NCBI GenBank assembly: GCA_012729725.1
Contig: JAAYCO010000094.1
Span: 557-64,556 of the forward strand
Origin: Planctomycetota bacterium
GTDB taxonomy: Bacteria > Planctomycetota > Phycisphaerae > SM23-33
Length of the DNA stretch: 64,000 nt
Reading direction: 5' to 3'
Shown: in pieces, positions 1 through 64,000 of the stretch
How positions within the stretch are numbered: the first letter of the stretch is position 1
Layout: each line of letters begins with the position of its first letter
Made by a program: the position numbers and the translations under genes
Notes under the pieces: model-generated
The model's database searches: none
Told to the model about the DNA's origin: nothing
Seen by the model: the letters and a program-made list of their open reading frames with translations, nothing else

Positions 1-43
1 CCCCGATAGCCCCCATCAGGGCGTTGGCGAGCCGCAAGGGGCA

Positions 44-285
44 AAAAACGACACCAAATCTACAAGTCCCGTTAACATCAGGGGTTACGCGCGACACCAA
101 ATGGAGCGGCATGACTTCCCTGCCGCCGAAGGGCGCCAGATGCTGTTGTGTGAGATCAGGTCGGCTGGGCATCATTTTCCGGATAGCGGAAGATCAGGGC
201 GGTGGGAAACGGCGGTGGGTGAAAAACGGCACCAAATTGGCAAGTTCATATAGGCCAAGCATTTACGCGCGACACCAAATGGAGC
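44..285 (+). repeat. Two direct copies of a ~64-bp element (44-107 and 222-285), about 70% identical and 178 bp apart. Each begins aaaaacgRcaccaaat and ends ttacgcgcgacaccaaatggagc, so the core gacaccaaat occurs four times.
   Basis: Read directly. The 23-nt string ttacgcgcgacaccaaatggagc is identical at 85-107 and 263-285. aaaaacgacaccaaat at 44-59 matches aaaaacggcaccaaat at 222-237. Confidence 0.6.
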
Positions 286-686
286 CAGCGTTGTAGTCAG
301 GATTCCACAACACAATAACCCCTATGCTGCCATTGACGGCGTTGGGCTGGTCGAGTTGGTGAATCAAGTCTCGATGTCGGCAGGGCGGGTGCTTTCGGCC
401 ATGACGATGCTGGTCATCAAGGGCATAGTGGCCCAGTCGGCAGGTAACGTGTTCAGGCTCAAGATGAGCTAAAAGGCATTTCTGTCGCGATAAAACGTGG
501 AGCGGCAATGCTGTGGTCTGATGCCCCGGACAAAAAGAACGCCCTTCGCCGCTTTCGCACTTTTTGCGATTTTTCGGTGCGCCCGTCGCGAATCCCTGGT
601 TCTTGCCAATAGCTCATTCGTATGGTAAGGTGCGTCGATTCCATGGCGGCGGTGCTCCGGCCGCCTTCGCCCCATAATCAGGACGG

Positions 687-4151
<3,465 letters not shown>

Positions 4152-4158
4152 GTCATTT

Positions 4159-4827
4159 ATGACCGGTGAAGAGGCTTCGACAGAGCGACGGCGATTGCTG
4201 GTGTTCGGAGGCACATTCGACCCGGTTCACAATGGCCACTTGATCGTGGCCCGCTACGTAGCGGAGGCTCTGGGGTTCGCCAAGGTTGTTCTTGTTCCCA
4301 CCGGCGTGCCGCCGCACAAATCCGGGACGCGGGCCGACGCCAAATGGCGGCTGGAAATGCTGCGTGCTGCCGTGGCGGGGGATGACCTCTTCGTGGTGGA
4401 CGACCTGGAGATGCGCCGCCAGGGTCAAAGCTACACGTTCGACACCATCATGGCGCTTCGCCGCCAACACGGATGGGACACCGGCATCTTCTGGGTGATC
4501 GGCGCCGACATGGTCGAAGACTTGCCCAAGTGGCGACGAGTTCGCGAAGTGCTGGACGCCGCCAGAATCATCATCGCGGCCAGGCCGCCGTGGGACCAGG
4601 ACATGCCGCGGATATTGGATGGGCTGGCAGGGAGGTTGAGCGCCGAGCACGTGGCCCAGCTTCGAAAATCCGTGGTCGCCACGCCGCTGGTGGACATTTC
4701 ATCCACCGACATCCGCAGCAGGGTCCGGCAAGGCAAAAGCATCAAATATCTGACGCCCGAAAGCGTCGTCAGTATCATCGACGCCGCCCTTTTGTACAAA
4801 GAAAGGGAAATACCGCAAAAATCCTAA
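4159..4827 (+). CDS. nadD: Nicotinate-nucleotide adenylyltransferase
   Basis: LLVFGGTFDPVHNGHL is the (H/T)xGH nucleotidyltransferase motif. Size of 222 aa and position 8 nt after carB also fit. Confidence 0.85.
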   Translation: MTGEEASTERRRLLVFGGTFDPVHNGHLIVARYVAEALGFAKVVLVPTGVPPHKSGTRADAKWRLEMLRAAVAGDDLFVVDDLEMRRQGQSYTFDTIMALRRQHGWDTGIFWVIGADMVEDLPKWRRVREVLDAARIIIAARPPWDQDMPRILDGLAGRLSAEHVAQLRKSVVATPLVDISSTDIRSRVRQGKSIKYLTPESVVSIIDAALLYKEREIPQKS

Positions 4828-4845
4828 ATATGCCCTAGCTTTTCC

Positions 4846-4873
4846 TTGACATGGGGCAAATATGTTATATAAA
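4846..4873 (+). promoter_or_regulatory. Sigma70-like promoter, TTGACA-16-TATAAA, between the convergent nadD and sod genes
   Basis: TTGACA at 4846-4851 and TATAAA at 4868-4873 are read directly. No annotated gene lies downstream on this strand. Confidence 0.25.
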
Positions 4874-4879
4874 GGAATG

Positions 4880-4968
4880 TGATGCTTAACGGTGAGGCTC
4901 CTCGGTCATTGCCCCTCCTTTGACCGAGTTCCGGCGTCAGGCTCCCCTCCCCTGACGCCGATTTTTTT
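4880..4968 (+). ncRNA. Candidate short (~90 nt) transcript running from the promoter to the intrinsic terminator
   Basis: Inferred only from promoter-plus-terminator geometry. There is no convincing peptide in it; the 85-aa track ORF 4892..5149 runs through the terminator into the sod antisense strand. Confidence 0.15.
4933..4968 (+). terminator. Rho-independent terminator with a perfect 9-bp stem ggcgtcagg/cctgacgcc, loop ctcccctcc, then gaTTTTTTTa
   Basis: Stem, loop and T-run are read directly. It lies 106 nt after the nadD stop and immediately after the sod stop on the other strand, where the hairpin alone may also serve. Confidence 0.55.
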
Positions 4969-4979
4969 ACCCCCAAATA

Positions 4980-5618
4980 TCATTCTGCGGTCTTTGTTGG
5001 CCTGTATCTCCCGGCCACGTGCGACCAATCGACCATTTCCAGGAAACTGTCCATCCATCTTGATCTGTTCTGGCCGTATACGGGCTGGTATGCGTGCTCC
5101 CACATGTCGCAAACCAGCAGCGGCTTTACGGGCCAGGCCTGGGCATTGATCAGCTCGCCTGTGTGAAAAATGATAAGCTTGCCGTCCGGCTGGTAGCCCA
5201 TTATGCCCCATCCCCGGCTGTCGATGCTGGCGCACAGCGACGCAAACAGCGTCACGGCCGAAACGACGGAACCATACTGCTGCTCCATGGCCTCGCCAAG
5301 ATTATCAGGGACTCTGGGCAGAGCCGAAGGAGAAAGCACCCGCCAGAACAGGCAGTGCATTGCGTGTTCCCAGGCCCATAGCGAGAGCGTTCGAGTCATG
5401 GCTCTGGGAATGCGGCCTTCGACGCACCATTGTTCATCCCTGGCCTGCTCGACCATGCGGTTGAGCATCGACACGATCTTGTTGTGTATGCCGTAGTGCG
5501 ACGCCAGCAATTCCTCAGGATACGCCTCGCCCAGTCCGTCAGGGGCGTAACCAAGCGGCGGCAGGGCGAAACGCCCCTCCTCGGCGGCGCCGATATCGCC
5601 GAACACCGACTCGATCAT
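4980..5618 (-). CDS. Fe/Mn-family superoxide dismutase. The track ORF extends to 5744, but the SOD fold begins near the internal Met in MIESVFGDIGAAEEGRFALPPLGY.
   Basis: FALPPLGYAPDGLGEAYPEELLASHYGIHNK aligns with the SOD N-terminal FxLPxLPYxxDALEPxISxxTxExHHxKHH region. DMWEHAYQ matches the C-terminal DVWEHAYY signature. The metal ligands appear conserved. Confidence 0.8.
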   Translation of the reverse strand: MIESVFGDIGAAEEGRFALPPLGYAPDGLGEAYPEELLASHYGIHNKIVSMLNRMVEQARDEQWCVEGRIPRAMTRTLSLWAWEHAMHCLFWRVLSPSALPRVPDNLGEAMEQQYGSVVSAVTLFASLCASIDSRGWGIMGYQPDGKLIIFHTGELINAQAWPVKPLLVCDMWEHAYQPVYGQNRSRWMDSFLEMVDWSHVAGRYRPTKTAE

Positions 5619-5879
5619 CTCCAGAATGTCCGGATACAGGTCAACGGTTCCTGTTGACGCCGACAGGCTCGACAGGCGCGCCACGCATGGCCTTCCATCG
5701 CTTGTGCCTGATACACGCACACACACGATAATTCCCTCCGGCATCCCCTTATTGGCTTCTACGGTGGCGGCTTGGGCTGGTGCGTTATGCCTTCATCCGA
5801 TTGTTCCTGTTCTTTGAATAGGCAAAACCCCTATGCCAATGATCCTCACAAGGGCGTCATTTCGTATAATGCAGTGATC

Positions 5880-7223
5880 ATGCAGAAACGTTCGGCAGTA
5901 CTGGAATCGCTTCGTGAGAAGGCCGCTCAATTGCCGGCCAGTCCTGGTGTGTATCTGTTCAAGGACGCCGCCGGGGTCGTGCTGTATGTCGGCAAGGCGA
6001 AAAACCTGCGAAGTCGCGTCGGCAGCTACTTTCAGCCATCCGCCGACCTTCTTGCCGCGCGCGGCCCGGACATCGAGCGGATGATCTCAAAGCTGGTCAT
6101 GGACATCGATTACCTTGAATGCGACAGCGAAGTAGACGCGGTTCTGCGCGAAAGCAGGCTGATAAAGGACATTCAGCCGCGGTTCAACGCCGCGATGAAG
6201 GACGACAAGAGCTTTCCCTATCTTCAAATAACGACCGACGAGGATTTTCCGCGCGTCGCGATAACACGCCAGCCCAGAACCAGCGGCGTGAAGCTCTATG
6301 GCCCGTTTGTGACGCCGGCGGACCTTCGGGCTTCATTGCCGCTAATGCAGCGCGTATTCAAGTTTCGCACGTGCAAGCTGGACATATTTGACGAAGACGA
6401 ATCGCGTCGCATGTTCCGGCCCTGCATATTGCACAACATCAAGCAATGCACAGCGCCGTGCGGTGCGCGAGTAAGCAGGGAAGATTACCTGCTCCAGATA
6501 CGGCATCTGCGGCAGTTTCTGGAATCGAAAGGCTCGCAGATTCGGCGCGAGCTGACCGAGAAGATGAAGTCTGCTGCCGCCGAACTGGATTTCGAACAGG
6601 CTGCGCGTTACCGCGACGAACTGCGGGCGCTGGAGGGGCTTCAGAAGCGCGGGCTTGTTCATGAGCATCTTCAGCCTGAGGTCTTCTACATCGACGCCAG
6701 CGAGGGGCTGGCCCGGCTGCCCGGCGTGCTTGGCGTTGAAGGCCCGGTGAGAACCATCGAGGGCATCGACATCGCCCACCTCGGCGGCCAGGAGCAGGTG
6801 GGCGCCCTGGTGTGCTTCATAGACGGCAAGCCGTTCAAGAGCGCTTACCGGCGATACCGAATCAAGACCGTGCAGGGGGCGGACGATTTCGCATCTATCC
6901 GGGAAGTTGTAAGCAGGCGATATAGACAGGCGGGCATGAACGAGGAGCTGTTCCCCGACGTCATCCTGATTGACGGGGGCAAGGGCCAGCTCTCGGCTGC
7001 GAGTCAGGCGTTCGACGGCCTCGACGCAAAACCCCCGGTGCTGCTGTCGCTGGCCAAGAAGGAAGAAGAGATATACGTCCATGGAAGCAAGGCGCCGATC
7101 AGACTTTCCAGGCACGACCCGGCCCTTCGCATTCTTCAGGCGGTGCGCGACGAGGCTCACCGCTTCGCGCAGCAATACCATCACATCCTGCGCAAAAAGG
7201 CCACTCTGGAGCAGGGCGAGTAG
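5880..7223 (+). CDS. uvrC: Excinuclease ABC subunit C, short form of about 447 aa. It has the GIY-YIG, UvrB-binding and RNase-H-like domains but no C-terminal (HhH)2 domain.
   Basis: GVYLFKDAAGVVLYVGKAKNLRSRVGSYF is the GIY-YIG motif. ARYRDELRALEG is the UvrBC domain. IDGGKGQL followed by RDEAHRFAQQYHHILRKK ends the endonuclease domain, and the ORF stops right after it. Start set at the in-frame ATG 5880 (MQKRSAV). Confidence 0.85.
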   Translation: MQKRSAVLESLREKAAQLPASPGVYLFKDAAGVVLYVGKAKNLRSRVGSYFQPSADLLAARGPDIERMISKLVMDIDYLECDSEVDAVLRESRLIKDIQPRFNAAMKDDKSFPYLQITTDEDFPRVAITRQPRTSGVKLYGPFVTPADLRASLPLMQRVFKFRTCKLDIFDEDESRRMFRPCILHNIKQCTAPCGARVSREDYLLQIRHLRQFLESKGSQIRRELTEKMKSAAAELDFEQAARYRDELRALEGLQKRGLVHEHLQPEVFYIDASEGLARLPGVLGVEGPVRTIEGIDIAHLGGQEQVGALVCFIDGKPFKSAYRRYRIKTVQGADDFASIREVVSRRYRQAGMNEELFPDVILIDGGKGQLSAASQAFDGLDAKPPVLLSLAKKEEEIYVHGSKAPIRLSRHDPALRILQAVRDEAHRFAQQYHHILRKKATLEQGE

Positions 7224-7317
7224 GCGCTGTAATTCTTGCACCGCAAGGGTGTTGCACTATGCATGCGCGGGCGTTGGGGCTTACAATGCGCCGCAGGCAT
7301 GGCAACAGGAATGAATC

Positions 7318-8634
7318 ATGAAGATCGGCAGGAGCTCCACAAGCAAGTCCACTGATGCAATGCGTCGCGCGAAAAGCGTTCTCGTTGGCGGCGTCAATTC
7401 GCCCGTGCGGGCCTTCTGCGCCGTCGGCGGAGAGCCACCGTTCATCGCAAGCGGCAGAGGCGCCATAGTGACGGATGTGGACGGAAACAACTACATCGAC
7501 TATGTCGGCAGCTACGGCCCGGCCATCCTTGGGCACGCTCATCCGGATGTCGTTGCCGCAATCGCGGATGCCGCCGGCAACGGCGCCGGCTTCGGCGCCC
7601 CGACCGAGCTTGAGATTCATCTTGCGCAGGCCATCGTTTCGTTCATGCCCTCGATAGAGAAGGTTCGCTTTGTAAGCAGCGGCACCGAGGCGGTCATGAC
7701 GGCGATCCGTCTGGCGAGGGGCGTCACCGGCAGGGCGGGCGTCATAAAGTGCATCGGCTGCTACCACGGTCACAGCGATGCGATGCTGGTTTCCGCCGGG
7801 AGCGGCGCAACCACGTTGGGGCATCCCAGTTCGCCCGGCGTTCCACCGGGCGCAGCCGCAGACACGATGCTTGTGCCGTATAACGATGTCGAGGCAATCC
7901 GGCGGGTTCTGACAACCCACGACAAGCATGTCGCGGCGGTGCTGGTTGAAGGCGTGGCCGGAAACATGGGCGTTGTTCCCCCGCATGAAGGTTATCTGCC
8001 GTCGCTGCGCGCGCTGTGCGACGAGTTCCATGTGCTTCTGATACTCGACGAGGTGATGACCGGATTCCGCCTTGCGCCCGGCGGAGCGCAGCAGATTTAC
8101 GGCGTCCGCCCGGACATAACCACGCTGGGAAAGATTATCGGCGGCGGCCTGCCCGTTGGGGCGGTTGGGGCAAGCGCCCGAATAATGGACCACCTTTCGC
8201 CCGTAGGCTCGGTTTACCAGGCGGGCACGCTGTCGGGCAATCCAGTCACCATGGCTGCGGGGCTTGCAACGTTGCGGGAATTAGGCAGGGACGGCTTCTA
8301 CGACAGGCTTGAAGCCAAGTGCGCGGTTCTTGAGGCGCGACTGCGTGAGCAGATTTCGAAATGCCAACTGAGCGACGCCCTCTGCCTTAACCGGGTCGGC
8401 AGCATGATGACGCTTTTCTTCAGACGCGGGCCCATAACCAACTACGCTGATGCAACTGGCGGCAACACTGCCGCGTTTGCTGCCTTCTTCAATTCCATGC
8501 TTGATTCCGGCGTCTATCTGCCTCCCAGCCAGTACGAGGCCATGTTCATCTCGGCAGCACACGATGAACGGCATATCGAGCACACAGCTTCCGCAGCCAA
8601 AACTGCGCTCCAGGCCGCTGCAAAGGTTATGTAG
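7318..8634 (+). CDS. hemL: Glutamate-1-semialdehyde 2,1-aminomutase
   Basis: VLVGGVNSPVRAF and FIASGRGAIVTDVDGNNYIDYVGSYGPAILGHAHPDV mark a class-III PLP enzyme of the HemL type, 438 aa. Confidence 0.9.
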   Translation: MKIGRSSTSKSTDAMRRAKSVLVGGVNSPVRAFCAVGGEPPFIASGRGAIVTDVDGNNYIDYVGSYGPAILGHAHPDVVAAIADAAGNGAGFGAPTELEIHLAQAIVSFMPSIEKVRFVSSGTEAVMTAIRLARGVTGRAGVIKCIGCYHGHSDAMLVSAGSGATTLGHPSSPGVPPGAAADTMLVPYNDVEAIRRVLTTHDKHVAAVLVEGVAGNMGVVPPHEGYLPSLRALCDEFHVLLILDEVMTGFRLAPGGAQQIYGVRPDITTLGKIIGGGLPVGAVGASARIMDHLSPVGSVYQAGTLSGNPVTMAAGLATLRELGRDGFYDRLEAKCAVLEARLREQISKCQLSDALCLNRVGSMMTLFFRRGPITNYADATGGNTAAFAAFFNSMLDSGVYLPPSQYEAMFISAAHDERHIEHTASAAKTALQAAAKVM

Positions 8635-8731
8635 CGGAAGGGTCCATGAGCCCCCGCCGCCCTGACCGATAAAGCACGTGAGGCGGTTGTGCGCGCGCAT
8701 TTGCCCGCGACGCCCAAGACAGGAGCAGGAA

Positions 8732-9433
8732 ATGAACGTTCAATCCGAAAATGGCAACGAGTTCGCCGTTGCTTTGCGGTCCGCCCAAAAGGCAAGAAAC
8801 ATTGCCCTTGTGGTTCTGGCGGCAGCGCTTGTTTCGCAGATCGTCGTATTCTCGATGGTTCGCTGGGGCGGCTGGCTTGACGATGCCTGGAAGCCCGCGC
8901 TCCTGTCTGATCCGGTTGCGGCAACCGAGCCTGCAAGCCAACCGGCGCAAGTCGAGGCCGAGGGTCTTGATGCGGGGCAACGCAGGGAATTGCTCAACTG
9001 GATTCTGGCGGCTGGGAAGTTCTTCGGCTTTGCGTCGTCCGCGTTTCTGTGCGTTGTGCTGGCGTTTGCTCTGAGCTTTGTAATGTTGGGCCGGCTTGGC
9101 GGCACAGCCTCGATGGCTGGGGCGTTCTTCTGGTCTGTTGTGCTGCTTGCGGCGCTGACGCCATGGCAGCAGATATACGCCGGATCATTCGCCTGCGGCG
9201 CCTCGTTCAATCTTGGAGAGCTTGAATCGCATCTGCGGGCGGTCAAGCCCGAATGGGGCGGCGCCGAGACTTCGCTTCTGCGGCATCTGCACGTTTACGT
9301 TCGCTTCTTCATGTATCCGCTGGCGACAGTGATGCTGTCGGTGGTGGTTTGCGCAAAAACCCTGATCGGATCGAAGCGCAGCGAAAAAATCCTGCCTGTG
9401 AATGAAACTTCTTCCAGCGAGCAGAGTCAATAG
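8732..9433 (+). CDS. Hypothetical integral membrane protein with about 4 TM segments
   Basis: Hydrophobic helices are read directly. Start taken at the ATG preceded by AGGAG (MNVQSENG). No family recognised. Confidence 0.45.
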   Translation: MNVQSENGNEFAVALRSAQKARNIALVVLAAALVSQIVVFSMVRWGGWLDDAWKPALLSDPVAATEPASQPAQVEAEGLDAGQRRELLNWILAAGKFFGFASSAFLCVVLAFALSFVMLGRLGGTASMAGAFFWSVVLLAALTPWQQIYAGSFACGASFNLGELESHLRAVKPEWGGAETSLLRHLHVYVRFFMYPLATVMLSVVVCAKTLIGSKRSEKILPVNETSSSEQSQ

Positions 9434-9472
9434 TATCGGCCAAGGGTGCAGGCGTGGAATTGGATCGTGTGC

Positions 9473-9727
9473 CTACTGTTCGCGGCGAGCCAGGTATGTC
9501 TGCCGGATGTCGCGCAGGGCATAGCCGCTTTCGTTCAGCTTTCTGATCAGCCTGATGCGGCGGATGAGCGAGTGGTCGAAGAACCGGCCCCTTCCTTTAC
9601 CGTTTCGCATAGGGCGAATAAGGCCCAGCATTATGTAGTATTCAATCGTCTGGCCGCTGACCTTCGCCGCTTTTGCCGCGGCCGAAATGCGGTAGAGCTT
9701 TTCACATACTGGTTCTTCACGCACCAT
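9473..9727 (-). CDS. Minimal 84-aa MerR-family HTH protein with no effector domain
   Basis: LYRISAAAKAAKVSGQTIEYYIMLGLIRP is a MerR-type HTH. A short dimerisation helix follows. Confidence 0.55.
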   Translation of the reverse strand: MVREEPVCEKLYRISAAAKAAKVSGQTIEYYIMLGLIRPMRNGKGRGRFFDHSLIRRIRLIRKLNESGYALRDIRQTYLARREQ

Positions 9728-9756
9728 TTGTGGTAGACTTTACCCTGAAGGGGCGG

Positions 9757-10314
9757 ATGATGGAATTACTCGGACAATCTTTTTTTGACAATCCCGTTCC
9801 ACTGCTGGCGGCCTTGGGCGTTATCTGGATTGGCCTGCTGGCCGGGTGGTGGGCGAAACGCGACCGCAGGTTGATGATCGGCCTGCTTGTTACGCCTGTC
9901 GTGGGCGCCGCAGCCGTGCTGGCCTCCTGGATGGTGCAAACCCCCGAAGAAGACATAGAACAACGCACCGAGGAACTTGCCGCCATCATCATGCGCAACG
10001 ACTGGCAGAAGGTTCAATCGTATCTTGCCGACGATCTTGACGGCCCATACGGAAATAAAGAGCAAATGCTGCTGCTGGCGAAGACCGTAGTGCGGCGAAT
10101 GAACGTCAGTTCCGCCAAGATCGTCAGCAACAATGTGGAGTTCGTGGAAGACATCGCCGTCTCGCGAGTCAAAGCGAAGATCAGCTACGATGGCGAGCTT
10201 GGCCCGGCGATGTACGTAACCGGCTGGATGGTCTACTGGGCGTGGCGCGACAACGACTGGAAGATCATCTCGGTGAGCCCTGAACAGCCGTTGCCGCGCG
10301 GCGGCTTTCTATAG
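9757..10314 (+). CDS. Hypothetical membrane-anchored protein, possibly an NTF2/SnoaL-like fold
   Basis: An N-terminal TM helix (LLAALGVIWIGLLAGWW...) precedes a soluble domain. Start taken at internal ATG (MMELL). Convergently overlaps the GT4 gene by 50 nt. Confidence 0.4.
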   Translation: MMELLGQSFFDNPVPLLAALGVIWIGLLAGWWAKRDRRLMIGLLVTPVVGAAAVLASWMVQTPEEDIEQRTEELAAIIMRNDWQKVQSYLADDLDGPYGNKEQMLLLAKTVVRRMNVSSAKIVSNNVEFVEDIAVSRVKAKISYDGELGPAMYVTGWMVYWAWRDNDWKIISVSPEQPLPRGGFL

Positions 10315-11458
10315 CGCCGCCATCCTCGCGGCCGGACCTGAACTCGCTCCACTGCCGGGCGAGATATTCCGCCAATCGTCGCCTGCATAAGGCCGAGTCG
10401 AACCGGCAGGCGTTGCGGCGAATCACCCGTTCGTCCGGTCGCGGCAGTTGCTCGAAATGCTCCACCGCCTGGACAATCGCATCGGGAGTGGGGGAATCGA
10501 AGAAAACGCCGGTTTCACGGTCGATTACTATTTCCGCGCTGCCGCCGTGGTTAAGGACAATCGCCGGGCAGCCGCAGGCTTGGGCCTCCACCGTGGTAAT
10601 GCCAAAGTCTTCTGATGCGGCGAAAACAAAGGCCTTGGCCTTGCGCATGTAGTCTCGCAGGGCCTCGCGGGATTGCCACCCCAGGAATTCGATGTTGGGT
10701 CCGGCAAGACGGCGTAATTGCTTCATCTGCCCGCCCTCGCCGATAACAACCAGACGCCTGTGGGGCATCATGCCGAAAGCCCGGACAACTGCATCAACCC
10801 TTTTGTAAGGCGCCAGGCGGGATGCGCACAGGTAGAAGTTCCGGCGCTTCTGGCCGGGGGTGAAATACGCGACGTCCACCGGCGGGTAAACAACCTCGCT
10901 CTGTCGCCTGTACGCCTTGCGGATTCTGCCGGCCACGAATTGAGAATTGGCAATAAAACTGTCAACGCCGTTAGCCGTGCGCGAATCCCACATTCTCAGG
11001 TAGTGAAGCATCGCCCTTGCAAGAAGTCCGCGTGCGCCGTGGTCCAGACCGGACTTCTGCAGGTACTCGTGCTGAAGATCCCAGGCATATCTCATCGGCG
11101 AATGGCATATGCACACATGCAACTGGTTCCCTGATGTAATGACGCCCTTGGCCACCGCGTGCGAGTTGGAGATGACCATGTCATAGCCGGTCATGTCGAA
11201 CTGCTCCACGGCCCAGGGCATGAGCGGCAGATAGCTTCTGAACTTGCGCCTGGCCAGCGGCAGTCGCTGAATGAAGCTGGTGCGAACCACTCTGCCGCCC
11301 AGAAACCCGCGATGGGCATGGGGCATGAAGTCCACGATGGCGAAGACATCAGCCTGCGGCAGGACGCCAAGCACCTCGGCGAGATATCTCTCAGATCCCA
11401 GAGGCGTCTCCAGCCACTCATGTACGACTGCGACCCGCAGATGTTGAAGGTCATTCAT
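10265..11458 (-). CDS. Glycosyltransferase family 4 (GT-B fold)
   Basis: The C-terminal EDFGITTVEAQACGCPAIVLNHGGSAEIVIDRETG is the GT1/GT4 EX7E region. Start taken at internal ATG (MNDLQHLRVAVVHEW). Confidence 0.8.
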   Translation of the reverse strand: MNDLQHLRVAVVHEWLETPLGSERYLAEVLGVLPQADVFAIVDFMPHAHRGFLGGRVVRTSFIQRLPLARRKFRSYLPLMPWAVEQFDMTGYDMVISNSHAVAKGVITSGNQLHVCICHSPMRYAWDLQHEYLQKSGLDHGARGLLARAMLHYLRMWDSRTANGVDSFIANSQFVAGRIRKAYRRQSEVVYPPVDVAYFTPGQKRRNFYLCASRLAPYKRVDAVVRAFGMMPHRRLVVIGEGGQMKQLRRLAGPNIEFLGWQSREALRDYMRKAKAFVFAASEDFGITTVEAQACGCPAIVLNHGGSAEIVIDRETGVFFDSPTPDAIVQAVEHFEQLPRPDERVIRRNACRFDSALCRRRLAEYLARQWSEFRSGREDGGAIESRRAATAVQGSPR

Positions 11459-11534
11459 CGGTCGAATTGTAGCGCCAGGCGTAGTTGATCCACGCCGGAA
11501 CCTGCCGACGCGCAATGCGCCGCTTTCAAGACTG

Positions 11535-11569
11535 TTGACGGCAAGAAGGCTCATGGTAGAATCAGTATC
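11535..11569 (+). promoter_or_regulatory. Sigma70-like promoter, TTGACG-16-(TGg)TAGAAT, upstream of the regulator/Hyf-like operon
   Basis: ttgacggcaagaaggctcatggtagaat is read directly. GAGAGG SD and the ATG follow about 35 nt downstream. Confidence 0.3.
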
Positions 11570-11604
11570 CTTAATTTCCTCTAGTTGGCCACAGAAGAGA
11601 GAGG

Positions 11605-12306
11605 ATGAGAAAAATGAGACTACGTGTCCGAGATGCGGCCCAGTTACTGGACGTTTCGGAAAAGACCGTCTACAGATGGATCAGCCAGAACTCGCTGCCG
11701 GTGCACCGCGTGAACGATCAGTATCGTTTCAATCGGGCCGAGCTGCTGGAGTGGGCCTCTTCTCAGCGAATCGCCGTCTCACCCAAGATGCTGGAAGAGC
11801 CGGAGGATGCGTTTATCCCGTCGCTGGCAGAGGCGATGAGGGCCGGGGGCATTCACTACCGTGTTGACGGCGCCGACAAACCCTCCGCGCTTCGTCACGT
11901 GGTTGAGGTTCTGCCGCTGCCCGAGGGTGTTGACCGCGACTTCTTGTTGCAGGTTCTGCTTGCCAGGGAGTCGGTCGGTTCGACCGCCATCGGAAACGGC
12001 ATAGCAATTCCTCATGTTCGCAATCCTATCACATTGCACGTGGACAAGCCGATGGTTGCCCTTACGTTCCTGGCCAACGGCATAGATTTCCAGGCGATGG
12101 ACGGCAAGCCGGTGAACACGCTGTTCACGATAATCAGCCCGACGATCAAGGCGCACCTCAACTTGTTGTCTAAGCTGGCCTACGGCCTCAAAGGCTCCGC
12201 CTTTGCCGATGCCGTGAAGGCGCAGGATTCGCGCGACGAGCTTTTCCGATGTGCGGCGGACCTGGACCAGCAGATAGCCTCAGCCATGCCGGAAACAGGA
12301 AAGTGA
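11605..12306 (+). CDS. Two-domain regulator: an excisionase/MerR-type HTH fused to a PTS EIIA type-2 (fructose/PtsN-like) domain
   Basis: LLDVSEKTVYRWISQNSLPVHRVNDQYRFNRAELLEW is the HTH. ARESVGSTAIGNGIAIPHVRNP is the EIIA-2 phosphorylatable-His motif. Its stop at 12304-12306 is 1 nt before the next ATG at 12308. Confidence 0.75.
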   Translation: MRKMRLRVRDAAQLLDVSEKTVYRWISQNSLPVHRVNDQYRFNRAELLEWASSQRIAVSPKMLEEPEDAFIPSLAEAMRAGGIHYRVDGADKPSALRHVVEVLPLPEGVDRDFLLQVLLARESVGSTAIGNGIAIPHVRNPITLHVDKPMVALTFLANGIDFQAMDGKPVNTLFTIISPTIKAHLNLLSKLAYGLKGSAFADAVKAQDSRDELFRCAADLDQQIASAMPETGK

Positions 12307-12307
12307 G

Positions 12308-14290
12308 ATGAGTCCCATCCTGTTATCCGCAGCCGTGTGCTTTCTCCTGGCGGGAGCGGTTCTCTGCGCGATGCTCTCTCGCGCGAAGGCCGCCAACGCC
12401 ATCGGCGGCATAGTCGCGGTAGTTGGCGCAGCGGTGGCGATTGCCTCAGCCGTACATGCCTTGCAGACAGGCGATGAGACGCTGCAACTGCCGTGGAGCG
12501 TTCCGTTTGGCAGCTTCCACATTTCCATAGACGGCCTCAGCGCGTTCTTCATTCTTGCGATTTCGGCGGTCTGCGCCTTGGGCGGGGTGTACGGGGTATC
12601 TTACCTGCGGCACTACAAGGGCAAGAATCTTGGCGCGTCGTGGTTCTTCTTCAACCTGCTGTTCGCGTCGATGCTTATGGTGGTTACCGCGTGGAATGCG
12701 GTTCTTTTTCTAGCTGCCTGGGAGGTGATGTCGCTTTCGTCATTCTTCCTTGTGACATTTGAGCACGAGCGCCAGGAGGTTCGCAAAGCCGGCTGGGTTT
12801 ACCTGATATCGGCGCATGTGGGCATGGCGTGTCTTCTGGCGATGTTCATCCTGCTGGGTGGCCAGAATCAGGTTATGGATTTCGATCAACTGGCTCTTCC
12901 TCCGGGCGTCAGTGCCGCCGCCATCTTTCTGCTTGCGGTTGTCGGGTTTGGCGCGAAGGCCGGCATTTGTCCGATGCACGTCTGGTTGCCCGACGCGCAC
13001 CCCGCGGCGCCCTCGCACGTTTCGGCCGTCATGAGCGGCGTGATGATCAAGACCGGCATATACGGCATTCTGAGGACGCTGACGTTTTTGGGATCGCCCG
13101 CATCCTGGCCGGGGTGGTGGGGGTGGACTCTGCTTGTCGCCGGGGCTATCACCGGCGTCGTGGGCATTCTTTTCGCCTTGGCGCAGCACGACATGAAGCG
13201 CGTGCTTGCTTATTCCAGTATCGAGAATGTCGGCGTGATCTGTCTGGGACTCGGCCTGTGGATGATCGGCTCAGCAGGCGGCAACACGATTATCGCCGCA
13301 TTGGGCCTGATAGGGGCGCTTCTGCATGTATGGAACCATGCGATTTTCAAGAGCCTGATGTTCCTTGGCGCCGGGGCTGTTGTCCACGCCACAGGAACTC
13401 GAAACATCGAGCAGCTTGGCGGCCTGCTCAAGCCGATGAAGCACACTGGCGTTGCATTTGCGATTGGCTCCATCGCCATCTGCGGGCTGCCTCCGTTCAA
13501 TGGCTTTGTTGGCGAGTTTCTGATCTACGCATCCGCTTTTGGCGGCATCGTGGGCCTGGGGGGCTCAGCGCCCATAGCCTGCCTGCTGGCGATTGCCGCT
13601 CTGGCTCTGATAGGTGGTTTGGCTGCGGTGTGTTTCACCAGGCTCTTCGGCATTATGTTCCTTGGCGAGCCTCGCAGCGAGGTGGCTCGTCATGCTCACG
13701 AGGCGGGCGTTTCGATGCGGGTAGTGCTTTGGATTCTGGCTGGGGCGTGCGTGCTTGTGGGCCTCGTCGGACCGCTCGTTGCGGGCGTTGCGGCTCTTGC
13801 CGCCGAAGATCTTCTGCCCTCAACCGGCCTTGATATCGGGCCGAGTCTTGGCCTGCTGTGGCGCATCAGCGGCGCCTCGGCTGGGCTAATTGTGTTCGCT
13901 GGGGCGTTCTGGCTGCTGCGGCGACGGCTGCATGCCGGCCGGCCAATTGAAAAAGCCGGAACATGGGATTGCGGTTACGCCGAGCCTACTTCTCGAATGC
14001 AGTACACGGCGTCTTCATTCTCCTGGCCGGTGATCGACATGTTCCGCCATGTATTGCGCCCGACGCTCACTCGTCAGTTGCCATCGGGGCCCTTCCCCGG
14101 CAGGGCGCACCTGACCAGCCGGACGCATGACATCTTCATGCGATTCTTCTACGTGCCGCTGTTCGCCATGGCGCAGCGCCTGGGCCAGAGCTTGCGGTGG
14201 GTTCAACACGGCCGCAACCAGGTGTACGTGCTGTACATCGCAGTCACGCTGCTGGCGCTGCTGCTGTGGAAGCTGGGGACGGAGCAATGA
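12308..14290 (+). CDS. Hydrogenase-4 component B-like / NuoL-MrpA-type antiporter-like membrane subunit, 660 aa
   Basis: About 15 TM helices with the NuoL/HyfB core (WLPDAHPAAPSHVSAVMSGVMIKTGIYG, YSSIENVGVI). Length matches HyfB. Confidence 0.85.
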   Translation: MSPILLSAAVCFLLAGAVLCAMLSRAKAANAIGGIVAVVGAAVAIASAVHALQTGDETLQLPWSVPFGSFHISIDGLSAFFILAISAVCALGGVYGVSYLRHYKGKNLGASWFFFNLLFASMLMVVTAWNAVLFLAAWEVMSLSSFFLVTFEHERQEVRKAGWVYLISAHVGMACLLAMFILLGGQNQVMDFDQLALPPGVSAAAIFLLAVVGFGAKAGICPMHVWLPDAHPAAPSHVSAVMSGVMIKTGIYGILRTLTFLGSPASWPGWWGWTLLVAGAITGVVGILFALAQHDMKRVLAYSSIENVGVICLGLGLWMIGSAGGNTIIAALGLIGALLHVWNHAIFKSLMFLGAGAVVHATGTRNIEQLGGLLKPMKHTGVAFAIGSIAICGLPPFNGFVGEFLIYASAFGGIVGLGGSAPIACLLAIAALALIGGLAAVCFTRLFGIMFLGEPRSEVARHAHEAGVSMRVVLWILAGACVLVGLVGPLVAGVAALAAEDLLPSTGLDIGPSLGLLWRISGASAGLIVFAGAFWLLRRRLHAGRPIEKAGTWDCGYAEPTSRMQYTASSFSWPVIDMFRHVLRPTLTRQLPSGPFPGRAHLTSRTHDIFMRFFYVPLFAMAQRLGQSLRWVQHGRNQVYVLYIAVTLLALLLWKLGTEQ

Positions 14291-15201
14291 TTATCCTGGC
14301 ATCAATAATCCACGTGGTGTTGGCGCTGTCGTTGTCGCCTCTGCTGATCGGCGTGATCAACCGGGTTAAGGCGAAATTTGCCGGCAGGCGGGGCCGGCCT
14401 CTGTTGCAGCTCTATTACGACCTCTGGAAGCTGCTTCACAAGGGCGCGGTCTACAGCACAACGACAACCTGGGTGTTCAGAACAGGCCCGCTGGTTGGCA
14501 TAAGCGCCGTGCTTGTTGCGATAAGTCTTGTTCCGCTTGGAAGAGTGCCTGCGCTGGCTGCCTTTGACGGCGATATCATTCTCCTTGCATACGTTCTGGG
14601 CCTGATGCGTTTCATGACGGTGCTGGCTGCTCTTGACACGGGTTCCGCGTTCGAGGGAATGGGCGCGGGAAGAGAAGTGCAGTTCTCGCTTCTGGCCGAG
14701 CCTGCGCTGCTGCTTGGCGTTGGCGCTCTTTCCATCAGCACCGGAGACTGGAGCCTTTCGGGCATATATGGTTCGCTGTTTGCGGACGGCCTGGCCGCTG
14801 TTGCCCCCACGGCTGTGATGGTCGCCGCAAGCCTGCTGATCATCCTGCTTGCCGAGAACTCGCGCATTCCAGTTGACGATCCAAACACTCACCTTGAACT
14901 GACGATGATTCACGAGGTTATGGTGCTGGACCATGGCGGCGTTGACCTGGCGTTCATTCAGTATGCCGCAGCCCTGAAGCTGTGGGTGTTCTGCGCCCTG
15001 TTCGTCGGCGTTGCTTTGCCTTTGCAGATGCACTGGCCGCTGGTGGATCTTGCCTTCGGTATGGCAGGGGTGTTCATCGTCGCTATGGTCATCGGGGTGA
15101 TCGAGAGCACCATGGCAAGGCTAAGGCTTCTTCGCGTGCCGCAGATGCTCGTTGTCTCGGCGGTGCTGGCGATGATCGCCGTCCTATGGGCGTTGAGGTA
15201 A
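14287..15201 (+). CDS. HyfC/HycD/NuoH-like membrane subunit
   Basis: MIILASIIHVVLALSLSPLLIGVINRVKAKFAGRRGRPLLQLYYDLWKL is a NuoH/HycD-type N-terminus. The ATGA overlap with the upstream stop indicates coupling. Confidence 0.85.
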   Translation: MIILASIIHVVLALSLSPLLIGVINRVKAKFAGRRGRPLLQLYYDLWKLLHKGAVYSTTTTWVFRTGPLVGISAVLVAISLVPLGRVPALAAFDGDIILLAYVLGLMRFMTVLAALDTGSAFEGMGAGREVQFSLLAEPALLLGVGALSISTGDWSLSGIYGSLFADGLAAVAPTAVMVAASLLIILLAENSRIPVDDPNTHLELTMIHEVMVLDHGGVDLAFIQYAAALKLWVFCALFVGVALPLQMHWPLVDLAFGMAGVFIVAMVIGVIESTMARLRLLRVPQMLVVSAVLAMIAVLWALR

Positions 15202-15205
15202 TGCT

Positions 15206-15853
15206 ATGTCGATCCTGACTGACTTGCTGATGATGCTGCTGGTGTTGACGAACCTGCGGATGCTTGCCTCCAGCCGGGTCGCCGTGTGCATTCAGAACGT
15301 GGCGATTCAGGCGGTGGTGCTTGGCGCCATTACGTTCAGCTTGTCGGCGCACGCCGCCATAGCCGCCGGCGTGATAGTCGTGGCGATATCCACAGTGGCT
15401 GTAAAGGGCCTGGTGCTTCCCTGGCTGTTGCGACGGGCGATGAAGGGGGCCGGCATCGGCAGGGAGATCGAGCCGTTTGTTGGCTATGCGTCTTCCGTGC
15501 TGATCGGAGCAGTGCTTCTTGGCCTGTGTTTCGTGATAGCCCGGCCGCTCCGGGACACGTCGCACGCCGGGGCTTCAATGCTGATACCCGTGGCGATGTT
15601 CACCATCCTGACCGGCTTGTTCATCATCATCTCGCGACGCAAGGCGCTTACGCAGGTTCTGGGCTATCTGACGATGGAGAACGGCGTGTGCGTTTTTGGC
15701 GTGTCGCTGGCTGTGGAGGAGCCGTTGCTTGTGGAGATGGGCATCCTGCTGGATGTTCTGGTGGGCGTGTTTGTCATGGGCATTGTGATCCACCAGATCA
15801 ATCGCGAATTCGACCACATAGACACCGACCGACTGTCGGTTCTAAAGGACTGA
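15206..15853 (+). CDS. HyfE-like small membrane subunit, 215 aa
   Basis: Size, all-helical membrane character and position between the HyfC- and HyfF-like genes all fit. Confidence 0.65.
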   Translation: MSILTDLLMMLLVLTNLRMLASSRVAVCIQNVAIQAVVLGAITFSLSAHAAIAAGVIVVAISTVAVKGLVLPWLLRRAMKGAGIGREIEPFVGYASSVLIGAVLLGLCFVIARPLRDTSHAGASMLIPVAMFTILTGLFIIISRRKALTQVLGYLTMENGVCVFGVSLAVEEPLLVEMGILLDVLVGVFVMGIVIHQINREFDHIDTDRLSVLKD

Positions 15854-15857
15854 GCGA

Positions 15858-17318
15858 ATGCTACTTGCCGTCGTGCTGATTCCTGCTGTGGCGGGTCTTG
15901 CGGTGATGGCGCCGTTTGTGAAACGCCTGCGCCTGGCGGTTCTGCTGCTTGCAGCGGTTGGTCACGCATCAGCCGTCGCATGGATATGCAGCAGGCCGCT
16001 TGCCGACAACAACGCGGATGCGTGGATCGCCCTGGACGCGCCGGGCCGCCTCTTCCTGGCTATCACAAGCATCCTGTTTCTGGCGGCGGCGACATATGCG
16101 ATAGGCTATCTCCGAAACGAGGAAAACCGCACCACCAAGGACGCCGAGGAAGGCTTCCTCTTTCGCAACGAGCCCATGAACATTTTCATCGGCTGCCTGC
16201 TGCTGTTCCTGGCGACGATGAGCCTGGTGTGCATCAGCCAGCACCTGGGGCTTCTATGGGTGGCCGTCGAAGCCACCACGCTGGTAAGCGCGCCGCTCAT
16301 CAGCTTTCACCGTCACCATCGCAGCCTTGAGGCAACGTGGAAGTATCTGCTGATATGCTCCGTGGGCATTGCGTTGGCGCTGCTGGGCATTTTCTTCATC
16401 GCGGCGGCCGGGCAAGGCGTTGTTCATGGCATGAACATACACGCCTTGACGAAAGCCGCCGGCAAGATGGACCCCGTGTGGCTCAAGGCGGCGTTCATAT
16501 TGCTGATTGTCGGATACGGCACGAAAATGGGCCTTGCGCCCATGCACAACTGGCTGCCGGACGCTCACAGCGAATCGCCTTCGCTTGTCTCGGCGTTGCT
16601 TTCGGGCGCTCTGCTCAACTGCGCTTTTCTGGGCCTGCTTCGCGGCCAGATGGTTATGTCCGCGGCGGGGCTTGGCGAGTTCAGCGGCGGGTTGCTTGTG
16701 CTGCTGGGCCTTCTGTCCATGATCGTCGCGGCGGTGTTCATGATCCGCCAGAGCGATTACAAGCGGCTTTTAGCGTATTCCAGCGTTGAACACATGGGCA
16801 TTCTTGCAATTGGAGCCGGACTTGGCGGATTGGCTGCCACAGGCGCCATGCTTCACGCGGTGAATCATTCCTTCACCAAGGGGATGCTGTTTCTGGTTGC
16901 GGGAAATCTGCTGGCGGCCCATCGCACAAAGAATATTCATGAAGTGCGCGGCGTGCTGACAACCCTGCCAATTACAGGCTGCCTTTGGGTAGGCGGCTTT
17001 CTGGCTATCACGGGGGCTCCGCCGTTTGGCATGTTCATCAGTGAATTGACCATCCTGAAGGGCGCCTTGCAGGGCGGGCACATTGTGGTGGGTGTTGTTT
17101 ATCTCGCAGCTTTGGCTGTCATTTTCATATCCATGGCCCGGTTGATGCCGCCGATGGCGTTTGGAATTCCGGCGGCCCAGATCAAGACCAAAGAGCCGCT
17201 CTGGGCGGTTGCGCCTCCGTTGGCGCTTGGGTTGGTTGTGCTGACCATGGGACTGTACGTGCCGGAATCGCTGTGGAACGCCCTTCGAGCCGCGGCCGGC
17301 GCAATTGGAGCAAACTGA
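15858..17318 (+). CDS. HyfF/NuoN-like antiporter-like membrane subunit
   Basis: The NuoM/N family core is present: WLPDAHSESPSLVSALLSGALLN and YSSVEHMGILAIG. Confidence 0.85.
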   Translation: MLLAVVLIPAVAGLAVMAPFVKRLRLAVLLLAAVGHASAVAWICSRPLADNNADAWIALDAPGRLFLAITSILFLAAATYAIGYLRNEENRTTKDAEEGFLFRNEPMNIFIGCLLLFLATMSLVCISQHLGLLWVAVEATTLVSAPLISFHRHHRSLEATWKYLLICSVGIALALLGIFFIAAAGQGVVHGMNIHALTKAAGKMDPVWLKAAFILLIVGYGTKMGLAPMHNWLPDAHSESPSLVSALLSGALLNCAFLGLLRGQMVMSAAGLGEFSGGLLVLLGLLSMIVAAVFMIRQSDYKRLLAYSSVEHMGILAIGAGLGGLAATGAMLHAVNHSFTKGMLFLVAGNLLAAHRTKNIHEVRGVLTTLPITGCLWVGGFLAITGAPPFGMFISELTILKGALQGGHIVVGVVYLAALAVIFISMARLMPPMAFGIPAAQIKTKEPLWAVAPPLALGLVVLTMGLYVPESLWNALRAAAGAIGAN

Positions 17319-17319
17319 G

Positions 17320-18798
17320 ATGTCCGCTGAGCATCCGGCAATTATCCGAAACGCGCAGGTGGCCGATCTTGAGGCATGTCCGTGCATGTCGGCGGGAGAC
17401 TTTCGCCAGACTCTATGCGCCCGCGTGTCGGCAGGGGCAAGGCTTTCGGCGCTGTTCGCCCGGCGAAAGGCGGGGGAATCCGGCGGCAGGCTATATGCCG
17501 TGCTGGCAATGCCGGGCTCGAACAACCTGGGCCTGCTTTGCTGCGACGTGGGCGATTCATACCCTTCAATAACCGGCGATTGTCCCGCGGCTCATTGGTT
17601 CGAGCGCGAAATCGCCGAGCGTGCGGGAATTCGCCCTGAAGGCCACCCGTGGCTCAAACCTGTTCGCTTTGCTGGCAAAGATGTTGGATTGACCGACTTC
17701 TACCGCATGGACGGCAATGAAGTGCATGAAGTCGCAGTCGGCCCGGTTCACGCCGGCGTTATAGAGCCCGGCCACTTCAGGTTCCAATGTCATGGCGAAA
17801 CCGTGCACCATCTTGAGATATCGCTTGGCTACCAGCATCGCGGCATAGAAGATGCATTAATCGGCGGCCCTGACGCCAGAACGATTCATTACATAGAGCC
17901 CCTTGCCGGCGACACCACCATCGGACATGCCACTGCGTACGCAATGGCGATCGAGGCGTTGGGCGGCTCGAGGCCTTCGGCGCGGGCGCACGCCATTCGC
18001 GCCATCGCCGCCGAGTTGGAACGTCTTGCGAACCACATCGGCGACCTGGGCGCGCTTGCGGGAGATGTGGGCTTCCTTCCGACCATGAGTTACTGCGGCA
18101 GGATTCGCGGCGACGTGTTGAACTGCACGGGCGTCTTGTGCGGCAACCGCTTCGGCAGACGCCTGGTTGTGCCGGGCGGAATTATGCACGATCTTGACGA
18201 GCGGTTGTGCAAGGATCTGCTGGATCGGCTTGAAAGCATAGAGCGGGATGCAACCGATGCGATCGAACTGATGTTCAACGCGCCATCGGTCCTGGCCAGG
18301 TTCGAAGGCGCCGGCACGGTCAGCCATGAGCTGGCGAACCAACTGGGCCTCGTCGGCGTCGCGGCCCGAGCAAGCGACATCGAGTACGACGTGAGACGCG
18401 AATTCCCCTACGGCATCTACCAGTTCACGCAGATGCCGATATGCACGTGGTCCACCGGCGACTGTTTCGCAAGGGCGTATGTGCGGTGGCTCGAGGCGAA
18501 ACAATCGTTCGCCTTTGTGCGAGAGCACCTGCGGTCGCTGCCGGCGGGCGCGACGCGCCAAGGCGTTGGCGAACTTGCCGCGGGCAAGATTGTCGTCGCG
18601 CTGGTTGAAGGCTGGCGCGGCGAGATATGCCACGTCGTCGGGACCGACCAGAGCGGGAGGTTTGCGTTCTATAAGATCGTAGATCCTTCGTTCCATAACT
18701 GGTTCGGGCTGGCCATGGCATTACGAGAGCAGCAGATCTCTGACTTCCCGTTGTGCAACAAGAGTTTCAATTTGTCCTACTGCGGCCACGACTTGTAG
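17320..18798 (+). CDS. HyfG/HycE-like NuoC-NuoD fusion. It is a group-4 hydrogenase large-subunit homologue lacking all four [NiFe]-ligating cysteines.
   Basis: The NuoC part carries AHWFEREIAERAGIRPEGHPWLKP. The NuoD/large-subunit part carries GPVHAGVIEPGHFRFQCHGETV and IGYQHRGIE. Where the N-terminal RxCGxCxxxH should be, the sequence reads PLAGDTTIGHATAY. The C-terminal DPCxxC position reads VDPSFHNW. Track start 17305 is a TTG inside the upstream gene; the ATG at 17320 has a GGAG SD. Confidence 0.85.
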   Translation: MSAEHPAIIRNAQVADLEACPCMSAGDFRQTLCARVSAGARLSALFARRKAGESGGRLYAVLAMPGSNNLGLLCCDVGDSYPSITGDCPAAHWFEREIAERAGIRPEGHPWLKPVRFAGKDVGLTDFYRMDGNEVHEVAVGPVHAGVIEPGHFRFQCHGETVHHLEISLGYQHRGIEDALIGGPDARTIHYIEPLAGDTTIGHATAYAMAIEALGGSRPSARAHAIRAIAAELERLANHIGDLGALAGDVGFLPTMSYCGRIRGDVLNCTGVLCGNRFGRRLVVPGGIMHDLDERLCKDLLDRLESIERDATDAIELMFNAPSVLARFEGAGTVSHELANQLGLVGVAARASDIEYDVRREFPYGIYQFTQMPICTWSTGDCFARAYVRWLEAKQSFAFVREHLRSLPAGATRQGVGELAAGKIVVALVEGWRGEICHVVGTDQSGRFAFYKIVDPSFHNWFGLAMALREQQISDFPLCNKSFNLSYCGHDL

Positions 18799-18801
18799 GA
18801 C

Positions 18802-19575
18802 ATGGAGATTTGGATGTTGGGCATACTCAAATCGCGTTTGAGGCAGAAGCATCGGACGATGCTGTACCCCAAAGGCCCCGCGCCGCAACTGCCAGAGAGG
18901 TTTGTGGGCCGGCCCACAGTCGCCGCCAATAAATGTGGCGATTGCAATGTGTGTGCGGCTGCCTGTCCGGTGGGGGCTATTACAAAAGGCCCCGATGGTT
19001 GTCCCAGGATCGATACGGGCAAATGCCTGTTCTGCGGCGCATGCGAACGATCATGCGAAGGCGGGATCATTAAATTCACGTCGGAATACCGACTGGCGGC
19101 GGCCTCGCGCGACGACCTGGTTGTCGGCCCCGACTCGCCGCGGTACATGCCGGCAAGAAATGATCTGGCGGCCAGGCTGTTTGGCAAGTCGCTGAAACTG
19201 CGTCAGGTCTCGGCGGGCGGCTGCAACGCGTGCGAGGCCGATTCCAACGTCTTGTGCACGCTTGCATGGGACCTGGGCAGATTCGGCATAGACTTCGTTG
19301 CCTCCCCCCGGCACGCCGACGGCCTGCTGATAACGGGCCCGGTTACGAGGAACATGGCGCTTGCCCTTCGCAAAACGTACGACGCCGTGCCGCAGCCGAG
19401 GATTGTGATCGCGGTCGGATCATGCGCAATTAGCGGCGGTCCGTTTGCGGGCCTTAAAGAGCAAAACAATGGAGCGGCAGGGATATTGCCCGTGGATCTT
19501 TTCATCCCCGGATGTCCGCCGCACCCGCTGACGATTCTTGACGGCCTGCTGCGTTTCCTCGGCAGGGTGGAGTGA
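18802..19575 (+). CDS. Fusion of a compact 2x[4Fe-4S] ferredoxin (HyfH/NuoI-like) with a hydrogenase-type small subunit (HyfI/HycG/NuoB-like)
   Basis: CGDCNVCAAACP and CLFCGACERSCEGG are the two ferredoxin motifs. GGCNACEAD (CxxCE), VGSCAISGGPF and IPGCPPHP are the small-subunit proximal-cluster ligands. Confidence 0.8.
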   Translation: MEIWMLGILKSRLRQKHRTMLYPKGPAPQLPERFVGRPTVAANKCGDCNVCAAACPVGAITKGPDGCPRIDTGKCLFCGACERSCEGGIIKFTSEYRLAAASRDDLVVGPDSPRYMPARNDLAARLFGKSLKLRQVSAGGCNACEADSNVLCTLAWDLGRFGIDFVASPRHADGLLITGPVTRNMALALRKTYDAVPQPRIVIAVGSCAISGGPFAGLKEQNNGAAGILPVDLFIPGCPPHPLTILDGLLRFLGRVE

Positions 19576-19578
19576 CGC

Positions 19579-21519
19579 TCAGGGCAGGTTCTCTATGGAA
19601 AGAGGCTCGATTTCGTCGGCGGGAATGAACCCGAATATCCTGCTGAAGAAGAACAGTTCCGCCTCCAACGCTCGCAGAATATTCTGCGCCCGCCTGAAGC
19701 CGTGCTGTTCGCCTTCAAACGGCATATAGGCGGTGGGCACACCCTTCTTGCGAAGCGCGTCGAACATCATCTGAGCCTGATTCGGCGGCACTATCGGATC
19801 CTCAAGGCCCTGGAAGAATATCACCGGACGCTTGAGGTTCTCCACATGATGAATGGGCGAACGCTTGTGATACAGGTCGCGTCTCTGGGGGTATGGGCCG
19901 ATAAGCCTTTCGAGGTAATGAGACTCGAATTTGTGCGTCTCCCTGGCCAGAATCTCGCAATCGCTGACGCCGAAATGGCTTGACCCTGCCGCGAAAACGT
20001 CGCGGAATGTCATTGCCGCCAGCACCGTGTACCCGCCGGCGCTGCCGCCGGTGATGGCCAGGCGATTGCGGTCCACTTTGCCGGCTTGTGCAAGATGAAG
20101 CGCGCCGGCGCAGACATCATCAACGTCGGCTTCGCCCCAGACGGTGTTGAGGCTCTGACGATAGGCCCTGCCGTAACCGCTGCTGCCGCGGTAGTTGACA
20201 TCCAGCACGGCGAATCCTCGGCTGGTGTAATACTGTATGTCCAACCGAAGCGCCGCTGACGCCGACGAGGTTGGGCCGCCATGCACCTTCACGATCAGCG
20301 GAGGCAACTCGTCGTCGCCGCCCTTGTAGTTGGCGTTCAGCGGCGGGTAGAACAGACCATGAGCCCGTGCGCCGCCGGCGGTGTCGAATGTTATCGGCTC
20401 GGGCGGCGAAAGGTAGTTGTCGTCCCATTCCAGGTGTGTCGCCTGTCGCAGCACTTCAATATTCCTGTTGCGCAGGTTCATCTTCACTATCGAGCTTGGC
20501 TCGCGCGAAGAAGCGCCGATGAAGTAGCCGAATGCCCCGCCTACTCGAACATCGGATATTGCCGTATACGGCGTCTGAATGTCGGAAAGATCGCCTGTCG
20601 GCACGTCCAGTTCCGCCAGGCGCCAGATGCCGTCCTTGCTGTACGCGCAGAGGATGAACAGCGGATTGACAAAGTCGTAGCACGACTGTCCCAGCCGCCA
20701 AAGAGGATAGCCAAACTCGCCTTCGATCTTTGTCAACGCCTCGACCTTGCCGTCGCGCAGGCAGTGGATGTTCCACCAGCCGTTCCATCGGTCGCTGACG
20801 AAATGCAGCACGTGGTCGCCGCTCCAGCGTGGTTGAAGCACTGCTTCTCCCTCACCGCCGGCGACCTTCGCCTGCTTACCGACGCCGCCGTCTCTGAGCA
20901 GTTCGGCCGTCCATAGCTCGGCCGCGTCCCAGGGCATGTCCGGGTGGTTCCACGTAAGGTAGGCAAGCATTTTGCCGTCGGCGGAGATTCTGGGCGCTGC
21001 GTAAAAATCGTTGCCCGAAACCAGGATGTCGCCCACGCCGCCATTGAGCGTGCTTACCGAGACAATGCTGTTGAGGGGCTCGGGGCCGCCGTGGTCCTCG
21101 CGGATGCAGATGACTCGCCCCATGTAGGGGTCGAACACGCCATCGGCGTACCTCGTGCTGTCCTGTGGCGTTAAGGCTGACGCCTCGCCGATGTCCTGGG
21201 CGTGGTACAACCTCTGGTCGTCGTAGTTGCTGAACACGGCGCCGCCGTAGACGACTGCATATGAGCCGCCGCCGTATTCATGAACCCTTGTGCGGGCGTT
21301 AAGCGGCGGGGGGTTGACCTCGCGTCGCGAGCCGTCGGGCGTTCGGCGGATCACGACGTATCTGCCGCCTTCGAGAGGGCGCAACTCATTCCAGTACACA
21401 TCGGGTCCGTCAACGTGAATCTCTCCCAGGCCAAGCATCGACGATGAGATCAACTCGGCAGTAATAGGCGACTGCCATGTTCCGTACTTCGCCACAAGCT
21501 TGTCCTGACGGGCGGTCAT
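19579..21519 (-). CDS. S9 family serine peptidase (prolyl oligopeptidase/acylaminoacyl peptidase type) with an N-terminal beta-propeller
   Basis: GGSAGGY is the GxSxGG nucleophile elbow. C-terminal Asp/His regions and a WD/TolB-like propeller are present. Start taken at MTARQDKL, which gives an ATGA overlap with the upstream gene. Confidence 0.85.
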   Translation of the reverse strand: MTARQDKLVAKYGTWQSPITAELISSSMLGLGEIHVDGPDVYWNELRPLEGGRYVVIRRTPDGSRREVNPPPLNARTRVHEYGGGSYAVVYGGAVFSNYDDQRLYHAQDIGEASALTPQDSTRYADGVFDPYMGRVICIREDHGGPEPLNSIVSVSTLNGGVGDILVSGNDFYAAPRISADGKMLAYLTWNHPDMPWDAAELWTAELLRDGGVGKQAKVAGGEGEAVLQPRWSGDHVLHFVSDRWNGWWNIHCLRDGKVEALTKIEGEFGYPLWRLGQSCYDFVNPLFILCAYSKDGIWRLAELDVPTGDLSDIQTPYTAISDVRVGGAFGYFIGASSREPSSIVKMNLRNRNIEVLRQATHLEWDDNYLSPPEPITFDTAGGARAHGLFYPPLNANYKGGDDELPPLIVKVHGGPTSSASAALRLDIQYYTSRGFAVLDVNYRGSSGYGRAYRQSLNTVWGEADVDDVCAGALHLAQAGKVDRNRLAITGGSAGGYTVLAAMTFRDVFAAGSSHFGVSDCEILARETHKFESHYLERLIGPYPQRRDLYHKRSPIHHVENLKRPVIFFQGLEDPIVPPNQAQMMFDALRKKGVPTAYMPFEGEQHGFRRAQNILRALEAELFFFSRIFGFIPADEIEPLSIENLP

Positions 21520-22580
21520 GAATGCTCCTTTTGCTCCACCAACGACGAGAGCACCTGGGCCATCGAAAAGCGAGCGCCGCACACAAGGCTGTCGGATGCC
21601 CCGTAGTAGATCGTTATCTGGTCGCCGTTGACCACGTGGCCGTTGCTGAAGACCACGTTGGCGAAAAACCCGTTTCGTTCATACTCCATGATAGGTTCCA
21701 TGATGGGCTGACGGCTTCTGGCGATGACGCGAGCGGGATTCTCGATGTCCAGCAGCATTGCCCCAAGGCAGTAGCGGTGGTCAAAATCGGCTCCATGGTA
21801 GATAAGAAGCCAGCCCTTGTCGGTAAGGATGGGCGCCGCCCCCGCGCCAATTCGTTCCTCATCCCACATTCCGGGGCGGGTGCGGGCGACGCACTGATGA
21901 CGGCCCCAGTTTTGCAGGTCATCAGATGTTGAGAGCCAGATATATGGTCCGCCAACCTCAACACCCATAGGCCGGTGAAGCAGGGCATAGCGGCCGGCGA
22001 TTTTCCGCTCGAATAACGCTGCGTCCTTGTTGTGCGGCGGCAGGATCATGCCCAGCCGAGTGAAGGACTTCCAGTCCTGCGTGGTCATGAGCGCCACTCC
22101 AGCGCCGAAGCGAGACACGGCTGTGTATGTCAGGCAAAAAGTCTCATCGAGCCGGGCAACCCGGCAGTCTTCCACTCCAAACTCCTCCATCGGGCCTTCG
22201 CCGATGATGGCGGGCAAGTCATCCACGTCGAACCGTACGCCGTCGTTACTCCACGCAAGGCGAAGATGTGAAAGGGAGGTGAGATACTTCTCGCCGCGAT
22301 AACTGAAGATTCTTGGATCGCTAGCTATCAAGTCCCGGTCGTTCAGGTGGAATTCGAGCATTCTCACGCCCGCCGGGGCGGACGGGTCGCTTATCGCCGT
22401 CCGCAGGAAACCCTCAGCCTGAATCGGCTGCTGGGCCACTCGCAATAGCAGGGCGGTTCTGCCTTTGTAGACAAATGCGCCCGGGTTCATGACCCCGATG
22501 ACCCTCAGGTCGCTCCTGCTGGGCCTTACGCCGGCTGGGGTTATGATCGGGTTCTCATCAAATCTCTGCGCTATGTCCAT
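21516..22580 (-). CDS. GH130 family glycosidase/phosphorylase (DUF377 beta-propeller)
   Basis: NPGAF, WSNDGVRF, YHGA and IYYGASDSLVCGA are typical of GH130 five-bladed propellers. Start set at internal ATG MDIAQRFDENPIITP; the longer track ORF has a non-homologous leader. Confidence 0.7.
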   Translation of the reverse strand: MDIAQRFDENPIITPAGVRPSRSDLRVIGVMNPGAFVYKGRTALLLRVAQQPIQAEGFLRTAISDPSAPAGVRMLEFHLNDRDLIASDPRIFSYRGEKYLTSLSHLRLAWSNDGVRFDVDDLPAIIGEGPMEEFGVEDCRVARLDETFCLTYTAVSRFGAGVALMTTQDWKSFTRLGMILPPHNKDAALFERKIAGRYALLHRPMGVEVGGPYIWLSTSDDLQNWGRHQCVARTRPGMWDEERIGAGAAPILTDKGWLLIYHGADFDHRYCLGAMLLDIENPARVIARSRQPIMEPIMEYERNGFFANVVFSNGHVVNGDQITIYYGASDSLVCGARFSMAQVLSSLVEQKEHS

Positions 22581-22623
22581 CTGCCTAGAATTGTACGGAG
22601 GAATGTTTGTAAGGAGTAGGATC

Positions 22624-23748
22624 ATGGCAGTACTAATCAAAGAATCTCCCATCAGGCGTATACAGCTGTTTGGGCAGGACATCTGGTTGGACTTCATCGA
22701 CAGGGGACTGATTCGTAGCGGCTCGCTTGCCAGGCTGATCGAGGAAGACGGCATTTCCGGCGTAACTTCGAACCCGACCATCTTTGAGCAGTCGTTCTCC
22801 GGCGGCGAATACGACGACGACATACACGAAATGGCCGGCCAGGGACTCGGCGCCGAGGACATATACAAGCGCATAACCTCGGCCGAGATAAGATCCGCCG
22901 CTGACGTGTTCATGCCGCTGTTCGAATCAAGCAGGGGGAGGCGGGGGTTTGTCAGCCTCGAAGTATCGCCTCACCTGGCATATGATCCCGTCCGAACCGT
23001 TCAAGAGGCGCGCGAGCTGCGGGATCTGGTGGATCGGCCGAACTTGCTGGTCAAGATTCCCGCAACCATGGAGGGTCTGGCGGCAATTCGCCAGTGCATC
23101 AGCGAGGGCATCAGCATTAACGTGACGTTGCTGTTTGGCCTGTCAAGATACATGCACGTCGCACAGGCGTACATCGAGGGCCTTGAGGAACGGACGGGCA
23201 GGAACGAGTCGCCAGTTGGAGTTACCTCCGTCGCCAGCTTCTTCCTGAGCCGCATTGACGCGATGGTTGACCCGATGCTTGACCGCATCTCGCTTGGCGG
23301 ACCAGGAAGCGAACAGGCCAAGACGCTCTTCGGGCAGGTTGCAAGCTGCTGCGCGAAGATTGCATACCAGATGCAGCAGGAGATATTCGCAAGCCCGAAG
23401 TTTCACGATCTTGCGGCCAAGGGCGCGACGCCTCAGCGGTTGCTATGGGCGTCGACGGGCACGAAGAACCCGATGTTCAGCGACATCAAGTACGTCGAAT
23501 CGCTGATCGGTCTGGACACGATAAACACCATGCCGATGGCGACGCTCAAGGCCTACCAGGACCACGGCGAGCCGGAATCGCGGCTGGACATGAACCCGGA
23601 CAGGCCGGTGAGGCTGCTATCGCATCTTGATGATCTTGGCATAAAGCTTGACGAGATTGCCGACGCGCTTGAGCTTGAAGGCGTCGAAAAGTTCAAGAAG
23701 CCTTACGATGCTTCATTGGATCGCATTCGGCAGCGCGGTGCGAAGTAA
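22624..23748 (+). CDS. tal: Transaldolase (long ~370-aa type)
   Basis: GISGVTSNPTIFEQ and VTSVASFFLSRIDAMVD carry the Schiff-base lysine region of the transaldolase family. AAGGAG SD precedes the ATG at 22624. Confidence 0.85.
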   Translation: MAVLIKESPIRRIQLFGQDIWLDFIDRGLIRSGSLARLIEEDGISGVTSNPTIFEQSFSGGEYDDDIHEMAGQGLGAEDIYKRITSAEIRSAADVFMPLFESSRGRRGFVSLEVSPHLAYDPVRTVQEARELRDLVDRPNLLVKIPATMEGLAAIRQCISEGISINVTLLFGLSRYMHVAQAYIEGLEERTGRNESPVGVTSVASFFLSRIDAMVDPMLDRISLGGPGSEQAKTLFGQVASCCAKIAYQMQQEIFASPKFHDLAAKGATPQRLLWASTGTKNPMFSDIKYVESLIGLDTINTMPMATLKAYQDHGEPESRLDMNPDRPVRLLSHLDDLGIKLDEIADALELEGVEKFKKPYDASLDRIRQRGAK

Positions 23749-23753
23749 CCGGT

Positions 23754-25085
23754 CTACCACTTGAGCGATTTTCGCAGCGCTTGATAGCCAAGGTGCGCAA
23801 GGAGGTTGTCCAGCAGCACCAGGGCCGTGAAGTTCTCGGCGACGGGCCAGATGCGCCCGACTATGGTGGGGTCTCTTCGCGTTATCGCCGCAAGCTGCTT
23901 GTTCTCCAGGGTGTACTTGTCGATAGTGTGCTGGGGCTTGGCGATGGTCGGCGTCGGTTTGACCGCAAGGCGAACAACGAGGGGCTGACCGGAGGACAGT
24001 CCGCCGGTAACGCCGCCTGCCTGGTTGGTCTCAAAGACAACCTTTCCGTTCTCGCTGTGCATCTGGTCGTTGCTCTGTATGCCGGTGAGATCTTTGACGG
24101 CAAAGCCAGCGCCGATCTCGACGCCCTTGACTGCCCCTATGCCGAGCATCCTGCCAAGCTCGGCGTCGAGCTTGTCAAATACCGGTTCGCCAAGTCCAAC
24201 CGGCAGGCCTGTGGCGATCACTTCCACAACACCGCCGGAGGAATCGCCCGAGGCGGTTATTGCGCCTGCTGCTTTGAGCATGTCATTCGCCGCCTCAAGA
24301 TGCGGGCAGTTCACAACGTGATGCACACCGTACCTGGAAGCTATTTCGTCAGGAATAACCGAGGGGGCCTTGGAACGGATTTCCTCTATCTCATTCTCAA
24401 CTTTGGCCATGACAGCCGCCTTTTCCAGGAAGCGCATCTCGGGGGTGATTCTGCCCTTGACGTAGATTTCCTGGTAGAAGGGGTCGGTGTCGTGGCGCAT
24501 TTGCTTATAGCGATCGGTCAACCGGAGGGCCTCGTCATGCGAAACCTCCGGCATTCTCACACCGGCCATTTCTTTGATGTACGAAAAGACGTTGATGCCA
24601 AGCGCCTTGAGCACCTTCTTCGCCACGAAGCCTGCCGCCACGATGGTGGAGGTGTACCTGCCGCTGAAAATGCCCGCGCCCACCGCGTCGTCGGCTGGGC
24701 CATACTTGACGAACGATGCGTAGGATGCATGGCCGGGGCGGGGCGTGCGGTTGGTGTCCTGATACTGCTTGATGTGCACGAAGTGGCGATCGAGGTTGGG
24801 AATGAGGATCGTCAGCGGCGTGCCGTTGGTCTGGTTGCGGTCGCCCGCGTTCTCGATTGTGTCGGCAGCGTTTACGCCGGTGTAAATGATGGGCAGATCA
24901 GGCTCTTTGCGGGGCGAAGACAGTTCGTCCGCGCCCGGCTTTCGCAGCAGCAGGTCGCCGTAGATCTCCTGCTCGCACAGCGGCATTGCGGGCGGTAACC
25001 CCTGTATCGTGGCCGAAAGCCCTTCCTGGTATGAACCGCCGGAAACGGTCACCTGAAGAAGTCTACCGAGATGGCATCCGATCAT
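23754..25085 (-). CDS. aroC: Chorismate synthase
   Basis: MIGCHLGRLLQVTVSGGSYQEGLSATIQGLPPAMP is an AroC N-terminus. Conserved GGxSGG/RxDP-type segments occur throughout. Confidence 0.9.
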   Translation of the reverse strand: MIGCHLGRLLQVTVSGGSYQEGLSATIQGLPPAMPLCEQEIYGDLLLRKPGADELSSPRKEPDLPIIYTGVNAADTIENAGDRNQTNGTPLTILIPNLDRHFVHIKQYQDTNRTPRPGHASYASFVKYGPADDAVGAGIFSGRYTSTIVAAGFVAKKVLKALGINVFSYIKEMAGVRMPEVSHDEALRLTDRYKQMRHDTDPFYQEIYVKGRITPEMRFLEKAAVMAKVENEIEEIRSKAPSVIPDEIASRYGVHHVVNCPHLEAANDMLKAAGAITASGDSSGGVVEVIATGLPVGLGEPVFDKLDAELGRMLGIGAVKGVEIGAGFAVKDLTGIQSNDQMHSENGKVVFETNQAGGVTGGLSSGQPLVVRLAVKPTPTIAKPQHTIDKYTLENKQLAAITRRDPTIVGRIWPVAENFTALVLLDNLLAHLGYQALRKSLKW

Positions 25086-25231
25086 TGTGAAAGCCTCCTG
25101 ACCGGCTCAATGCCGGAAGAGGAATATATTGAACACCCCGTGTTCAGTCAAGAGTAAAGCAAGCGCCGCGGCGGGGGCTGGACTATGACGTCGCTTATGA
25201 TTACATTGCGACGATCTTTAGGGAGACCGGC

Positions 25232-25501
25232 ATGATGAAAGAGAAGCATACGATCCTGGGCGTTCATATCACCGATCGAGTCAAAGAGGCGGTTGCGGTT
25301 CAGAGGTTATTGACTCAGTTCGGCGAGCAGATTAAGACGCGCCTTGGCCTGCATGAGGTGGGCAGCGCAACATCCCCCAACGGCCTGCTGCTGCTGGAGA
25401 TGGTCGGCCCCGATGCGGGCATTCAGGAACTCAGCGACAAGCTTAACGCCATCGACGGCGTCGAAGTGCAATCCATGGTGTTCTTCCACCTGGCTGACTA
25501 A
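25232..25501 (+). CDS. Small ACT/NikR-C-like protein, reminiscent of the TM1266-type iron-only-hydrogenase-system regulator family; assignment is tentative
   Basis: 89 aa with a beta-alpha-beta-beta-alpha-beta pattern (ILGVHITDRVKEAVAVQRLLTQFGEQIKTRLGLHE...GLLLLEMVG). GGAGA SD precedes it. It overlaps the convergent U32 stop by 4 nt. Confidence 0.35.
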   Translation: MMKEKHTILGVHITDRVKEAVAVQRLLTQFGEQIKTRLGLHEVGSATSPNGLLLLEMVGPDAGIQELSDKLNAIDGVEVQSMVFFHLAD

Positions 25502-27924
25502 GAGGCGCCTCGCGATGGCTGTGCATCCCGTCGCTGAGCCTGGTTGAAACTGTGGATGACGTGCTGGGCGACGGCGAAATCCTCGTCCACAAACTCGATT
25601 CGATAGTCCGATACCCCTGCGGCAATCATCGCCGGCAGATGCTCCATGCCGCTGTGGGCCTGCGCGTGAAACACGGTGCAAGCCCCGTGGGCGGCGATAA
25701 CCGGATGATCCACACCCAGCCGATCGCGCAGTAGCATGTTCTGTGCTTGGCAAGCCCGGGCGCACCCCGAACAGTTGGCCGATTTGTCGGCAGCGCCAAA
25801 GAGGCAATGCGCCATGTGGAACATCGGGGCGTGCCCCCAGATGACAGGCTCAAGACTCGCGTCAGGACACGCGGCGGCCAGGGCCGCTATACCGGCATAG
25901 TCAACATCGCTGCCTGGCGATACTCTCGTTGCCCCTGCCGAAACCAGCACATTCACGCTTAACTCATTCACCGCGTTGAAGGAATGATCGGCAATGATCG
26001 CCAAGCCCGGAGCGTGCTTGAGCATCTCAAGCGTTCCGGCGTTTCTTGCCAGGAAGCATGACCAACCCGCCTGCGATATCAAACGAAGCTGCTCGTGCCC
26101 GGCATTTCGGAGCACCTGCGGACCAACGCCACCGGCGACTATGTTGTGCCGGCGAATCTGGGCAAGGGCGTCCATCGCCGACGCCATGTCGGCGATATCC
26201 ACGTATATGGTCGCAGGCGCCGGATCGTGTGACAAGGCAGCGCGAACCTGATCAATTGTTCTTGCAAGCACATGCAGCCGGATACTCTGGCGGGGTCTTT
26301 CGACGGCCAGGGCCGGCCCGCGGAGATTTTCCAGGGCGTTGGCTGTCACTTCATGCCGTGCGGATGCATGGCGTTGATTGTCCAGATCGGCCACCGCCCT
26401 TCGCCGCAGCTCGTTAAGAATGCTGGCTGGGGCCATCACGGCGCATTCGTCCACGGGCTTCCCGTCGTGCAGGATGCTGATGTTGCGAAGTTCGTACGGC
26501 GTCGCGCCCAGCCGGCCTAACTGGCGGCGGAGCACATCTTTGTCCAGGCTTTTGCCTTGCGAGGGCGCCAACGGTCCGGGCCATGATGCCTCGGCGACGA
26601 GGCCGGCGTCATCCGAAAGCACAACGCGCATCGGGCCGCCCGCCTGCAAATGCACAGTTGCATCGACCGGGCGGCGGCGGAAGACGATGTCGCGATTGAA
26701 CGTCTGGTCAAGCGCCCTGCCCAGGCTGGGATCGTCGGTCTGCCAAACGCTCGAATTGGCGGGAATGCCCGAAAGATCAACGTCGTCTCTGCCGAAGCCC
26801 AGGGCAACGACGCCACGTGAAACAAGTCTCGCTTCGTAGACTCTGCCGCCCTGAGCCTGACCGTTCTGGGGGGCGGGGTCAAATGCCAAACCATCGCCGG
26901 GTTTTGGCGGTTGCTGGCCGGCAAGCAATTCCACAACGACCGACTGTCCACTGATTGCCCTGAGGGTGGCGATCTTCACGCCTCGATTCGCCGGGTTTTC
27001 GCCCGTCACCAGTTTTCGATGATCGGCACCGTTGAGGAATCCTTCGCACAGGCCGCGGGAGAATGTGAGTTCGAGTTCTCGCAGGTGCTGTGGTTCGGGT
27101 TTCCATGGTGTGGCCGCCAAGGCGGCGTCCAGGCATTTTCGATAGAATCGCGTAGCCGCCGCCACATATCTGGCGTCCTTGAGTCTGCCTTCTATCTTGA
27201 GCGCGGACACGCCAATCTTCACCAGATCCGGCACGTGCCGCCAGGCGCAGAGGTCGAGCGGGCTGAGGGGGTAGGGCGGGGCGTCCAGTTGGCTGCCATT
27301 GCGGATGATCCGATAAGGCAGGCGGCAGGCCTGTCCGCACATGCCGCGATTGGAGCTTCGAGACCACAGCCGCCGGCTTGCCTGACACTGGCCGCTGTAC
27401 GAAATGCACATGGCCCCATGGATGAATACCTCAAGCTGCGCGCGATGTTCCTCCGCCAGGACGGCGATTTCGTCAACAGACAGCTCTCTGGCCAGAATCA
27501 CGCGTTTGACGCCCAGGTCCGCAAGCAGTGCAATGCCGTTTCCCTCGGTCTGCGTGGTCTGGGTTGATGCATGAATATCCAGGCTGGGCGCTATCTGGCG
27601 GCACAGCTTCAACAGGCCGATGTCCTGCACAATTATCGCGTCTACGCCTGCCTCGGCGGCCAAGGCAATGCTTCGGGCGGCTTCTTCAAGCTCGTCATGA
27701 AGAACGACTGTGTTAAGAGCGAGATATGCAAGGCAGTTATGGTTGTGCAGGTAGCGGACCACGTCAACCAGCTCGGTTTGGTTGAAGTTTTGGGCCCTGG
27801 CCCTGGCATTGAACCGGCGCAGGCCGAAGTAGACGGCATCGGCGCCGTTAATCACCGCTGCCTTCATGGCAGGCCAGTCTCCGGCGGGGGCTAGAAGTTC
27901 TGTAGGGGCTGACGGTTTGATCAT
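25498..27924 (-). CDS. Tandem-duplicated U32 family peptidase/hydroxylase-like protein, about 809 aa
   Basis: Two U32 cores. The first has HGAMCISYSGQCQASRRLWSRSSNRGMCGQACRLPY. The second has HAPMFHMAHCLFGAADKSANCSGCARACQ. Each carries a Cx6-7C...CxxxC Fe-S-type pattern. Start at internal ATG MIKPSAPTELLAPAGDWP. Confidence 0.75.
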   Translation of the reverse strand: MIKPSAPTELLAPAGDWPAMKAAVINGADAVYFGLRRFNARARAQNFNQTELVDVVRYLHNHNCLAYLALNTVVLHDELEEAARSIALAAEAGVDAIIVQDIGLLKLCRQIAPSLDIHASTQTTQTEGNGIALLADLGVKRVILARELSVDEIAVLAEEHRAQLEVFIHGAMCISYSGQCQASRRLWSRSSNRGMCGQACRLPYRIIRNGSQLDAPPYPLSPLDLCAWRHVPDLVKIGVSALKIEGRLKDARYVAAATRFYRKCLDAALAATPWKPEPQHLRELELTFSRGLCEGFLNGADHRKLVTGENPANRGVKIATLRAISGQSVVVELLAGQQPPKPGDGLAFDPAPQNGQAQGGRVYEARLVSRGVVALGFGRDDVDLSGIPANSSVWQTDDPSLGRALDQTFNRDIVFRRRPVDATVHLQAGGPMRVVLSDDAGLVAEASWPGPLAPSQGKSLDKDVLRRQLGRLGATPYELRNISILHDGKPVDECAVMAPASILNELRRRAVADLDNQRHASARHEVTANALENLRGPALAVERPRQSIRLHVLARTIDQVRAALSHDPAPATIYVDIADMASAMDALAQIRRHNIVAGGVGPQVLRNAGHEQLRLISQAGWSCFLARNAGTLEMLKHAPGLAIIADHSFNAVNELSVNVLVSAGATRVSPGSDVDYAGIAALAAACPDASLEPVIWGHAPMFHMAHCLFGAADKSANCSGCARACQAQNMLLRDRLGVDHPVIAAHGACTVFHAQAHSGMEHLPAMIAAGVSDYRIEFVDEDFAVAQHVIHSFNQAQRRDAQPSRGAS

Positions 27925-27997
27925 TTGTCTTGTTACGACAGGTAATAAAAAAAGGGGCCACGATTGTGGCCCCTGGTGCAACAAGGTACTGGACCGG

Positions 27998-28327
27998 CTA
28001 GTAGCGTCTGCCGCCGCCGCCAGAGCCGCCGAAGCCGCCTCTGGGGCCTCTGCCGCCGCCGCCACTGCCGCCGCGATCCTCGCGGGGCTTGGCTTCATTG
28101 ACGGTCAACGCCCTGCCGGAATAATCCTTGCCGTTTAGGGCTGCGATAGCTGCCTGAGCTTCGCTGTCCGATGACATCTCAACAAATCCAAAACCTTTGC
28201 TTCTGCCGGTCATCTTGTCCTGAATGACCGCTGCGCTCTCGACGGTGCCGTACTGGCCAAAAAGGTCCTGTAACTCGGCATCGCCAACACTGTAACTAAG
28301 GTTTCCAACATAAAGCTTCTTGCCCAT
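27998..28327 (-). CDS. RRM-type RNA-binding protein with a Gly/Arg-rich C-terminal tail
   Basis: KLYVGNLSY is RNP2 and KGFGFVEM is RNP1. A GGSGGGGRGPRGGFGG tail follows. Confidence 0.85.
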   Translation of the reverse strand: MGKKLYVGNLSYSVGDAELQDLFGQYGTVESAAVIQDKMTGRSKGFGFVEMSSDSEAQAAIAALNGKDYSGRALTVNEAKPREDRGGSGGGGRGPRGGFGGSGGGGRRY

Positions 28328-28685
28328 TGTCATCTCCTGAACGAGAGGGCACGTGACCCATTCTGCCTTTCGGGGTCGTTCGAAAGAGGCCGTCATTCCG
28401 GCCCAGGAAGTTTGGGGCGCAGGGGAGGATTCCGATCAGATGGGACATGTTTCCTATTGAACTGTATCCTGTTTCCAGCGAACCTAACATTGTCAGCTTA
28501 ACCCGGAACCATCCACTATGGAAACAAATTCTGCCGAAAAAAGCCACACGTAGACTTCTTATTCATTATAGGACCAGCGTGCGGCAAATGGACCCCGCTC
28601 GCAAAAAAGTCGCAAGGCTTGTCCCACGACCGCTTTACGGCGTAAGATAAGCATCATCCCGGCCAGACCGGAGGAGAGCAAAGAA

Positions 28686-29597
28686 ATGTCGCTACTTGTT
28701 ACCGGAAGCATCGGAATTGATACCGTTGAGACACCATCGGGCATGGCCAAAGACGCCCTCGGCGGTTCAAGCATCTACTTCGCATACGCGGCAAGCTTCT
28801 TCACGCCGGTCAGGCTTGTGGGCGTTGTGGGCGAAGACTGCCCGGCCGATTTCCTGGAACCCATGCGGCGAAACTCTCGAATTGATATGGCTGGCCTCGA
28901 GGTCCGTCCCGGCAGCAAGACCTTTCGATGGCACGGCCGATATCATGCCGACGTCAACATGCGCGACACCGTGGCGGTTGAGCTTAATGTCCTGAGCGAG
29001 CGCGGACCTGATATCCCACAAAACTTCCGCGACAGCAAGTTCGTTTTCCTTGCCAATACGCACCCTGCCCTCCAAGAGCAGTTGCTTAGCCAACTGACAC
29101 GCCCGGAACTGGTGGTGGCTGACACTATGGACCTGTATATCAACAACGAACGGGCGGCGCTGGGTGCTCTGCTTGGCAAGCTCGACGGTTTGGTCATCAA
29201 CGATTCCGAAGCCCGCCTGCTTACAGGCAGGTCGAATGTTGTGGCGGCAGGGCTTGAAATTGCCTCGCAAGTGAGAAGGTTCGTCGTGATCAAGAAGGGC
29301 GAACACGGCTGCCTTCTGTTCTGCGGCCAAAAAGTCTGCGCCATGCCAAGCTATCCCACGTTCAACGTAATCGATCCGACCGGCGCAGGCGACAGTTTCG
29401 CCGGGGCAATGATGGGGTATATCGCGGCTTCGGGATCCTTCAATCACGATACGCTGCGCCGCGCGATAGCATACGGCACGGTCACCGCCAGCATTGGCCT
29501 GGAAGGCTTTTCGCTGACGAGATTCATATCGTCCAGCAGGGGCGAGATCGACACAAGGTTCGCCGAATTTCAGGACCTTGTTCGCTTCTGGTCCTAA
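28686..29597 (+). CDS. PfkB-family carbohydrate/nucleoside kinase (ribokinase fold)
   Basis: The N-terminal GG motif (LLVTGSIGIDTV...ALGGSS) and C-terminal DPTGAGDSFAGAMMG anion hole/catalytic Asp are present. GGAGG SD. Confidence 0.8.
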   Translation: MSLLVTGSIGIDTVETPSGMAKDALGGSSIYFAYAASFFTPVRLVGVVGEDCPADFLEPMRRNSRIDMAGLEVRPGSKTFRWHGRYHADVNMRDTVAVELNVLSERGPDIPQNFRDSKFVFLANTHPALQEQLLSQLTRPELVVADTMDLYINNERAALGALLGKLDGLVINDSEARLLTGRSNVVAAGLEIASQVRRFVVIKKGEHGCLLFCGQKVCAMPSYPTFNVIDPTGAGDSFAGAMMGYIAASGSFNHDTLRRAIAYGTVTASIGLEGFSLTRFISSSRGEIDTRFAEFQDLVRFWS

Positions 29598-29649
29598 GAT
29601 GTGCGCTCCGACGATGAACTACCGGCCGCCGCCGGGGGCTCACATTTGA

Positions 29650-31212
29650 CTACTCTTCCGCTGGCTTGTCGCCCAGAACGTGATCGGCATACGCCACGTA
29701 AAGCTCATCTTCGGGCGCCAATTCCTTCAGCAGTTGGGCATATTGCCGTGCCTGCTGGGCGTTGCCCAGGTTGGCGTGCATGTAGGCGGCGACAAAGACC
29801 ATGGCTGCATCAGGCTTCTCGTCGCCTTGGCGAGCGATAACCTCATCAAGTCGCTGGAGTTGCGCCCTAACCACGTTCTCGTCAACGAATTTCGGGATAT
29901 CCAGCCTGGTCTTCATCAGCGGAGGCAGCATGGAGAACGCGGCGCGAAGCCTGGTAGCGGCGGTTATCGGTTCGCCCGCGGCGAAGTACGCCAAGCCCAT
30001 GCCCACCTGCGGCAGCGGGTTGTTCCTGTTGCCTGCCTGTGCAATCCGGTATTGATAGACCGCCTGGTAGTAATCGCCCAGCCTGAGCCTGCGGTCGGCC
30101 TCGGCCATGGCGGCATTGGCCCGATCGCTGCCGCTTCCGGTGAACCTGTTCAACACGATTATTCCGTCTACGTTCTCGACTGCGGGGTTCTCCGGCCGGG
30201 CCTGCGGCTTGGGCCGAAGCGGGTCTTCCGGCAGGCCCTCTTCCTGGCGAGCCTGCTCATTAAGCTCTTCAAGCAGATCCAGGAGCACGTTCTGTCCGTC
30301 GCCCGGAATGACGGGCTGCGGACGAGCGGGGGCTTCAAGTGGAAGCCCCGGCCTCGCTTCGACTGCCGAACGCTCATTGAGCGACGCGCCGGGAAGTACG
30401 GAGGCATCGACACCCTCATTCACGCGCTGTTGCAGCTCAAGCGTGTACAGGTCCGAGGCAAGCGCCTGACGGTCTTGCGGTGTGACTATTTCAAGCATGT
30501 CACGTACGCCGGTGGGCGTTGATGCCAGGGGTTGGCCCGGCTGGTTTGCGCCAAGAGGCTGATCGGAAGACAGAACTGGAATCAAGTCCGGCATCCAGCC
30601 TCGCGCCTCGCGAATCTCCCGAGGAGTAGGATCAAGCGGCACACGTTCAAGCGGCGTTGCCAGAAGCGTTCCGTCCGCCCTTGGCACGACCGGCGTGTAC
30701 TGCTGAACCGCCCCGTCAACATAATATCTGCTGGATAGACCAGGGGCCACGACGTTCGGCTTGGGCATGTTCGAACCGGGTTGGTTAATCCCTGCCTGGA
30801 TTGCAGCGGGGCCAACTATCGTCCTGCTGGGAGCATAATAAGGCGTTGGCGCCAGAACCTGGCCGGTCCGCACGTCTGGAAGTCCTGTTGATCTTCCAAC
30901 AAAATCACTTAAGCCTGCCGATGGCACGTCTATCCTGAATTGATCGGCTGCGACGTAGGGCACGGGGCCTTTAAAGTTGCCAAGGCCCCTTACCTGTCCC
31001 GTCACATAAAGCTGGCTTTGAATGTTGTAGGCGTTTGCGTCTATGCCCGCACCGGCGTTGGACCCGCCGCTTCCAACGCGGGGGTTTGCGTCAAGTGCGT
31101 TGCCCTGCTGCAGGGGCCTGGGCTGAACCCTGTAGGCCTGCCCAAATACAGGCTCGGCCGACCAGACAGCCAGCAATGCAACCACAAACAAGCCTACTAA
31201 CCCATTTTTCAT
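29650..31212 (-). CDS. Secreted hypothetical protein with a signal peptide, a Pro-rich middle and C-terminal TPR-like repeats
   Basis: MKNGLVGLFVVALLAVWSAEPVFGQA is the signal peptide. The C-terminal helical repeats are TPR-like, e.g. YYQAVYQYRIAQAGNRNNP. Confidence 0.55.
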   Translation of the reverse strand: MKNGLVGLFVVALLAVWSAEPVFGQAYRVQPRPLQQGNALDANPRVGSGGSNAGAGIDANAYNIQSQLYVTGQVRGLGNFKGPVPYVAADQFRIDVPSAGLSDFVGRSTGLPDVRTGQVLAPTPYYAPSRTIVGPAAIQAGINQPGSNMPKPNVVAPGLSSRYYVDGAVQQYTPVVPRADGTLLATPLERVPLDPTPREIREARGWMPDLIPVLSSDQPLGANQPGQPLASTPTGVRDMLEIVTPQDRQALASDLYTLELQQRVNEGVDASVLPGASLNERSAVEARPGLPLEAPARPQPVIPGDGQNVLLDLLEELNEQARQEEGLPEDPLRPKPQARPENPAVENVDGIIVLNRFTGSGSDRANAAMAEADRRLRLGDYYQAVYQYRIAQAGNRNNPLPQVGMGLAYFAAGEPITAATRLRAAFSMLPPLMKTRLDIPKFVDENVVRAQLQRLDEVIARQGDEKPDAAMVFVAAYMHANLGNAQQARQYAQLLKELAPEDELYVAYADHVLGDKPAEE

Positions 31213-31658
31213 GGTACACCTCCGCCCGCATGCCGACATGCCCAACCGCGTCGGAGACTCCTAATCGCCCCGCCCGAGTCTCTTACCGCGGGCACAGACG
31301 CCCTTAGCGGTAGTGCAGTGATCCAAAATACCACTACCACACCCGGACCGCAACCGCCATCGGAGCGGAACCGCGCTTCTTCTTGGCTTGCCTCTGGCGT
31401 GTCGGAACCCGCCGGGCCTGGCCTTATATAATCGTGACCTTCTCACTGGAGCACCTTTGGGCGCCCGCCCAACGGCGTCTTCAATTCGCCATCAACTACA
31501 TCGGTCAAAACCGTATCTGTCTCCTCTATCATTATATACGAAGGCAAGCATTCGGAAGATAAGGGCGGATTTTGCCGATGTAGTCTTTATGGTGCGTTTT
31601 GCAGACCGGACACGTCCGCTGGTGCGGATGTGCAACCTCCAGATTTGACGGGAAGACT

Positions 31659-34217
31659 ATGCGACCTTTGAGGACATTCACGATAGAACCTTCGCTTCCG
31701 CCGGAACTGAGCCCATTGCTTTCGCTCGCCAACAACCTGTGGTGGTCGTGGCATGGAGACGCACTGGATGTATTCCGCCGGCTGGACCAGGACAACTGGG
31801 AAGAGTGCTATCACAACCCGGTTGCCATGCTCGGAAGAATAAATCAGGCGCGCCTTGCCGAAGTGGCGGGCGATGAGGGCTTCCTTGCTCATCTGCACCG
31901 GGTCGACCAGGAGCTTCAGGATTATCTCGGCAGGCCGGGGTGGTGGAACAAGACGTACGGTAGCTTCACCCAGCCTCAAATCGCTTACTTCTGCGCCGAA
32001 TTCGGAATAAGCGAGTGCCTTCCAATCTACAGCGGCGGTCTGGGCGTGCTGGCGGGCGACCATCTCAAAAGTGCTTCGGAACTGAATCTTCCGCTGGTGG
32101 CTGTGGGGCTTCTTTACCAGCAAGGCTATTTCCGCCAGCGGCTTAACGCTGACGGTTGGCAACTGGAACTGTTTCCCAGGAACGACTTTCACAACATGCC
32201 GCTCGCCCTCGTGAAGGGCAAGGACGGCAACCCGCTGACAGTCCAGGTGGAAATGGGCCAGCGGATTGTGCGCCTCCAAATCTGGCAGGCGATGGTGGGC
32301 AGGATCAAGCTTTATCTCATGGACAGCAACGTGACGGATAACTCACCTGAGGACCGCCACATTACCGCCCAGCTTTACGGCGGCGATCAGGAGATGCGAA
32401 TCCGTCAGGAAATCGTCCTGGGCATCGGCGGCGTGAGAATGCTCAAAGCGCTTGGCATATCGCCCAAGGCGTTCCACATGAACGAGGGACACTCGGCCTT
32501 TCTGGGGCTCGAGCGCGTCCGCGTGCTCATGGCTGAAAACGGGCTGTCTTTCGACGAGGCGCTGGAAATCGTCACCGCAAGCAATGTGTTCACGACTCAT
32601 ACGCCCGTCCCTGCGGGAAACGACGCGTTTGAGCCGTGGCTGATAGACAAGTACTTCTCGGGCTACTGGCCGCAACTTGGCCTGCCACGGGAAAGATTCC
32701 TCGCTCTGGGCAGGCAGGAGCAGTCCAACAAGGACGAGCCAATGAGCCTTACCGTGCTGGCGCTGCGCCTCAGCGGCTATCGCAACGGTGTAAGCAAACT
32801 GCATGGGGCGGTCAGCAGGAAGCTTTGGACTTCGGTCTGGCCGGGCACTCCGGCGGCGGAGACCCCAATTGCCTCCATCACAAACGGCATTCACACCAGA
32901 ACGTGGCTCAGCCACGATATGGCCGACCTTTACGACCGTTACCTCGGCCCAGAATGGCACGAAAAGGCCACCGATGGTTCCCCATGGAAAGGCGTGCTTG
33001 CGATTCCCGACACTGAACTGTGGCGCACGCATGAACGAAGGCGCGAAAGGCTGGTCGGATTCGCCAGAAAACGCATGGTCTTGCAGCTTCAGAAGCGCGG
33101 CGCCGGCGCAAGCGAACTTGCCGCCGCCGAGGAAGTGCTGGACCCCGAAGCCCTGACCATCGGCTTCGCCAGGCGGTTTGCGACGTATAAACGAGCCAGC
33201 CTGATTCTTAGCGACATGAAGCGGCTGGGCGAACTGCTCAACAACTCGCAGCGCCGCATGCAGATTATCTTTGCCGGCAAGGCCCACCCTCGCGACAACC
33301 CGGGCAAGGACCTGATCAGGCAGATCATTCATGCCGCCCGTCAGGAAGGGTTCCGTCATTCGATGGTCTTCCTTGAAGACTACGACATGAACGTGGCTCG
33401 CTACCTCGTGCAGGGCGTCGATGTCTGGATGAACACGCCTCTTCGTCCAATGGAGGCAAGCGGCACCAGCGGCATGAAGGCTGCGGCAAACGGCGCGCTC
33501 AACCTGTCCATTCTTGATGGCTGGTGGGCCGAAGGATACGAGCCGGCGGTGGGGTGGGCTATCGGCTCGGGCGAGACCTACGACGACCTTGAATACCAGA
33601 ACGCCGTCGAAGGAGAATCGCTGTATGATCTTCTGGAGAAAGAAGTTATACCACTGTTCTACGACCGCGGAAGCGACAAGCTGCCCCGCGGCTGGATCGC
33701 CAAGATGAAGGCCTCGATGTCGCTGCTGGGTCCGGCATACAACACCAACCGCATGGTCCGAGACTATGCGCAGACGTTCTATGCCCCGGCAATCGCCAAG
33801 TGGGACGAGATGGCCGATGATGGCATGAAACTCACTCGCGAGCTTAGCGGATGGAAACGCCGCATTCATGAGCATTTCGGGAGCCTGAGAATCGAAAGCG
33901 TGACCGATTCCATGGATTCCCAAGGCGCTAAGGTGGGCAAGGATATCAAGGTTGAGGCGGTCGTCCAGTTGGGCGCACTCGAACCGTCCGACATTCTGGT
34001 TGAGCTGTACTATGGCCAGCTTGATGATGACGGACAACTCACCTCCGGCTGCGCTCTTGAAATGGGCATGGTTGGGCAGGAGAATGATCACCGGGTTCGG
34101 TATTCCGTGAACATGCCCTGTATGCGAAGCGGAATGACCGGATACACCGTGCGAATCCTGCCGCGACACAGGGCCTTGATAAGCGGCAGAGAACTCGGCA
34201 TGATCAAGTGGGCATAG
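31659..34217 (+). CDS. glgP: Alpha-glucan (glycogen/maltodextrin) phosphorylase, GT35, of the GlgP-type with a DUF3417 N-terminal region
   Basis: LSPLLSLANNLWWSWH..., YFCAEFGISECLPIYSGGLGVLAGDHLKSASE and EASGTSGMKAANGALNLSILDGWW carry the PLP-lysine region. Confidence 0.85.
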   Translation: MRPLRTFTIEPSLPPELSPLLSLANNLWWSWHGDALDVFRRLDQDNWEECYHNPVAMLGRINQARLAEVAGDEGFLAHLHRVDQELQDYLGRPGWWNKTYGSFTQPQIAYFCAEFGISECLPIYSGGLGVLAGDHLKSASELNLPLVAVGLLYQQGYFRQRLNADGWQLELFPRNDFHNMPLALVKGKDGNPLTVQVEMGQRIVRLQIWQAMVGRIKLYLMDSNVTDNSPEDRHITAQLYGGDQEMRIRQEIVLGIGGVRMLKALGISPKAFHMNEGHSAFLGLERVRVLMAENGLSFDEALEIVTASNVFTTHTPVPAGNDAFEPWLIDKYFSGYWPQLGLPRERFLALGRQEQSNKDEPMSLTVLALRLSGYRNGVSKLHGAVSRKLWTSVWPGTPAAETPIASITNGIHTRTWLSHDMADLYDRYLGPEWHEKATDGSPWKGVLAIPDTELWRTHERRRERLVGFARKRMVLQLQKRGAGASELAAAEEVLDPEALTIGFARRFATYKRASLILSDMKRLGELLNNSQRRMQIIFAGKAHPRDNPGKDLIRQIIHAARQEGFRHSMVFLEDYDMNVARYLVQGVDVWMNTPLRPMEASGTSGMKAAANGALNLSILDGWWAEGYEPAVGWAIGSGETYDDLEYQNAVEGESLYDLLEKEVIPLFYDRGSDKLPRGWIAKMKASMSLLGPAYNTNRMVRDYAQTFYAPAIAKWDEMADDGMKLTRELSGWKRRIHEHFGSLRIESVTDSMDSQGAKVGKDIKVEAVVQLGALEPSDILVELYYGQLDDDGQLTSGCALEMGMVGQENDHRVRYSVNMPCMRSGMTGYTVRILPRHRALISGRELGMIKWA

Positions 34218-34279
34218 ACCAGGCAAGGGGACCCCGGTGTGGGTTCCTATGTGGGCCGGGCGGGGGGTGTTAGGTTTGC

Positions 34280-34308
34280 TTGACACTACCTCGTGGCGTG
34301 AATATAGT
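34280..34308 (+). promoter_or_regulatory. Near-consensus sigma70 promoter, TTGACA-17-TATAGT
   Basis: TTGACA at 34280-34285 and TATAGT at 34303-34308 are read directly. The track ORF's TTG start sits inside the -10 element. Confidence 0.4.
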
Positions 34309-34385
34309 TGCAGGATTCACATGATGGGCTTGGCGTGGGTCGCCAGGCCTGGCTGTTAATTCTTGCACGAAACGAGGATATTTTG

Positions 34386-35015
34386 GTGGCCAAGAAAGAA
34401 AGCTCGCGTCAGTCTTCCAAACGCACTACGCGCAAGTCAGCACGAGCTACAAAAGTTGTAAAAGCTTCTGCCACAAAGACTTCTGTGAAGCCGACAAAGA
34501 AGAAGTCATCCCCAAAAAGCGTGCTCTCAGGCGCAGACCTTGAGATGTTCCGCAAAATGCTCATCGAAAAGCGGCGGTCTCTTGTTGGCGACATGAACGG
34601 CATGGAAGCGGAAGCATTCCGGGCCAATCGCCAGGATCGTAGCGGCGACCTGTCCAATATACCCATCCATCCGGCTGACATTGGCTCCGACAACTACGAG
34701 CAGGAGTTCACCATCGGCTTGCTGGAGAGCGAGAGGGTGCTTCTGGCCGAGATCAATGACGCCCTCACGCGGCTTGAAGAGGGCACCTACGGCATATGCC
34801 TTGGCACCTCCGAGCCGATAGACAAGGCCCGCCTGAAGGCCAGGCCATGGGCGAAATACTGCATTGAATATGCTCGCCTGCTCGAAAAGGGCTTGGTCCG
34901 GCCGCCCGAGGATGATCCTGACGAGCCCGAAGACGATGACGACGAGGACCATGAGCCCGTTGACGAAGAGTCGGTGCCCGAGGACAGGGTTGTTGAGGAA
35001 GAGGCAGAGGAATAA
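34386..35015 (+). CDS. DksA/TraR-family RNA-polymerase-binding factor, two-cysteine DksA2-like type, with a Lys-rich histone-H1-like N-terminal tail and a poly-acidic C-terminal tail
   Basis: The coiled-coil is followed by EGTYGICLGTSEPIDKARLKARPWAKYCIEY, a DksA zinc-finger region with only the first and third Cys retained. Its N-terminus is KRTTRKSARATKVVKASATKTSVKPTKKKSSPK and its C-terminus is EDDPDEPEDDDDEDHEP. Start placed at GTG 34386 after a GAGGA SD, because the TTG at 34308 lies inside the promoter. Confidence 0.6.
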   Translation: MAKKESSRQSSKRTTRKSARATKVVKASATKTSVKPTKKKSSPKSVLSGADLEMFRKMLIEKRRSLVGDMNGMEAEAFRANRQDRSGDLSNIPIHPADIGSDNYEQEFTIGLLESERVLLAEINDALTRLEEGTYGICLGTSEPIDKARLKARPWAKYCIEYARLLEKGLVRPPEDDPDEPEDDDDEDHEPVDEESVPEDRVVEEEAEE

Positions 35016-35018
35016 CCA

Positions 35019-35693
35019 GTGGCCCAGCCGAGCATAAAGCCTCGGTTTCTATCGCGCCTGCTGGGAACGCCAACTCCTGATCCGGCATTCAAGAGCCCGC
35101 GGGCGATAGCCATCTTCGTGCTTCTGGTGATTGCGGGCCTGGCCGGCGATCTGCTTTCCAAGCACTATGTCTTCCAGAGCATGCTTTCGAGCCCACAGGT
35201 TCGCAAAGAGCTTGAGATAATGCGCCCATATGTCGTCGGCAACCTGACCAGCAAGCAGGTTCTGCATTCGCTTCCTCCTCAGCCTGTGGGAAGGTGGCTT
35301 CAGTGGCGACTGTCGCTCAATGACGGCATTGTTTTCGGGCTTGAGATGCCGCGATCCATTGTTGCCGCTGCCTCGGTTGTGGCTATCCTGCTTACCACCG
35401 GCCTGTTTTCGCTTTCATCCCGTCGGGCTTGGGTAATGCATGCAGCTCTTGCTCTGATTCTTGTGGGCGCGCTTGGCAACCTGTACGACAGGCTGTTCTC
35501 ATCGGTGCAGATTCCCCTCGATTCGCTTGAACCCATTCGCTACCACGTGCGCGACTTCATCGATCTGACGCGAATCAGAATCGGCGGTATCTACTACAAG
35601 TGGATATTCAACGTTGCCGACATCTTTCTCGTAATTGGCGTTGTCCTGTTGATGGCCCACCAGTGGCGGACGCAGAAGAAATCCCAGCCTTAG
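35019..35693 (+). CDS. lspA: Lipoprotein signal peptidase (signal peptidase II)
   Basis: Four TM segments with GALGNLYDRL and FNVADIFLVIGV, the conserved SPase II Asp-containing boxes. GTG start 4 nt after the DksA-like gene. Confidence 0.85.
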   Translation: MAQPSIKPRFLSRLLGTPTPDPAFKSPRAIAIFVLLVIAGLAGDLLSKHYVFQSMLSSPQVRKELEIMRPYVVGNLTSKQVLHSLPPQPVGRWLQWRLSLNDGIVFGLEMPRSIVAAASVVAILLTTGLFSLSSRRAWVMHAALALILVGALGNLYDRLFSSVQIPLDSLEPIRYHVRDFIDLTRIRIGGIYYKWIFNVADIFLVIGVVLLMAHQWRTQKKSQP

Positions 35694-35818
35694 CAAGGCA
35701 CGCATGTATGGTGCTGCGCCAAGGAACTGTTGCACTGGGAGGCCGGTCACGTGGAATGAACCCGCCTGGCGGTTGACTACACTCAACCACAATTTGAGTA
35801 ATTGCGGCGATTTTGTGC

Positions 35819-35846
35819 TTGACAGTGTATCGATACTCGATACACT
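35819..35846 (+). promoter_or_regulatory. Promoter (TTGACA-16-TACACT) carrying a perfect 10-bp inverted-repeat operator AGTGTATCGA-tac-TCGATACACT at 35824-35846. A related half-site, gaCTACACT, lies at 35775-35783.
   Basis: Palindrome verified base by base. It lies 27 nt upstream of the GntR/LacI-type regulator gene, suggesting autoregulation. Confidence 0.45.
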
Positions 35847-35872
35847 ATGGAAAGCCTTCGAGTAACAACAAA

Positions 35873-36973
35873 ATGAAACCACCTGAATCACAATGCACCG
35901 GTTCGGCAGCTAAGTCAGATGTACTCAAGGAGCATCTGCTCCAGCACATTTCTGCAATGCGGCCTGGCGCCCGTCTTCCCGCCGTAAGGGAGATCATGGA
36001 TACATACAGGGTCAGCCAGGCAACGGTGTCACGGGCTATTGAGCAGTTGCGGCAGAGCGGAATCATCGAGTCCGCAATAGGCAAGGGGATGTACGTCTGC
36101 GAAAGGCCCGACAAGAAGGACCGAAAGCTTCATCGTGTTGACCTTCTGTTCTTCAGTAATCAGGAAGACATGAGCCAGCCGACTTTTCACAGCGAGTTGT
36201 TCGAGCACCTCAACCGTCAGATCGGCGAGCGAAACGGGTGGCTCAGGACGACCACTATGCCATGGTCATCAAGCATCAGTGACATCATTTCAAAGGTTGA
36301 GGCTCTCTCATGCGAGGCAGTGCTGATTGTCAACCCCAACGGCAGTGAAGACGTGTTTGACATATTCTTCCGCCGGCAGATTCCTTGCGTGGCGATGTTC
36401 CCCAGCGTCCAGATTCAGCCGGCCAACAGCTTTATGATCGACAACCGGTCGGTCGTTACGAACTGGCTGGACCACCTGTTCAACCTTGGTCATCGTCGCA
36501 TAGCCTTTCTGCACAACGTCTCGCAGGAATACTACAGCAGGGACCATTACCAGCGTCTCCAGTTCTTTTACGAGGAATATGCAAAGGCAGGCTATGTCCC
36601 CGGGCCGGAGCTAGTGCGTTACTGCGGTTTCAGTCCCGAGGATGCATATGCAGCCACGTGCAGGTTGCTTGACGATGGTGCTGATTTCACGGCGCTGATT
36701 TGCGGCGACATCAACGTTCGTGGCGTGTATCAGGCCTTGAATCGGGCGGGGTTCGAAATAGGCAAGGACATCAGCGTGATGGGCACAGACGATTGCCTTT
36801 GGGCGGAGCACATCCAGCCGCCGCTGACCACTGTCCGCATCCCGCGCGTCCAGATTGCCACGCAGGCAGTGGAAATGCTGCAAACCATGCTTGAAACCGG
36901 CCAGCTGCGATTTGCCAGCAGATTGGTGGAGTCGAGGCTGATCGTCCGGCAGTCCACCGGATCGGTGGCTTGA
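35873..36973 (+). CDS. Hybrid regulator: GntR-type winged HTH fused to a LacI/PBP1-type sugar-binding domain
   Basis: LPAVREIMDTYRVSQATVSRAIEQLRQSGIIESAIGKGMYV is the GntR HTH. A periplasmic-binding-protein-like core follows (ALICGDINVRGVYQALNRAGFEIGKDISVMGTDD). Confidence 0.75.
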   Translation: MKPPESQCTGSAAKSDVLKEHLLQHISAMRPGARLPAVREIMDTYRVSQATVSRAIEQLRQSGIIESAIGKGMYVCERPDKKDRKLHRVDLLFFSNQEDMSQPTFHSELFEHLNRQIGERNGWLRTTTMPWSSSISDIISKVEALSCEAVLIVNPNGSEDVFDIFFRRQIPCVAMFPSVQIQPANSFMIDNRSVVTNWLDHLFNLGHRRIAFLHNVSQEYYSRDHYQRLQFFYEEYAKAGYVPGPELVRYCGFSPEDAYAATCRLLDDGADFTALICGDINVRGVYQALNRAGFEIGKDISVMGTDDCLWAEHIQPPLTTVRIPRVQIATQAVEMLQTMLETGQLRFASRLVESRLIVRQSTGSVA

Positions 36974-37068
36974 GCTTTCGCCCTTGTATCCGTCCCTAGA
37001 CGTGTTGAGAGCGTGCAGTTCATAACAAGCGATGCTTTTTGAATCATGTCTTCAGCAAGGAGAAAAGG

Positions 37069-37827
37069 ATGAATCGTAAGGTGAGTCTTTTGATGGTGAT
37101 GTGTGCTGTTGTCGCATGTTCAGCGATTGTGCAGGCCGAAGTTGTCAGTTTCTGGAGTTTCGAATCGATCGAAGGAGGAACAGTAATCAATGACCAGGTT
37201 GGCGGGGTGCATCTGACGCTCAGCGGTGGTGGTTATGGTTCAAGCATTGTTGGGGGGGGCCAACAGGCATTCGGCGATGGTGCTCTGAAATCCGGTGCGG
37301 GCTATTGTGCGACTGGTAACGCCAGTTCCTATTCACTTGATGCCGGCACGCTCATCTTCTGGATAAAGGATCAGAGTCACCTTCAGTACCAGCGTGTCAT
37401 GGCAACACATGTAAGGGGTTCAGCCGTGATGGACATCCAATGGAATCCTGACGGCCAATTGTATGTTCAGGGTATTCCTGGCCAGGGATCGATCAGCGGG
37501 TCTGCCGATTCGGCTATCGCCGATGGCGAGTGGCACAAGGTTGCCCTCACATACAGCAAGGCCGAGAACAAGACCCGGTTCTACGTGGATGACAAACTGG
37601 TCGGCCAGGGCGTATATGTGGGCGCCACCACCAACACAGGCTTCATTCATCTGGGCGGCTCGGGAAGCTACAGCACCAACGCAGGATGCTACCTGGATAA
37701 CGCATCCGTCTTTGACACCGCGCTTACGCAGGAAGAAATAACAAACTATGTTCCTGAACCAGCGTCGCTGACTCTACTGGCAGCGTGCGGGCTGATTGCG
37801 ACGGCTCGTCGCCAGCGCCAGAAGTAA
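37069..37827 (+). CDS. Secreted LamG/concanavalin-like domain protein with a C-terminal PEP-CTERM sorting signal
   Basis: MNRKVSLLMVMCAVVACSAIVQA is the signal peptide. EWHKVALTYS...TRFYVDDKLVGQ is the LamG-like jelly-roll. The C-terminus VPEPASLTLLAACGLIATARRQRQK is PEP, then a TM helix, then an Arg cluster. Confidence 0.7.
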   Translation: MNRKVSLLMVMCAVVACSAIVQAEVVSFWSFESIEGGTVINDQVGGVHLTLSGGGYGSSIVGGGQQAFGDGALKSGAGYCATGNASSYSLDAGTLIFWIKDQSHLQYQRVMATHVRGSAVMDIQWNPDGQLYVQGIPGQGSISGSADSAIADGEWHKVALTYSKAENKTRFYVDDKLVGQGVYVGATTNTGFIHLGGSGSYSTNAGCYLDNASVFDTALTQEEITNYVPEPASLTLLAACGLIATARRQRQK

Positions 37828-37920
37828 AAGAGTCTACACTGTTGAGTTTCATTGCAGGCATTCCGCAAACCCTGGGAGGCGCAAGTCTCCCAGGGTTGAG
37901 GGGCCGATGAGGATCAGGTT

Positions 37921-38649
37921 ATGTTCCAACGCGCCAGAGTTATCAAGCAGCCGCGACGGGATGCTGAAAGGGCAGGCCGAATCACCGGCAAGCATGGTTT
38001 CACGCTGATTGAGCTGCTTGTAGTAATCGCGATCATATCACTGCTGGTGTCGATGCTCATGCCTGCGTTGAAAAAGGCAAGAGAGCTTGCGTGGGCAACC
38101 GTCTGCGCAGGCAATCACAAAACCGTCGGCCTGGCGATATCCTTCTACGCCGAAGACCATAAACGATCCACACCAATTGGGTATGCTCCTGAAGTCGAGG
38201 CCAATTATCGCTGGCCGAATCTGCTTGCACAGCACCAGGGGCTAATCGACGAATTGTGGAAACTGCCGCGAATCTCACATCCGTTTGACTGCCCGGCAGT
38301 TGACACGACAGACAAGTACACCGAATTCACGATGAACACCGCGTTTGCCTCTCGAAACCGCAAAAAAGCAACCGTGCTGGACAACATTGTCTCGCCGGAG
38401 AATCTGCTTGCGCTATATGAAAGCGTGCCGGACTCGGCTAACCGTTACTGCGCGACCGTGCATTGGGCTTTTCCTCCCGTCGCATTCGACGGCGCCAACT
38501 ATGCGGAGGTTCGGCTGGCCCATGCGGGAATCGCCAACTTCCTTCTGGCCGATCTGCATGTGGAGCAGATTTCAGATGAATCAAGATACATGAACATTAA
38601 CTGGGTCTGGGAAGGGTTCTGGGAATTCTGGAATGCTCCAGGTGAATAG
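37921..38649 (+). CDS. DUF1559 protein: a type IV pilin-like N-terminal cleavage/methylation segment plus a C-terminal H-X9-D(G) domain
   Basis: [25 protein letters not shown] is a prepilin N-terminus. [20 protein letters not shown] matches the HxGGxNxxFxDGSV motif. Confidence 0.75.
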
Positions 38650-38748
38650 TGGGGGCCTGTCAAAGCGACTTTGTGACAAGCCGTTGAAGAGCAAGTCGAG
38701 AGTCTTTTGATCCATGAAGTGCCGCAGTCAGAAAAAAGGCAGCGTCAA

Positions 38749-40353
38749 ATGAAGCTACCATCAGCTGTATTCTTCGCAATTGTTCTTGGTGCAGTTGCAT
38801 GCTCAGCCGTTGCACAGGACAACCTGCTTTCGAACGCCGGTTTTGAATCCGGCCAGAAGTTGCCCGATGGCTGGACTTCCACTGGCGCTGGAGCAGCGTG
38901 GGATTCCGCCTTGCGGCATGGCGGCGGCAGGTCGGTTCGCCTGAACGGCCAGAGTGGCAAGACCGCGCAGAAGTGGGAATCATCCTTTGTTCCCATCACG
39001 CCGCATGTGCCGTATGTCGCCTCGGCATGGGTTCGCACACAGAGCGTGCTTGAGAAACGCGGCTGGCTGCTGGTCAACACTTTTGATGCAAGCAAGAAGT
39101 GGATTCGCAGCTACTTCATCTATAAGCCGGATGGCTCGGCTGCCTGGAGAGAATATAGCAGGGCGTTCACGCCGAAGGACGGCGAGGTGCTCGCGCAGTT
39201 CACAGTCGCTCTTCGCGGCACGGGAACAATGTGGGCTGACGATGTTTCGCTTTCTCGGGCGATGAAATACACCGACGGCAACGGGGTGCTGCACATTGGC
39301 GGCAAGCCCGTGTTTCCTATAGGGCTGTACACGCATCCGTGCAAGACCGATTTTTTTGACGAGATCAGCCAGGCGGGGTTCAACGCGGTTCTGCCTTACA
39401 CGTCGGTTTATCTCTCGCCGACGGACGCCAAAAGCTACCTCGACGCCGCACAACGCAAGGGCATCCATGTCATTTACGCGCTGAAGGATTACATGACGCC
39501 ATGGCGTTTGGACGATCCGGAAGTCTGGACGCCTCGTCAGAAGGTAGTCGATGTGGTGTCAACGCTGAAGAATCACCCAGCCTTGCTGAGCTGGGGCATC
39601 GCGGACGAGCCCGAATTGCAGGGGGCTGGCGCAATCGACATGATCGAGACGCACAGCCTGATCAAGCAGATCGATCCACAAACGCCCACGTCGGCAGCGG
39701 TTTCCATTCCGGCAATGTACGGGTATTACGGAAGATATGTGGATGTGCTAATGCCGGATGTGTATCCTATTCCTCATTCCACTGTAGGAGCGGTTGGCGA
39801 TGCGGTCAGGGCGGCGACGGCAGCCGGCGCGTCATCCCAGCCGGTTTGGGCCGTAATTCAGGTGTTTGATCCGGCCGCCTTTGGAAGCAAACCTGAGGAC
39901 AACCCGCGAGCGCCGACATACGACGAGATACGGTGCATGAGTTACCTTGCAGTGGTCAACGGCGCCAAAGGCTTGTTCTACTTCTGCTACGACTCGCAGT
40001 ACAAGGTATACGAGCATCCTGAGCAGTGGGCTGGATTGAAGAAGATCGCCGGCGAGATCAAGACCCTTGTGCCGGTGATTCTCGCGCCACCGGCTGACCT
40101 GCATGTTTCCGTCAGTCCTGCCGAGCACGTTTCCACCACCACCAGGCTTTACGATGGAAAGGCGTATATCTTCGTAGTAAACAAGCACAATTCGCCGCGG
40201 GAGATGTCTGTGACGATATGCGGCGAGCAGAGCACATCGAGCGTGCGCCTTGTCGATACGCAGGAGCGCATCGACCTTCGCGACAACAGATTTGTCACGA
40301 CCATCCCTGGCTATGGCGCACAGATCTACAGTTTCGAGCTATCGCAAAATTAG
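38749..40353 (+). CDS. Secreted glycoside hydrolase: signal peptide, CBM_4_9-like carbohydrate-binding module, and a clan GH-A (beta/alpha)8 catalytic domain
   Basis: MKLPSAVFFAIVLGAVACSAVAQ is the signal peptide. NLLSNAGFESG...GWTSTG...AWVRTQ...MWADDVSLS is the CBM4/9 sandwich. GIADEPE resembles the GH-A NEP acid/base motif. Confidence 0.55.
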   Translation: MKLPSAVFFAIVLGAVACSAVAQDNLLSNAGFESGQKLPDGWTSTGAGAAWDSALRHGGGRSVRLNGQSGKTAQKWESSFVPITPHVPYVASAWVRTQSVLEKRGWLLVNTFDASKKWIRSYFIYKPDGSAAWREYSRAFTPKDGEVLAQFTVALRGTGTMWADDVSLSRAMKYTDGNGVLHIGGKPVFPIGLYTHPCKTDFFDEISQAGFNAVLPYTSVYLSPTDAKSYLDAAQRKGIHVIYALKDYMTPWRLDDPEVWTPRQKVVDVVSTLKNHPALLSWGIADEPELQGAGAIDMIETHSLIKQIDPQTPTSAAVSIPAMYGYYGRYVDVLMPDVYPIPHSTVGAVGDAVRAATAAGASSQPVWAVIQVFDPAAFGSKPEDNPRAPTYDEIRCMSYLAVVNGAKGLFYFCYDSQYKVYEHPEQWAGLKKIAGEIKTLVPVILAPPADLHVSVSPAEHVSTTTRLYDGKAYIFVVNKHNSPREMSVTICGEQSTSSVRLVDTQERIDLRDNRFVTTIPGYGAQIYSFELSQN

Positions 40354-40369
40354 TCGAGTCAGGCAGAAG

Positions 40370-40951
40370 CTAAGCGTCTCCGAGCGGGAATCTGGCCAGC
40401 GGGCGGTATTGGGCGCCGGTTTGGGCGAGAATGCTGGCGCAGATGACGATCTCGTCGGCGTGCTGAACGCCGAGGTCCATGGAGGCCAGTTTCTTTGCCC
40501 GATTCCGCAGGCCTTCGGCGTCGCGGCAGGAATTGATCCTCGCCATGGTTACGTGCGGCAGATATTCCCGGACCTCCGACCGAAGGCCCATAGAGCCCAT
40601 CATGCCGTTAATGCTGTCCTGAAGCATGGCCAGCCTTCCGGTGGGGTCTTCGATATTGGCCCATATCATCCGCGGGCATCTGTGCCCTCCGGGCGGCTGA
40701 CATGTTACGCCCTTTAGCTGGAAATCGAACGGCTCGATCGCTTGGCATATCGGCCTGACCTCGCGGCAGATATCGGCCAATTGCTCGTCGTTCACGCTGC
40801 CGGCGAAGGCCAGGGTGACATGCAGATTCTCCCGCACAACCCAGCGTATTCCCTTATCGTCAACGCCGTCAACCAGCCTGCGACGGGCCTCTTCAAGACT
40901 GTCGAGCACCGCGTCATCCAGATCCAGCGCCAAAAAGGTTCGAGTAGGCAT
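40370..40951 (-). CDS. thpR: RNA 2',3'-cyclic phosphodiesterase of the 2H phosphoesterase family (LigT/ThpR-like)
   Basis: Two HxT motifs (HVTLAF and HVTMAR) in a ~190-aa protein. Start at internal ATG MPTRTFLALDL; the upstream leader is not homologous. Confidence 0.75.
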   Translation of the reverse strand: MPTRTFLALDLDDAVLDSLEEARRRLVDGVDDKGIRWVVRENLHVTLAFAGSVNDEQLADICREVRPICQAIEPFDFQLKGVTCQPPGGHRCPRMIWANIEDPTGRLAMLQDSINGMMGSMGLRSEVREYLPHVTMARINSCRDAEGLRNRAKKLASMDLGVQHADEIVICASILAQTGAQYRPLARFPLGDA

Positions 40952-41170
40952 TCTCTGAATTATACGTTGCGGCTGTGAGGGTGCCAAAGGCGGCAATGTG
41001 ACAGAAAAGGCCGCTTGAGGATGTGGCCCCTCATGGCCTTGGCATCTGTGCCCGCGCCGGGGATCATGCAAAGGCGATGATTCGGCCGTCTGAAGCGACG
41101 ATTTCATATCGCTTGGTGAGAGTTCGACAGAGAAAGATGGAATCCTCCAACGTCGTTAGGAATGTCTACA

Positions 41171-41971
41171 TCAGGAAAAAAGAGGAAGGCCTGATGCCGG
41201 CTTCTTGGGCGGATAGAAGAGGCCGATTACAAGCCACTGGTTCAGCGGATGACGTGTTCCAACGAAGAATCTCGTGTCTTTGTCAGGGCCGCAAAGATCG
41301 TCAAGAAACTTCTGTTTGACGCTCTGTACGGCTGCATTTTCACCTTTGGACTCTCTTTCACGAAGGAATAAGGCTCCTAATTCCCAGTCTTCCAGCAGGA
41401 GGCGATGCGGCTCTTTCTGATCCAAGCAGCGGAAAACGTAGTGAAAACGGAAGGGGATGCGGTGGAGAGGCTTTCTTTTGCCGAACAGGAGCGGTTGCGC
41501 CATACGAGCTTCGTGCTTGGGCGCCCATTTCTTCTCGCCCTCTGTCACTTCCAGATCCAGAACTTCAGCAGGCCGGATGATCCCGAGAGATGTCCGGTTA
41601 GCAACCCATTGCCGCATGAGCTCGGTCAATGTTCTGTGGGGCATCTTGTCGATAATGAGGCGGCGCGTTTCCCATGCGTTTGATCGGGGCAGAGGTTCGC
41701 CGATAAGGCGAATCGAGTTGACTTCCGGCTCGCGGCTTTCAGGGCGGGGATCATTTTGATAGCCGCGACGGGCAAGACCTATCTCCATCCACTGCCATTT
41801 CTTGTATTGCTTTTCGACAGGAAGGTATCGATAAGGGACGGGGTAGATTCGCAACCAATCCCCCGATTCAGTAACGGCTGCTGTGCATACCGTCTCGTCA
41901 TGCTTGTCCGACGGATTCGGGTATGTCTTGACGGTTACAAGAACCTTTGTCAGCTCAAAGTCAGCTCGCAT
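41171..41971 (-). CDS. Hypothetical 266-aa protein with no recognisable family. It is the second gene of a coupled pair on a lower-GC islet.
   Basis: Clean ORF whose ATG at 41971 overlaps the upstream gene by 22 nt. Local GC is about 53-55% against about 62% in the flanks, estimated by eye. Confidence 0.5.
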   Translation of the reverse strand: MRADFELTKVLVTVKTYPNPSDKHDETVCTAAVTESGDWLRIYPVPYRYLPVEKQYKKWQWMEIGLARRGYQNDPRPESREPEVNSIRLIGEPLPRSNAWETRRLIIDKMPHRTLTELMRQWVANRTSLGIIRPAEVLDLEVTEGEKKWAPKHEARMAQPLLFGKRKPLHRIPFRFHYVFRCLDQKEPHRLLLEDWELGALFLRERESKGENAAVQSVKQKFLDDLCGPDKDTRFFVGTRHPLNQWLVIGLFYPPKKPASGLPLFS

Positions 41972-42885
41972 TCTGCACCCCGGATATCCTGCACTGGAAG
42001 ACCTGTCTGTGAAGATACCACGGCGGCCAGTCGTGTTCTATGGCACATTGCCGGATCTGCCTCCATGCATAGCAGAACGCTCGGCTTGTCAGAAACGAGA
42101 TGGCTCACCTCAGCCACTGCATCCTGCCTACGTGGTAAAAGGCTGGTGGTATATTCATCGAAGAGCGATGCATAGTCATCATCGCTTTGCAGATCTTGGC
42201 GCAGTTCAGATGGAATCCCAAGCTCCGGGAAGTGAACATATTCAAGGGCAATCCTTGATGTCAGTCGGGTGAGTGTGGACTTGTGGAATCCGTATCTTCG
42301 GGCGACGGGATTCCTGCGAACATCAATTACTCTGACGATTCCTCGACGCATCAGAGTATTGAGAAGCTGATCCACGGACCATTGCTCGTATCCGACCGTG
42401 TAGACGGCACACTTGGCCAGTGGTCGCTTACTCAGTTTGCGAATGCTGCTGTTAGATGTGTACCAAGGGAACGCATCGTAGACGTAGTCAATTAATTGTT
42501 CAGACGTGCGGGAGACGAACCGCTCGACTACGCGCGCTGCGTCAGCACGCAGACCACCGGGCATATTACCGACGCGGGCATCAACCTCGGCTGCGCGAGC
42601 CCACGCCTCACGACCATCAGCTTTGGTATCGCGCAGGTAGCCGTTGCGCACCAAGTCGTCCGCTTCATGGAATAGCGCAAACGAAAACGGCCCGTACTTG
42701 TACGGCAGGAAATCGTAAAATGACGCTCCCCCATGCGATGGCGTTTCATGCGCAAGCAAAAAAGCCCATTTGGTCAGTTCCAAGTGGGTCACCGGGCGAC
42801 CAGCCAGTTCAACCATGTACAGCAGGCACTTTTGGCGATTGAGCACTCGATGTCTCTCAGATCGTTCTATTCCTATAGTAGTCAT
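41950..42885 (-). CDS. Fusion protein: an N-terminal Panacea/SocA-like (DUF4065) antitoxin-type domain plus a C-terminal DUF488 (YeaO-like) domain
   Basis: The N-terminal half has LNRQKCLLYMVELAGRPVTHLELTKWAFLLAHE...FYDFLPYKYGPFSFALFHEADDLVRNGYL, matching the KLLYLAD...FEAWKYGPV..LY pattern. The C-terminal half has VYTVGYEQWSVDQLLNTLMRRGIVRVIDVRRNPVARRYGFHKSTLTRLTSRIALEYVHFPELG, matching DUF488. Start taken at the ATG with a GGAAGG SD (MTTIGIE). Confidence 0.5.
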   Translation of the reverse strand: MTTIGIERSERHRVLNRQKCLLYMVELAGRPVTHLELTKWAFLLAHETPSHGGASFYDFLPYKYGPFSFALFHEADDLVRNGYLRDTKADGREAWARAAEVDARVGNMPGGLRADAARVVERFVSRTSEQLIDYVYDAFPWYTSNSSIRKLSKRPLAKCAVYTVGYEQWSVDQLLNTLMRRGIVRVIDVRRNPVARRYGFHKSTLTRLTSRIALEYVHFPELGIPSELRQDLQSDDDYASLFDEYTTSLLPRRQDAVAEVSHLVSDKPSVLLCMEADPAMCHRTRLAAVVSSQTGLPVQDIRGAECELTLS

Positions 42886-43286
42886 CGGCATGCCTTCCAG
42901 CAACGCTTGATAGAACCTCGCCAGAAAAGGGCTACTCCCTCGGCATATCCCGGCTCACATCGCAAGCCGTGGCGCAACCGATTCCGTCGGCGTGCGAAGG
43001 TTTAATTGTGTGATGCCTGATTGACTTTTTTGGCTTTCGAGCGTATAAACAGCGGAATGCTCGTTTTCACTCCAGACAACATGGCTGCCGTTTACATCGT
43101 TCGCCGCAAGGCTCACGGCCGGCGGTTCGCGGTTTGGCTGGTCAAGTTGCGCACCGTGCCCGACGGCTGCCAAGACTAGTTTTGGCAACGTGTGAGGCCT
43201 CTATAAACGCCGGGCTTGCGGCCTGATTCGATGTCCGGCATTCAACTACCCGCTCCGCAAAGCGAAGCATCCGTTTGGTGAATTTC

Positions 43287-45137
<1,851 letters not shown>

Positions 45138-45206
45138 TAACGATGCTGCTGGGCGAGTGAGTCTGCAGGCGCCGTGCTGCACTGCCGGCAGGCGCGCGTG
45201 CGTTGC

Positions 45207-45704
45207 TTACCGGTCTGATGCCTTGCATGCCGCCTGGATTTCCGCGAGCACTTCTGGTGGAACCATTGACGATATGTCGCCGCCCATGCGGGCGATTTGC
45301 TTTATCAGGCTCGACGAAATGAAGGCGTATTCCGGGCCGGTCATGATGAAAACGGTCTCGATGCCGGCGACGACCCTGTTGGTCATCGCCACCTGGTATT
45401 CGAAGTTCAGGTCGGCGCTGTTGCGAATGCCTCGCAGTATCGTCGCCGCGCCGAGCCGGCGGGCCAGGTCGATCGTCAGGCCCGCATAGGCTTCAACCTT
45501 AACGTTGGCCATTGCGGCGAGGGCAGGCCTGATCATTTCGATACGTTGAGACTGTGTGAACAGCGATTTCTTGTCCGGGTTGTCTCCAACCGCAACTATC
45601 AGGCTCTCGAAGAGGTTGCTGCCGCGCCTGATGATGTCCAGATGCCCGTTTGTAATTGGGTCAAAAGTTCCTGGGAAAATCGCCAACCGTGTTTTGTTGG
45701 TCAT
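45207..45704 (-). CDS. coaD: Phosphopantetheine adenylyltransferase
   Basis: RLAIFPGTFDPITNGHLDIIRR is the T/HxGH motif. About 165 aa. Confidence 0.9.
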   Translation of the reverse strand: MTNKTRLAIFPGTFDPITNGHLDIIRRGSNLFESLIVAVGDNPDKKSLFTQSQRIEMIRPALAAMANVKVEAYAGLTIDLARRLGAATILRGIRNSADLNFEYQVAMTNRVVAGIETVFIMTGPEYAFISSSLIKQIARMGGDISSMVPPEVLAEIQAACKASDR

Positions 45705-45748
45705 TGCCTTCTCCATGCCGCGGCCCGCGGGCGAGCATCTTCAAACGC

Positions 45749-46633
45749 CTAAACCAGCGGCGTAACCTTGCCTGGTGGAATGTCCATGACCTTTCCGTCA
45801 ATGCTCACGCTTACCGGGATAGCGCTGGGGTTGTAAGCGGTTCGCTTGTTGGCGGCGACGACAAGTCGGCTGCGGGCGTAGTGGTAGTCCCACAGCTCGA
45901 TGTTGGTGCAGTACCACACATCGCTCTTGCCGCCCAGGGGTGCGAAATAGGATTCGAGTTTGTCCCAGCAGTCTCCGCGGTCGAACTCGTAACTGTGCCC
46001 CCATATGAAGAACACGCCCGACCACCGGCTGTTGTTATAGCATTCGTTCCATCGTTGCGGCATCGGCGAGGGGTTGGAAGCCTGCCAGTGCATGGTCGCC
46101 GGCCAGGCCAGCGGCTCGGCAACGGGGAAGCAGTTGGGCACAGCCTCGGTTGTTCGGGCGTAGACGATTCCGAGTTGCCGAAGCAGGGCGATGACCTCGG
46201 CGTTGTAGGCGCCGTTGGGATACGCCATGCCGCGCACGGGATAGCACACCAGATCCTCAAGCGCCTTGCGGTCGTCGATTATTTCCTGGGCGAACTCGGC
46301 CAGGGAAACCAACGTCGCGCTGGGATGCGTTGCCGAATGCACTGCAACCTCGTGCCCGGCGTAAAGCTCGGCAACTTCGCAGGCATCTATTCGCTGCTTC
46401 GCCTCGATTGGCGTGGGCTTGCCGGTCCTGCCCAATATGCCCGAGTTGAGGTTGAACGTGCCTTTGATTCCCCATCGATTGAACGCTTCGACCACTGGGC
46501 GGTCGAATACCAGCCCGTCGTCCCAACTCGTGGTCACGGCGATGCGTTTGTTGCCGGGAAAACGCGGAATAACAACCCTTGCTGGCGCAGGTGCGACAGT
46601 CACAATTAGCTCCTTTATTACAGCACTTCGCAT
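45749..46633 (-). CDS. Polysaccharide deacetylase (CE4/NodB-homology) family protein
   Basis: RIAVTTSWDDG is NodB motif 1. GHEVAVHSATH is the His-His metal motif. Confidence 0.7.
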   Translation of the reverse strand: MRSAVIKELIVTVAPAPARVVIPRFPGNKRIAVTTSWDDGLVFDRPVVEAFNRWGIKGTFNLNSGILGRTGKPTPIEAKQRIDACEVAELYAGHEVAVHSATHPSATLVSLAEFAQEIIDDRKALEDLVCYPVRGMAYPNGAYNAEVIALLRQLGIVYARTTEAVPNCFPVAEPLAWPATMHWQASNPSPMPQRWNECYNNSRWSGVFFIWGHSYEFDRGDCWDKLESYFAPLGGKSDVWYCTNIELWDYHYARSRLVVAANKRTAYNPSAIPVSVSIDGKVMDIPPGKVTPLV

Positions 46634-46720
46634 GAACGACGAACTCGGCCAGCGAATATACCGCCGTACGTGTTCTGCGTCCAGCATCGCGGGCAAGGCT
46701 CTTGCAAGGTCAGCGTGCGG

Positions 46721-48679
46721 CTATGCAAGCGGCATCCAAACCCGCATCGCCCCGCTTTGGCGATTGGCCCAGGCGTAATACGGTATCGCCTTCAGTGTGA
46801 TTGGCTCTGAAGCAGGCTGATCTGGCTTCCACGATCGATATAAACCCTCCGGCCAATCGACCTTTCTCAATCTTGCAGGAGTCTCGATCATCATCAGGCC
46901 ATCCATTACATCAGCTTGCCATGCATCTACCGGAAGATGGGAGGCATCCACGGCAACATCATCAAGTCTGCACGCGGGGGGGAGGTCGCACTGTTCAAAG
47001 CAGTAAATCAGCGGGCCTCTCTGGAGGGCGACGCAGCCGCGGATGGCGTCGATCCGTGGGTGCGGCATAATCCAGGTTGGAACCATCGCCAGGTTCAACT
47101 CGACAACGTCGTTGGGCTTCCATTGCCTGCGAATATGAACGTACCCGTTCCTTGCTTCCGCGTCGCAGTTTTCGCCGTTAATGCGAACGGTGAACCGAAC
47201 GCTCCAGGAGGGTATTCTCATTGCCAGCGTCCATGCATCCTGTTGCGTATCCTCGATCGTGATTCTGTTTTCGCCTGCCCATGGGAATCCCGACTTCATA
47301 CTGATGGTTGCTTTTGGTCCGATGCCGGAGTTGCGAATCTGGGTGGAACAATATTGATGAATCTGCAAGCCATCTTCGCTATTGGTGCAGACATAGTGGT
47401 CCATTGACGCCAGCAGGCGCATCACGTTTGGCGGACAGCAGGCAGTGCCGTGCCATCTTGCCCTGCGCCAGCCGCCCCTGTGCGTGCCGTCGCTAATGCC
47501 GTTTGGTCCCCGGCTTTGCAGGGGATTGGCGTAGAAGAAATGCTCACCGTCCCTGCCGTAACCTGCGAGCAGCGCGTTGTACAACGTGCGTTCGATTATG
47601 TCGGCATGCCGCACGTGGCCGGTGGCCAGCAGCATGCGCCAGTTCCAGAATATGCTGGCGGCAGCGGCGCATGTTTCGCAGTAGCAACGGTCGGGCGGCA
47701 ACTCGTAGGCGTCGGCGATTACCTCGCACTCGTGCCGCTGACCCACCCCGCCCGTAATGAAGAGCTTGCCGTCAGCCAGGTCTCGCCACTGCGAATCCAG
47801 CACGCTCAGCAGCGCCTGGTCGCCGCGTTCGATGTACAGATCCGTGACGCCTGCGCAAAGGTAAAGCTGACGCACGGCATGGCCGATTACGGTCTTCTGC
47901 TCGCGGATGGGCTTGTGATTCTGAAACCGCGACTCGTCGGGAACGCACATAGGCCGGCGGCCTCGCTGGTCGATGAAAAAGGCCGCCAGGTCAAGGCATT
48001 GCTCAACGCCGGTGAACCTGTACAACTCGACAAGCGCGGTCTCGATTTCAGGATGGCCGCAAGTTCCTTGAAGCTTGTCCGGGCCAAACACGGATGCAAT
48101 GTGGTTTGCCAGCTTTAAAGCCGCCTTCGTAAGTCTGCCATCGCCGGTGGCAGAATCGTAGGCGACGGCGCACTGGAACAGATGCCCGGCACAGTACAGC
48201 TCATGGCCGTAGGCTAGATCTTTCCATTTCCTGTCCGGATGCAGCACCTGGTAGTGCGTCATCAGGTAGCCGTCGTCCTGTTGTGCAGCGCATATCCATT
48301 CAATTACCTGACTTGCCATCTGGCGAAGCTGGGCGTCCTCGCCGTGGGCAAGCTCGTAGCCAATAGCTTCAATCCACTTATAAACATCGGAATCAGAAGC
48401 CAGTCGGGCGACATAGTCGCCCTTTTGCAGACCGGCAGCAACGCGGAAATTGGGGAAGTTGCCGCCTTCCTCGAACATCTTGAAGGCGTATCTAAGGCTT
48501 ACTTCCCGGCTGGTGTTTCTCAGCCGGCCCAAAAAGCCTGCCTCATGGCGGGTGTTCTGCATTGGTATGGAGCGCAGCACTGCATGCTTGCCACGTTCAA
48601 CGTTTGCCGTGTGCGTCGAGTGAACGAACCGGGGGATCTCCGAATCGCCAAAGGGTACAATACCGTTGTAATTCTGCAT
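46721..48679 (-). CDS. Glycoside hydrolase family 127-like (DUF1680, beta-L-arabinofuranosidase type)
   Basis: DSDVYKWIEAIGYELAH, HELYCAGHLFQ and YCETCAAAASIFWNWRML are a Cys/Glu cluster typical of the GH127 Zn site. Start chosen at the ATG preceded by GGAGG (MQNYNG). An alternative ATG at 48562 (MQNTRHEAG) cannot be excluded. Confidence 0.65.
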   Translation of the reverse strand: MQNYNGIVPFGDSEIPRFVHSTHTANVERGKHAVLRSIPMQNTRHEAGFLGRLRNTSREVSLRYAFKMFEEGGNFPNFRVAAGLQKGDYVARLASDSDVYKWIEAIGYELAHGEDAQLRQMASQVIEWICAAQQDDGYLMTHYQVLHPDRKWKDLAYGHELYCAGHLFQCAVAYDSATGDGRLTKAALKLANHIASVFGPDKLQGTCGHPEIETALVELYRFTGVEQCLDLAAFFIDQRGRRPMCVPDESRFQNHKPIREQKTVIGHAVRQLYLCAGVTDLYIERGDQALLSVLDSQWRDLADGKLFITGGVGQRHECEVIADAYELPPDRCYCETCAAAASIFWNWRMLLATGHVRHADIIERTLYNALLAGYGRDGEHFFYANPLQSRGPNGISDGTHRGGWRRARWHGTACCPPNVMRLLASMDHYVCTNSEDGLQIHQYCSTQIRNSGIGPKATISMKSGFPWAGENRITIEDTQQDAWTLAMRIPSWSVRFTVRINGENCDAEARNGYVHIRRQWKPNDVVELNLAMVPTWIMPHPRIDAIRGCVALQRGPLIYCFEQCDLPPACRLDDVAVDASHLPVDAWQADVMDGLMMIETPARLRKVDWPEGLYRSWKPDQPASEPITLKAIPYYAWANRQSGAMRVWMPLA

Positions 48680-48773
48680 AATGCCCGTGGACCTCCATAG
48701 GTTCAGGTGCGAGTTGCAAAGCTTCAATTTGCTGGTTATTATACAACTATCGACGTTTGGCCGAAGGATCCAA

Positions 48774-49637
48774 ATGGATACAAAAGGTGGACAAATCCGA
48801 CACGAAGCTGGGGTTGAAACGCTATGCTTGTCATTGTCCAGGCCGGTGGAAGCCTGGCAAGGGGGCCTTTTTGTTTCGATCGGCGAAGGCACGCACCCCA
48901 CGCGGGTCATAGATTCATTCGAGCTTATATTCGTGAGCAAGGGCCGGCTGGCGATGTTCGAGGAGGATCGCACTTTCGAACTTAACGAAGGGCAATGCCT
49001 ACTGCTTTGGGCGGGCCGCAGGCATGGCGGCGCCAGGCCATACGATAAGGATCTGTCATTTTACTGGATACATTTCATGCCCCCCAAAGGGCGTAGTCCA
49101 GTCGGGGGGGCCTTCTCGTTCTGCACGCCGCAAGTCGCCGCGCCCGCCAGGCCCGAATATCTGTCCACCTTGTTCCGCAGGTTCCTGGACGACAGGGAAA
49201 GAGGCGTCAAGTCTGTAATTGGTGATTCGCTCATGGTCATGCAAATGCTGTTTGAGGCCTCGCTGAGTCGGTCCCAGGCAGGCGGGAACGAGGCTGGCCA
49301 GGCGCTTGCGGGCAGGATTCAGGGATTCATTGACGAGCACAACACAGAGCCGATTGCCACATCGGACATAGCGCGGGCAATGGGCTACAATGAGGACTAT
49401 CTTGGGAGGGTCTTCACACACACAACGGGTCGGACCATCACTCAGGCCATACATCTCAGCCGGCTTCGACTCGCTAAGAGATTGCTGCAGGGGAACGCAA
49501 TGAATATCAACCAAGTGGCAATGCATAGTGGATTCAACGATCCCCACTACTTTCGCAGGCTCTTTCGGCGATATGAAGGGCTAACGCCTGCCGCATTTCG
49601 CAAGCTCTACGCCAGAGCCCACATCAACCGTTATTAA
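48774..49637 (+). CDS. AraC/XylS-family regulator (cupin sensor plus dual HTH), divergent from the GH127 gene
   Basis: Its C-terminus is INQVAMHSGFNDPHYFRRLFRRYEGLTPAAFRK. An N-terminal cupin precedes it. Confidence 0.8.
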   Translation: MDTKGGQIRHEAGVETLCLSLSRPVEAWQGGLFVSIGEGTHPTRVIDSFELIFVSKGRLAMFEEDRTFELNEGQCLLLWAGRRHGGARPYDKDLSFYWIHFMPPKGRSPVGGAFSFCTPQVAAPARPEYLSTLFRRFLDDRERGVKSVIGDSLMVMQMLFEASLSRSQAGGNEAGQALAGRIQGFIDEHNTEPIATSDIARAMGYNEDYLGRVFTHTTGRTITQAIHLSRLRLAKRLLQGNAMNINQVAMHSGFNDPHYFRRLFRRYEGLTPAAFRKLYARAHINRY

Positions 49638-49694
49638 GCTGCGCAATGCCGGCGCCCATACTGATTTACGAAGAAACCCCTATAATTGTTGATA

Positions 49695-51605
49695 ATGAAC
49701 GACGGCGACAACGCGTCCATGGATGCTTGCCACCTGATCAGTGGCGAGATGCCCATCGCACGAAGCATTCTGGATGCACTGCCCGCGCATGTCGCAGTTT
49801 TGGATAGTGCCGGCATCATCATCCTCGTTAATCAGCATTGGGTTCAGTTCGCGGTTGAAAATGATCCTGCCAATTGGGATTTACTACGCGAGGGCGCCGA
49901 CTATCTTGCCGCGTGCCGCAAGGCGGCGGATATGGGCGATTCACTGGCTCGAGAGGCGCTGAGCGGCATTGAAGCGGTTCTTGCAGGCCGAGCCCGGTCA
50001 TTCAGCCAGGAATATCCGTGCCATTCACCTACGACCAAGAGATGGTTCAAGATGGACGTCAATGCCCGAGGCGTTTCCGGCGGGGCGGTGGTAGCTCATC
50101 TTGACATAACACATCGCTACCAGGCCCAACAAGCCCTGCTGCTTAGCCAGGCAAATCTGCGTGAGGCGCAGGATATCGCACGCATGGGCCGATGGGAAAT
50201 TGATCTGGTAACGGATCATCTGGAATGGTCAGACAGCGTCTTCAACATTTTCGAAATAGAGCCGCACAGCTTCGGGGGGTGCTCCAGATCGTTTCTGGAG
50301 CTTGTTCACCCCGAGGATCGCCAGTGGGTCGAGGATGCGTTCCGAGCGTCACTGGACAACAAGGGATCATACAAGATCGAACATCGCATTGTCTTAAAAG
50401 GCGGACGTGTGAAATGGGTGCAGGAAATCGGCAGAAACGAGTTCAGCGACACCGGCAAGCCCGTGCGTTGCGTGGGCATTGTTCAGGACATCACCGAGCG
50501 CAAACTGGCTGAGCAGCAGCTGCGCCAGTCGCGTCAGATGCTGCAGGCGGTGCTCGACACGATTCCTGTTCGTGTCTTCTGGAAGGACAGAAACTCGGTC
50601 TTTCTCGGGTGCAACCAACCCTTCGCCCTGGACGCCGGGCTGTCGAGCCCCGAGCAACTGATAGGCAAGGACGACTGCCAGATGACCTGGCGAGACCAGG
50701 CCGAGAATTACAGACGAGATGATCGCGAGGTCATGGAAAGCGGTGTCGCCAAGGTCAACTATGAAGAACCGCAGACGACTCCCGACGGAAGGCGCATCTG
50801 GCTGAGAACATCCAAGATTCCGCTGATGGATACTGAAGGCAGAATCCAGGGCGTGCTTGGTGTGTACGAGGACATAACCGAACAAAAACGCGCCCAGGAC
50901 GAAATCAAACAATCAGAGGAGAGTCTGCGGCGGTCAAATTACGATCTTGAGCAGTTCGCTTACATAGCCAGCCATGATCTTCAGGAACCACTTCGCATGG
51001 TTATTGCATATATGAACCTGCTGCAAAGCAGATATCAGGGGCGCCTCGATTCACAGGCTGACGAGTACATCGGCTTTGCCGTTGATGGGGCGAATCGCAT
51101 GCATCAGCTCATAAGTGACCTGTTGACCTACTCTCGCGCGACGGCAAGGGGCATGCTGACTGAACGCGTGTCGGTTCAGGCTGTGTTGGACACGGCGATT
51201 GCCAACCTTCAGGTGATGATAGTCGAGTCGTGCGCGAAGATCACTCACGACCCGCTGCCGGAGGTGATGGCGAACAAAACGCAGATCACGCAGCTGCTGA
51301 TGAACCTTCTGAGCAATTCGATCAAGTTTCGCGGGCCCGATCCGCCCCAGATCCATCTAAGCGCTCGCCAGGAGGGCGACAAGTTGGTCTTCAGTGTCCG
51401 CGACAACGGCATCGGGATGGATTCGAGTTCGTTCGAGAAGATTTTCCAGGTGTTCAAGCGGCTGCACGGTCACGATAAGTATCCCGGCAGCGGCATCGGC
51501 CTGGCGATATGCAAGCGGATAGTCGAAAACCATGGCGGCAGCATCTGGCTAGAGTCGCAACGCGGCCACGGGACCACGTTTTTCTTTACGCTTCCGGCGG
51601 CATAG
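49695..51605 (+). CDS. Cytoplasmic sensor histidine kinase with three PAS domains, HisKA and HATPase_c
   Basis: PAS repeats carry conserved W..D cores. IASHDLQEPLRMV is the H-box. The N, G1 and G2 boxes are present (RDNGIGMD, GSGIGLAICKRIV). No TM helices. Confidence 0.8.
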   Translation: MNDGDNASMDACHLISGEMPIARSILDALPAHVAVLDSAGIIILVNQHWVQFAVENDPANWDLLREGADYLAACRKAADMGDSLAREALSGIEAVLAGRARSFSQEYPCHSPTTKRWFKMDVNARGVSGGAVVAHLDITHRYQAQQALLLSQANLREAQDIARMGRWEIDLVTDHLEWSDSVFNIFEIEPHSFGGCSRSFLELVHPEDRQWVEDAFRASLDNKGSYKIEHRIVLKGGRVKWVQEIGRNEFSDTGKPVRCVGIVQDITERKLAEQQLRQSRQMLQAVLDTIPVRVFWKDRNSVFLGCNQPFALDAGLSSPEQLIGKDDCQMTWRDQAENYRRDDREVMESGVAKVNYEEPQTTPDGRRIWLRTSKIPLMDTEGRIQGVLGVYEDITEQKRAQDEIKQSEESLRRSNYDLEQFAYIASHDLQEPLRMVIAYMNLLQSRYQGRLDSQADEYIGFAVDGANRMHQLISDLLTYSRATARGMLTERVSVQAVLDTAIANLQVMIVESCAKITHDPLPEVMANKTQITQLLMNLLSNSIKFRGPDPPQIHLSARQEGDKLVFSVRDNGIGMDSSSFEKIFQVFKRLHGHDKYPGSGIGLAICKRIVENHGGSIWLESQRGHGTTFFFTLPAA

Positions 51606-51613
51606 GCGGCGCG

Positions 51614-52732
51614 TCAGCTCATGCCCCACATCTTTTCTTTAAGATCAAGGTAGTAGAGGTAGTCAGCCGGTTTGACGTTCGGCGGGCATCGGTGATCGCA
51701 GAAGGGGATGTAACCGCCTCGCTGCACGTAGGCGTCGAGGCTGTTGAGGTACTCCCTGATGGCCTCTGGACCGGCGCCGAGCGCCATCTTGTCAACTCCG
51801 CCCATTATGCGAAGCTCCTTGCCGTATTCGTCAAGCAGCCTGCCTGGATGAACGCAGCTGTTCACCTCGTAGGGGAAGAGGCAGTTTATGCCCGCGCTGA
51901 GGAAGCCTTTAAGCAGCGGCCGGACGTCGCCGTCGCAGTCGGTGTACCAGATGTCAATGCCATGGGCGTGCAGTTTCCTGCCGATGCGCTCGTATCGCGG
52001 CACGACGACCTTCTCGAAGAAGTCCAGCGACACGATGGGGCCGTTCTTAAAACAGATGTCCTCCCAGCCGCACGCGTAATCGAAATCAACCTTGCCTAGC
52101 ACCTGATCGAGGACATCCTCCACAATAAGGCAGCATGTTTCGACCATGTCCTCGACCATGTCGGGATAATCGTAAACGGCATAGGCCAGACCTTCGAAGG
52201 TAAGCATGTCGCGGATCTTCCCGATCATCGAACCGCACCAGACCCCCAGGGGCCATGATCGGTCTGTCGGGTTGTCGTTGATTACTTTCTGAATATCCAC
52301 CTTGCGTGCGGGATCGTCCCGCCGCATGCGTTCTTCCTTCACCCGCTTCCAGTCGTCAGGAGTTGTGATTGAAGACTTGAGGAAGTGGGGTATCGAATCG
52401 TGACCGTCCACGGGCACTTCCGCCAGCAGGCCGTCGCAGTTGCGGATTACCTTCTTGGACTCGTTCTGCTCGATGACCTGTTGCTCGAAGCAGGGGTGGA
52501 TCCAGGTCTTGCCGTAGAAGCACCCGATCCTGTCGAACCCGAAGAACACGTCGGCCTGGGCATTGTTCGTAATGCCGTGTTTGACGAAGATGTCCCACTC
52601 GGTGAAGTTCTCATTCCAATAGCCGAACTCCATGTTGAAGCAGCGATCAACCGGAAGATAGTGCATCTGGTTGTGAAAACGCTGACGCGCGGTCATGGCG
52701 GACTTCCAACTGGGGCGGGGCAGGGTGGTCAT
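51614..52732 (-). CDS. Uroporphyrinogen-decarboxylase (URO-D) family protein (methyltransferase/decarboxylase-like TIM barrel)
   Basis: URO-D fold features with a C-terminal IPFCDHRCPPNVKP. Start at internal ATG after a GGAGA SD (MTTLPRP). Confidence 0.65.
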   Translation of the reverse strand: MTTLPRPSWKSAMTARQRFHNQMHYLPVDRCFNMEFGYWNENFTEWDIFVKHGITNNAQADVFFGFDRIGCFYGKTWIHPCFEQQVIEQNESKKVIRNCDGLLAEVPVDGHDSIPHFLKSSITTPDDWKRVKEERMRRDDPARKVDIQKVINDNPTDRSWPLGVWCGSMIGKIRDMLTFEGLAYAVYDYPDMVEDMVETCCLIVEDVLDQVLGKVDFDYACGWEDICFKNGPIVSLDFFEKVVVPRYERIGRKLHAHGIDIWYTDCDGDVRPLLKGFLSAGINCLFPYEVNSCVHPGRLLDEYGKELRIMGGVDKMALGAGPEAIREYLNSLDAYVQRGGYIPFCDHRCPPNVKPADYLYYLDLKEKMWGMS

Positions 52733-52870
52733 GTTTTCTCCGATGTGTACGGAAGTAAGATACTCTTTTCTGGTTACGAATTTCAACGCATCCAATAACT
52801 CCAGTATAACTTGGCCCCTAGAAGAAGGAATGCGCGTGCATTGGAATATCATGTATGATAATAACATGAG

Positions 52871-53665
52871 ATGCTCAAACTAACGTCACAGGACGTTGAA
52901 CCTCGGGTCCGGCTGGCCAACTACATTCGCACCAGTCACGGCAAATCGTCCTGGGGTCCAAGATTTATACCCGACCTTGAGATTCTTCTTATCATCGAGG
53001 GCGTGTTTGAGTTTTCCGCCGAGCAAGAGACATGCGACGTCCGTCCTAATGAAGTGCTTATGATCTGGCCGAATGAACGTCACACTTTTGCGGCAAAATC
53101 CCCAAAACCCCGCGGCCTGATCAGTTGCATACACTGCGAATTGGCGCCAGTGGGGCGTTTGGAGCAAGGCGACTACTCTCCCACGCCGGCGCCCCCGCGA
53201 GTTACTGCTGTCGAGAATAGCCAAGCCATACATGGATTGTTCAAGCAGATGGCGAAGGTCTTTGACGGCTATGCGAGGTTCAGGGAGCAGATTCTCTCGT
53301 CGATGTGCCGAGCGATCTGGCTGACTCTGGCTGGGCAGTGGGGCGCCTCTGCGGCGAATCGCTCGCCTCGCCTGGAGCAGATGCTTGAATACATCCGCAG
53401 CCGCCTGTGCAGTAGCATCACCAGGCAGGACGTTGCCGACCAATTTGCGATGACGCCGGAACACGTCAACTACATCTTTCGCCGAGAGCTTGGCCTTACC
53501 CCAACGCAGTTCATCCATCGCGAGCGGGCAATGAGGGCTTACAAGATGCTGCACGAAGACCACATGAGCATCAAGGAAGTGTCGCGCGCGCTTGGCTTCT
53601 GCGATCCGTTCCACTTCTCGCGAGTGTTCAAGCGTGTGCTGGGGTTTCCACCTCGTCAGGCGTAA
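52871..53665 (+). CDS. AraC/XylS-family regulator (cupin plus HTH), divergent from the URO-D-like gene
   Basis: ITRQDVADQFAMTPEHVNYIFRRELGLTPTQFI...FCDPFHFSRVFKRVLGFPP is the AraC HTH pair. Confidence 0.8.
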   Translation: MLKLTSQDVEPRVRLANYIRTSHGKSSWGPRFIPDLEILLIIEGVFEFSAEQETCDVRPNEVLMIWPNERHTFAAKSPKPRGLISCIHCELAPVGRLEQGDYSPTPAPPRVTAVENSQAIHGLFKQMAKVFDGYARFREQILSSMCRAIWLTLAGQWGASAANRSPRLEQMLEYIRSRLCSSITRQDVADQFAMTPEHVNYIFRRELGLTPTQFIHRERAMRAYKMLHEDHMSIKEVSRALGFCDPFHFSRVFKRVLGFPPRQA

Positions 53666-53673
53666 AAACACAA

Positions 53674-53710
53674 CGGCGAGAGCGCCTTGTGGGCGTTCTC
53701 GCCGTTTGTG
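53674..53710. terminator. Bidirectional intrinsic terminator-like hairpin between convergent genes
   Basis: Stem cggcgagagcgcc / ggcgttctcgccg has 13 bp with 1 mismatch and loop ttgtg. It is flanked by aaaaacacaa upstream and tttgtg downstream. Confidence 0.45.
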
Positions 53711-53731
53711 CTGTCCAGCCTATTCGGGCGA

Positions 53732-55885
53732 CTAGTCTACTGCGCCTGCCTGAAGAATCAAATCCTTGATCTTCTCGCTTGGCAGGTTGAGGATGCCCAA
53801 CAAACGGGCAGCCGCCTGGCGAACATCCGTGTCGCCCGGTTTCATAACCACATCAAGCACAGCCTGTTGCTGGCTTTCTGTAAGCATGTTTGAGAATCTG
53901 CGTGTTGACTCGGATGCATAGTTCAGGGCCGCAACGCGAATGGCGTTGGGGGCCTGAGCGTCCAGTCCAAGACCCGCCACGGCCTGCTGGGCCTCGGCGA
54001 TTTCCATTGCTCCAAGGGCCGCCGCGGCGGCAAGACGAACGGCTTCCCGCTGGTCGCCCAGACGACTGGTCAACGGGCCTACGGTGGCCTTGAGATCGAA
54101 CACTGTGTTCTTCGAAGATGCAAGCATCTCTATAGCATTTGCAGCTTGCACCGCCCAGTCTCCCGCTTCCTGCTCGGTCATGCCAGGTGTCGCTGCTGAG
54201 GAGAACGCGTCCTGTATCGCGGTTTTGATGATGTCGTCGGCGCTGCCGGCAGCCAGAAGCACAACGCCGGTGCGTTCGGCAAGGCGGCGGACATCGTCGC
54301 CTTCATCGGCAAGCAGGATAACCGTCGCGGCTGAGGGCAGCCGGCGAATTGCCGTCAAGCTCTCGCCGGCGTCTTTCTTGCGTGCGAAGACAACTGCATC
54401 GGCATTGGTTGCATCAGCAAGACTGCCTTCGACCAGTTGCCAGCCTCCGGCCCGAACAATGCCTTTGACCTTGTTAACCAGCGTGTCGTCGTCGCCGGTG
54501 ACCATCACCTTGTTGCGGATGCTGAGGTTGATGGCGTCATTAAGCACGGGGATTACGCCTTCCTGGCCTCCAAACCTCTGGGTGGGCAGGGCCTGGGCGA
54601 GCGTGATGGCGGCGAAGAAACGAATCCTTCCGTTCGAGTAGGCCATGGCCTCAACCAGCGGCTGCTTGCCGCCGGCAGTTGGCCGCACCAGATTCGCCGC
54701 GCCCGCAGTCTTGCCCAGCGCATCGATGGCGGCGGTGATGACGGCCAGATCGTTGTCCTTCAGGCCCCGTGCAAGGACATCCTGAAGATAACCGGCGCTG
54801 CTGGCCAGCGAATAGAATTCGGCAGGCATCGCCGTTTCGCCCATGATCGGGTCGGCCGAGCCCTTGGGCAGGCTGGCCTGCCTGCGGATATTGGCGGCAA
54901 GCCACAAAGAAACCGCCGATGCGTTTTTCGGGTCGGCCTTGAGGGCCAGGCGAGCGCAACGCATGGCGTACACATCGCAGAATATGTCGCGGGGAACCGG
55001 AGAGAACGTAAGGCCAAGGCCTTGCTTCCAGAACCACACGTTGCCAACGTCGCCGGCAGGGTTGCTTTGCAGCGACTCGGCGCGATAGTAGTACTTCTCG
55101 GCGAGATCGTAATAGAGGTTTGATACGCTCGGAGTGCTTCTGCCCGCAACTGACAGAAGGGCGGCTTCTATGGCCTGCCTGGTGCGGGGAAGCAGGTCTT
55201 GGCGATCAAGCGCCTCTCTGAGGGCGGGGGCGGCATGCGGATAGCCGATCTGGCCAAGAACCACCGCCACACGCTCGAGCAGCACCAGATCTTCGGTTCG
55301 AAGCGCCTCACACAGCGGCCGGACTGCGTCAAGCTTGAGGTTCGGCAGGAAGGCGATAATGCGGTCCTTCTGCTGCTCGGAGACCTGCTGGCTGGCAAGT
55401 TTCTGCATCAACTGAGGCATGCAGAATTCGCCGCTTTCGACAAGGCGCGCGCTCGAAAGCTCGTAGCCCTTGAGCGTGCCGCCCATAAGCGAGTCGAGTG
55501 CCTCGGCGATAACCTTTGGATCCGACTTTCTGCCGATGTATCCTTTGCCGATGACGGCAAGCACCTGCTGGCCGATGGGGCGGAATACGGCGCTCTTCAT
55601 CGCCCTTTCGATGTCGTTAAGCGAGCCGGGGGTCGTTCGCTGGAATTCAAAAACCTGCTCAGGCGTCGCGGTTGAACTCAGCAGAGCCTGACCATAGCTG
55701 GCTGCAAGTTCAGGTCTTGCGACGTTGATGTAATTGAGCATGTCCTTCCACAAATCTTCGGGAGTTTTTCCCGCTGTTTGCGCCTGGGCGTCGGCGCCCT
55801 GAGCCTGGACGATGGCGGCGGGAATCACCGCAAACGCCAGCGCCGCCGCGAATACTACCAGTCCTGTGTAACCTATACGTAACAT
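53732..55885 (-). CDS. Secreted HEAT/PBS-lyase-like repeat protein, 717 aa, hypothetical
   Basis: LRIGYTGLVVFAAALAFAVIPAAIVQAQ is the signal peptide. Repeated helical hairpins carry the pattern A..L...L.D......VR..A..ALG.IG...A...L. Confidence 0.5.
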   Translation of the reverse strand: MLRIGYTGLVVFAAALAFAVIPAAIVQAQGADAQAQTAGKTPEDLWKDMLNYINVARPELAASYGQALLSSTATPEQVFEFQRTTPGSLNDIERAMKSAVFRPIGQQVLAVIGKGYIGRKSDPKVIAEALDSLMGGTLKGYELSSARLVESGEFCMPQLMQKLASQQVSEQQKDRIIAFLPNLKLDAVRPLCEALRTEDLVLLERVAVVLGQIGYPHAAPALREALDRQDLLPRTRQAIEAALLSVAGRSTPSVSNLYYDLAEKYYYRAESLQSNPAGDVGNVWFWKQGLGLTFSPVPRDIFCDVYAMRCARLALKADPKNASAVSLWLAANIRRQASLPKGSADPIMGETAMPAEFYSLASSAGYLQDVLARGLKDNDLAVITAAIDALGKTAGAANLVRPTAGGKQPLVEAMAYSNGRIRFFAAITLAQALPTQRFGGQEGVIPVLNDAINLSIRNKVMVTGDDDTLVNKVKGIVRAGGWQLVEGSLADATNADAVVFARKKDAGESLTAIRRLPSAATVILLADEGDDVRRLAERTGVVLLAAGSADDIIKTAIQDAFSSAATPGMTEQEAGDWAVQAANAIEMLASSKNTVFDLKATVGPLTSRLGDQREAVRLAAAAALGAMEIAEAQQAVAGLGLDAQAPNAIRVAALNYASESTRRFSNMLTESQQQAVLDVVMKPGDTDVRQAAARLLGILNLPSEKIKDLILQAGAVD

Positions 55886-56125
55886 GCTGTCTCCTCAACT
55901 ACTGCTGCATCTACGTTCCAGACATAATGGCCTGCGCCTACGCGATAAGATGGATTATACAAAAGGCAGTATGTGTAAGCGAAGCGCATCTTGGACACGA
56001 ATTATAGATGGCCCCCGCGCCCTGTCAACATAATAGAAAATCCGACAACTAGCACTACCACCTCGGCCGTTTTGAAGATACAACTGTTCCAAGCGGCAGT
56101 TTATGCGGCAATTCGGAGAACGCCC

Positions 56126-57112
56126 ATGACGGCAAGATGCATCCCGGCGGCAATAGCGGCAATATTGACGTGCCTGCCCTGCGCAATAGCCGACGAACAG
56201 ACAATCGACCAGCTCGAAGCCAGAAGAGATGAGATCCAACGCACTGTTCGCCCGAAAATATGCGCCCGCTTAAGAGAAATCCGCGCCGAAGTGCTTGCTG
56301 AGCCGCAGCTTGCGCAACTTCAAACACAGATCGTCGCCGCAAGAAAAGCCATTTGCCGCACACTGGAGGAGGATGAGGACATCCTGGCTGCGTCAGCCGA
56401 TCTGAAGGCTGCACAGGATCAAATGGCCGCAATTGTGGGCGAGCGTCTTGCAGCAGATCCCGTTGTCGCCGAGCTGAAGCGAAAGGTGACGGCAATAGAA
56501 CAGCAGATCGAGACGCTTGGCCTGGAGCACCGCAAGGCCAACTTCCTGCTCCATGAGGCCCGGAGGCGGGCCTGCGCCGACCCTGCTGTGGTGCGCCTCG
56601 AGGCCCAAGTGGCAAGGGCCAGACAGGTGCTGCTGGACGATTCTCGCAATCCGGCGCTTTATGAGCAACTTCGCCTTGCGGTTCGCATGCATAACGAGGC
56701 GATCTGCAGCGCTGCCGATGCGGCCTCCATGCGGGATCTCTCGAAACAGGTTCTCCAGCAGATGCCCGAAACTCTTGGCGGACTTCGCAAGCAGCTTCGC
56801 CAGTGCCGAGAAGAACTGTATCAAGCCCGCCAAAAAGTCATCCGCGAGCATTCCGACATAGCCCGAATGAGGGACGAATGCGACAGGCTCAGACGCCGAC
56901 TCAGGTCGATTTCATTCGAGCGCACCGCCGATGACCGAAAAAAACTCGGCTCACTTGAGTTTCAGCTATCGTCAGAGCTTGCCGCCAGAATGGCTGAGCA
57001 TCCTGCCGCCGTGGAGCTTCAGCGTCAAAGAACGAGCATCCGCCAGGATCTTGCGGAAATCCGCAGCCAGATTTCCAAACGAAATCAGCAAGGCGCCCCG
57101 CTGGAGCAGTAG
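56126..57112 (+). CDS. Secreted coiled-coil protein, hypothetical
   Basis: MTARCIPAAIAAILTCLPCAIA is a signal-like N-terminus. A long Q/R/E/A-rich heptad-repeat region follows. Start at internal ATG. Confidence 0.4.
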   Translation: MTARCIPAAIAAILTCLPCAIADEQTIDQLEARRDEIQRTVRPKICARLREIRAEVLAEPQLAQLQTQIVAARKAICRTLEEDEDILAASADLKAAQDQMAAIVGERLAADPVVAELKRKVTAIEQQIETLGLEHRKANFLLHEARRRACADPAVVRLEAQVARARQVLLDDSRNPALYEQLRLAVRMHNEAICSAADAASMRDLSKQVLQQMPETLGGLRKQLRQCREELYQARQKVIREHSDIARMRDECDRLRRRLRSISFERTADDRKKLGSLEFQLSSELAARMAEHPAAVELQRQRTSIRQDLAEIRSQISKRNQQGAPLEQ

Positions 57113-57140
57113 TTGATTCAGGCGCCTGCTCTTGTAGGCT

Positions 57141-58550
57141 TTGGAGGTGCGGACTCTGTTGAGGCAAAAGAAACTCAAGTTGTTGCTGTCCTTGGCAACA
57201 CTCCTGGTTGTCGGCGGCTTTGTCTGCAAACAATCCCTTAATCACGTCCAGGTCCGACAGGAAGCGGCGCAAGCTCAGTCGGTTACGCAGAATTACATAC
57301 ATAACTTTGATCCTGAACAATACATGCGTGCCGGAACAGACTTCTTTAACCCAAGATACAGTCCGCTTCGGCTTAACAAACCGCTCGATCAGATCGACAG
57401 AACTTACGATTACCCTTTCCAGCACCTTGAGAAAATCGAGAACAGGCTTAAGCACGTTGATCGTCGAACAGCACTAAAGGGTATTTTTGAGAAAATAACC
57501 TGCGGCGCACAATCCGATCACGAACGTCATCTGGCTGTTCTGAATTTCTTGTACAGGGCGGCCTATCATAATGCCTTTGTTCAGCCAATGTACGAAGACA
57601 AGCAAGCTGTGTTTGATCCGCTGGTGCTTCTTGAGTTGGGCGAAATGCGTTGTGGCGCAGTCGCCAGAGTCGCTGCTGACCTGTTCGATGCTGCAGGCTA
57701 TCGAACCAGGCTGGTGCAAGCCTATGCACATACTACAGCGGAAATTCATTATGATGGAGGGTGGCATCTTTTTGAGGCCGATCTTGCTGGTGGTCCTCCT
57801 GTTTTAAGCGAAGGGCGCATTCCTTCGGTCGAAGAGCTCGCAGAATGCCCTTTTCTCATTGACAGAGTACCTACCCATTTTGAAGGATATGTGGCTCCAC
57901 AGCGCGTAACAGTTCTTCACCAATCCCGCAGAAAACGCATCGATTCCCATATGGCTCCGCAAAAGGCAGATGAAGGAAAATCGCCAATATATCCCTCTTA
58001 CTTTTTCTTCTCCAAGAAAGCTCTCGGTAATACTGAAGCGTCCTATTACTACAAGACCGCTACGCCTGAAGAGGCCGCTAATTCAAAATGGTATGGCTGG
58101 GATTATTACGTAACGACCACCGATCGCTGGAAGCTCACTGATTTTGAGCCAAGGCACGAACCTGACCCGCCCGAGTTCAAAGATGTGAGTGTGCAAGGAG
58201 ACAAGTTCGTACTGGAATGGCTGCCTGCTCGAGATTCAGACCATGACCTTCTTGGCTATCGTGTTTATGTGTCGAGCCAAAGCAGAGGATGGAACTATCA
58301 GGACATTCAAGCACCCGCGAATGTAAAAAAGTACTTTTTGGGCGGCTGGAAGCCCCAGATGTACGACAACTTATTCAAAGAGCCGCCAAGAGACGTGGCT
58401 TTTTTTGAAACACAGTCGACCAGCCTGGAGCTTTCTCTCCCGAATGACGGAACACCAGTTTATGTGACAGTAATGCCATTTGATAAGCATGGTGAGTCGG
58501 TGGGCAGACGTCTTTACAACATGTCCCCCGAGCTAAGACTGTCTCATTGA
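57141..58550 (+). CDS. Membrane-anchored transglutaminase-like (papain-fold Cys-His-Asp) domain protein with a C-terminal FN3-like domain, lower GC
   Basis: An N-terminal TM helix (LKLLLSLATLLVVGGFV) is followed by GEMRCGAVARVAADLFDAAGYRTRLVQAYAHTTAEIHYDGGWHLFEADL. This matches the transglutaminase-like C...H...D core. GC is about 48-50% by eye. Confidence 0.5.
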   Translation: MEVRTLLRQKKLKLLLSLATLLVVGGFVCKQSLNHVQVRQEAAQAQSVTQNYIHNFDPEQYMRAGTDFFNPRYSPLRLNKPLDQIDRTYDYPFQHLEKIENRLKHVDRRTALKGIFEKITCGAQSDHERHLAVLNFLYRAAYHNAFVQPMYEDKQAVFDPLVLLELGEMRCGAVARVAADLFDAAGYRTRLVQAYAHTTAEIHYDGGWHLFEADLAGGPPVLSEGRIPSVEELAECPFLIDRVPTHFEGYVAPQRVTVLHQSRRKRIDSHMAPQKADEGKSPIYPSYFFFSKKALGNTEASYYYKTATPEEAANSKWYGWDYYVTTTDRWKLTDFEPRHEPDPPEFKDVSVQGDKFVLEWLPARDSDHDLLGYRVYVSSQSRGWNYQDIQAPANVKKYFLGGWKPQMYDNLFKEPPRDVAFFETQSTSLELSLPNDGTPVYVTVMPFDKHGESVGRRLYNMSPELRLSH

Positions 58551-58614
58551 ACTGCGGGTAGCCTAAGGTGACGACGTGCCTCACCAGGCCGTGCTTGAAG
58601 ACTGCTGCCGCGAT

Positions 58615-59769
58615 TCAGAACGGGATATCGATTCTTTCGCCCTCGGGCTTCTTGTTGGATTCAGCGGGCTTGATCTTCCCATCTTCGATGAGCTTCTTCA
58701 AAGCCTTGGTGACCCATTCGCCCCGCTTGGTCTGAAGCTCCCGGTCTTCGGATGTCATAAGCCGAAAGGCAAGCCGGTTGGGCAGGGCGATCTCGCCGCG
58801 CGTTCTTAGCACCGCGTCGCCCTTGGTCATGATGAACTGCTTCACCAACTGGCGAAGCTGCTTGTCTTCCTGAAGAGTCCAGTCCGGGCTGAGATTGTCA
58901 TACATGTAAAGGATGGTGTTACGTTCGACGTCTTCGGTTGGAATCTCGGCGGGAAAGCTGAAACTGGGCCATTTTGTCGGGTCGTCAAGGACGTGCGCCA
59001 GAATCAGCGAGCCGATGCCGTAGGCGGCCCTTGTATGCGGCTCTTCGGCCTTGTTGACGTGAAGCGATGCGCTGCGAATAAGCATGGTGGCGATGCGCCC
59101 TTTGGGCCCGGCATGATACAGCGCCGTCATGTCGGCGTAGAATTCCTGCACGTGGAAGTACAGCAGCAGGTGGTTCTGGTAAAGCTCAATAACGTGATTC
59201 AGCGGCAAGCTGATGGATATATAGTTGTGCCCAAGCTCGTGCCAGACAATCGCATCCGCCAGATCGCCGTGGGTCAGGTTGTGCCGCTTCGCCAGCCAGC
59301 CGTCGATCTTGGTGGGGCTGTCCACCATGCCCGGCTTCCAGGTAACGATTACCATTAGCTTGCCCTGGCGGACACCCACCGGCGCCTGTGCGCCAAGCTC
59401 CTCGGTGGGCATGTAATTTGCGGTGAACTGGCGATTCCATATCTTCGCGCCAAAACTGATGTTGGAGGTCTTCTTGCAGTTGGTCCACCATCCGGGACGA
59501 TGCTCCGGGGCTGTTGTTCTGATGTAGACTATATCCTTGCGCTGTTCGGGAGTTAGTTTAGAGCTGAATCTGGGGAACGCCTTCAGGTCGGCCGCAAGAG
59601 GCGCCCAATTGCTGGTGAGGTAATTCTTGATTACCTTTTTGTAGTACTCGTCGCTGTCGGGGGCGCCTGCCGAGGCATCGCCCGCCTGCTGTGCGTGCGC
59701 TGTGCCGAGTGTCCAGAGTGAAAGGACAACAACCGTTACTACCCGCCAATACCCTTTTGTCGCCACCAC
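58615..59769 (-). CDS. Secreted putative zinc metallopeptidase with an HExxH motif
   Basis: VVTVVVLSLWTLGTAHAQ is the signal peptide. AIVWHELGHNYIS is HExxH. No close family recognised. Confidence 0.5.
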   Translation of the reverse strand: MVATKGYWRVVTVVVLSLWTLGTAHAQQAGDASAGAPDSDEYYKKVIKNYLTSNWAPLAADLKAFPRFSSKLTPEQRKDIVYIRTTAPEHRPGWWTNCKKTSNISFGAKIWNRQFTANYMPTEELGAQAPVGVRQGKLMVIVTWKPGMVDSPTKIDGWLAKRHNLTHGDLADAIVWHELGHNYISISLPLNHVIELYQNHLLLYFHVQEFYADMTALYHAGPKGRIATMLIRSASLHVNKAEEPHTRAAYGIGSLILAHVLDDPTKWPSFSFPAEIPTEDVERNTILYMYDNLSPDWTLQEDKQLRQLVKQFIMTKGDAVLRTRGEIALPNRLAFRLMTSEDRELQTKRGEWVTKALKKLIEDGKIKPAESNKKPEGERIDIPF

Positions 59770-59909
59770 TTATCTCCTTTGGCCGATCCAAGACATGTGC
59801 GTCCGAAACAATTAGAGCCTGCTATCTATGGCATGTCAAGCAGTTGTGCAACCGCACATCATCAGTTAAGCTGCCCCGATCTGACAAACGTAATTAGTGA
59901 AGGTGCAAA

Positions 59910-61190
59910 ATGGATTTCTTCAGTTACAGGAACGGCAGGCTCTACTGCGAGGAATTGGCGGTCGCAGACATTGTCGCCCGCGAGGGTACTCCCGCGTACG
60001 TTTATTCCAAGGCAACGCTTGTTCATCATTATACATCCATAGCGAGTGCTTTTGCCGAGCTCAAGCCGACCATCTGCTATTCGATCAAGTCGCTGGCGAA
60101 TGTGAACATACTGCGCGTGCTGCGGGATCTGGGCAGTGGTTTTGACGTAACCAGCGGCGGCGAGCTGGCTCGTGCGCTCGCGGCTGGGGGCCAGGCTGAC
60201 AAGATCGTCTTCGCCGGCGTCGGCAAGACCGATCGCGAGATTTGCGAGGCCATCGATGCCGGAATCATGGCCTTCAACGTTGAGAGCGAAGAGGAATTCG
60301 CCAACCTGTCACGACTGGCCGGGCAAAAGGGAACACGAGTTCATGCCGCACTGCGAGTGAACCCGGACGTATACGATCCAAAGACCCACACCTATACCGT
60401 CACCGGTAAGAAGGAAACCAAGTTCGGTGTGGACATCGAACGGGCCATGAAGTTCTTCCAGACGCTCGGCAAGGACAAGAACGTCCTGCTTGATGCGATT
60501 CATATTCACATTGGATCGCCCATTTACTCGTCCCAGCCGTACGTGCAGGCGATCACCAAGACCCTGGAACTGATAGACCGTCTTCGGGAAATGGGCTTTC
60601 CTATCGAAATGCTGGACATTGGCGGCGGGTTTGCCGCCGACTATGAAGAAGGCGCAAGCCCCAGCGCACTTCAGTACGCCGGCGACATCGTGCCGCTGCT
60701 CAGAGGCAAGGGTCTGCGCATCGTGATCGAGCCGGGCAGGTCCATATCGTGCAACAGCGGCGTATTGCTCAGCGAGGTGCAGTACGTCAAGAAGGGCGGC
60801 GACAGGAACTTCGTCATTGTAGACGCCGCAATGACCGACCTCATCCGGCCGGCGTTTTATGGCGCCAAGCATTTCCTTTATCCTGCCCAGCTTGAGCCTG
60901 GTCAGGAACCGCCGCCGAGGAAGATGGAATACGTTCCGCCGGGCGCGGTGAAGGTCGATATCGTTGGCGGCGTGTGCGAAAGCAGCGACTTCCTGGCCAA
61001 GGATCGCATGCTGCCGCCGATGAAGCGCGGCGACCTGCTGGCAGTGTTCTCTGCCGGGGCTTACGGATTCGTGATGTCAAGCCAGTACAACACGCGCCCC
61101 AGAGCGCCGGAGATACTGGTTGACGGCTCGGGCTACCGCGTCATCCGCCGCCGGGAAACCTACCAGGACGTCATTGCGCCGGAACTATAG
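59910..61190 (+). CDS. lysA: Diaminopimelate decarboxylase
   Basis: TPAYVYSKATL..., ICYSIKSLANVNILRVL is the PLP-Lys region, and EPGRSISCNSGVLLSEV plus CESSDFLAKD are the fold-III decarboxylase signatures. Confidence 0.9.
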   Translation: MDFFSYRNGRLYCEELAVADIVAREGTPAYVYSKATLVHHYTSIASAFAELKPTICYSIKSLANVNILRVLRDLGSGFDVTSGGELARALAAGGQADKIVFAGVGKTDREICEAIDAGIMAFNVESEEEFANLSRLAGQKGTRVHAALRVNPDVYDPKTHTYTVTGKKETKFGVDIERAMKFFQTLGKDKNVLLDAIHIHIGSPIYSSQPYVQAITKTLELIDRLREMGFPIEMLDIGGGFAADYEEGASPSALQYAGDIVPLLRGKGLRIVIEPGRSISCNSGVLLSEVQYVKKGGDRNFVIVDAAMTDLIRPAFYGAKHFLYPAQLEPGQEPPPRKMEYVPPGAVKVDIVGGVCESSDFLAKDRMLPPMKRGDLLAVFSAGAYGFVMSSQYNTRPRAPEILVDGSGYRVIRRRETYQDVIAPEL

Positions 61191-61982
61191 CGGCCCGACG
61201 TATCGCTCGAAATTCCCGCGCATAACCGCCTCCAGAACATCAGGGGCAAGCCCTGCATGCGCCAGTTCAGTGATGGGGCACTCGGGCGAGTTTATCGGCC
61301 AAAGCGACCCAAACACCAGATGGTCTTTGATGCAGCGGGGCTCGATGCGCTTCAACGCCTTCCATCCTGCCTGAAGGCGCGACGTGTCAAAGAACACATT
61401 TGGCGAGGCTGATTCGACGAATGTTGAAATGCCGGGCAGGCTCAGGCCCGAGACAAGCAGCCGCACGTCTTCACCCGCAAGGCGCACCGCGTGCGACAAA
61501 TCGTCCAACTTGGGCTCTGCTGCGATAATCCCGTGCTGCATGCGGATATCCTGCATTCTTGCGAACACCTGCACAGGCAGATTGTTCTCGCGGGCGAAGT
61601 CGAAAACGCCCCCGGCGGTTCCAGAACCGAATGTGTATCCGTGGTACAGGCTCGCAAGCCTGATGCCCGCGACGGGCCATTCCTGCATCGATCGGCGAAG
61701 TTCCTCGGGCCACCCCGGCTCGGCGGGATTGACCACCTTGAACTGCACCAAGCGCGGAGGGTTCAGAAGCTTGGCGAGCATCGATTCGGAGATATGTGCG
61801 TCTTCGTGGAACACCGCCTCTATCGGCGACACTATCGCACGTTCAATTCCCAGCTTGCTGAACATGCGGGCGGTATCGTCCAGTGTCGCGGATGCAAGCT
61901 GCTTAAACGGGTGGTTGCCTACGAACACGTTGGCGTCGCAGATGCGGGACTTCACTTGAATATCCTTTCGGCGTTGCCGCAC
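61185..61982 (-). CDS. Amidohydrolase-2-like metal-dependent hydrolase (TIM barrel)
   Basis: The fold features are weak. It is a paralog-like neighbour of the following gene and overlaps it by 31 nt. Confidence 0.55.
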   Translation of the reverse strand: MRQRRKDIQVKSRICDANVFVGNHPFKQLASATLDDTARMFSKLGIERAIVSPIEAVFHEDAHISESMLAKLLNPPRLVQFKVVNPAEPGWPEELRRSMQEWPVAGIRLASLYHGYTFGSGTAGGVFDFARENNLPVQVFARMQDIRMQHGIIAAEPKLDDLSHAVRLAGEDVRLLVSGLSLPGISTFVESASPNVFFDTSRLQAGWKALKRIEPRCIKDHLVFGSLWPINSPECPITELAHAGLAPDVLEAVMRGNFERYVGPL

Positions 61983-62686
61983 AGTATCAGCCGCTGCTGG
62001 TCATCACTAAGCTCTGCCGCAAAGACTTTGCCAAGGTTGTGATAGAAGTTGGATGATGGCATGTCTGTGCCGAACAGAACGCGATGCGCGCCCAGCCTGC
62101 TGACGGCATAATCCACCATGCCTCGCTCGCCAAAAGATCCACAAATGTCAACATAAACATTGGCGTACGGCATCACCGCATCAACGCCGGCGACAAATTT
62201 GGCCGCGACATGCGCCATGATGAACGTGCATTCCGGATACCGCGCCGCCGCAGCCGACACGTGATGCGAGCGAGACTCATATTCCAACGCACCCACGCTC
62301 TTGTTCATCGCATGCAAAAGAACGGGAACGTCTCGTTCGATGGCTGCCTCGTATATGGGGTAGTTTAGCGGATCATCCGCGGTAGTCGCCGTCCACAGCT
62401 TAACGCCCGAAAACCCGGCATCGAGCCTGCGTTTCAGTTCATCCATTGCCTCGACGCCGTGGCGCGGATTAAGGTAAACCAGACCGCGGGCCTGCTGACA
62501 CTCGTTCATGAGTATGGCGACTTCATCGTTCATCAGCGCAACCGTGCTGGCATTGTCCAGGTGGCTGCACAGGCCGGATACGTAGAGCCTTTTGAGTGGC
62601 GCCTCGTCGACTTCTTCACGCAGGGCCGATCTGTTTTCAGCAGCCAGGCCAAGCCACAGGTGCGCATGTGCGTCGATTATGTCCAT
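61952..62686 (-). CDS. Amidohydrolase-2 family (PF04909-like) metal-dependent hydrolase
   Basis: MDIIDAHAHLW is an N-terminal HxH metal motif. GTDMP is a C-terminal Asp-containing strand. Confidence 0.65.
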   Translation of the reverse strand: MDIIDAHAHLWLGLAAENRSALREEVDEAPLKRLYVSGLCSHLDNASTVALMNDEVAILMNECQQARGLVYLNPRHGVEAMDELKRRLDAGFSGVKLWTATTADDPLNYPIYEAAIERDVPVLLHAMNKSVGALEYESRSHHVSAAAARYPECTFIMAHVAAKFVAGVDAVMPYANVYVDICGSFGERGMVDYAVSRLGAHRVLFGTDMPSSNFYHNLGKVFAAELSDDQQRLILCGNAERIFK

Positions 62687-62698
62687 CGTGTATTTCCG

Positions 62699-63925
62699 TC
62701 AATCCCCGAGTTCGGCGATAGCCTTCTTCAGTCGATCCAGCGCTTCACGTATATCAGCTTCCTTGTGACTGTAGTTGACATAGCTGACCCTGTAGAGGCT
62801 GACGCCGTTTCTGTACGCTGCCCTGAAGAACCGTTCCTCAAGATCAGGCGGGGCGTCTTTGCCAATGACGAACTGCGGGCAAGGCCAGAAGCCCTTTATA
62901 GTGATCGGCAGCTTGTGTTGCTCGAAGATGCGGTTCAGGCTCTGCCACATCAACTCGCCGATCCGCCACAGATGATCGACAACGTTGTCTCTCTGGTAGA
63001 TGGCGATGGTTTTCCTCGCCGCAGCCAGCGACAGAGTCTCGCCGCCGTATGTTGACGATACTGTCACCTGCTGCAGCCTGTCCATCACCTCCGCTCTGCC
63101 GCAGTAGACCGACAAAGGCAGGCCGTTGGCCAGTCCTTTGGCGAAGACGGCAAGGTCAGGCATAACGTTGAAGTGCTGCTGCGCGCCGGCAAGGGCGATT
63201 CGAAAGCCGGTCACTATCTCGTCCATGATCAGAAGCGCGCCATATCGTTCAGTCAGTTCGCGCAGGGCCGGCAGGAACGTGCTGCCGGCGTCCATGCCGG
63301 CGTAATCCGCTGCCACTACGACCGCGGCAATACCGTCGGGAAGCGCCTTGAACCATTGCTCAATCTGCGCAATGTTGTTCCATTCTCCGGCATGGTGCAG
63401 GGCGCTGATGGCCGCCGGGATTCCGGGGGGGAGGGCGCCGGGCTTTGCGCCCGGCAACGACAGACCACCTGGGGCAATGACGTTCAACCAGCCGTTATAA
63501 CCGATCTGGACGATGTGATCCCTGCCCGTGTACGCGCGGGCCAGGCGTATGCAGGCCGAGATGGCCTCACCGCCTGTTTTGAGGAATCTGACTTTCTGGG
63601 CGCATGGAATTACCTTGCTGATGAGTTCCGCCGTCTCACATTCAAGCGTATGCGGATGCCCGAAAACGACGCCTTGCTCAAGCATAGCGGCGATGGCGTC
63701 GTTCACTTCCTTATACGCATACCCCAGCGTTACAGGCCCCAGGCCGTTGCGAAAGTCGATGAACTCCCTGCCTTCCACATCCCAAACTCGACAGCCTTTG
63801 CCGCGAACCATGGCTGCGGGCTCATCTCCCGGCCATCGCGCTGCCTTTGAGCATGTGCTCGATCCCCATGGCATGACCGCAAGCTGCCTGGCTGCCCACT
63901 TTTCGTTCAAACTCCCATTTTGCAT
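62699..63925 (-). CDS. Class-III (ornithine/GSA-type) PLP aminotransferase
   Basis: GCRVWDVEGREFIDFRNGLGPVTLGYAYKEV and LLIMDEIVTGFR are fold-type I class III signatures. The PLP-Lys region is conserved. It leads a three-gene operon with the two amidohydrolases. Confidence 0.8.
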   Translation of the reverse strand: MQNGSLNEKWAARQLAVMPWGSSTCSKAARWPGDEPAAMVRGKGCRVWDVEGREFIDFRNGLGPVTLGYAYKEVNDAIAAMLEQGVVFGHPHTLECETAELISKVIPCAQKVRFLKTGGEAISACIRLARAYTGRDHIVQIGYNGWLNVIAPGGLSLPGAKPGALPPGIPAAISALHHAGEWNNIAQIEQWFKALPDGIAAVVVAADYAGMDAGSTFLPALRELTERYGALLIMDEIVTGFRIALAGAQQHFNVMPDLAVFAKGLANGLPLSVYCGRAEVMDRLQQVTVSSTYGGETLSLAAARKTIAIYQRDNVVDHLWRIGELMWQSLNRIFEQHKLPITIKGFWPCPQFVIGKDAPPDLEERFFRAAYRNGVSLYRVSYVNYSHKEADIREALDRLKKAIAELGD

Positions 63926-64000
63926 CTATTCACCTCTTCATGCAGTTTCATGGCTGCAATACTGATGCTACCTCCTTTTATCGCGCAGACAAGCGGCCGG

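Follow-up and report, generated by a model that had tools for sequence, protein, structure and literature searches.

A Protein Joining an Excisionase-Type Helix-Turn-Helix to a PtsN-Type EIIA Domain Heads Ehr Operons across Bacterial Phyla and May Link Them to the Regulatory PTS

We analyzed a 64-kb stretch of DNA, referred to here as the window, around a plus-strand gene at positions 11614 to 12306 that encodes a protein of 230 amino acids, which we call the regulator. The start methionine that is kept in at least 80 homologues corresponds to the ATG at 11614, and a longer, mechanically called open reading frame (11605 to 12306, plus strand, 233 amino acids) begins at the ATG at 11605. The initial annotation had described the product as a helix-turn-helix (HTH) domain fused to a type 2 EIIA domain, and Pfam supports both halves far above their cut-offs. 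HTH_17 (PF12728) matched residues 6 to 55 (11620 to 11769, plus strand) with an E value of 7.6e-15 and 55.4 bits against a cut-off of 27, and PTS_EIIA_2 (PF00359) matched residues 83 to 215 (11851 to 12249, plus strand) with an E value of 1.8e-23 and 83.5 bits against a cut-off of 27. The C-terminal domain has the EIIA type 2 fold.

The HTH had been called excisionase/MerR-like, and only the first part of that description stands. The N-terminal domain has an Xis/BldC-type winged-helix fold, its top structural matches are the excisionases RdfS, Xis, and AlpA, and the NCBIfam "excise" model (TIGR01764) scored 46.6 against a cut-off of 28.8. "MerR-like" is imprecise, and the hallmarks of that family are absent: the MerR HTH profile PF00376 stayed below threshold on the regulator (17.9 versus 28.2), a short linker leads into the EIIA domain with no MerR coiled-coil dimerization helix in the AF2 secondary structure, and the promoter spacer is 16 nucleotides (nt) in the window and about 17 nt in relatives rather than the MerR-type 19 to 20 bp. 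The regulator also had no Pfam match to a PRD domain at E values up to 0.01.

The EIIA domain contains the motif GSTAIGNGIAIPHVR, which includes the predicted phospho-acceptor histidine, His134 in the 230-residue numbering (codon 12013 to 12015, plus strand). This residue aligns with His73 of Escherichia coli PtsN, and a second active-site histidine, His181 (codon 12154 to 12156, plus strand), aligns with PtsN His120. Both histidines are invariant across 192 nonredundant homologues, and the active-site Arg118 is invariant in an alignment of 65 sequences (A1). Over hundreds of sequences from many phyla, the GSTxIGxGIAIPH loop, Arg118, His134, and His181 are invariant or nearly so. We also scanned a metagenome collection for distant members with an alignment of a five-sequence subgroup. 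In distant members with 30 to 38% identity, the phospho-acceptor histidine is still invariant, and the second active-site histidine varies in a few distant paralogues. The nearest solved relatives of the domain are PtsN proteins, not sugar EIIAs. The retention of this predicted phospho-acceptor histidine, noted initially, is supported by its alignment with PtsN His73 and its invariance in the 192 homologues. Loss of this histidine or of the EIIA fold on alignment had been named as grounds for rejecting the proposed regulatory coupling, and the arginine, both histidines, and the fold are intact.

Six genes follow the regulator on the same strand. They encode a HyfB/NuoL-like antiporter-type subunit (12308 to 14290; Proton_antipo_M, 1e-48; NF005086, 3.7e-185), a NuoH/HyfC-like subunit (14287 to 15201; NADHdh, 6.9e-30) whose start overlaps the preceding stop as ATGA and agrees with the gene call in locus L087, a HyfE-like membrane subunit (15206 to 15853; NF008556, 5.9e-28), a HyfF/NuoN-like antiporter-type subunit (15858 to 17318; Proton_antipo_M, 4.1e-53), a NuoC-NuoD/HyfG-like "large subunit" of the EhrL type (17320 to 18798; Complex1_49kDa, 5.2e-39), and a fusion of a NuoI-like 2x[4Fe-4S] domain with a NuoB/HyfI-like domain (18802 to 19575, with an alternative start at ATG 18814; Oxidored_q6, 6.3e-26, plus Fer4, with visible Cys motifs). 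The N-terminal site of the large subunit reads LAGDTTIGH and its C terminus reads NLSYCGHDL; the N-terminal motif of hydrogenases is CGICxxxH. Because the large subunit is without the NiFe-binding cysteines, we assign the six genes to an Ehr-type complex. This assignment agrees with the earlier label of an Ehr-like operon, since the genes form a group 4 hydrogenase/complex I subunit set in which the NiFe-ligating CxxC pairs have been lost, a combination that is the hallmark of Ehr complexes (PMC7894505, PMC6349859, PMC10284858). Both the subunit set and the missing cysteines match described Ehr complexes such as GSU0739-0745 of Geobacter sulfurreducens. The regulator ends with a TGA at 12304 to 12306, a single base precedes the HyfB-like ATG at 12308, and these coordinates agree exactly with the 1-nt gap noted initially.

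The genome survey covered 20-kb stretches around the regulator at 84 loci, drawn from about 13 phylum-level groups; wherever the contig reached downstream, the regulator directly preceded Ehr genes. Of 61 metagenome loci with sufficient sequence downstream, 53 had the same order. In the inspected gene tables, the genes flanking the cassette vary from locus to locus. Of 82 loci, 32 have a 4-nt overlap between the regulator stop and the start codon that follows, and in 59 the two are no more than 5 nt apart. Regulator identity across loci has a median of 58.6% and a minimum of 54%, the highest minimum of the seven cassette genes. A regulator with 60% identity also stands at the head of a divergent Ehr type in L062, where the identity of the subunits is only 36 to 40%; the large subunit of this variant shows the same loss of NiFe cysteines. 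Distant paralogues of the regulator have ion transporters and EIIA-CBS proteins as neighbors rather than Ehr genes.

A sigma70-like promoter had been proposed upstream of the regulator, with a −35 box TTGACG (11535 to 11540, plus strand, found by pattern scan, 79 nt ahead of the conserved ATG) and, after a 16-nt spacer, a −10 box TAGAAT (11557 to 11562, plus strand) with a TG just upstream. The two boxes agree with the consensus at 10 of 12 positions. The pattern is not significant by itself: two sites were found in 9 kb, fewer than the 2.8 that shuffling would give. However, TTGACA occurs at −76 to −80 from the ATG in 29 of 81 homologous loci, a position matched by the window promoter, which we consider supported on these grounds. 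The −10 box also aligns with the TAGAAT or TATGAT of the closest relatives (L085, L005, and L006). A Shine-Dalgarno-like GAGAGG was read from the sequence at 11599 to 11604 (plus strand), 9 nt before the ATG at 11614.

Comparison of the regulator promoters revealed a conserved repeat. Of 82 upstream regions, 65 contained TGGACA or TGTCCA, while shuffled sequences reached 20 at most, and the tandem TGTCCA-N4-TGTCCA, with up to two mismatches, was found in 57 of 81 upstream regions compared with 12 of 1,640 shuffles (0.7%). Most often the tandem lies between −50 and −46 relative to the ATG, so placed that the repeat, with its 10-bp period, begins at the last base of the −10 box or just after it. 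The first repeat most commonly follows TTGACA at a distance of 28 nt, which gives the promoter spacer of about 17 nt in the relatives. Canonical examples of the promoter are L055, or L005, with TGTCCAaagaTGTCCA. With a position weight matrix (PWM) of the repeat and a threshold of 12 bits, 57 of 84 loci had a promoter match. In 2.7 Mb of strand searched, 15 matches at this threshold fell outside the plus-strand upstream zone; 10 of them were an inverted tandem at about −80 and 5 were unrelated. An upstream, oppositely oriented pair, TTGACA-N4-TGGACA, which includes the −35 box, was present in 22 of 81 regions compared with 14 of 1,620 shuffles. The repeat was found in 11 of 13 named phylum-level groups; the Zixibacteria and Myxococcota loci, as well as the window, are without the canonical form.

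We considered two other explanations for this element and rejected both. A reading of the leader as an RNA element is disfavored by the upstream inverted pair, which lies in untranscribed DNA and so points to a DNA site, and an Rfam search of 11300 to 12400 returned nothing above noise. PhoB and ArcA boxes are direct repeats with a TGTC core and an 11-bp period; the element described here has a 10-bp period, is positioned 3' of the −10 box, and accompanies a cassette that has probably been transferred horizontally. The promoter repeat is a family-specific element, and it supports a role for the regulator in control of expression.

In the window, the corresponding site is degenerate. An alignment (A2) with relatives whose regulator proteins are 77 to 81% identical places an operator remnant, TATCC-ttaa-TTTCC, at 11566 to 11579 (plus strand); compared with the TGTCC-N5-TGTCC of those relatives, it has lost the G at both conserved positions and its spacer is shortened by 1 nt. 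The best operator PWM score in the window was −3.3 bits, versus the 12 bits or more reached in most loci. Many relatives carry a half-site TGGACA between the operator and the ATG, and the window has TGGCCA at 11586 to 11591 (plus strand), read from the sequence and one mismatch from this inverted half-site, although a single 6-mer is weak. Since the two most conserved bases of the operator have been lost, DNA-level control may be weak or altered in this genome.

We searched for genes of the phosphotransferase system (PTS) that could act with the regulator. No enzyme I (EI), HPr, or NPr gene was found in the 64-kb window: tblastn with E. coli and Bacillus subtilis HPr, NPr, and PtsN sequences matched the regulator only, as did signature regular expressions for HPr and PEP-utilizing enzymes, and Pfam annotation of about 55 window open reading frames gave no PTS gene besides the regulator. 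Among the 84 genome loci scanned, an HPr-family gene adjoins the regulator only in L076, and none was found near the regulator in 85 further loci. The L076 gene lies directly upstream on the same strand and scored 67.5 bits with TIGR01003 against a cut-off of 47.9; its product is without Arg17 and Ser46, which are usual in the canonical HPr motif. L140 has a PtsN-like open reading frame after the Ehr operon. We take these two neighbors as hints of a PTS link. PTS genes are usually unlinked, and their absence from the window and the loci therefore says little.

The domain identities, the conservation of the active site, the obligate linkage to Ehr genes, and the cis element with its position are established by this analysis. 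Based on them, we propose, with a probability of roughly 0.6, that the regulator is an operon-specific transcription factor of a seven-gene cassette and is gated by HPr/NPr phosphorylation. The cassette would be self-contained, comprising the regulator and six Ehr subunits. The N-terminal Xis/BldC-type winged helix is predicted to bind the TGTCCA direct repeats, spaced at 10 bp, that would cover the transcription start, and in many loci it could also bind the second, oppositely oriented pair TTGACA-N4-TGGACA that includes the −35 box. Our proposal that the protein binds the repeats draws on the precedent of BldC, the closest structurally characterized transcription factor, which binds direct repeats head-to-tail in Streptomyces (PMC5859096). 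Binding at this position would most likely repress both the operon and the synthesis of the regulator itself, and the protein would be an autoregulator, probably a repressor. The C-terminal PtsN-type EIIA domain would provide the input, with its invariant histidine phosphorylated by an HPr/NPr-type carrier of the regulatory PTS. The phosphorylation state may then alter oligomerization or DNA binding, and synthesis of the ion-translocating Ehr complex would in this way be tied to the carbon, nitrogen, or ion status signaled by phosphorelays of this kind. The initial annotation had suggested that the expression or activity of the membrane complex depends on such phosphorylation. The coupling to the complex is now much stronger than one genome could show, given the linkage in about 13 groups and the promoter repeat, and we keep its dependence on phosphorylation as a prediction. 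In a dozen or more phyla, this gene is found at the head of the Ehr operon, in most cases together with a conserved candidate binding site of its own, and for these reasons it is probably a dedicated switch of the enigmatic Ehr complex.

The high conservation of the regulator and its tight translational coupling would also fit a protein that contacts the Ehr complex itself. It could act mainly or additionally on the complex, with the PtsN-type domain docking on membrane or peripheral Ehr subunits to gate ion translocation or electron transfer and the winged helix serving for autoregulation or tethering; we regard this as rather unlikely. The regulator is as conserved as the redox subunits, and it often overlaps the first structural gene by 4 nt. 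The distant paralogues beside ion transporters and EIIA-CBS proteins point the same way, as does the occurrence of EIIA-fold domains in SLC4 ion exchangers, where they form the cytoplasmic regulatory part. Unphosphorylated PtsN binds TrkA, KdpD, and YcgO in a similar manner. PMC11808508 and a 2026 YcgO preprint report that PtsN directly binds and inhibits the K+/H+ antiporter YcgO. However, a DNA-binding domain and a matching cis element have been kept across phyla, which would be needless for a pure subunit, and operons are commonly headed by their own autoregulator, a design that explains the coupling equally well.

A broader idea combines both modes of action, and we hold it only as a tentative one. 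HTH-EIIA(Ntr) proteins might be widespread, unrecognized PTS-linked regulators of ion-translocating membrane machinery, which in the Ehr cassette would repress through the TGTCCA repeats and, depending on phosphorylation state, leave the DNA to dock on the complex and gate ion pumping. The docking step resembles both the gating of YcgO and TrkA by PtsN and the membrane sequestration that controls some PTS regulators. If this were true, Ehr would be an ion homeostasis device under PTS-Ntr control and not a conventional respiratory enzyme.

The regulator could instead be an operon-specific transcription factor whose EIIA-like domain is not phosphorylated and serves only for dimerization or for binding a small ligand or partner protein. 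The absence of a PTS phosphocarrier gene from the window and most loci would fit such a protein, and eukaryotic SLC4 proteins reuse the EIIA fold without phosphotransfer. Scores with the NCBIfam PtsN equivalog models are also far below their cut-offs (61.1 versus 138.7 for TIGR01419; 60.4 versus 221 for NF008145). We nevertheless consider this quite unlikely, as the whole phosphotransfer site (Arg118, GSTxIGxGIAIPH, His134, and His181) is invariant or nearly so, and the invariance of the phospho-acceptor histidine even in paralogues of 30 to 38% identity is hard to explain without catalysis. It is very improbable that the protein belongs to a mobile element as its excisionase or recombination directionality factor, or is a phage defense HTH protein of the MADS MAD1 type, and merely adjoins Ehr genes: its N-terminal domain does resemble excisionases most closely in structure, the "excise" model is above threshold, and a transposase lies upstream in one locus (L001), but the NCBIfam MAD1 score is below its cut-off (47.4 versus 80), Ehr linkage holds in every genome locus examined with no integrase in the inspected gene tables, the domain is fused to a PtsN domain, and the repeats are located at a sigma70-type promoter rather than an attachment site.

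A dedicated, PTS-gated transcription factor of the Ehr operon would share parts with several known systems. PtsN works by protein-protein contacts and is not known to bind DNA. PtsN proteins (PDB entries 1A6J, 3URR, 4GQX, and 2A0J) are the regulator's best sequence matches among solved structures, have in common with it the GIAIPH phospho-His loop, the arginine, and the second histidine, and likewise regulate ion transport systems. Unlike the single-domain PtsN of about 150 to 160 amino acids, the 230-residue regulator is fused to an N-terminal DNA-binding domain (HTH_17), heads an Ehr operon, and is not located beside rpoN. BldC binds direct repeats, and the conserved element at the regulator promoters, our candidate site, is a tandem direct repeat. 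BldC is a 68-residue single-domain protein without a sensor, whereas the regulator also has a PtsN-type sensor and would act on one operon only. The excisionases Xis, RdfS, and AlpA, in contrast to a protein that serves one operon, act in recombination. Transcription factors of the MtlR/LicR/ManR class in Firmicutes carry an EIIA of the mannitol/fructose class (PF00359) and are set by PTS phosphorylation. They are large, need PRD domains and an EIIB-like domain, have another HTH type, and target sugar utilization operons, whereas the regulator has no detected PRD and its operon encodes a respiratory-type complex.

In the literature that we searched, we found no description of a protein with HTH_17 and PTS_EIIA_2 or of PTS coupling to Ehr, and the Ehr literature searched made no mention of a linked regulator of Ehr genes. 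If our proposal is correct, a minimal architecture, an Xis/BldC-type winged helix plus EIIA, would be added to the known PTS-controlled transcription factors, and the regulatory PTS, known to act on ion transporters and sugar operons, would extend to a complex of the respiratory type. A regulator with a recognizable input, the PtsN-type site, and a recognizable output, the promoter repeat, would also offer an experimental handle on the conditions under which Ehr is switched. A protein 100% identical to the regulator (P0001) is encoded on two JGI metagenome contigs. Homologues of the regulator currently carry the database label "PTS sugar transporter subunit IIA," which is misleading.

We found the regulator open reading frame (ORF) at 11605-12306 on the plus strand. 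The start methionine common to more than 80 homologues corresponds to ATG 11614 in the window, with a GAGAGG sequence 9 nt 5' of it, which makes a predicted length of 230 amino acids most likely. Pfam placed HTH_17 on residues 6-55 (7.6e-15) and PTS_EIIA_2 on residues 83-215 (1.8e-23), both well over threshold. The NCBIfam excisionase DNA-binding model passed its cut-off, and the PtsN equivalog models matched but fell far under theirs. These results bear out the initial annotation, which had described a fusion of an excisionase-type HTH to an EIIA domain that retains its phosphorylatable histidine. Across 192 aligned non-redundant homologues, neither the predicted phospho-acceptor His134 (codon 12013-12015) nor His181, the second active-site histidine, varied, and the STxIGxGIAIPHVRNP loop around His134 was nearly invariant. 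The active-site Arg118 did not vary in a 65-sequence alignment, and the window protein keeps every invariant residue. As had been described, a single base separates the stop codon (TGA, 12304-12306) from the HyfB-like ATG.

Six tightly packed genes lie 3' of the regulator with overlapping or 1- to 4-nt junctions, in the order HyfB/NuoL-like, NuoH/HyfC-like, HyfE-like, HyfF/NuoN-like, NuoC-NuoD/HyfG-like large subunit, and NuoI+NuoB fusion. In NiFe hydrogenases, the large subunit carries the first CxxC motif where this one has LAGDTTIGH; with that substitution and an end reading NLSYCGHDL, the window large subunit is incapable of holding a NiFe site. Fe-S cysteines are present in the small-subunit and ferredoxin-like parts. 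By its predicted subunits, the complex is of the Ehr type as defined in the literature (PMC6349859, PMC10284858, PMC7894505), and the six-gene set lacking the NiFe cysteines agrees with the Ehr-like operon first proposed. A convergent S9 peptidase gene forms the 3' boundary of the operon, and the upstream neighbor is a glycosyltransferase gene on the opposite strand.

The position of the regulator at the head of an Ehr operon, also claimed initially, recurs widely. Thousands of relatives emerged when 5.8 billion proteins were searched; among the best 120, all full-length members had both domains at 64 to 82% identity, and the named ones came from Planctomycetes and Desulfobacterota MAGs. At each of four loci retrieved through an exact protein match, the same six genes followed the regulator, and the flanking genes varied. 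A scan that took one genome from each species yielded 305 relatives, and the best 80 (54 to 79% identity) came from Planctomycetota, Desulfobacterota, Verrucomicrobiota, Latescibacterota, Spirochaetota, Binatia, Eisenbacteria, Methylomirabilota, Lentisphaeria, Myxococcota, Zixibacteria, Acidobacteriota, and Krumholzibacteriia. When we ran tblastn with the window's seven proteins, Ehr genes lay immediately 3' of the regulator at every locus whose contig continues, with one additional antiporter-like gene in a few loci. Of 61 metagenome-derived loci with 600 nt or more of downstream sequence, 53 had the arrangement too. The regulator's stop codon overlapped the following start codon by 4 nt at 32 of 82 loci, and the distance between them did not exceed 5 nt at 59 of 82. 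Across 57 complete cassettes, the regulator had a median identity of 58.6% to the window protein and a minimum of 54%, the highest minimum among the seven genes. One homologous locus, L062 (4730-14808 in its own coordinates), has a regulator with 60% identity heading a divergent Ehr type whose subunits are 36 to 40% identical to the window's; it includes an additional HyfF-like antiporter subunit gene, and the NiFe cysteines are absent here too. The coupling of regulator and Ehr genes is real and ancient. The window regulator is approximately 70% identical to those of Desulfatiglans/Syntrophales and 55 to 60% identical to those of most other Planctomycetota, and the whole cassette follows suit when compared with L005-L084, which suggests that the seven genes (window 11605-19575) are transferred horizontally between phyla as one unit. 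Three loci (L109, L144, and L107) have operons that look decayed or rearranged, with assembly artifacts possible; in L109 (8947-11089), a truncated HyfG-like fragment and then HyfHI come straight after the regulator, without the membrane subunits.

For 81 distinct loci, we analyzed the 200 nt 5' of the conserved ATG. Sixty-five of 82 upstream regions contained the hexamer TGGACA/TGTCCA, versus a shuffle maximum of 20. The promoter layout was fixed: TTGACA approximately 77 nt before the ATG, then a -10-like hexamer, then the tandem repeat TGTCCA-N4-TGTCCA, whose first base is the last T of the -10-like hexamer. An inverted-orientation TTGACA-N4-TGGACA spanning the -35 box was often present upstream, and Verrucomicrobia had a further TGGACA close to the ribosome-binding site. 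With up to two mismatches on the coding strand, the tandem was found in 57 of 81 regions versus 12 of 1,640 shuffles. At 12 bits, a position-weight matrix built for it located the element at the promoters of 57 of 84 loci. Outside the plus-strand upstream zone, 2.7 Mb of searched strand yielded 15 matches, of which 10 were the inverted tandem near -80 and 5 were unrelated. Of 13 named phylum-level groups, 11 had the element, amid otherwise unalignable sequence. Since the site stays matched to the promoter while the cassette crosses phyla, the tandem is best explained as the putative target of a cassette-encoded factor, and its 10-bp direct-repeat form fits a BldC/Xis fold. The element lies over the start of transcription and, at many loci, the -35 box as well, which suggests repression. 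Part of it lies upstream of the transcript, and Rfam gave no RNA family at the element.

In the window, a pattern scan found TTGACG-16-TAGAAT at 11535-11562, with 10 of 12 positions matched. Such patterns were no commoner in the scanned sequence than after shuffling, so by itself the pattern proves nothing; the initial call of a sigma70-like promoter draws its support from the family-typical position of the -35 and -10 boxes. Relatives with a 77 to 81% identical protein have TAGAAT and then TGTCC-N5-TGTCC-like repeats within a few bases. At this position the window reads TAGAATcagTATCCttaaTTTCC, as do two identical metagenome contigs. This element is degenerate: both G positions (96% conserved in the matrix) are gone, the spacer is one base shorter, and the best matrix score at the promoter is -3.3 bits, though the protein keeps its invariant residues. 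Autoregulation may thus be weak, lost, or altered in this organism. Across the whole window, a single site, AAAAGATCCACAAATGTCAACATA at 62132-62155 (plus strand), reaches 12 bits with this matrix; it falls within an ORF for an amidohydrolase and probably matches by chance. For the divergent GT4 glycosyltransferase (10265-11554, minus strand), the mechanical ORF and a metagenome gene call start at ATG 11554, inside the regulator promoter; the typical GT4 N terminus, MNDLQHLRVAVVHEWL, begins at ATG 11458, so the true intergenic region is probably 11459-11613.

We put the probability that this protein is the cassette's DNA-binding regulator at roughly 0.8. Most likely, it is an operon-specific autoregulator of the BldC/Xis type, probably a repressor, with activity set by PTS-type phosphorylation of the PtsN-like domain. 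Phosphorylation is slightly favored as the signal, and the chance that the protein represses the operon is about even. Searches of the 64-kb window turned up no gene for EI, HPr, NPr, or HPr kinase, which says little about the whole genome. Several relatives hint at a PTS partnership. In L076 (2606-6082), three genes lie directly 5' of the regulator and share its strand, encoding a histidine kinase, a response regulator of the sigma54 type, and an HPr-family protein; the HPr-family gene adjoins the regulator and exceeds the TIGR01003 cut-off, and its product keeps the histidine and is missing the usual Arg17 and Ser46. L140 has a PtsN-like ORF directly after the operon, and L018 (9147-10705) and L067 (2036-3548) have tandem duplicate regulators ahead of the Ehr genes, both copies with the HTH and the phospho-acceptor histidine.

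That the EIIA domain gates the Ehr complex directly is a live alternative or an additional role. The wider HTH-EIIA family comprised 354 clusters at an E value of 1e-30 or better (50% clustering), including a distant subgroup, 38 to 41% identical to the window protein, without adjoining Ehr genes. Its genes (L092, 650-4397; L093, 525-3483; L090; L091) precede those for an EIIA-CBS-CBS protein and a CitMHS/ArsB/NhaB-type transporter, with a CLC chloride channel upstream on the opposite strand and an additional EIIA-like ORF in L090 and L091. Published work names YcgO, a K+/H+ antiporter, and the Kdp potassium system among PtsN targets. These neighbors and targets suggest a family-wide tie of HTH-EIIA proteins to ion-translocating membrane proteins.

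Both domains and the general concept of PTS-controlled transcription factors are already known; our literature search found no paper on this gene, the HTH_17 and PTS_EIIA_2 fusion, or its Ehr linkage. The regulator offers a concrete entry to the function of Ehr complexes.

Elsewhere in the window, a GH130 mannoside phosphorylase ORF (21516-23748, minus strand) has a 115-residue N-terminal stretch without a family match that overlaps the 5' end of a plus-strand transaldolase ORF, so the gene start is probably internal to the ORF. Regions 37039-40353 and 46721-53665 encode a PEP-CTERM/LamG protein, a prepilin-type N-methylation-motif protein, a CBM4_9 protein, a GH127 beta-L-arabinofuranosidase, two AraC-type regulators, and a multi-PAS histidine kinase. 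This gene content is polysaccharide degrading, in keeping with Planctomycetota MAGs as the source of the closest regulator relatives.

Follow-up and report, generated by a model that had tools for sequence, protein, structure and literature searches.

What does an operon encode that has the gene order of a formate hydrogenlyase but whose large subunit lacks ligands for a NiFe centre? The question is raised by a locus from a Planctomycetota bacterium, studied within a stretch of 64,000 nt (GCA_012729725.1 JAAYCO010000094.1:557-64556; hereafter the window, with positions counted from its start). Taken together, the data make it probable that this locus encodes an energy-converting hydrogenase-related (Ehr) complex, with ferredoxin-fed ion translocation and a re-purposed pocket.

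Organization of the operon

A single compact operon of seven genes, regulator included, occupies 11614-19575 on the forward strand. The features of the locus are:

11535..11562, +: putative promoter, sigma-70-like, TTGACG-16-TAGAAT with TG before the -10 (10/12 matches)
11566..11579, +: possible degenerate remnant, TATCC-N4-TTTCC, of the (A/T)TGTCCA direct repeat of relatives (weak)
11614..12306, +: regulator, N-terminal HTH_17 (excisionase/MerR-type) domain and PtsN-like PTS EIIA domain (Pfam)
12308..14290, +: EhrA, HyfB/HycC-like antiporter-type subunit, 660 aa (Proton_antipo_M, 1e-48; NCBIfam HyfB NF005086, 617 bits)
14287..15201, +: EhrB, HycD/HyfC (NuoH-type) subunit, 304 aa (Pfam NADHdh, 6.9e-30)
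15206..15853, +: EhrC, HyfE-like subunit, 215 aa (NCBIfam NF008556, 5.9e-28)
15858..17318, +: EhrD, HyfF-like antiporter-type subunit, 486 aa (NCBIfam HyfF, 362 bits, 4e-108)
17320..18798, +: EhrL, NuoC-NuoD fused large subunit, 492 aa (Pfam PF00329, Complex1_30kDa, and PF00346, Complex1_49kDa)
18814..19575, +: EhrS, NuoI/HycF-like 2x[4Fe-4S] domain and NuoB/HycG/MbhJ-like proximal-cluster domain (Pfam Fer4 twice, Oxidored_q6)

The genes run from the HTH and PtsN-like EIIA regulator through HyfB/HycC-like, HycD-like, HyfE-like and HyfF-like membrane subunits to the NuoC-NuoD fusion and the NuoI-like/NuoB-like fusion. Each of the six structural genes has strong family matches (Pfam, NCBIfam, PDB), which bears out the order given in the initial annotation and its likening of the locus, in subunit content and order, to hydrogenase-4 and formate hydrogenlyase operons. 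Inspection of the junctions also agrees with the tight coupling described there (ATGA, TGAnATG and short gaps): TGAgATG joins the regulator to EhrA and EhrD to EhrL; an ATGA overlap joins EhrA to EhrB; 4-nt gaps separate EhrB from EhrC and EhrC from EhrD; and 3 nt separate EhrL from ATG 18802, where the longest EhrS reading frame begins. By family alignment and by the public gene calls, the likelier EhrS start is ATG 18814, preceded by GGAG 6 nt upstream. The regulator has an alternative start at ATG 11605, and public gene calls take the 230-aa start. The six structural genes of the original description stand, but its count of six does not: the regulator gene, coupled in translation to EhrA, belongs to the unit and brings the total to seven.

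Loss of the NiFe site in the large subunit

EhrL matches PF00346 at 5e-39, and its scores against solved homologues are 123 bits for HycE (1.7e-34), 121 for Nqo4 (6e-34), 114 for MbhL (8e-32) and 65 for MbsL. After alignment to HycE, neither NiFe CxxC motif is found in EhrL. The HycE L1 segment 'drvCgiCgfah' falls on 'eplAgdTtigh' (RVCGIC to PLAGDT), and the L2 segment 'sldpCysCtdr' on 'sfnlSycGhdl' (DPCYSC to NLSYCG). A196, T199, S486 and G489 fill the four NiFe-ligand positions, both in the HMMER alignment to HycE and in a 151-sequence alignment whose hydrogenase members show ERxCGxC and CYSCTD; the EhrL motifs are EPLAGDT and FPLCNKSFNLSYCGHDL-stop. EhrL also has no C-terminal extension, its end coinciding with the HycE cleavage point. 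Because all four ligand cysteines are replaced and the protein ends at this point, EhrL cannot be a NiFe hydrogenase, as the claim that it binds no NiFe centre had implied. The accompanying term "cysteine-free" must be withdrawn, as EhrL has 16 Cys and cysteines other than the ligands are conserved.

Among the closest relatives, C157, C479 and C488 do not vary, and C259 and C274 hardly do. One of these, C488, is flanked by the former C-terminal ligand positions; like C479 and H490, it is invariant within this clade. In the Ehr family at large these residues are kept less strictly (Cys at 488 in 60/109 representatives and at 479 in 80/109, His at 490 in 41/109), so they are not a general catalytic device. 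Among the best cluster representatives, 109 could be aligned at both motifs; 107 of these lack at least one of the four ligand Cys, and only two keep both CGxC and CYSC. Most of the 107 share an A/S-G-D-S/T and S-Y-x-G-x-D signature, in which A/S-G-D-S/T replaces C-G-x-C and an Asp stands within the former NiFe motif. Sequences of the EhrL family are 59-71% identical across phyla with invariant pocket segments, which indicates strong purifying selection rather than decay. The AlphaFold monomer of EhrL has HycE (7z0s_E) as its top fold match (TM 0.78); its pLDDT is below 50 exactly at pocket segments 119-170 and 474-492, so the model says nothing on pocket geometry.

Iron-sulfur wire and membrane arm

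The small subunit retains the full Fe-S ligand set that had been proposed. Residues 2-109 of EhrS match NuoI (55.6 bits) and HycF (45 bits), and residues 124-256 match MbhJ (106 bits) and HycG (97.5 bits). In the ferredoxin domain, seven cysteines never vary (C48/C51/C55 and C75/C78/C81/C85), and an eighth, C45, is present in at least 85% of sequences; in the NuoB domain, the proximal [4Fe-4S] ligands C141/C144/C208/C238 are invariant in 79 sequences. Judged by this conservation (12/12 Cys ligands, 11 invariant), EhrS keeps the ligands for three [4Fe-4S] clusters. Its GGCNACE motif is the hydrogenase-type CxxC, not the CC of complex I.

In the membrane arm, EhrA scores 244 bits against HycC (7z0s_C) and has invariant E139, K217, K248, H340, H344, K348 and E403. 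EhrD scores 107 bits against MbhH (6cfw_H), with invariant E138, K223, H333, H337, K341 and E396; it departs from the canonical set at the TM8 Lys position, which is Asn254. Channel Glu, Lys and His residues are retained in both of these antiporter-like subunits. EhrB matches HycD (7z0s_D, 101 bits) and MbhM (79 bits) and gives no match to NuoH at E<=1e-3; its invariant loops are DTGS.FEGMG and E..R.P.DDP.THLELTMIHEV. The C-terminal half of EhrC is NuoK-like (Pfam Oxidored_q2, residues 129-214).

Conservation of the cassette

The Ehr operon is a self-contained cassette, and at least 585 species representatives carry a member of the class. The six-subunit cluster is colinear in the best 80 genome loci. 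The full order, regulator-A-B-C-D-L-S, is colinear in 59/60 genome loci and 58/63 metagenome loci; the other five metagenome loci carry the same regulator and differ only by a second EhrA paralogue. No other neighbour gene recurs around the cassette, and no conserved electron-donor partner gene was found near it. When 57 ORFs spanning the window were scanned with Pfam, hyp, fdh, hycB, hycI, hyfJ and further nuo genes were all absent, in agreement with the reported lack of maturation, formate dehydrogenase and polyferredoxin genes in the 64 kb. Likewise, hyp, fdh and hycB are absent beside the cassette in 160 related loci, and no FDH, NuoE/F or HycB-like gene recurs in the flanks of the best 80 genome loci.

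Regulator and putative promoter

The dedicated regulator noted immediately upstream proves to be a coupled, conserved first gene of the cassette, preceding EhrA in 59/60 genome loci. It matches HTH_17 (7.6e-15) and PTS_EIIA_2 (PF00359, 1.8e-23), and its top PDB matches are the PtsN structures 3urr and 1a6j. The motif RE..GST..G.G.A.PH.RNP contains an invariant His137, and His184 (AH184L) is also invariant. The protein has the features of a PtsN-type EIIA: the EIIA-2 fold; a His in G.A.PH (AIPH137); and a second conserved His. No ptsP or ptsO gene lies in the window.

The site at 11535..11562 is the top promoter-like site on the forward strand of 11300-19900, and relatives have TTGAC...TAnAAT at the equivalent place upstream of the regulator gene. 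It overlaps the start of a divergent GT4 gene. Upstream of the regulator, TGTCC-N5-TGTCC occurs in 36/127 loci of relatives, as compared to 0.7% of control windows; these repeats lie 40 to 60 nt before the start of the regulator gene, on the forward strand only, with a 10-nt period, and the (A/T)TGTCCA direct repeats follow the promoter. The window's own promoter region contains no match at <=2 mismatches.

These features suggest that the HTH-EIIA protein, whose conserved His would be the phosphorylation site, probably controls its own operon. Its binding sites in relatives would be the head-to-tail (A/T)TGTCCA repeats that closely follow the promoter, and expression would thereby be tied to the phosphorylation state of a nitrogen-type PTS. 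A more speculative proposal, which we consider doubtful, is that Ehr cassettes are mobile and self-regulated, with the HTH-EIIA protein on its repeats turning on a ferredoxin-driven ion pump in response to PEP/nitrogen status and with a redox reaction in the Asp pocket. If true, this reaction would be new to the complex I superfamily. So far as the Ehr literature was searched, it contains no description of the regulator link or the Asp signature.

Assignment and proposed mechanism

Coppi is said to have given an early account of the Ehr class in 2005. Knowledge of the class dates back to about 2005, judging by the citations in PMC7894505. It is defined in PMC6349859, PMC10284858, PMC12342949 and PMC7894505, was named in Geobacter and is found in many phyla; its function was called unknown as late as 2025. 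Ehr is a previously described family of membrane complexes, derived from H2-producing enzymes, of which the present operon is a typical member: the large subunit is homologous to group 4 [NiFe] and NuoD subunits and has no NiFe cysteines; the proximal [4Fe-4S] ligands are kept; and the gene set is EhrA-D, L and S. The Ehr-like reading in the initial annotation is supported by this combination of a Hyf/Hyc-type module, lost NiFe ligands and retained Fe-S ligands.

The proposed reaction begins with a low-potential cytoplasmic donor, most likely ferredoxin, which would dock on the NuoI-like N-terminal domain of EhrS. The choice of ferredoxin is suggested by the missing partner module and by likeness to MBH and Ech. 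Electrons would then travel via both ferredoxin-type clusters to the proximal one, located where EhrS, EhrL and EhrB meet. Here, a putative acceptor, probably hydrophilic, would be reduced in a pocket rebuilt around the family-conserved Asp, and this reaction would power the translocation of H+ or Na+ by way of EhrB, C, D and A. Operation of the entire sequence in the opposite direction is also conceivable.

Alternative functions

One unlikely possibility would be a ferredoxin:quinone oxidoreductase, or a reversed, pmf-driven quinol:ferredoxin oxidoreductase, acting with menaquinone as a minimal complex I or NDH-1-like enzyme. The architecture is that of complex I minus the NADH module, EhrL scores as well against Nqo4 as against HycE, and EhrL Asp249 is aligned with Nqo4 Asp139. 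Nitrospirales need reverse electron flow. Ehr is common in this group (PMC12342949). However, EhrL has Ile and Gly where Nqo4 carries the quinone ligands His38 and Tyr87, EhrB resembles HycD and MbhM rather than NuoH, and the CxxC of EhrS is of the hydrogenase type. Respiratory complex I was rejected as an assignment, the quinone His/Tyr, the tandem CC and a NuoH match all being absent.

The operon might instead encode the membrane part of an FDH-Ehr complex that oxidises formate, its electrons entering through a formate dehydrogenase encoded elsewhere. Ehr subunits are more abundant in formate-grown Geobacter (PMC7894505), and an FDH-Ehr complex has been proposed for Margulisbacteria and Saganbacteria (PMC6349859). 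This reading is improbable here: the 64 kb contain no FDH, NuoE/F or HycB-like gene, none recurs in the flanks mentioned above, and the closest NiFe-type relative likewise has none on its own contig.

Yu et al. are said to have reported in 2020 that Pyrococcus MBS lost NiFe and gained sulfur chemistry. With this hydrogenase-derived complex (PDB 6u8y) as precedent, a sulfur, polysulfide or disulfide reductase can be envisaged, in which the proximal cluster and the clade-specific C479 and C488 reduce an S-S bond; the clade-invariant position of C488 between the former ligand sites is compatible with such a role. Its likelihood is similarly low, as C479, C488 and H490 are not kept throughout the family, MbsL is the most distant solved homologue of EhrL and Mrp-type MBS subunits are absent from the operon. 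On these last two grounds, an MBS/Mbx sulfane-sulfur reductase was rejected.

PtsN proteins regulate K+ transport in Proteobacteria. A redox-gated cation transporter without net catalysis, its Fe-S arm sensing redox and the PtsN-like protein linking it to ion homeostasis, would fit the intact antiporter-like subunits and the lack of a recognisable substrate site. It is given little credence: a complete three-cluster wire and a near-invariant pocket over many phyla seem beyond the need of a sensor, and the HTH domain and repeats suggest transcriptional control rather than direct gating.

An ordinary Hyf/FHL-type [NiFe] hydrogenase of group 4, with misaligned motifs and its maturation and formate dehydrogenase genes elsewhere in the genome, accords with the gene order, the membrane subunits and the public label 'Ni,Fe-hydrogenase III large subunit' of relatives, but is essentially refuted by the absence in EhrL of the L1 RxCGxC and L2 DPCxxC cysteines and of an extension for protease processing, and by the lack of hyp and hycI genes in the window.

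Comparison with known systems

The Ehr assignment would place the operon beside Geobacter sulfurreducens GSU0739-0745, the founding Ehr, which by description has the same six subunit kinds and a large subunit without NiFe cysteines (PMC7894505, PMC6349859, PMC12342949). The Geobacter set lists an 'EhrA-1', implying two EhrA, whereas the window has one.

E. coli FHL (Hyc, 7z0s) provides the best solved matches for EhrA (HycC), EhrB (HycD) and, by both sequence and fold, EhrL (HycE), and the gene order is that of E. coli Hyf. In contrast to Hyc/Hyf, the Ehr operon has neither NiFe ligands nor a C-terminal processing tail, the HycF-like and HycG-like parts are fused into EhrS, and the window lacks HycB/HyfA, FdhF, HyfD, HyfJ, HycI and hyp genes.

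The nearest true [NiFe] relatives, P0225 and P0236, probably belong to group 4f; in Planctomycetota MAGs they are named 'hydrogenase large subunit'. Their large subunits are 37-40% identical to EhrL and share the FPLxNKSFNL context around the C-terminal motif, and their genes are ordered as in the window (membrane genes, large subunit, Fe-S genes). Unlike EhrL, they keep ERxCGxC and CYSCTD[LR] and match Pfam NiFeSe_Hases; in P0236 the ferredoxin and the NuoB-like protein have a gene each, whereas in EhrS they are fused.

Pyrococcus furiosus MBH (6cfw) and MBS/Mbx (6u8y) are ferredoxin-fed, ion-translocating complex I relatives. MBH provides the best matches for EhrD (MbhH) and the NuoB-like part of EhrS (MbhJ), but the Ehr operon lacks Mrp-type small subunits, and MbsL scores only 65 bits against EhrL. 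Complex I (Nuo/Nqo) and photosynthetic NDH-1 have homologous Q-module and P-module folds, and E. coli NuoCD is a fusion like EhrL. In contrast to complex I, Ehr lacks NuoEFG and the quinone-binding His/Tyr, has CxxC instead of CC in its NuoB-like domain, and builds its membrane arm with two antiporter-like subunits where complex I has three.

Results

Operon layout and subunit identities

Seven plus-strand genes with near-zero spacing occupy 11.6-19.6 kb of the window. A regulator gene is followed by six genes, named here after the energy-converting hydrogenase-related (Ehr) cassette.

Genes of the operon (plus strand), with junctions, family assignments and best matches
Regulator: HTH + EIIA protein; first gene
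EhrA: TGAgATG junction with regulator; HyfB/HycC; best solved match 7z0s_C, 244 bits
EhrB: ATGA overlap with EhrA, start 14287; HycD; best solved match 7z0s_D, 101 bits; MbhM, 79 bits
EhrC: 4 nt after EhrB; HyfE; NCBIfam NF008556 (a family model, not a structure match)
EhrD: 4 nt after EhrC; HyfF; best solved match MbhH, 107 bits
EhrL (large subunit): TGAgATG junction with EhrD; NuoC+NuoD fusion; HycE 123, Nqo4 121, MbhL 114, MbsL 65 bits
EhrS (Fe-S small subunit): 3 nt from EhrL to ATG 18802; residues 2-109 NuoI/HycF (NuoI 55.6, HycF 45 bits); residues 124-256 MbhJ/HycG/NuoB (MbhJ 106, HycG 97.5 bits)

Judged by sequence, the family assignments are unambiguous, and the closest solved structures support them. 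The Hyf/Hyc-type six-gene module described in the initial annotation is upheld by family matches for all six proteins, and by solved-structure matches for the five other than EhrC. The more likely EhrS start, on the conservation of Met5 and on public gene calls, is ATG 18814, which has GGAG 6 nt upstream. At 19573-19581, the EhrS stop codon lies 3 nt from that of a convergent S9 peptidase gene; no terminator-like hairpin was found 3' of the operon.

The large subunit

In the alignment with HycE, the first ligand motif (HycE drvCgiCgfah) corresponds to eplAgdTtigh in EhrL. The second (sldpCysCtdr) corresponds to sfnlSycGhdl, after which comes the stop codon, placing the EhrL C-terminus near the processing point of HycE. 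This leaves none of the four NiFe ligands in place, and the complex cannot bind NiFe. This agrees with the loss of the NiFe site first read from the sequence; the accompanying description of the subunit as "cysteine-free" is wrong, as EhrL contains 16 cysteines. Three of these (C157, C479 and C488) never vary among the closest relatives, two more (C259 and C274) hardly do, and the final 17 residues, FPLCNKSFNLSYCGHDL, are almost invariant.

The AlphaFold monomer of EhrL has a good overall fold (pLDDT 82, pTM 0.86), with HycE as the best fold match (TM 0.78) and E. coli NuoCD next. The pocket segments, residues 119-170 (window 17674-17829) and 474-492 (18739-18795), have pLDDT below 50, and it is precisely these two that are best conserved in the protein. 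The model suggests that they probably need partner subunits or a cofactor for folding.

The EhrL cluster representative has I for V at position 454, its single difference from the window protein, and is present on two contigs of one organism, the same as that of the window. Contigs of this organism occur in ERZ773285 and JGI 3300009680 (Ga0123335), and an identical regulator gene is also found on a Ga0123334 contig.

Relatives and the family boundary

Database relatives of EhrL number more than 8000. MAGs of Planctomycetota/Phycisphaerae, Desulfobacterota and Acidobacteriota supply the best 120, at 61-71% identity. When one genome was scanned for each species, at least 599 pattern matches resulted, of which at least 585 were confirmed as relatives. 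Best hits, at 68-80%, fall in planctomycete MAGs, and on these alone a planctomycete is the probable source organism. The best 80 loci of the scan additionally take in Verrucomicrobiota, Kiritimatiellia, Zixibacteria, Poribacteria, Hydrogenedentes and Lentisphaerae, with no Geobacter among them; further Ehr relatives come from Bacteroidota, Nitrospirota and others.

Searched exhaustively, a set of 1.84 billion cluster representatives yielded 848 clusters at E<=1e-30, and the family boundary was counted over the best 109 that could be aligned at both motifs. Hydrogenase motifs occur in only two, at 37-40% identity: P0225 (ERICGVC ... CYSCTDL) and P0236 (ERVCGAC ... CYSCTDR). The remainder lack the full cysteine set, and the majority are Ehr-type. 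In this remainder, Ala/Ser stands at position 196, Gly at 197 with few exceptions, and Thr/Ser at 199. Position 198 carries Asp in 98 of the 109; Ser486 is present in 100 and Gly489 in 102. The extra residues C488 (60/109), C479 (80/109) and H490 (41/109) are specific to clades; what marks the family as a whole is thus the Asp flanked by the former N-terminal ligand positions. In these alignments, A/S-G-D-S/T ... S-Y-x-G-x-D separates Ehr from true hydrogenases. C479, C488 and H490 vary in the wider family, which weakens the idea that together they make up a new active site.

The electron wire and membrane subunits

Outside the catalytic subunit, conservation suggests that the rest of the complex looks functional. 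Over 79 EhrS sequences, both CxxCxxCxxxC motifs and the four proximal-cluster cysteines (C141, C144, C208 and C238, with a hydrogenase-type CxxC) are conserved. Eleven Fe-S cysteines are invariant and C45 is present in at least 85%, bearing out the full ligand set previously ascribed to this subunit. EhrA retains E139, K217, K248, H340, H344, K348 and E403, and EhrD retains E138, K223, H333, H337, K341 and E396, with Asn at its TM8 lysine position. EhrB has invariant loops, distinct from the HycD and NuoH ones. The window complex keeps a wire of three clusters together with pump residues, and is under strong selection.

A conserved regulator and candidate operator

The regulator joins an excisionase/MerR-type HTH (HTH_17) to an EIIA domain whose closest solved relatives are PtsN proteins. 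In a 29-sequence alignment, the phospho-acceptor motif G.A.PH (His137) and a second conserved His (His184) are invariant. The dedicated upstream regulator noted in the initial annotation is kept at 59 of the 60 loci whose upstream DNA is long enough to show it.

In the relatives, the regulator gene is preceded by a sigma-70-like promoter (TTGAC...TAnAAT) and then by (A/T)TGTCCA direct repeats, in two to four copies with a 10-nt period (for example loci L006, L005, L041 and L090). The strict form TGTCC-N5-TGTCC is found in 36 of 127 upstream regions as against 0.7% of control windows, with all matches on the forward strand at -40 to -60 from the regulator start. These repeats form a candidate operator, to which the HTH-EIIA protein would bind. 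As excisionase-type domains bind direct repeats head-to-tail (lambda Xis), this protein probably autoregulates the Ehr operon. The window has the promoter at 11535-11562 (10/12 matches, the sole plus-strand site in 8.6 kb), followed only by a degenerate TATCC-N4-TTTCC. The operator proposal applies at the family level only, because no TGTCC-N5-TGTCC occurs upstream of the window regulator at up to two mismatches.

Cassette conservation and surroundings

The order regulator-A-B-C-D-L-S is conserved in the best 80 genome loci. When metagenomes were searched with the regulator alignment, EhrA lay directly 3' of the regulator in 58 of 63 loci assessed, and the gene set was complete in each of the 22 loci whose downstream DNA reached far enough. 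The other five of the 63 (L098, L100, L121, L130 and L136) carry an extra EhrA-like paralogue of ~668 aa, 40% identical to EhrA, between regulator and EhrA, for example at L136:9768-11774.

Clustering of flanking ORFs in the 80 genome loci revealed no recurrent formate dehydrogenase, NuoE/F or HycB. It picked out only a sigma-54 response regulator (14/80, in variable position) and an ABC ATPase (11/80), both of which were rejected as partners. As no other neighbour recurs, the cassette is self-contained.

Within the 64 kb, Pfam scans of 57 ORFs, short intergenic ones included, detected none of hyp, hycI, hyfJ, hycB and fdh and no additional nuo gene, confirming the absences noted at first reading. 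The neighbours are housekeeping and carbohydrate genes (GT4 transferase, S9 peptidase, GH130, transaldolase and others), and tRNA and Rfam scans of 1-64000 were negative, with neither a tRNA gene nor an Rfam family at threshold.

Other features in the window
9473-9727, minus: 84-aa MerR-family HTH gene, in an intergenic gap
21516-22913, minus: GH130 phosphorylase
22489-23748, plus: transaldolase
25232-25501, plus: 89-aa ORF, sub-threshold Pfam match (24.7 bits, cut-off 27) to a TM1266-like "iron-only hydrogenase system regulator"
27998-28396, minus: 132-aa RRM-type RNA-binding protein gene, in an intergenic gap

The window showed neither an FeFe hydrogenase gene nor a maturase gene. The longest GH130 and transaldolase ORFs overlap by ~425 nt, an artefact of start-codon choice, since public calls start GH130 later (354 aa).

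Discussion

The features of the window complex match the literature definition of Ehr complexes, whose function is still called unknown (PMC6349859; PMC10284858; PMC12342949, July 2025). The Ehr-like interpretation made from sequence was right, and membership is very probable. If the complex operates as proposed, a ferredoxin-type donor would deliver electrons to the NuoI-like domain of EhrS; these would pass to the proximal cluster; an acceptor would be reduced at the rebuilt pocket; and ion translocation would be coupled in. This general mechanism is given a little better than an even chance.

A quinone reductase, or a quinol:ferredoxin enzyme running in reverse, is disfavoured. In the alignment with Nqo4, Asp139 is retained (EhrL Asp249), but the quinone ligands His38 and Tyr87 are replaced by Ile and Gly; moreover, EhrB is of the HycD type, with no NuoH match among solved structures at 1e-3. 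An FDH-Ehr complex finds no synteny support in the loci analysed. Sulfur chemistry of the MBS kind at the EhrL cysteines would draw on residues that are not family-wide. The wire and pocket are conserved beyond what a sensor would seem to need, which speaks against a redox-gated transporter. A true hydrogenase is refuted by the four replaced ligands.

The Ehr class is already known and common, and the window locus adds nothing fundamentally new. The additions are a cognate regulator that is conserved and has a candidate operator, the finding that no partner gene is conserved, the Asp signature and the corrected cysteine count; the first three offer comparative handles for experiments. Ehr complexes are widespread, as the species representatives attest. 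HydDB excludes them as non-hydrogenases (PMC5037454). Public annotation calls them "hydrogenase" or "NADH-quinone oxidoreductase subunit C", and database names of distant relatives are generic or misleading. Such misannotation inflates metagenome estimates of H2 metabolism.

In Geobacter, EhrA-1, EhrC, EhrL and EhrS have been named (PMC7894505), and the second HyfB-like subunit of the variant cassettes recalls the "EhrA-1" naming; for the gene preceding the Geobacter ehr cluster, a literature search on GSU0738 was without result. The nearest NiFe-type relative (P0236, at locus L163) has the same gene order as the Ehr cassette, but its ferredoxin (114 aa) and NuoB-like (158 aa) genes are separate, whereas in Ehr they are fused. 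Ehr complexes occupy an evolutionary position between hydrogenases and complex I.

Follow-up and report, generated by a model that had tools for sequence, protein, structure and literature searches.

Ehr and Hyq complexes, found in hundreds of species from many phyla, are intermediate between the membrane-bound hydrogenases and complex I of the respiratory chain. Three reports (PMC6349859, PMC10284858 and PMC12342949) describe Ehr ('energy-converting hydrogenase-related') as devoid of the Ni/Fe-coordinating residues, and Mbx/MBS is one of the types of hydrogenase-related complex that the literature cites. For Hyq of Azorhizobium and Rhizobium, the absence of the CxxC motifs was published in 2012. 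The initial annotation of the locus studied here made no reference to this class, already in the literature, of complexes without both CxxC motifs. The class has been described as Ehr in Geobacter and as Hyq in Azorhizobium, and the window (the whole 64-kb stretch of DNA analysed) adds nothing categorically new to it. Our best explanation, held with moderate confidence, is that the gene at 17320-18798 encodes the large subunit (EhrL) of an Ehr-type membrane complex specified by the operon at 11605-19575. What is added here is a new motif pair apparently under purifying selection, a predicted pocket unlike those of hydrogenase and NuoD, and the association of a regulator with a fused small subunit.

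The operon consists of seven genes (11605-19575, + strand) for an HTH+EIIA regulator, four membrane subunits (NuoL-, NuoH-, HyfE- and HyfF-like), and the large and small subunits. The genes are packed tightly: no gap between them exceeds 4 nt, and in one case a start codon overlaps the preceding stop. As judged from the sequences, it encodes a six-subunit complex-I-like core. A candidate sigma-70-like promoter (TTGACG-16-TAGAAT with an extended TG; 11535..11562, +) lies 43 nt 5' of the regulator gene and is the sole + strand match in 11300-19900; because such matches are no commoner than in shuffled sequences, it is put forward on its position. The regulator (11605..12306, +) combines an N-terminal HTH_17 domain (excisionase/MerR-like; Pfam, 7.6e-15) with a C-terminal PTS EIIA-2 domain (PtsN-like; PTS_EIIA_2, 1.8e-23), and a single base (12307) separates its stop codon from the start of the next gene. 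A homologue of the regulator adjoins the operon in at least 39 of the 57 related loci with upstream DNA, and its G.G.A.PH motif, with the His that can be phosphorylated, is kept in at least 90%. The operons of this clade are mostly accompanied by the HTH-EIIA regulator, and nearly always by a HycF-HycG fused small subunit.

Four membrane subunits are encoded next, all on the + strand. EhrA (12308..14290; 660 aa) is a HyfB-like (NuoL-type) antiporter-like subunit, matched by the NCBIfam model for hydrogenase 4 subunit B (3.7e-185, under the cut-off) and by Proton_antipo_M; Glu139 in TM5, Lys217 in TM7 and Lys348 in TM12 are conserved in 71-72 of 72 sequences. EhrB (14287..15201; 304 aa), whose ATG overlaps the stop codon of the EhrA gene, is HycD-HyfC-like (NuoH-type; Pfam NADHdh, 4.9e-30), and was also called as 304 aa on an identical metagenome contig. 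EhrC (15206..15853; 215 aa) is HyfE-like (NCBIfam hydrogenase 4 membrane subunit, 5.9e-28; Pfam Oxidored_q2, weak). EhrD (15858..17318; 486 aa) is a HyfF-like (NuoN/M-type) antiporter-like subunit (NCBIfam hydrogenase 4 subunit F, 3.8e-108, under the cut-off), in which Glu138, Lys223 and Lys341 are conserved in 59-62 of 62 sequences. Both antiporter-like subunits therefore keep the Glu/Lys residues predicted to serve in transport.

The ehrL gene (17320..18798, +) is an uninterrupted ORF of 492 aa, in which a NuoC-type domain is fused to a HycE/NuoD-type large subunit lacking the NiFe ligands. Complex1_49kDa (PF00346) and Complex1_30kDa (PF00329) were the only Pfam families found at E <= 0.001, and NiFeSe_Hases (PF00374) gave no match at this threshold. 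E. coli HycE (7z0s_E) is the top match in a phmmer search of the solved structures (E = 1.7e-34), in which MbsL (6u8y_L) is detectable as a homologue (E = 6.6e-17); it also has the closest fold (TM 0.85) to the AlphaFold model of EhrL (pLDDT 89.5, pTM 0.92). The beta1-beta2 loop, GPVHAGVIEPGHFRF (17740..17784, +), is kept and hydrogenase-like, with Glu149 at the position of MbhL Glu21 and Ile148 where NuoD has its quinone-site His; His144, Ile148, Glu149 and His152 are the invariant residues among those tallied in this loop in 83 homologues. The conserved framework with a NuoC-type N-terminal domain, noticed in the initial annotation, was thus recovered, and so was its structurally intact subunit without a metal site: the model predicts an intact large-subunit fold, and the four ligand columns are free of Cys. 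The possibility that the operon is a pseudogene or decaying was ruled out by its intact, tightly packed ORFs and by conservation of the family across phyla.

The positions of the former NiFe site were compared in phmmer alignments to solved structures and in MAFFT alignments to full E. coli HycE, HyfG and NuoCD. Both methods align EPLAGDTTIGH (17896..17928, +) to 'DRVCGICGFAH' of HycE, so that the L1 consensus (D/E)R(V/M)CGIC..(A/S)H is replaced, and Cys241 and Cys244 of HycE correspond to Ala196 and Thr199. The Cys-to-Ala and Cys-to-Thr changes proposed earlier for this motif (CGIC to AGDT) are therefore correct. The C-terminal motif, however, had been sought in the wrong place: VDPSFHNW (18679..18702, +), which had been read as the ligand motif with Cys-to-Ser and Cys-to-Asn changes, is a conserved framework block that aligns to RAATYANW of HycE and RTPSFAHL of NuoCD (phmmer, MAFFT) and lies about 30 residues upstream of L2. 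In the MAFFT alignment, L2 (SLDPCYSCTDR in HycE) is replaced by the last 11 residues of EhrL, SFNLSYCGHDL (18763..18795, +). From the pairing of DPCYSCTDR with NLSYCGHDL, Cys531 is replaced by Ser486 and Cys534 by Gly489, and Cys488 lies between them at no ligand position. Since EhrL ends at the point where HycE is cleaved during maturation, it has no C-terminal extension. The two motifs that mark group 4 [NiFe]-hydrogenases, N-terminal L1 RxCGxCxxxH and C-terminal L2 DPCxxCxx(H/R), are both absent.

Inspection of the four ligand columns, which the initial annotation had recommended, revealed Cys in none of the 83 genomic homologues, drawn from many phyla, and the columns are likewise Cys-free in 120 close homologues. 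Gly197, Asp198, Ser486, Tyr487, Gly489 and Asp491 are invariant in the 83 homologues, while the position of Ala196 holds A, S or G and that of Thr199 holds T, S or A. The replacement motifs (L1' and L2') were seen again, among the matches listed, in the 50%-identity cluster representatives (150 representatives, MAFFT at a faster setting), and are invariant or almost so down to 31-36% identity, in a family present in at least 598 species. Because the replaced site is nearly invariant across the family, it is remodelled rather than decayed. Judged from the alignment columns, a family motif pair, GD(T/S)xxxH and NKSFNLSY(C/S)GxDL, stands in place of the NiFe ligands under strong purifying selection. 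These columns also outline a putative rebuilt polar site composed of Glu149, His144/152, Gly197-Asp198-Thr199-Thr200, His203 and Ser486-Tyr487-Cys488-Gly489-His490-Asp491, which at the decisive positions would be unlike the pocket of either hydrogenase or NuoD.

The small subunit, EhrS (18802..19575, +; 257 aa), is a fusion of a HycF/NuoI-like 2x[4Fe-4S] domain and a HycG/MbhJ/NuoB-like domain, recognized by Pfam, NCBIfam and PDB alignments. Its N-terminal domain (18802-19131) aligns to NuoI, HycF and MbhN of the PDB and contains CGDCNVCAAAC (18934-18966) and CLFCGACERSC (19024-19056). Its NuoB-like domain (19171-19572) is closest to MbhJ (1.5e-29) and HycG (7.7e-27), with Cys141, Cys144, Cys208 and Cys238 as the predicted ligands of the proximal cluster; these align to the ligands of MbhJ and HycG and are conserved in 64-66 of 70 sequences. 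Three [4Fe-4S] binding motifs are thus complete, and all 12 FeS cysteines are conserved across the family. The motif 'GGCNACE' aligns to 'SGSCNGCD' of MbhJ and 'CGGCNGCE' of HycG, whereas complex I has 'GLACCAVE'; together with the retention of all four proximal-cluster cysteines, this upholds the earlier view that EhrL, unlike NuoD, is paired with a hydrogenase-type CxxCE partner. The features that characterize Ehr are therefore found in the window: group 4 homology without Ni/Fe-coordinating residues, as Ehr is defined in PMC6349859 and PMC10284858; NuoL-, NuoH-, HyfE- and HyfF-like subunits with a large and a small subunit, as in GSU0739-0745; and a small subunit with all four cysteines for the proximal [4Fe-4S] cluster.

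Genes for hyp, hycI and formate dehydrogenase were looked for in 37 ORFs from across the 64-kb window and none was found, nor was HyfA or HyfD found nearby. The order of the Ehr subunits is kept in 60-odd of 80 related loci, namely those long enough for the whole operon, and all-against-all clustering of the flanking ORFs of the 80 loci revealed no conserved partner enzyme. Only generic signalling proteins and a SulP transporter (7 of 80) recur in these flanks. A beta-carbonic anhydrase adjoins the operon in one or two of the 80 loci and is absent from the window, and a reading based on CO2/bicarbonate was for this reason dropped as a main hypothesis. A formate hydrogenlyase or an FDH-Ehr supercomplex (after PMC6349859 and PMC7894505) was also rejected, as neither a formate dehydrogenase nor a NuoE/F-like gene was present among the scanned ORFs and no partner family was recurrent.

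As an overall explanation, an Ehr-type redox-driven ion-translocating complex is probable, with EhrL being neither a [NiFe]-hydrogenase nor a NuoD, a part of this explanation in which our confidence is likewise moderate. Electrons would enter at the HycF/NuoI-like domain of EhrS from a soluble low-potential donor, most likely reduced ferredoxin, and travel to the proximal cluster beside the rebuilt pocket of EhrL, in which a bound acceptor would be reduced. This reaction would be coupled, possibly reversibly, via the NuoH-like and HyfE-like subunits to translocation of H+ or Na+ by the two antiporter-like subunits. The co-transcribed HTH-EIIA regulator probably governs expression, through phosphorylation of its His by a PTS(Ntr)-type relay. 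A ferredoxin-type input seems most likely from the alignment of the N-terminal domain of EhrS to NuoI/HycF/MbhN; the Hyq small subunit has no ferredoxin-like domain, so this route does not hold for the whole family. As to the acceptor, a membrane quinone is a tentative candidate, a small soluble substrate that takes up electrons at the proximal cluster or close to it, by analogy with Pyrococcus MBS, is a doubtful one, and H+/H2 is improbable.

A complex-I-like quinone reductase, in which the NiFe pocket became a quinone site as in NuoD, would act as a ferredoxin:menaquinone (or reversible quinol:ferredoxin) oxidoreductase. This was the suggestion of the initial annotation, and also corresponds to the 'core L-type' model of Sprecher et al.; we regard it as possible, but incline against it. 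NuoD (Nqo4, the 49-kDa subunit) has the same fold as EhrL and has likewise lost its NiFe cysteines, all four of which are gone here; the operon has NuoH-, NuoB- and NuoD-type elements, and Hyq occurs in aerobic ubiquinone-containing diazotrophs and has been modelled as a core complex I that reacts with quinone. Curated NuoD models are the top NCBIfam matches of EhrL, but it scores beneath their cut-offs (198.5 against 360 for NF004739 and 152.3 against 459 for TIGR01962). The likeness to NuoD thus holds for the lost cysteines and fails at the quinone site: when the His and Tyr of NuoD were looked for in EhrL, both were absent, as His38 and Tyr87 of T. thermophilus Nqo4, the ligands of the quinone headgroup, align to Ile148 and Gly197, which are invariant in the family. 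The beta1-beta2 loop, with its Glu, and the CxxCE of the small subunit are of the hydrogenase type and not the complex-I type, since NuoB, the partner of NuoD, has a tandem CC where the partner of EhrL has CxxC. Ehr was also reported in Riflemargulisbacteria, in whose genomes no complete pathway for quinone biosynthesis was reportedly found.

The retention of the hydrogenase-type Glu149 and CxxCE would also suit an unconventional hydrogenase, in which H2 would still be activated or produced at the rebuilt Cys-poor pocket, an activity claimed for Azorhizobium Hyq. In A. caulinodans, deletion of the hyq operon slowed diazotrophic growth, and both H2 recycling and microaerobic H2 evolution were credited to Hyq; if this assignment of H2 uptake and evolution is correct, it contradicts the conclusion that EhrL is not a hydrogenase, and the Hyq-like large subunit of Rhizobium has the L1'/L2' motifs in common with EhrL. 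However, the case for Hyq comes only from genetics in vivo, against a background of H2-producing nitrogenase, Sprecher et al. themselves judged a NiFe site in HyqG to be uncertain to unlikely, and in the window the Ni-Fe Cys ligands are absent and no maturation genes were found among the scanned ORFs, all of which makes an H2-active EhrL improbable. A redox-inactive or regulatory relic, with a purely structural peripheral arm on an Mrp-type cation antiporter or other ion/anion transport device, would agree with the two intact antiporter-like subunits, the lack of a partner oxidoreductase encoded nearby, the PtsN-like regulator and the occasional SulP transporter or beta-carbonic anhydrase beside the operon. 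PtsN-type proteins have been linked elsewhere to ion homeostasis. Yet these transporter and anhydrase neighbours are rare, and the 12 FeS cysteines and about 10 invariant polar residues of the predicted pocket beside the proximal cluster are kept across phyla, which is hard to account for without redox chemistry; we consider such a relic very improbable. Finally, it is conceivable, if quite unlikely, that the near-invariant Cys-poor constellation replacing the NiFe site is a new catalytic centre fed by the proximal [4Fe-4S] cluster and PTS(Ntr)-switched via the HTH-EIIA regulator. Such a centre may be a nickel-independent H2-activating or H2-producing site, as implied by the Azorhizobium Hyq genetics, or a site for an unrecognised respiratory substrate.

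The Ehr-type complex of the window can be placed among the known systems as follows. The group 4a hydrogenases of E. coli, Hyc/FHL and Hyf (HycE/HyfG, HycG/HyfI, HycF/HyfH, HyfBCEF), share its types of membrane subunit, the small-subunit CxxCE and the hydrogenase-type beta1-beta2 loop. HycE is closest to EhrL in both sequence and fold, but all four of its NiFe cysteines are replaced in EhrL, only HycE has the C-terminal extension processed by HycI, HycF and HycG are separate in E. coli and fused in EhrS, and no hyp, hycI, fdhF or HyfA/HyfD gene was found near the operon. Mbx/MBS of Pyrococcus furiosus, a respiratory complex with a degenerate NiFe site, likewise derives from a hydrogenase, pumps ions, and changed its substrate while retaining the FeS wire. 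It matches EhrL far more weakly than HycE or MbhL does; the membrane modules of MBS are of the Mrp type, with several subunits, and its substrate is sulfur, of which there is no sign in the window.

Hyq, the 'endo-hydrogenase' of Azorhizobium caulinodans and rhizobia (hyqRBCEFGI), also comprises seven genes, for a regulator, B, C, E, F, and the large and small subunits. In its large subunit, which has about 500 aa, NuoC is fused to NuoD and both CxxC motifs are missing, and EhrL carries the HyqG-type C-terminus PLCNKSFN.SY.G.DL. The Rhizobium homologue is 36% identical to EhrL, with 'SGDSTVAY' and DFPLCNKSFNCSYSGHDL at the corresponding positions, although the conserved C-terminal Cys is placed differently (NCS in Hyq, SYC in the window). 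HyqI has 177 aa and the proximal cluster only (Cys55/58/112/152), whereas EhrS, with 257 aa, has the additional 2x[4Fe-4S] domain. The regulators differ too: HyqR is a short HTH protein, and a Rhizobium HyqR-like protein could not be matched to the HTH_17+EIIA regulator of the window (E = 0.27). In diazotrophs, Hyq is under NifA control.

By gene list, the structural genes of the window correspond one-to-one and in the same order to ehrA-1, B, C, D, L and S (GSU0739-0745) of G. sulfurreducens. The large-subunit orthologues of Geomonas, Geobacter sp. and a Pelobacter MAG are syntenic and 54-55% identical to EhrL; as the loci compared were those of other Geobacterales, it is through these that we infer orthology to the EhrL (GSU0743) of G. 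sulfurreducens. The L1'/L2' motifs, the fused small subunit and the HTH-EIIA regulator are all found in the Geobacterales loci. The Ehr motif pair, the pocket residues and the association of regulator and fusion thus provide handles for mutagenesis in a tractable host, for example Geobacter. Geobacter-type loci have a second NuoL-like gene, ehrA-2 (GSU0734 in G. sulfurreducens), often divergent beside the regulator, whereas the window, with one NuoL-like gene, is a clean and compact example of Ehr, in a single operon without a partner enzyme.

The large subunit (EhrL, 492 aa; 17320-18798, +) was compared with all PDB sequences by phmmer, and its best matches were E. coli HycE (7z0s_E, 1.7e-34), T. 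thermophilus Nqo4 and P. furiosus MbhL. When it was aligned with the actual gene products of E. coli hycE, hyfG and nuoCD, the N-terminal NiFe ligand motif of hydrogenases (L1) was found to correspond to EPLAGDTTIGH, which matches DRVCGICGFAH of HycE and HyfG and ERMCGICSFSH of MbhL without gaps. Both ligand cysteines are thus replaced, by Ala196 and Thr199, as the initial annotation had read from the sequence; counting along the alignments reproduced the ligand numbering of the published structures (Cys241/244 in HycE, with a +12 tag offset, and Cys68/71 in MbhL). The same annotation had, however, placed the C-terminal motif (L2) at VDPSFHNW, which is a framework block aligned to RAATYANW of HycE and RTPSFAHL of NuoCD. 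The true counterpart of SLDPCYSCTDR is the final 11 residues, SFNLSYCGHDL, in which Cys531 and Cys534 are replaced by Ser486 and Gly489, with Cys488 at a non-ligand position in between. The absence of NiFe ligands therefore stands, though on different C-terminal residues, and the accompanying interpretation is supported in part. The EhrL C-terminus coincides exactly with the point of HycE maturation cleavage (Arg537), and there is therefore no maturation extension.

Among 83 large subunits from 80 genomic loci in many phyla, none has a cysteine in any of the columns of the four NiFe ligands, on which the claim had been staked. Ten residues (His144, Ile148, Glu149, His152, Gly197, Asp198, Ser486, Tyr487, Gly489 and Asp491) are invariant in all 83. 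The remodelled motifs are essentially invariant in 120 close homologues (61-71% identity), and GD(T/S)...H and DFPL(C/I)NKSFNLSY(C/S/A)G.DL are kept in the best 150 50%-identity cluster representatives, down to about 36% identity. An AlphaFold model of EhrL (28-sequence alignment; pLDDT 89.5, pTM 0.92) is most similar in structure to HycE (TM 0.85), and its confidence drops only in the beta1-beta2 loop and in the final four residues, parts that would contact partner subunits. This invariance and the confident HycE-like model show that the former NiFe site has been rebuilt under purifying selection and has not decayed. Five cysteines outside the ligand columns (Cys157, Cys259, Cys274, Cys479 and Cys488) are each conserved in 71-79 of the 83 homologues; Cys259 and Cys479 correspond to two of the three reported as conserved in HyqG, and the third differs in position between the two clades (NCS in Hyq, SYC here).

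EhrL belongs to a tight seven-gene operon on the + strand (11605-19575), whose neighbouring genes overlap or lie no more than 4 nt apart: a 233-aa regulator that joins an HTH_17 DNA-binding domain to a PTS EIIA-2 (PtsN-like) domain (11605-12306), a 660-aa HyfB/NuoL-like subunit (12308-14290), NuoH/HycD-like (14287-15201), HyfE-like (15206-15853) and HyfF/NuoN-like (15858-17318) subunits, EhrL, and the 257-aa small subunit EhrS (18802-19575). The C-terminal domain of EhrS aligns best with MbhJ and HycG, and its GGCNACE coincides with their CNGC(D/E) and not with GLACCAVE, the complex I sequence at this place; the hydrogenase-type partner proposed in the initial annotation is thereby confirmed. 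The other two proximal-cluster cysteines are present (GSCAISGG, PGCPP), and the N-terminal 110 residues, with two CxxCxxCxxxC motifs, align to NuoI/HycF/MbhN, so that EhrS unites HycF and HycG in one protein and has three cluster sites, all conserved across the family. Functional NuoL/M/N-type transporters are defined by TM5 Glu, TM7 Lys and TM12 Lys, and both antiporter-like subunits retain them. Both the electron wire and the modules for ion translocation are therefore intact.

The operon is flanked by unrelated GT4 glycosyltransferase and S9 peptidase genes on the opposite strand, and the other ORFs scanned in the 64-kb window are housekeeping and polysaccharide-utilisation genes; hyp, hycI, formate dehydrogenase and NuoE/F genes were not found among them. 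PEP-CTERM/Laminin_G_3, N-terminal-methylation (prepilin-like) and CBM_4_9 proteins and a GH127 arabinofuranosidase at 37039-40353 (+) and 46721-48973 (-) are consistent with a polysaccharide-degrading organism of the Planctomycetota/Verrucomicrobiota type. An 866-aa protein with a U32 peptidase tandem and DUF3656 (25498-28098, -) adjoins chorismate synthase (23754-25085); U32 proteins of other bacteria include O2-independent quinone hydroxylases, and this one might bear on the quinone metabolism of the organism. A protein identical to EhrL occurs on two metagenome contigs with agreeing gene calls, and a Phycisphaerae MAG has the best genomic relative (64% identity).

When one genome per species was scanned with a sequence pattern, relatives were found in at least 598 species; the matches listed include Planctomycetota, Verrucomicrobiota, Desulfobacterota/Geobacterales, Acidobacteriota, Gemmatimonadota, Spirochaetota, Omnitrophota, Alphaproteobacteria and others. 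The loci share the gene order regulator-B-(B)-C-E-F-L-S. The HTH-EIIA gene, directly upstream of the structural genes and apparently co-transcribed with them, adjoins the operon in at least 39 of the 57 loci with enough upstream DNA, in many phyla, with conservation of the His that is the phosphorylation site of EIIA; this link is not mentioned in the Ehr/Hyq literature examined. Apart from two gene types, no other recurrent neighbour was found among the 80 loci. A SulP-family anion transporter lies directly beside the operon on the same strand in seven of the 80 (L016, L039, L044, L052, L070, L072 and L073), and at two loci a beta-carbonic anhydrase is encoded on the opposite strand just downstream of it (L087:7139-7771 and L011:12418-13461); both types handle bicarbonate or anions, but they are too rare for conclusions. 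A Geobacteraceae MAG (L028:13248-20566) and a Verrucomicrobia MAG (L042:2247-9983) each have a pair of complete, divergent Ehr-type operons side by side, the paralogous large subunits being about 36-37% identical to EhrL and without Cys in the ligand columns.

The complex combines its architecture with intact FeS motifs, intact antiporter residues and a rebuilt, invariant pocket. Reduced ferredoxin would deliver electrons to the HycF-like domain of EhrS, from which they would pass through the proximal cluster to an acceptor in the pocket of EhrL, and this reaction would be coupled to ion translocation. Quinone is tentatively ranked first as acceptor, even though the canonical ligands are missing. 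In T. thermophilus Nqo4 the quinone headgroup is bound by His38 and Tyr87, which align to Ile148 and Gly197 of EhrL, residues that do not vary within the family; the beta1-beta2 loop resembles that of hydrogenases and retains a Glu equivalent to MbhL Glu21; and NCBIfam NuoD models score well under their cut-offs. The canonical NuoD site, with whose pocket residues the initial annotation had suggested comparison, is absent, and EhrL may have a non-canonical one. An MBS-like small soluble substrate is ranked next and H+/H2 last. In vivo data from Azorhizobium assign H2 uptake and evolution to Hyq. Those data come from nitrogenase-active cells, without enzymology, and Hyq could instead be a reversible quinol:ferredoxin device feeding nitrogenase. 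The greater abundance of Geobacter Ehr subunits on formate neither supports nor excludes any of these acceptors.

In short, the window complex is a member of the known Ehr/Hyq kind. Ehr (energy-converting or Ech- hydrogenase-related) complexes have already been described, as has the hyqRBCEFGI operon of Azorhizobium caulinodans (PMC2650096, PMC3357923), and the missing NiFe cysteines, the central point of the initial annotation, are already published for this family. The interest of the observation is therefore modest, and lies in what the conserved replacement site does. The G. sulfurreducens cluster GSU0739-0745, comprising ehrA-1 (NuoL-like), ehrB (NuoH-like), ehrC (HyfE-like), ehrD (HyfF-like), ehrL and ehrS, with ehrA-2 (GSU0734) apart, has exactly the order of the structural genes in the window; large subunits from the Geobacterales loci compared are 54-55% identical to EhrL, and these loci are alike in order but have a second NuoL-like gene. 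In the Rhizobium plasmid Hyq-like operon, the large subunit (504 aa, 36% identical) has SGDSTVAY and DFPLCNKSFNCSYSGHDL, and the rhizobial clade has a short, unrelated HTH regulator instead of HTH-EIIA. The small subunit of the plasmid operon (L081:9384-9917), with Cys55/Cys58 as in published HyqI, is a 177-aa NuoB-like part only, and a HycF-like gene is lacking from the operon, whereas EhrS and its counterparts in the same clade combine a HycF/NuoI-like 2x[4Fe-4S] domain with a HycG/NuoB-like one; the electron-input route therefore varies within the family.

Follow-up and report, generated by a model that had tools for sequence, protein, structure and literature searches.

The stretch of DNA that we analysed (the window) covers 64,000 nucleotides from a Planctomycetota bacterium and contains, between positions 11605 and 19575, seven tightly packed genes that all point in the same direction. 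The first (11605 to 12306, + strand, as are the other six) encodes a regulator joining an HTH_17 domain (Pfam, E=8e-15) to a PtsN-like PTS EIIA-2 domain (PTS_EIIA_2, E=2e-23), and its stop codon lies 1 nt ahead of the start of the next gene. Four genes for membrane subunits follow. EhrA (12308 to 14290) is an antiporter-type subunit of the HyfB/NuoL kind, with a Proton_antipo_M domain and a full-length match to the NCBIfam model of hydrogenase 4 subunit B (E=4e-185). EhrB (14287 to 15201) resembles HyfC/NuoH (Pfam NADHdh, E=5e-30, residues 7-301); its start was taken as the ATG at 14287, the ORF listing giving an upstream GTG at 14197. EhrC (15206 to 15853) is HyfE-like (hydrogenase 4 membrane subunit, NCBIfam, full length, E=6e-28), and EhrD (15858 to 17318) is a second antiporter-type subunit, of the HyfF/NuoN kind (hydrogenase 4 subunit F, NCBIfam, E=4e-108; Proton_antipo_M). 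The "large subunit" EhrL (17305 to 18798) is a fusion of NuoC and NuoD, recognised by the Pfam domains Complex1_30kDa and Complex1_49kDa. The last gene, ehrS (18802 to 19575), encodes a fused small subunit, identified from its open reading frame and from domain, homologue and locus comparisons. Because a convergent peptidase gene comes next, the operon ends at ehrS.

The ehrS gene is a single open frame of 257 codons, and both the ORF listing and the translation are free of stops and frame breaks. The preliminary description of this DNA had singled it out as one polypeptide joining a ferredoxin to a NuoB-like hydrogenase small subunit, and this is what we find: the frame is uninterrupted, all the motifs quoted there are present, and both domains have matches of their own, at levels that chance would not produce. 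The protein has two ferredoxin motifs, C45-x2-C48-x2-C51-x3-C55-P (18934 to 18969) and C75-x2-C78-x2-C81-x3-C85 (19024 to 19059), followed by the proximal motif GGC141NAC144E (19222 to 19233), by GSC208AISGG (codon of C208 at 19423 to 19425) and by GC238PP (codon of C238 at 19513 to 19515). All twelve cluster cysteines are thus present in the protein of the window. Translation probably begins at the ATG at 18814 and not at the first ATG (18802), since in alignment A1 the position of M5 is the first residue in 20 of 21 homologues and since a GGAG (18805 to 18808) stands 6 nt 5' of that ATG.

The N-terminal half of EhrS (aa 5-107, 18814 to 19122) was delimited by its match to NF009053, by PDB sequence matches and by the conservation of its cysteines. 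The NCBIfam model NF009053, for the HycF-type Fe-S subunit of formate hydrogenlyase, covers these residues with its positions 1-107 of 180 (E=4e-19), and the NuoI model TIGR01971 matches the same half (E=3e-15). Neither score reaches its curated full-length cut-off, as EhrS has no equivalent of the C-terminal part of these proteins. Among solved structures, phmmer matched this half to NuoI (7awt_I), HycF (7z0s_F) and MbhN (6cfw_N). The RTMLYP at aa 18-23 corresponds to the conserved N-terminal RTxxYP (or T-x-x-YP) segment of the NuoI/HycF family, and it precedes the two CxxCxxCxxxC(P) motifs (aa 45-56 and 75-85) as in other members. Hence the module is not the minimal ferredoxin of roughly 60 residues first proposed: it is a HycF/NuoI-type domain of about 105 residues that includes the RTxxYP segment.

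The C-terminal half (aa 124-253, 19171 to 19560) is a domain of the MbhJ/HycG/NuoB type, as indicated by phmmer, Foldseek and its invariant cysteines. It matches Oxidored_q6 (Pfam, residues 141-251, E=6e-26) and the NCBIfam NuoB subfamily model (residues 141-252, E=3e-31). Its best PDB sequence match is MbhJ (6cfw_J, E=1.5e-29), nearly end to end; HycG (7z0s_G) follows with E=8e-27, and the domain superposes on the latter with an rmsd of 1.1 A over 136 columns (Foldseek). The arrangement CxxC ... C ... CPP, for one proximal [4Fe-4S] cluster, is that of group 4 small subunits. Foldseek found no solved chain spanning both halves of EhrS and matched only the C-terminal domain, to HycG/NuoB. Between the halves lies a linker (about aa 108-123, 19123 to 19170), delimited from alignment conservation and from the pLDDT of an AlphaFold2 model. 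Its conservation is low (0.2-0.6 per column), and its pLDDT is about 96-97 (model residue blocks 101-120, that is, aa 105-124). The model, built from 121 sequences, has a mean pLDDT of 92.3 and a pTM of 0.90. Since it is confident throughout, linker included, the two domains are expected to have a defined mutual arrangement.

By analogy with the ligation of 2x[4Fe-4S] ferredoxins and of Nqo9, the distal, N6a-like [4Fe-4S] cluster would be held by C45, C48, C51 and C85, and the medial, N6b-like one by C55, C75, C78 and C81. The proximal, N2-like [4Fe-4S] cluster would be bound by C141, C144, C208 and C238, at the interface with EhrL, as in the homologous subunits. Of the claim that the chain holds a three-cluster wire, the part that concerns the clusters stands, the chain having twelve cysteines in positions suited to three [4Fe-4S] clusters; the wire itself is read from homology.

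Could the fusion be an accident of the sequence? On this reading, a frameshift, a lost stop or an assembly error would have merged a hycF-like and a hycG-like gene, and the only argument for it is the prior that E. coli keeps two separate genes. We took the best 120 matches from a collection of 5.8 billion proteins: all are fused and 250-276 aa long, align over 94-99% of the query and combine a Fer4-type domain with PF01058. At least 599 relatives were found among genomes taken one per GTDB species, and in the best 80 of these loci the match to EhrS (residues ~5-255, 56-71% identity) is continuous in every case. The domain junction is free of gaps and frame changes in the alignment, and the linker is confidently modelled. 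The same continuous architecture in so many independent loci from many phyla rules out an artefact, to which we give practically no probability. The gene is real, no break separates its domains, and the fusion is kept in orthologous operons (80/80 loci), where all 58 loci with the six genes are colinear.

The EhrS fusion is distributed over about ten phyla. The 80 loci come from Thermodesulfobacteriota, Planctomycetota, Verrucomicrobiota/Kiritimatiellia/Lentisphaerae, Spirochaetota, Riflebacteria, Acidobacteriota (including the cultured Geothrix paludis SG195, L055), Myxococcota, Latescibacterota, Hydrogenedentes and Fibrobacterota; Desulforhabdus sp. TSK (L061) is another cultured carrier. 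A library of representatives at 50% identity gave 7808 matches to EhrS at E<=1e-3 and 300 at E<=1e-30; it holds many fragments and mis-called genes, such that its lengths and motif counts yield no clean ratio of fused to unfused proteins. The spacing of the first ferredoxin motif varies in the family: it is CxxCxxCxxxCP in the window, Cx3Cx2Cx3CP in many homologues and Cx3Cx3Cx3CP in the homologue P0005 (alignments A1 and A2). Simple searches with a strict CxxCxxCxxxC pattern will therefore undercount its members. In the JGI annotation the homologues are called "Ni,Fe-hydrogenase III small subunit/ferredoxin" or ".../formate hydrogenlyase subunit 6," and their NCBI names are generic ("4Fe-4S dicluster domain-containing protein," "hydrogenase"). 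NCBIfam has no full-length EhrS model, and as a result both halves score under the curated cut-offs.

The gene set and order place the operon among the Ehr complexes. The six genes correspond to HyfB-like and HyfF-like antiporter-type subunits, NuoH-like and HyfE-like membrane subunits, a large subunit and a small subunit, with EhrL a NuoC+NuoD fusion and EhrS a NuoI+NuoB fusion, as published. Coppi 2005 is credited with the Ehr name and with the symbols ehrA/B/C/D/L/S, given to GSU0739-0745 of Geobacter sulfurreducens; a survey of the complexes by Marreiros et al. (BBA 1827:198) followed in 2013. With reference to that survey, Supplementary Note 4 of Matheus Carnevali et al. 2019 states that the NuoB gene of Ehr also encodes a NuoI homologue, and the designation ehrABCDLS is in use for Methylacidiphilum. 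The published clade of Ehr large subunits stands next to group 4f. The assignment rests on gene set, gene order and published descriptions, named Ehr complexes being compared by description; on this basis the set and order of the published genes are the same as in the window, and we found no structural difference. The fusion of NuoI and NuoB is thus the standard published form of EhrS and was already known. That it might be special or unrecognised, as the preliminary description implied, does not hold: all 120 of the best homologues are fused, JGI names both halves, and the fusion has been published for Ehr. The same description had allowed that it could prove to be a common annotated architecture with a known partner. 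Common and annotated it is; a known partner does not exist. Published papers describe the function of Ehr as unknown or never investigated, and no biochemistry of any Ehr complex is reported in the literature that we found.

The modules of EhrS have close counterparts in several characterised enzymes. In formate hydrogenlyase (FHL), HycF (7z0s_F) is homologous to EhrS residues 9-107 (E=8e-11), and HycF and HycG both share the cysteine motifs of EhrS. HycF and HycG are, however, two polypeptides where EhrS is one chain; HycF has about 73 more C-terminal residues than EhrS, and HycG has N- and C-terminal extensions. Furthermore, HycE carries a NiFe site and the FHL complex docks FdhF, whereas EhrL lacks a NiFe site. 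HyfH and HyfI of E. coli hydrogenase 4 are counterparts of the two halves of EhrS in the same way as HycF and HycG. The modules are also found in Mbh of Pyrococcus furiosus (6CFW, MbhN and MbhJ) and in MBS (6U8Y, chains N and J), again as separate chains. These ferredoxin-dependent, ion-translocating relatives have a membrane arm of the Mrp type and many more subunits than Ehr. Their substrates are H+ for Mbh and polysulfide for MBS, the latter being, as we take it, a non-hydrogenase relative. It was correctly stated at the outset that the two modules are separate proteins in Hyc/Hyf, and the same holds for Mbh, MBS, complex I and NDH-1, the PDB matches falling on different chains (e.g., 7z0s_F/G and 6cfw_N/J). 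In other groups of [NiFe] hydrogenases, a small subunit with three clusters is the rule. One of these, FrhG (6QGR_G), has a proximal domain and a 2x[4Fe-4S] ferredoxin domain in one chain, as EhrS does, and both halves of EhrS match it (PDB search; TIGR03294). In FrhG, however, the order is reversed, the ferredoxin domain being C-terminal and not of the NuoI/HycF type, and the enzyme, of group 3, is soluble.

EhrL differs from the large subunits of the hydrogenases at the place where the NiFe site would be. Aligned to HycE (7z0s_E), its L1 motif reads PLAGDTTIGH in place of RVCGICGFAH, C241 and C244 of HycE being replaced by A and T, and the C-terminal DPCYSC has become NLSYCG. At least three of the four L1/L2 CxxC cysteines of group 4 [NiFe] enzymes are therefore absent from EhrL at the aligned positions, while C493 stands one residue off the position of the fourth. 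The L1 cysteines are absent from all 73 aligned EhrL sequences (the window and 72 loci), and hence the complex was rightly called "Ehr-like" in the preliminary description. Some Ehr-type clusters do have an EhrL with all four cysteines, an example being Desulfotomaculum ruminis Desru_3264. A second comparison was with the Q-module of complex I (NuoB/NuoD/NuoI). His38 and Tyr87 of Thermus Nqo4 are, in the residue numbering that we assume, the quinone ligands; the positions so taken align to Ile and to Gly202 in EhrL (phmmer against 2fug_4). Quinone-site residues are thus absent from EhrL, and EhrS has a hydrogenase-type CxxC in place of the CC tandem by which NuoB ligates N2. Because both the NiFe and the quinone ligands are absent, the complex is not a hydrogenase and cannot be recognised as a quinone reductase, which is the definition of Ehr, and no acceptor site can be named.

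The region of the lost site is nevertheless far from degenerate. In the segment x-L-A-G-D-T-T-I-G-H (codons 199-208, 17899 to 17928), G202, D203 and H208 are invariant in all 73 sequences. The C terminus, PLCNKSFNLSYCGHDL (codons 482-497, 18748 to 18795), is almost invariant, with C484 kept in 72/73 sequences and C493 in 73/73. Judging from this conservation, the former NiFe site looks like a constrained site and not a decayed one.

The surroundings of the operon were compared across the 80 loci. The order and strand ehrA-B-C-D-L-S are kept in all 58 related loci that have the six genes, the best operon matches being planctomycete and Phycisphaerae MAGs (L003, L007). A homologue of the regulator lies directly upstream of ehrA on the same strand in 46 of the 57 loci with enough flank, across phyla (at about 2700 to 3400 in L002, L003, L007 and others). 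The regulator contains the sequence GIAIPH, which we take to be the PtsN-type phosphorylation-site motif. This suggests that the expression of ehr may be under PTS-type phosphorylation control through the HTH-EIIA protein. We found no mention of the regulator gene in the Ehr papers citing Coppi 2005 and Marreiros et al. 2013. About 2 kb of extra sequence separates the regulator from ehrA, or ehrA from ehrB, in eight loci (L010, L013, L023, L030, L031, L055, L059 and L073), and this insert codes for one more antiporter-like subunit in at least five loci, much as Geobacter has ehrA-1 and ehrA-2. Across the 80 loci no partner gene is conserved in the flanks, where the most frequent gene family is shared by 5 loci, and no formate dehydrogenase (FDH), CODH, NuoE/F-like or hyp gene is conserved beside the module. 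Within the 64 kb of the window there are no genes for FDH, CODH, NuoEFG or hyp proteins. Elsewhere in the window (regions 37039 to 40353, 46721 to 48973 and 21516 to 22913) lie genes for glycan degradation (GH127, GH130, CBM_4_9, Laminin_G_3) and one whose product bears a prepilin-type N-methylation motif. The host is probably a polysaccharide-degrading member of the Planctomycetota.

The cysteines of EhrS are not all equally conserved. C141, C144, C208 and C238 are invariant both in the 81-sequence alignment of the loci (the window and 80 loci) and in the 121-sequence alignment A2. Among about 200 sequences, only the homologue P0108, which lacks C78, departs from the full set of eight medial and proximal cysteines. 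About 5% of the homologues are short of one to three cysteines, and those lost never include ligands of the proximal cluster. P0108 excepted, the missing residues all come from C45, C48, C51 and C85, the presumed distal set. The members concerned are P0038, P0042, P0055, P0059, P0065, P0071 and P0118 among the homologues, and L002, L012, L052 and L071 among the loci; for example, C45, C48 and C51 are absent in P0038, P0065 and P0118, C45 and C85 in P0042, and C45 and C48 in P0055 and L071. These losses suggest that the distal, or entry, cluster may be dispensable in some lineages, and they fit poorly with an obligatory entry of electrons at that cluster.

How might the complex work? Our preferred reading, to which we give a probability of about 0.8 as a whole, is that the ORF encodes EhrS and closes a canonical ehrABCDLS operon, and that EhrS provides a three-cluster wire in a complex that exchanges electrons with ferredoxin and couples this to ion movement. 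The wire, the ferredoxin donor, the direction of the electrons and the ion coupling are all inferred by analogy with FHL, Mbh, MBS, Ech and complex I. In EhrS, one wire of three [4Fe-4S] clusters would run from a solvent-exposed distal cluster through the medial one to the proximal one, which would lie over the membrane subunit EhrB, where EhrS meets EhrL. At the distal cluster, electrons could be exchanged with a soluble carrier of low potential, most likely ferredoxin, because no conserved redox enzyme neighbours the module. Redox chemistry in the pocket of EhrL, on a substrate other than H+/H2, may be coupled to ion translocation through the antiporter-like EhrA and EhrD. The fusion itself had been proposed to define the route by which electrons enter. 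It joins two subunits that are already neighbours and creates no new route, since the counterparts of NuoI and NuoB adjoin in every solved relative. By this structural analogy the path in EhrS is the same as from HycF to HycG or from NuoI to NuoB, and the fusion makes their neighbourhood permanent, as the fusion of NuoC and NuoD does in EhrL.

Two other functions have to be weighed against this reading. The complex could be linked to formate, with an FDH encoded elsewhere in the genome feeding electrons into EhrS, in an FHL-like unit or in an "FDH-Ehr" respiratory unit. Such a complex has been proposed in the literature for Margulisbacteria and Saganbacteria, published proteomics found every Ehr subunit of G. 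sulfurreducens at higher abundance on formate, and the N-terminal domain of EhrS scores best with a formate hydrogenlyase Fe-S subunit model. Yet the 80 loci have no conserved FDH or NuoE/F-like neighbour and the 64-kb window has none, and the profile of that same model is matched only over positions 1-107 of 180, leaving EhrS without the C-terminal part of about 73 residues found in HycF. In addition, a complex that lacks a NiFe site cannot produce H2. We thus hold a link to formate to be improbable.

A role in Mrp-type ion transport or pH homeostasis, in which the Fe-S clusters of EhrS would be structural or redox-sensing and not a working wire, seems to us more doubtful still. A function in pH homeostasis has been suggested in the literature for ehrABCDLS of Methylacidiphilum, and several of our observations would agree with it: some members of the EhrS family have lost ligands of the distal cluster, EhrL has no recognisable substrate site, and the first gene of the operon encodes a regulator of the PTS-EIIA type, a domain family to which the nitrogen-regulatory PtsN belongs. 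Against it, there is essentially no variation across phyla in the eight cysteines of the medial and proximal clusters, and the strong constraint on G202, D203, H208, C484 and C493 of EhrL speaks for chemistry rather than for a relic.

These five residues can also be read more boldly, in a proposal made from sequence conservation that we consider speculative and, taken whole, unlikely. They would form a new catalytic or metal site fed by the wire of EhrS, with the regulator switched by PTS-type phosphorylation. The HTH-EIIA regulator and ehrABCDLS would then make up a self-contained module of seven genes, spread over some ten phyla without a redox partner encoded in cis.

As first put forward, the EhrS fusion has little significance, and the value of the observation lies in the annotation of a complete ehrABCDLS operon in the window. 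Ehr complexes are widespread relatives of complex I without a NiFe site or any recognisable quinone site, and the fusion adds nothing on their role. Of greater interest than the fusion are the HTH-EIIA protein encoded by the first gene, the invariant residues of EhrL and the loss of the distal cluster in scattered homologues; the first two, the conserved regulator gene and the EhrL residues, are leads to what Ehr does.
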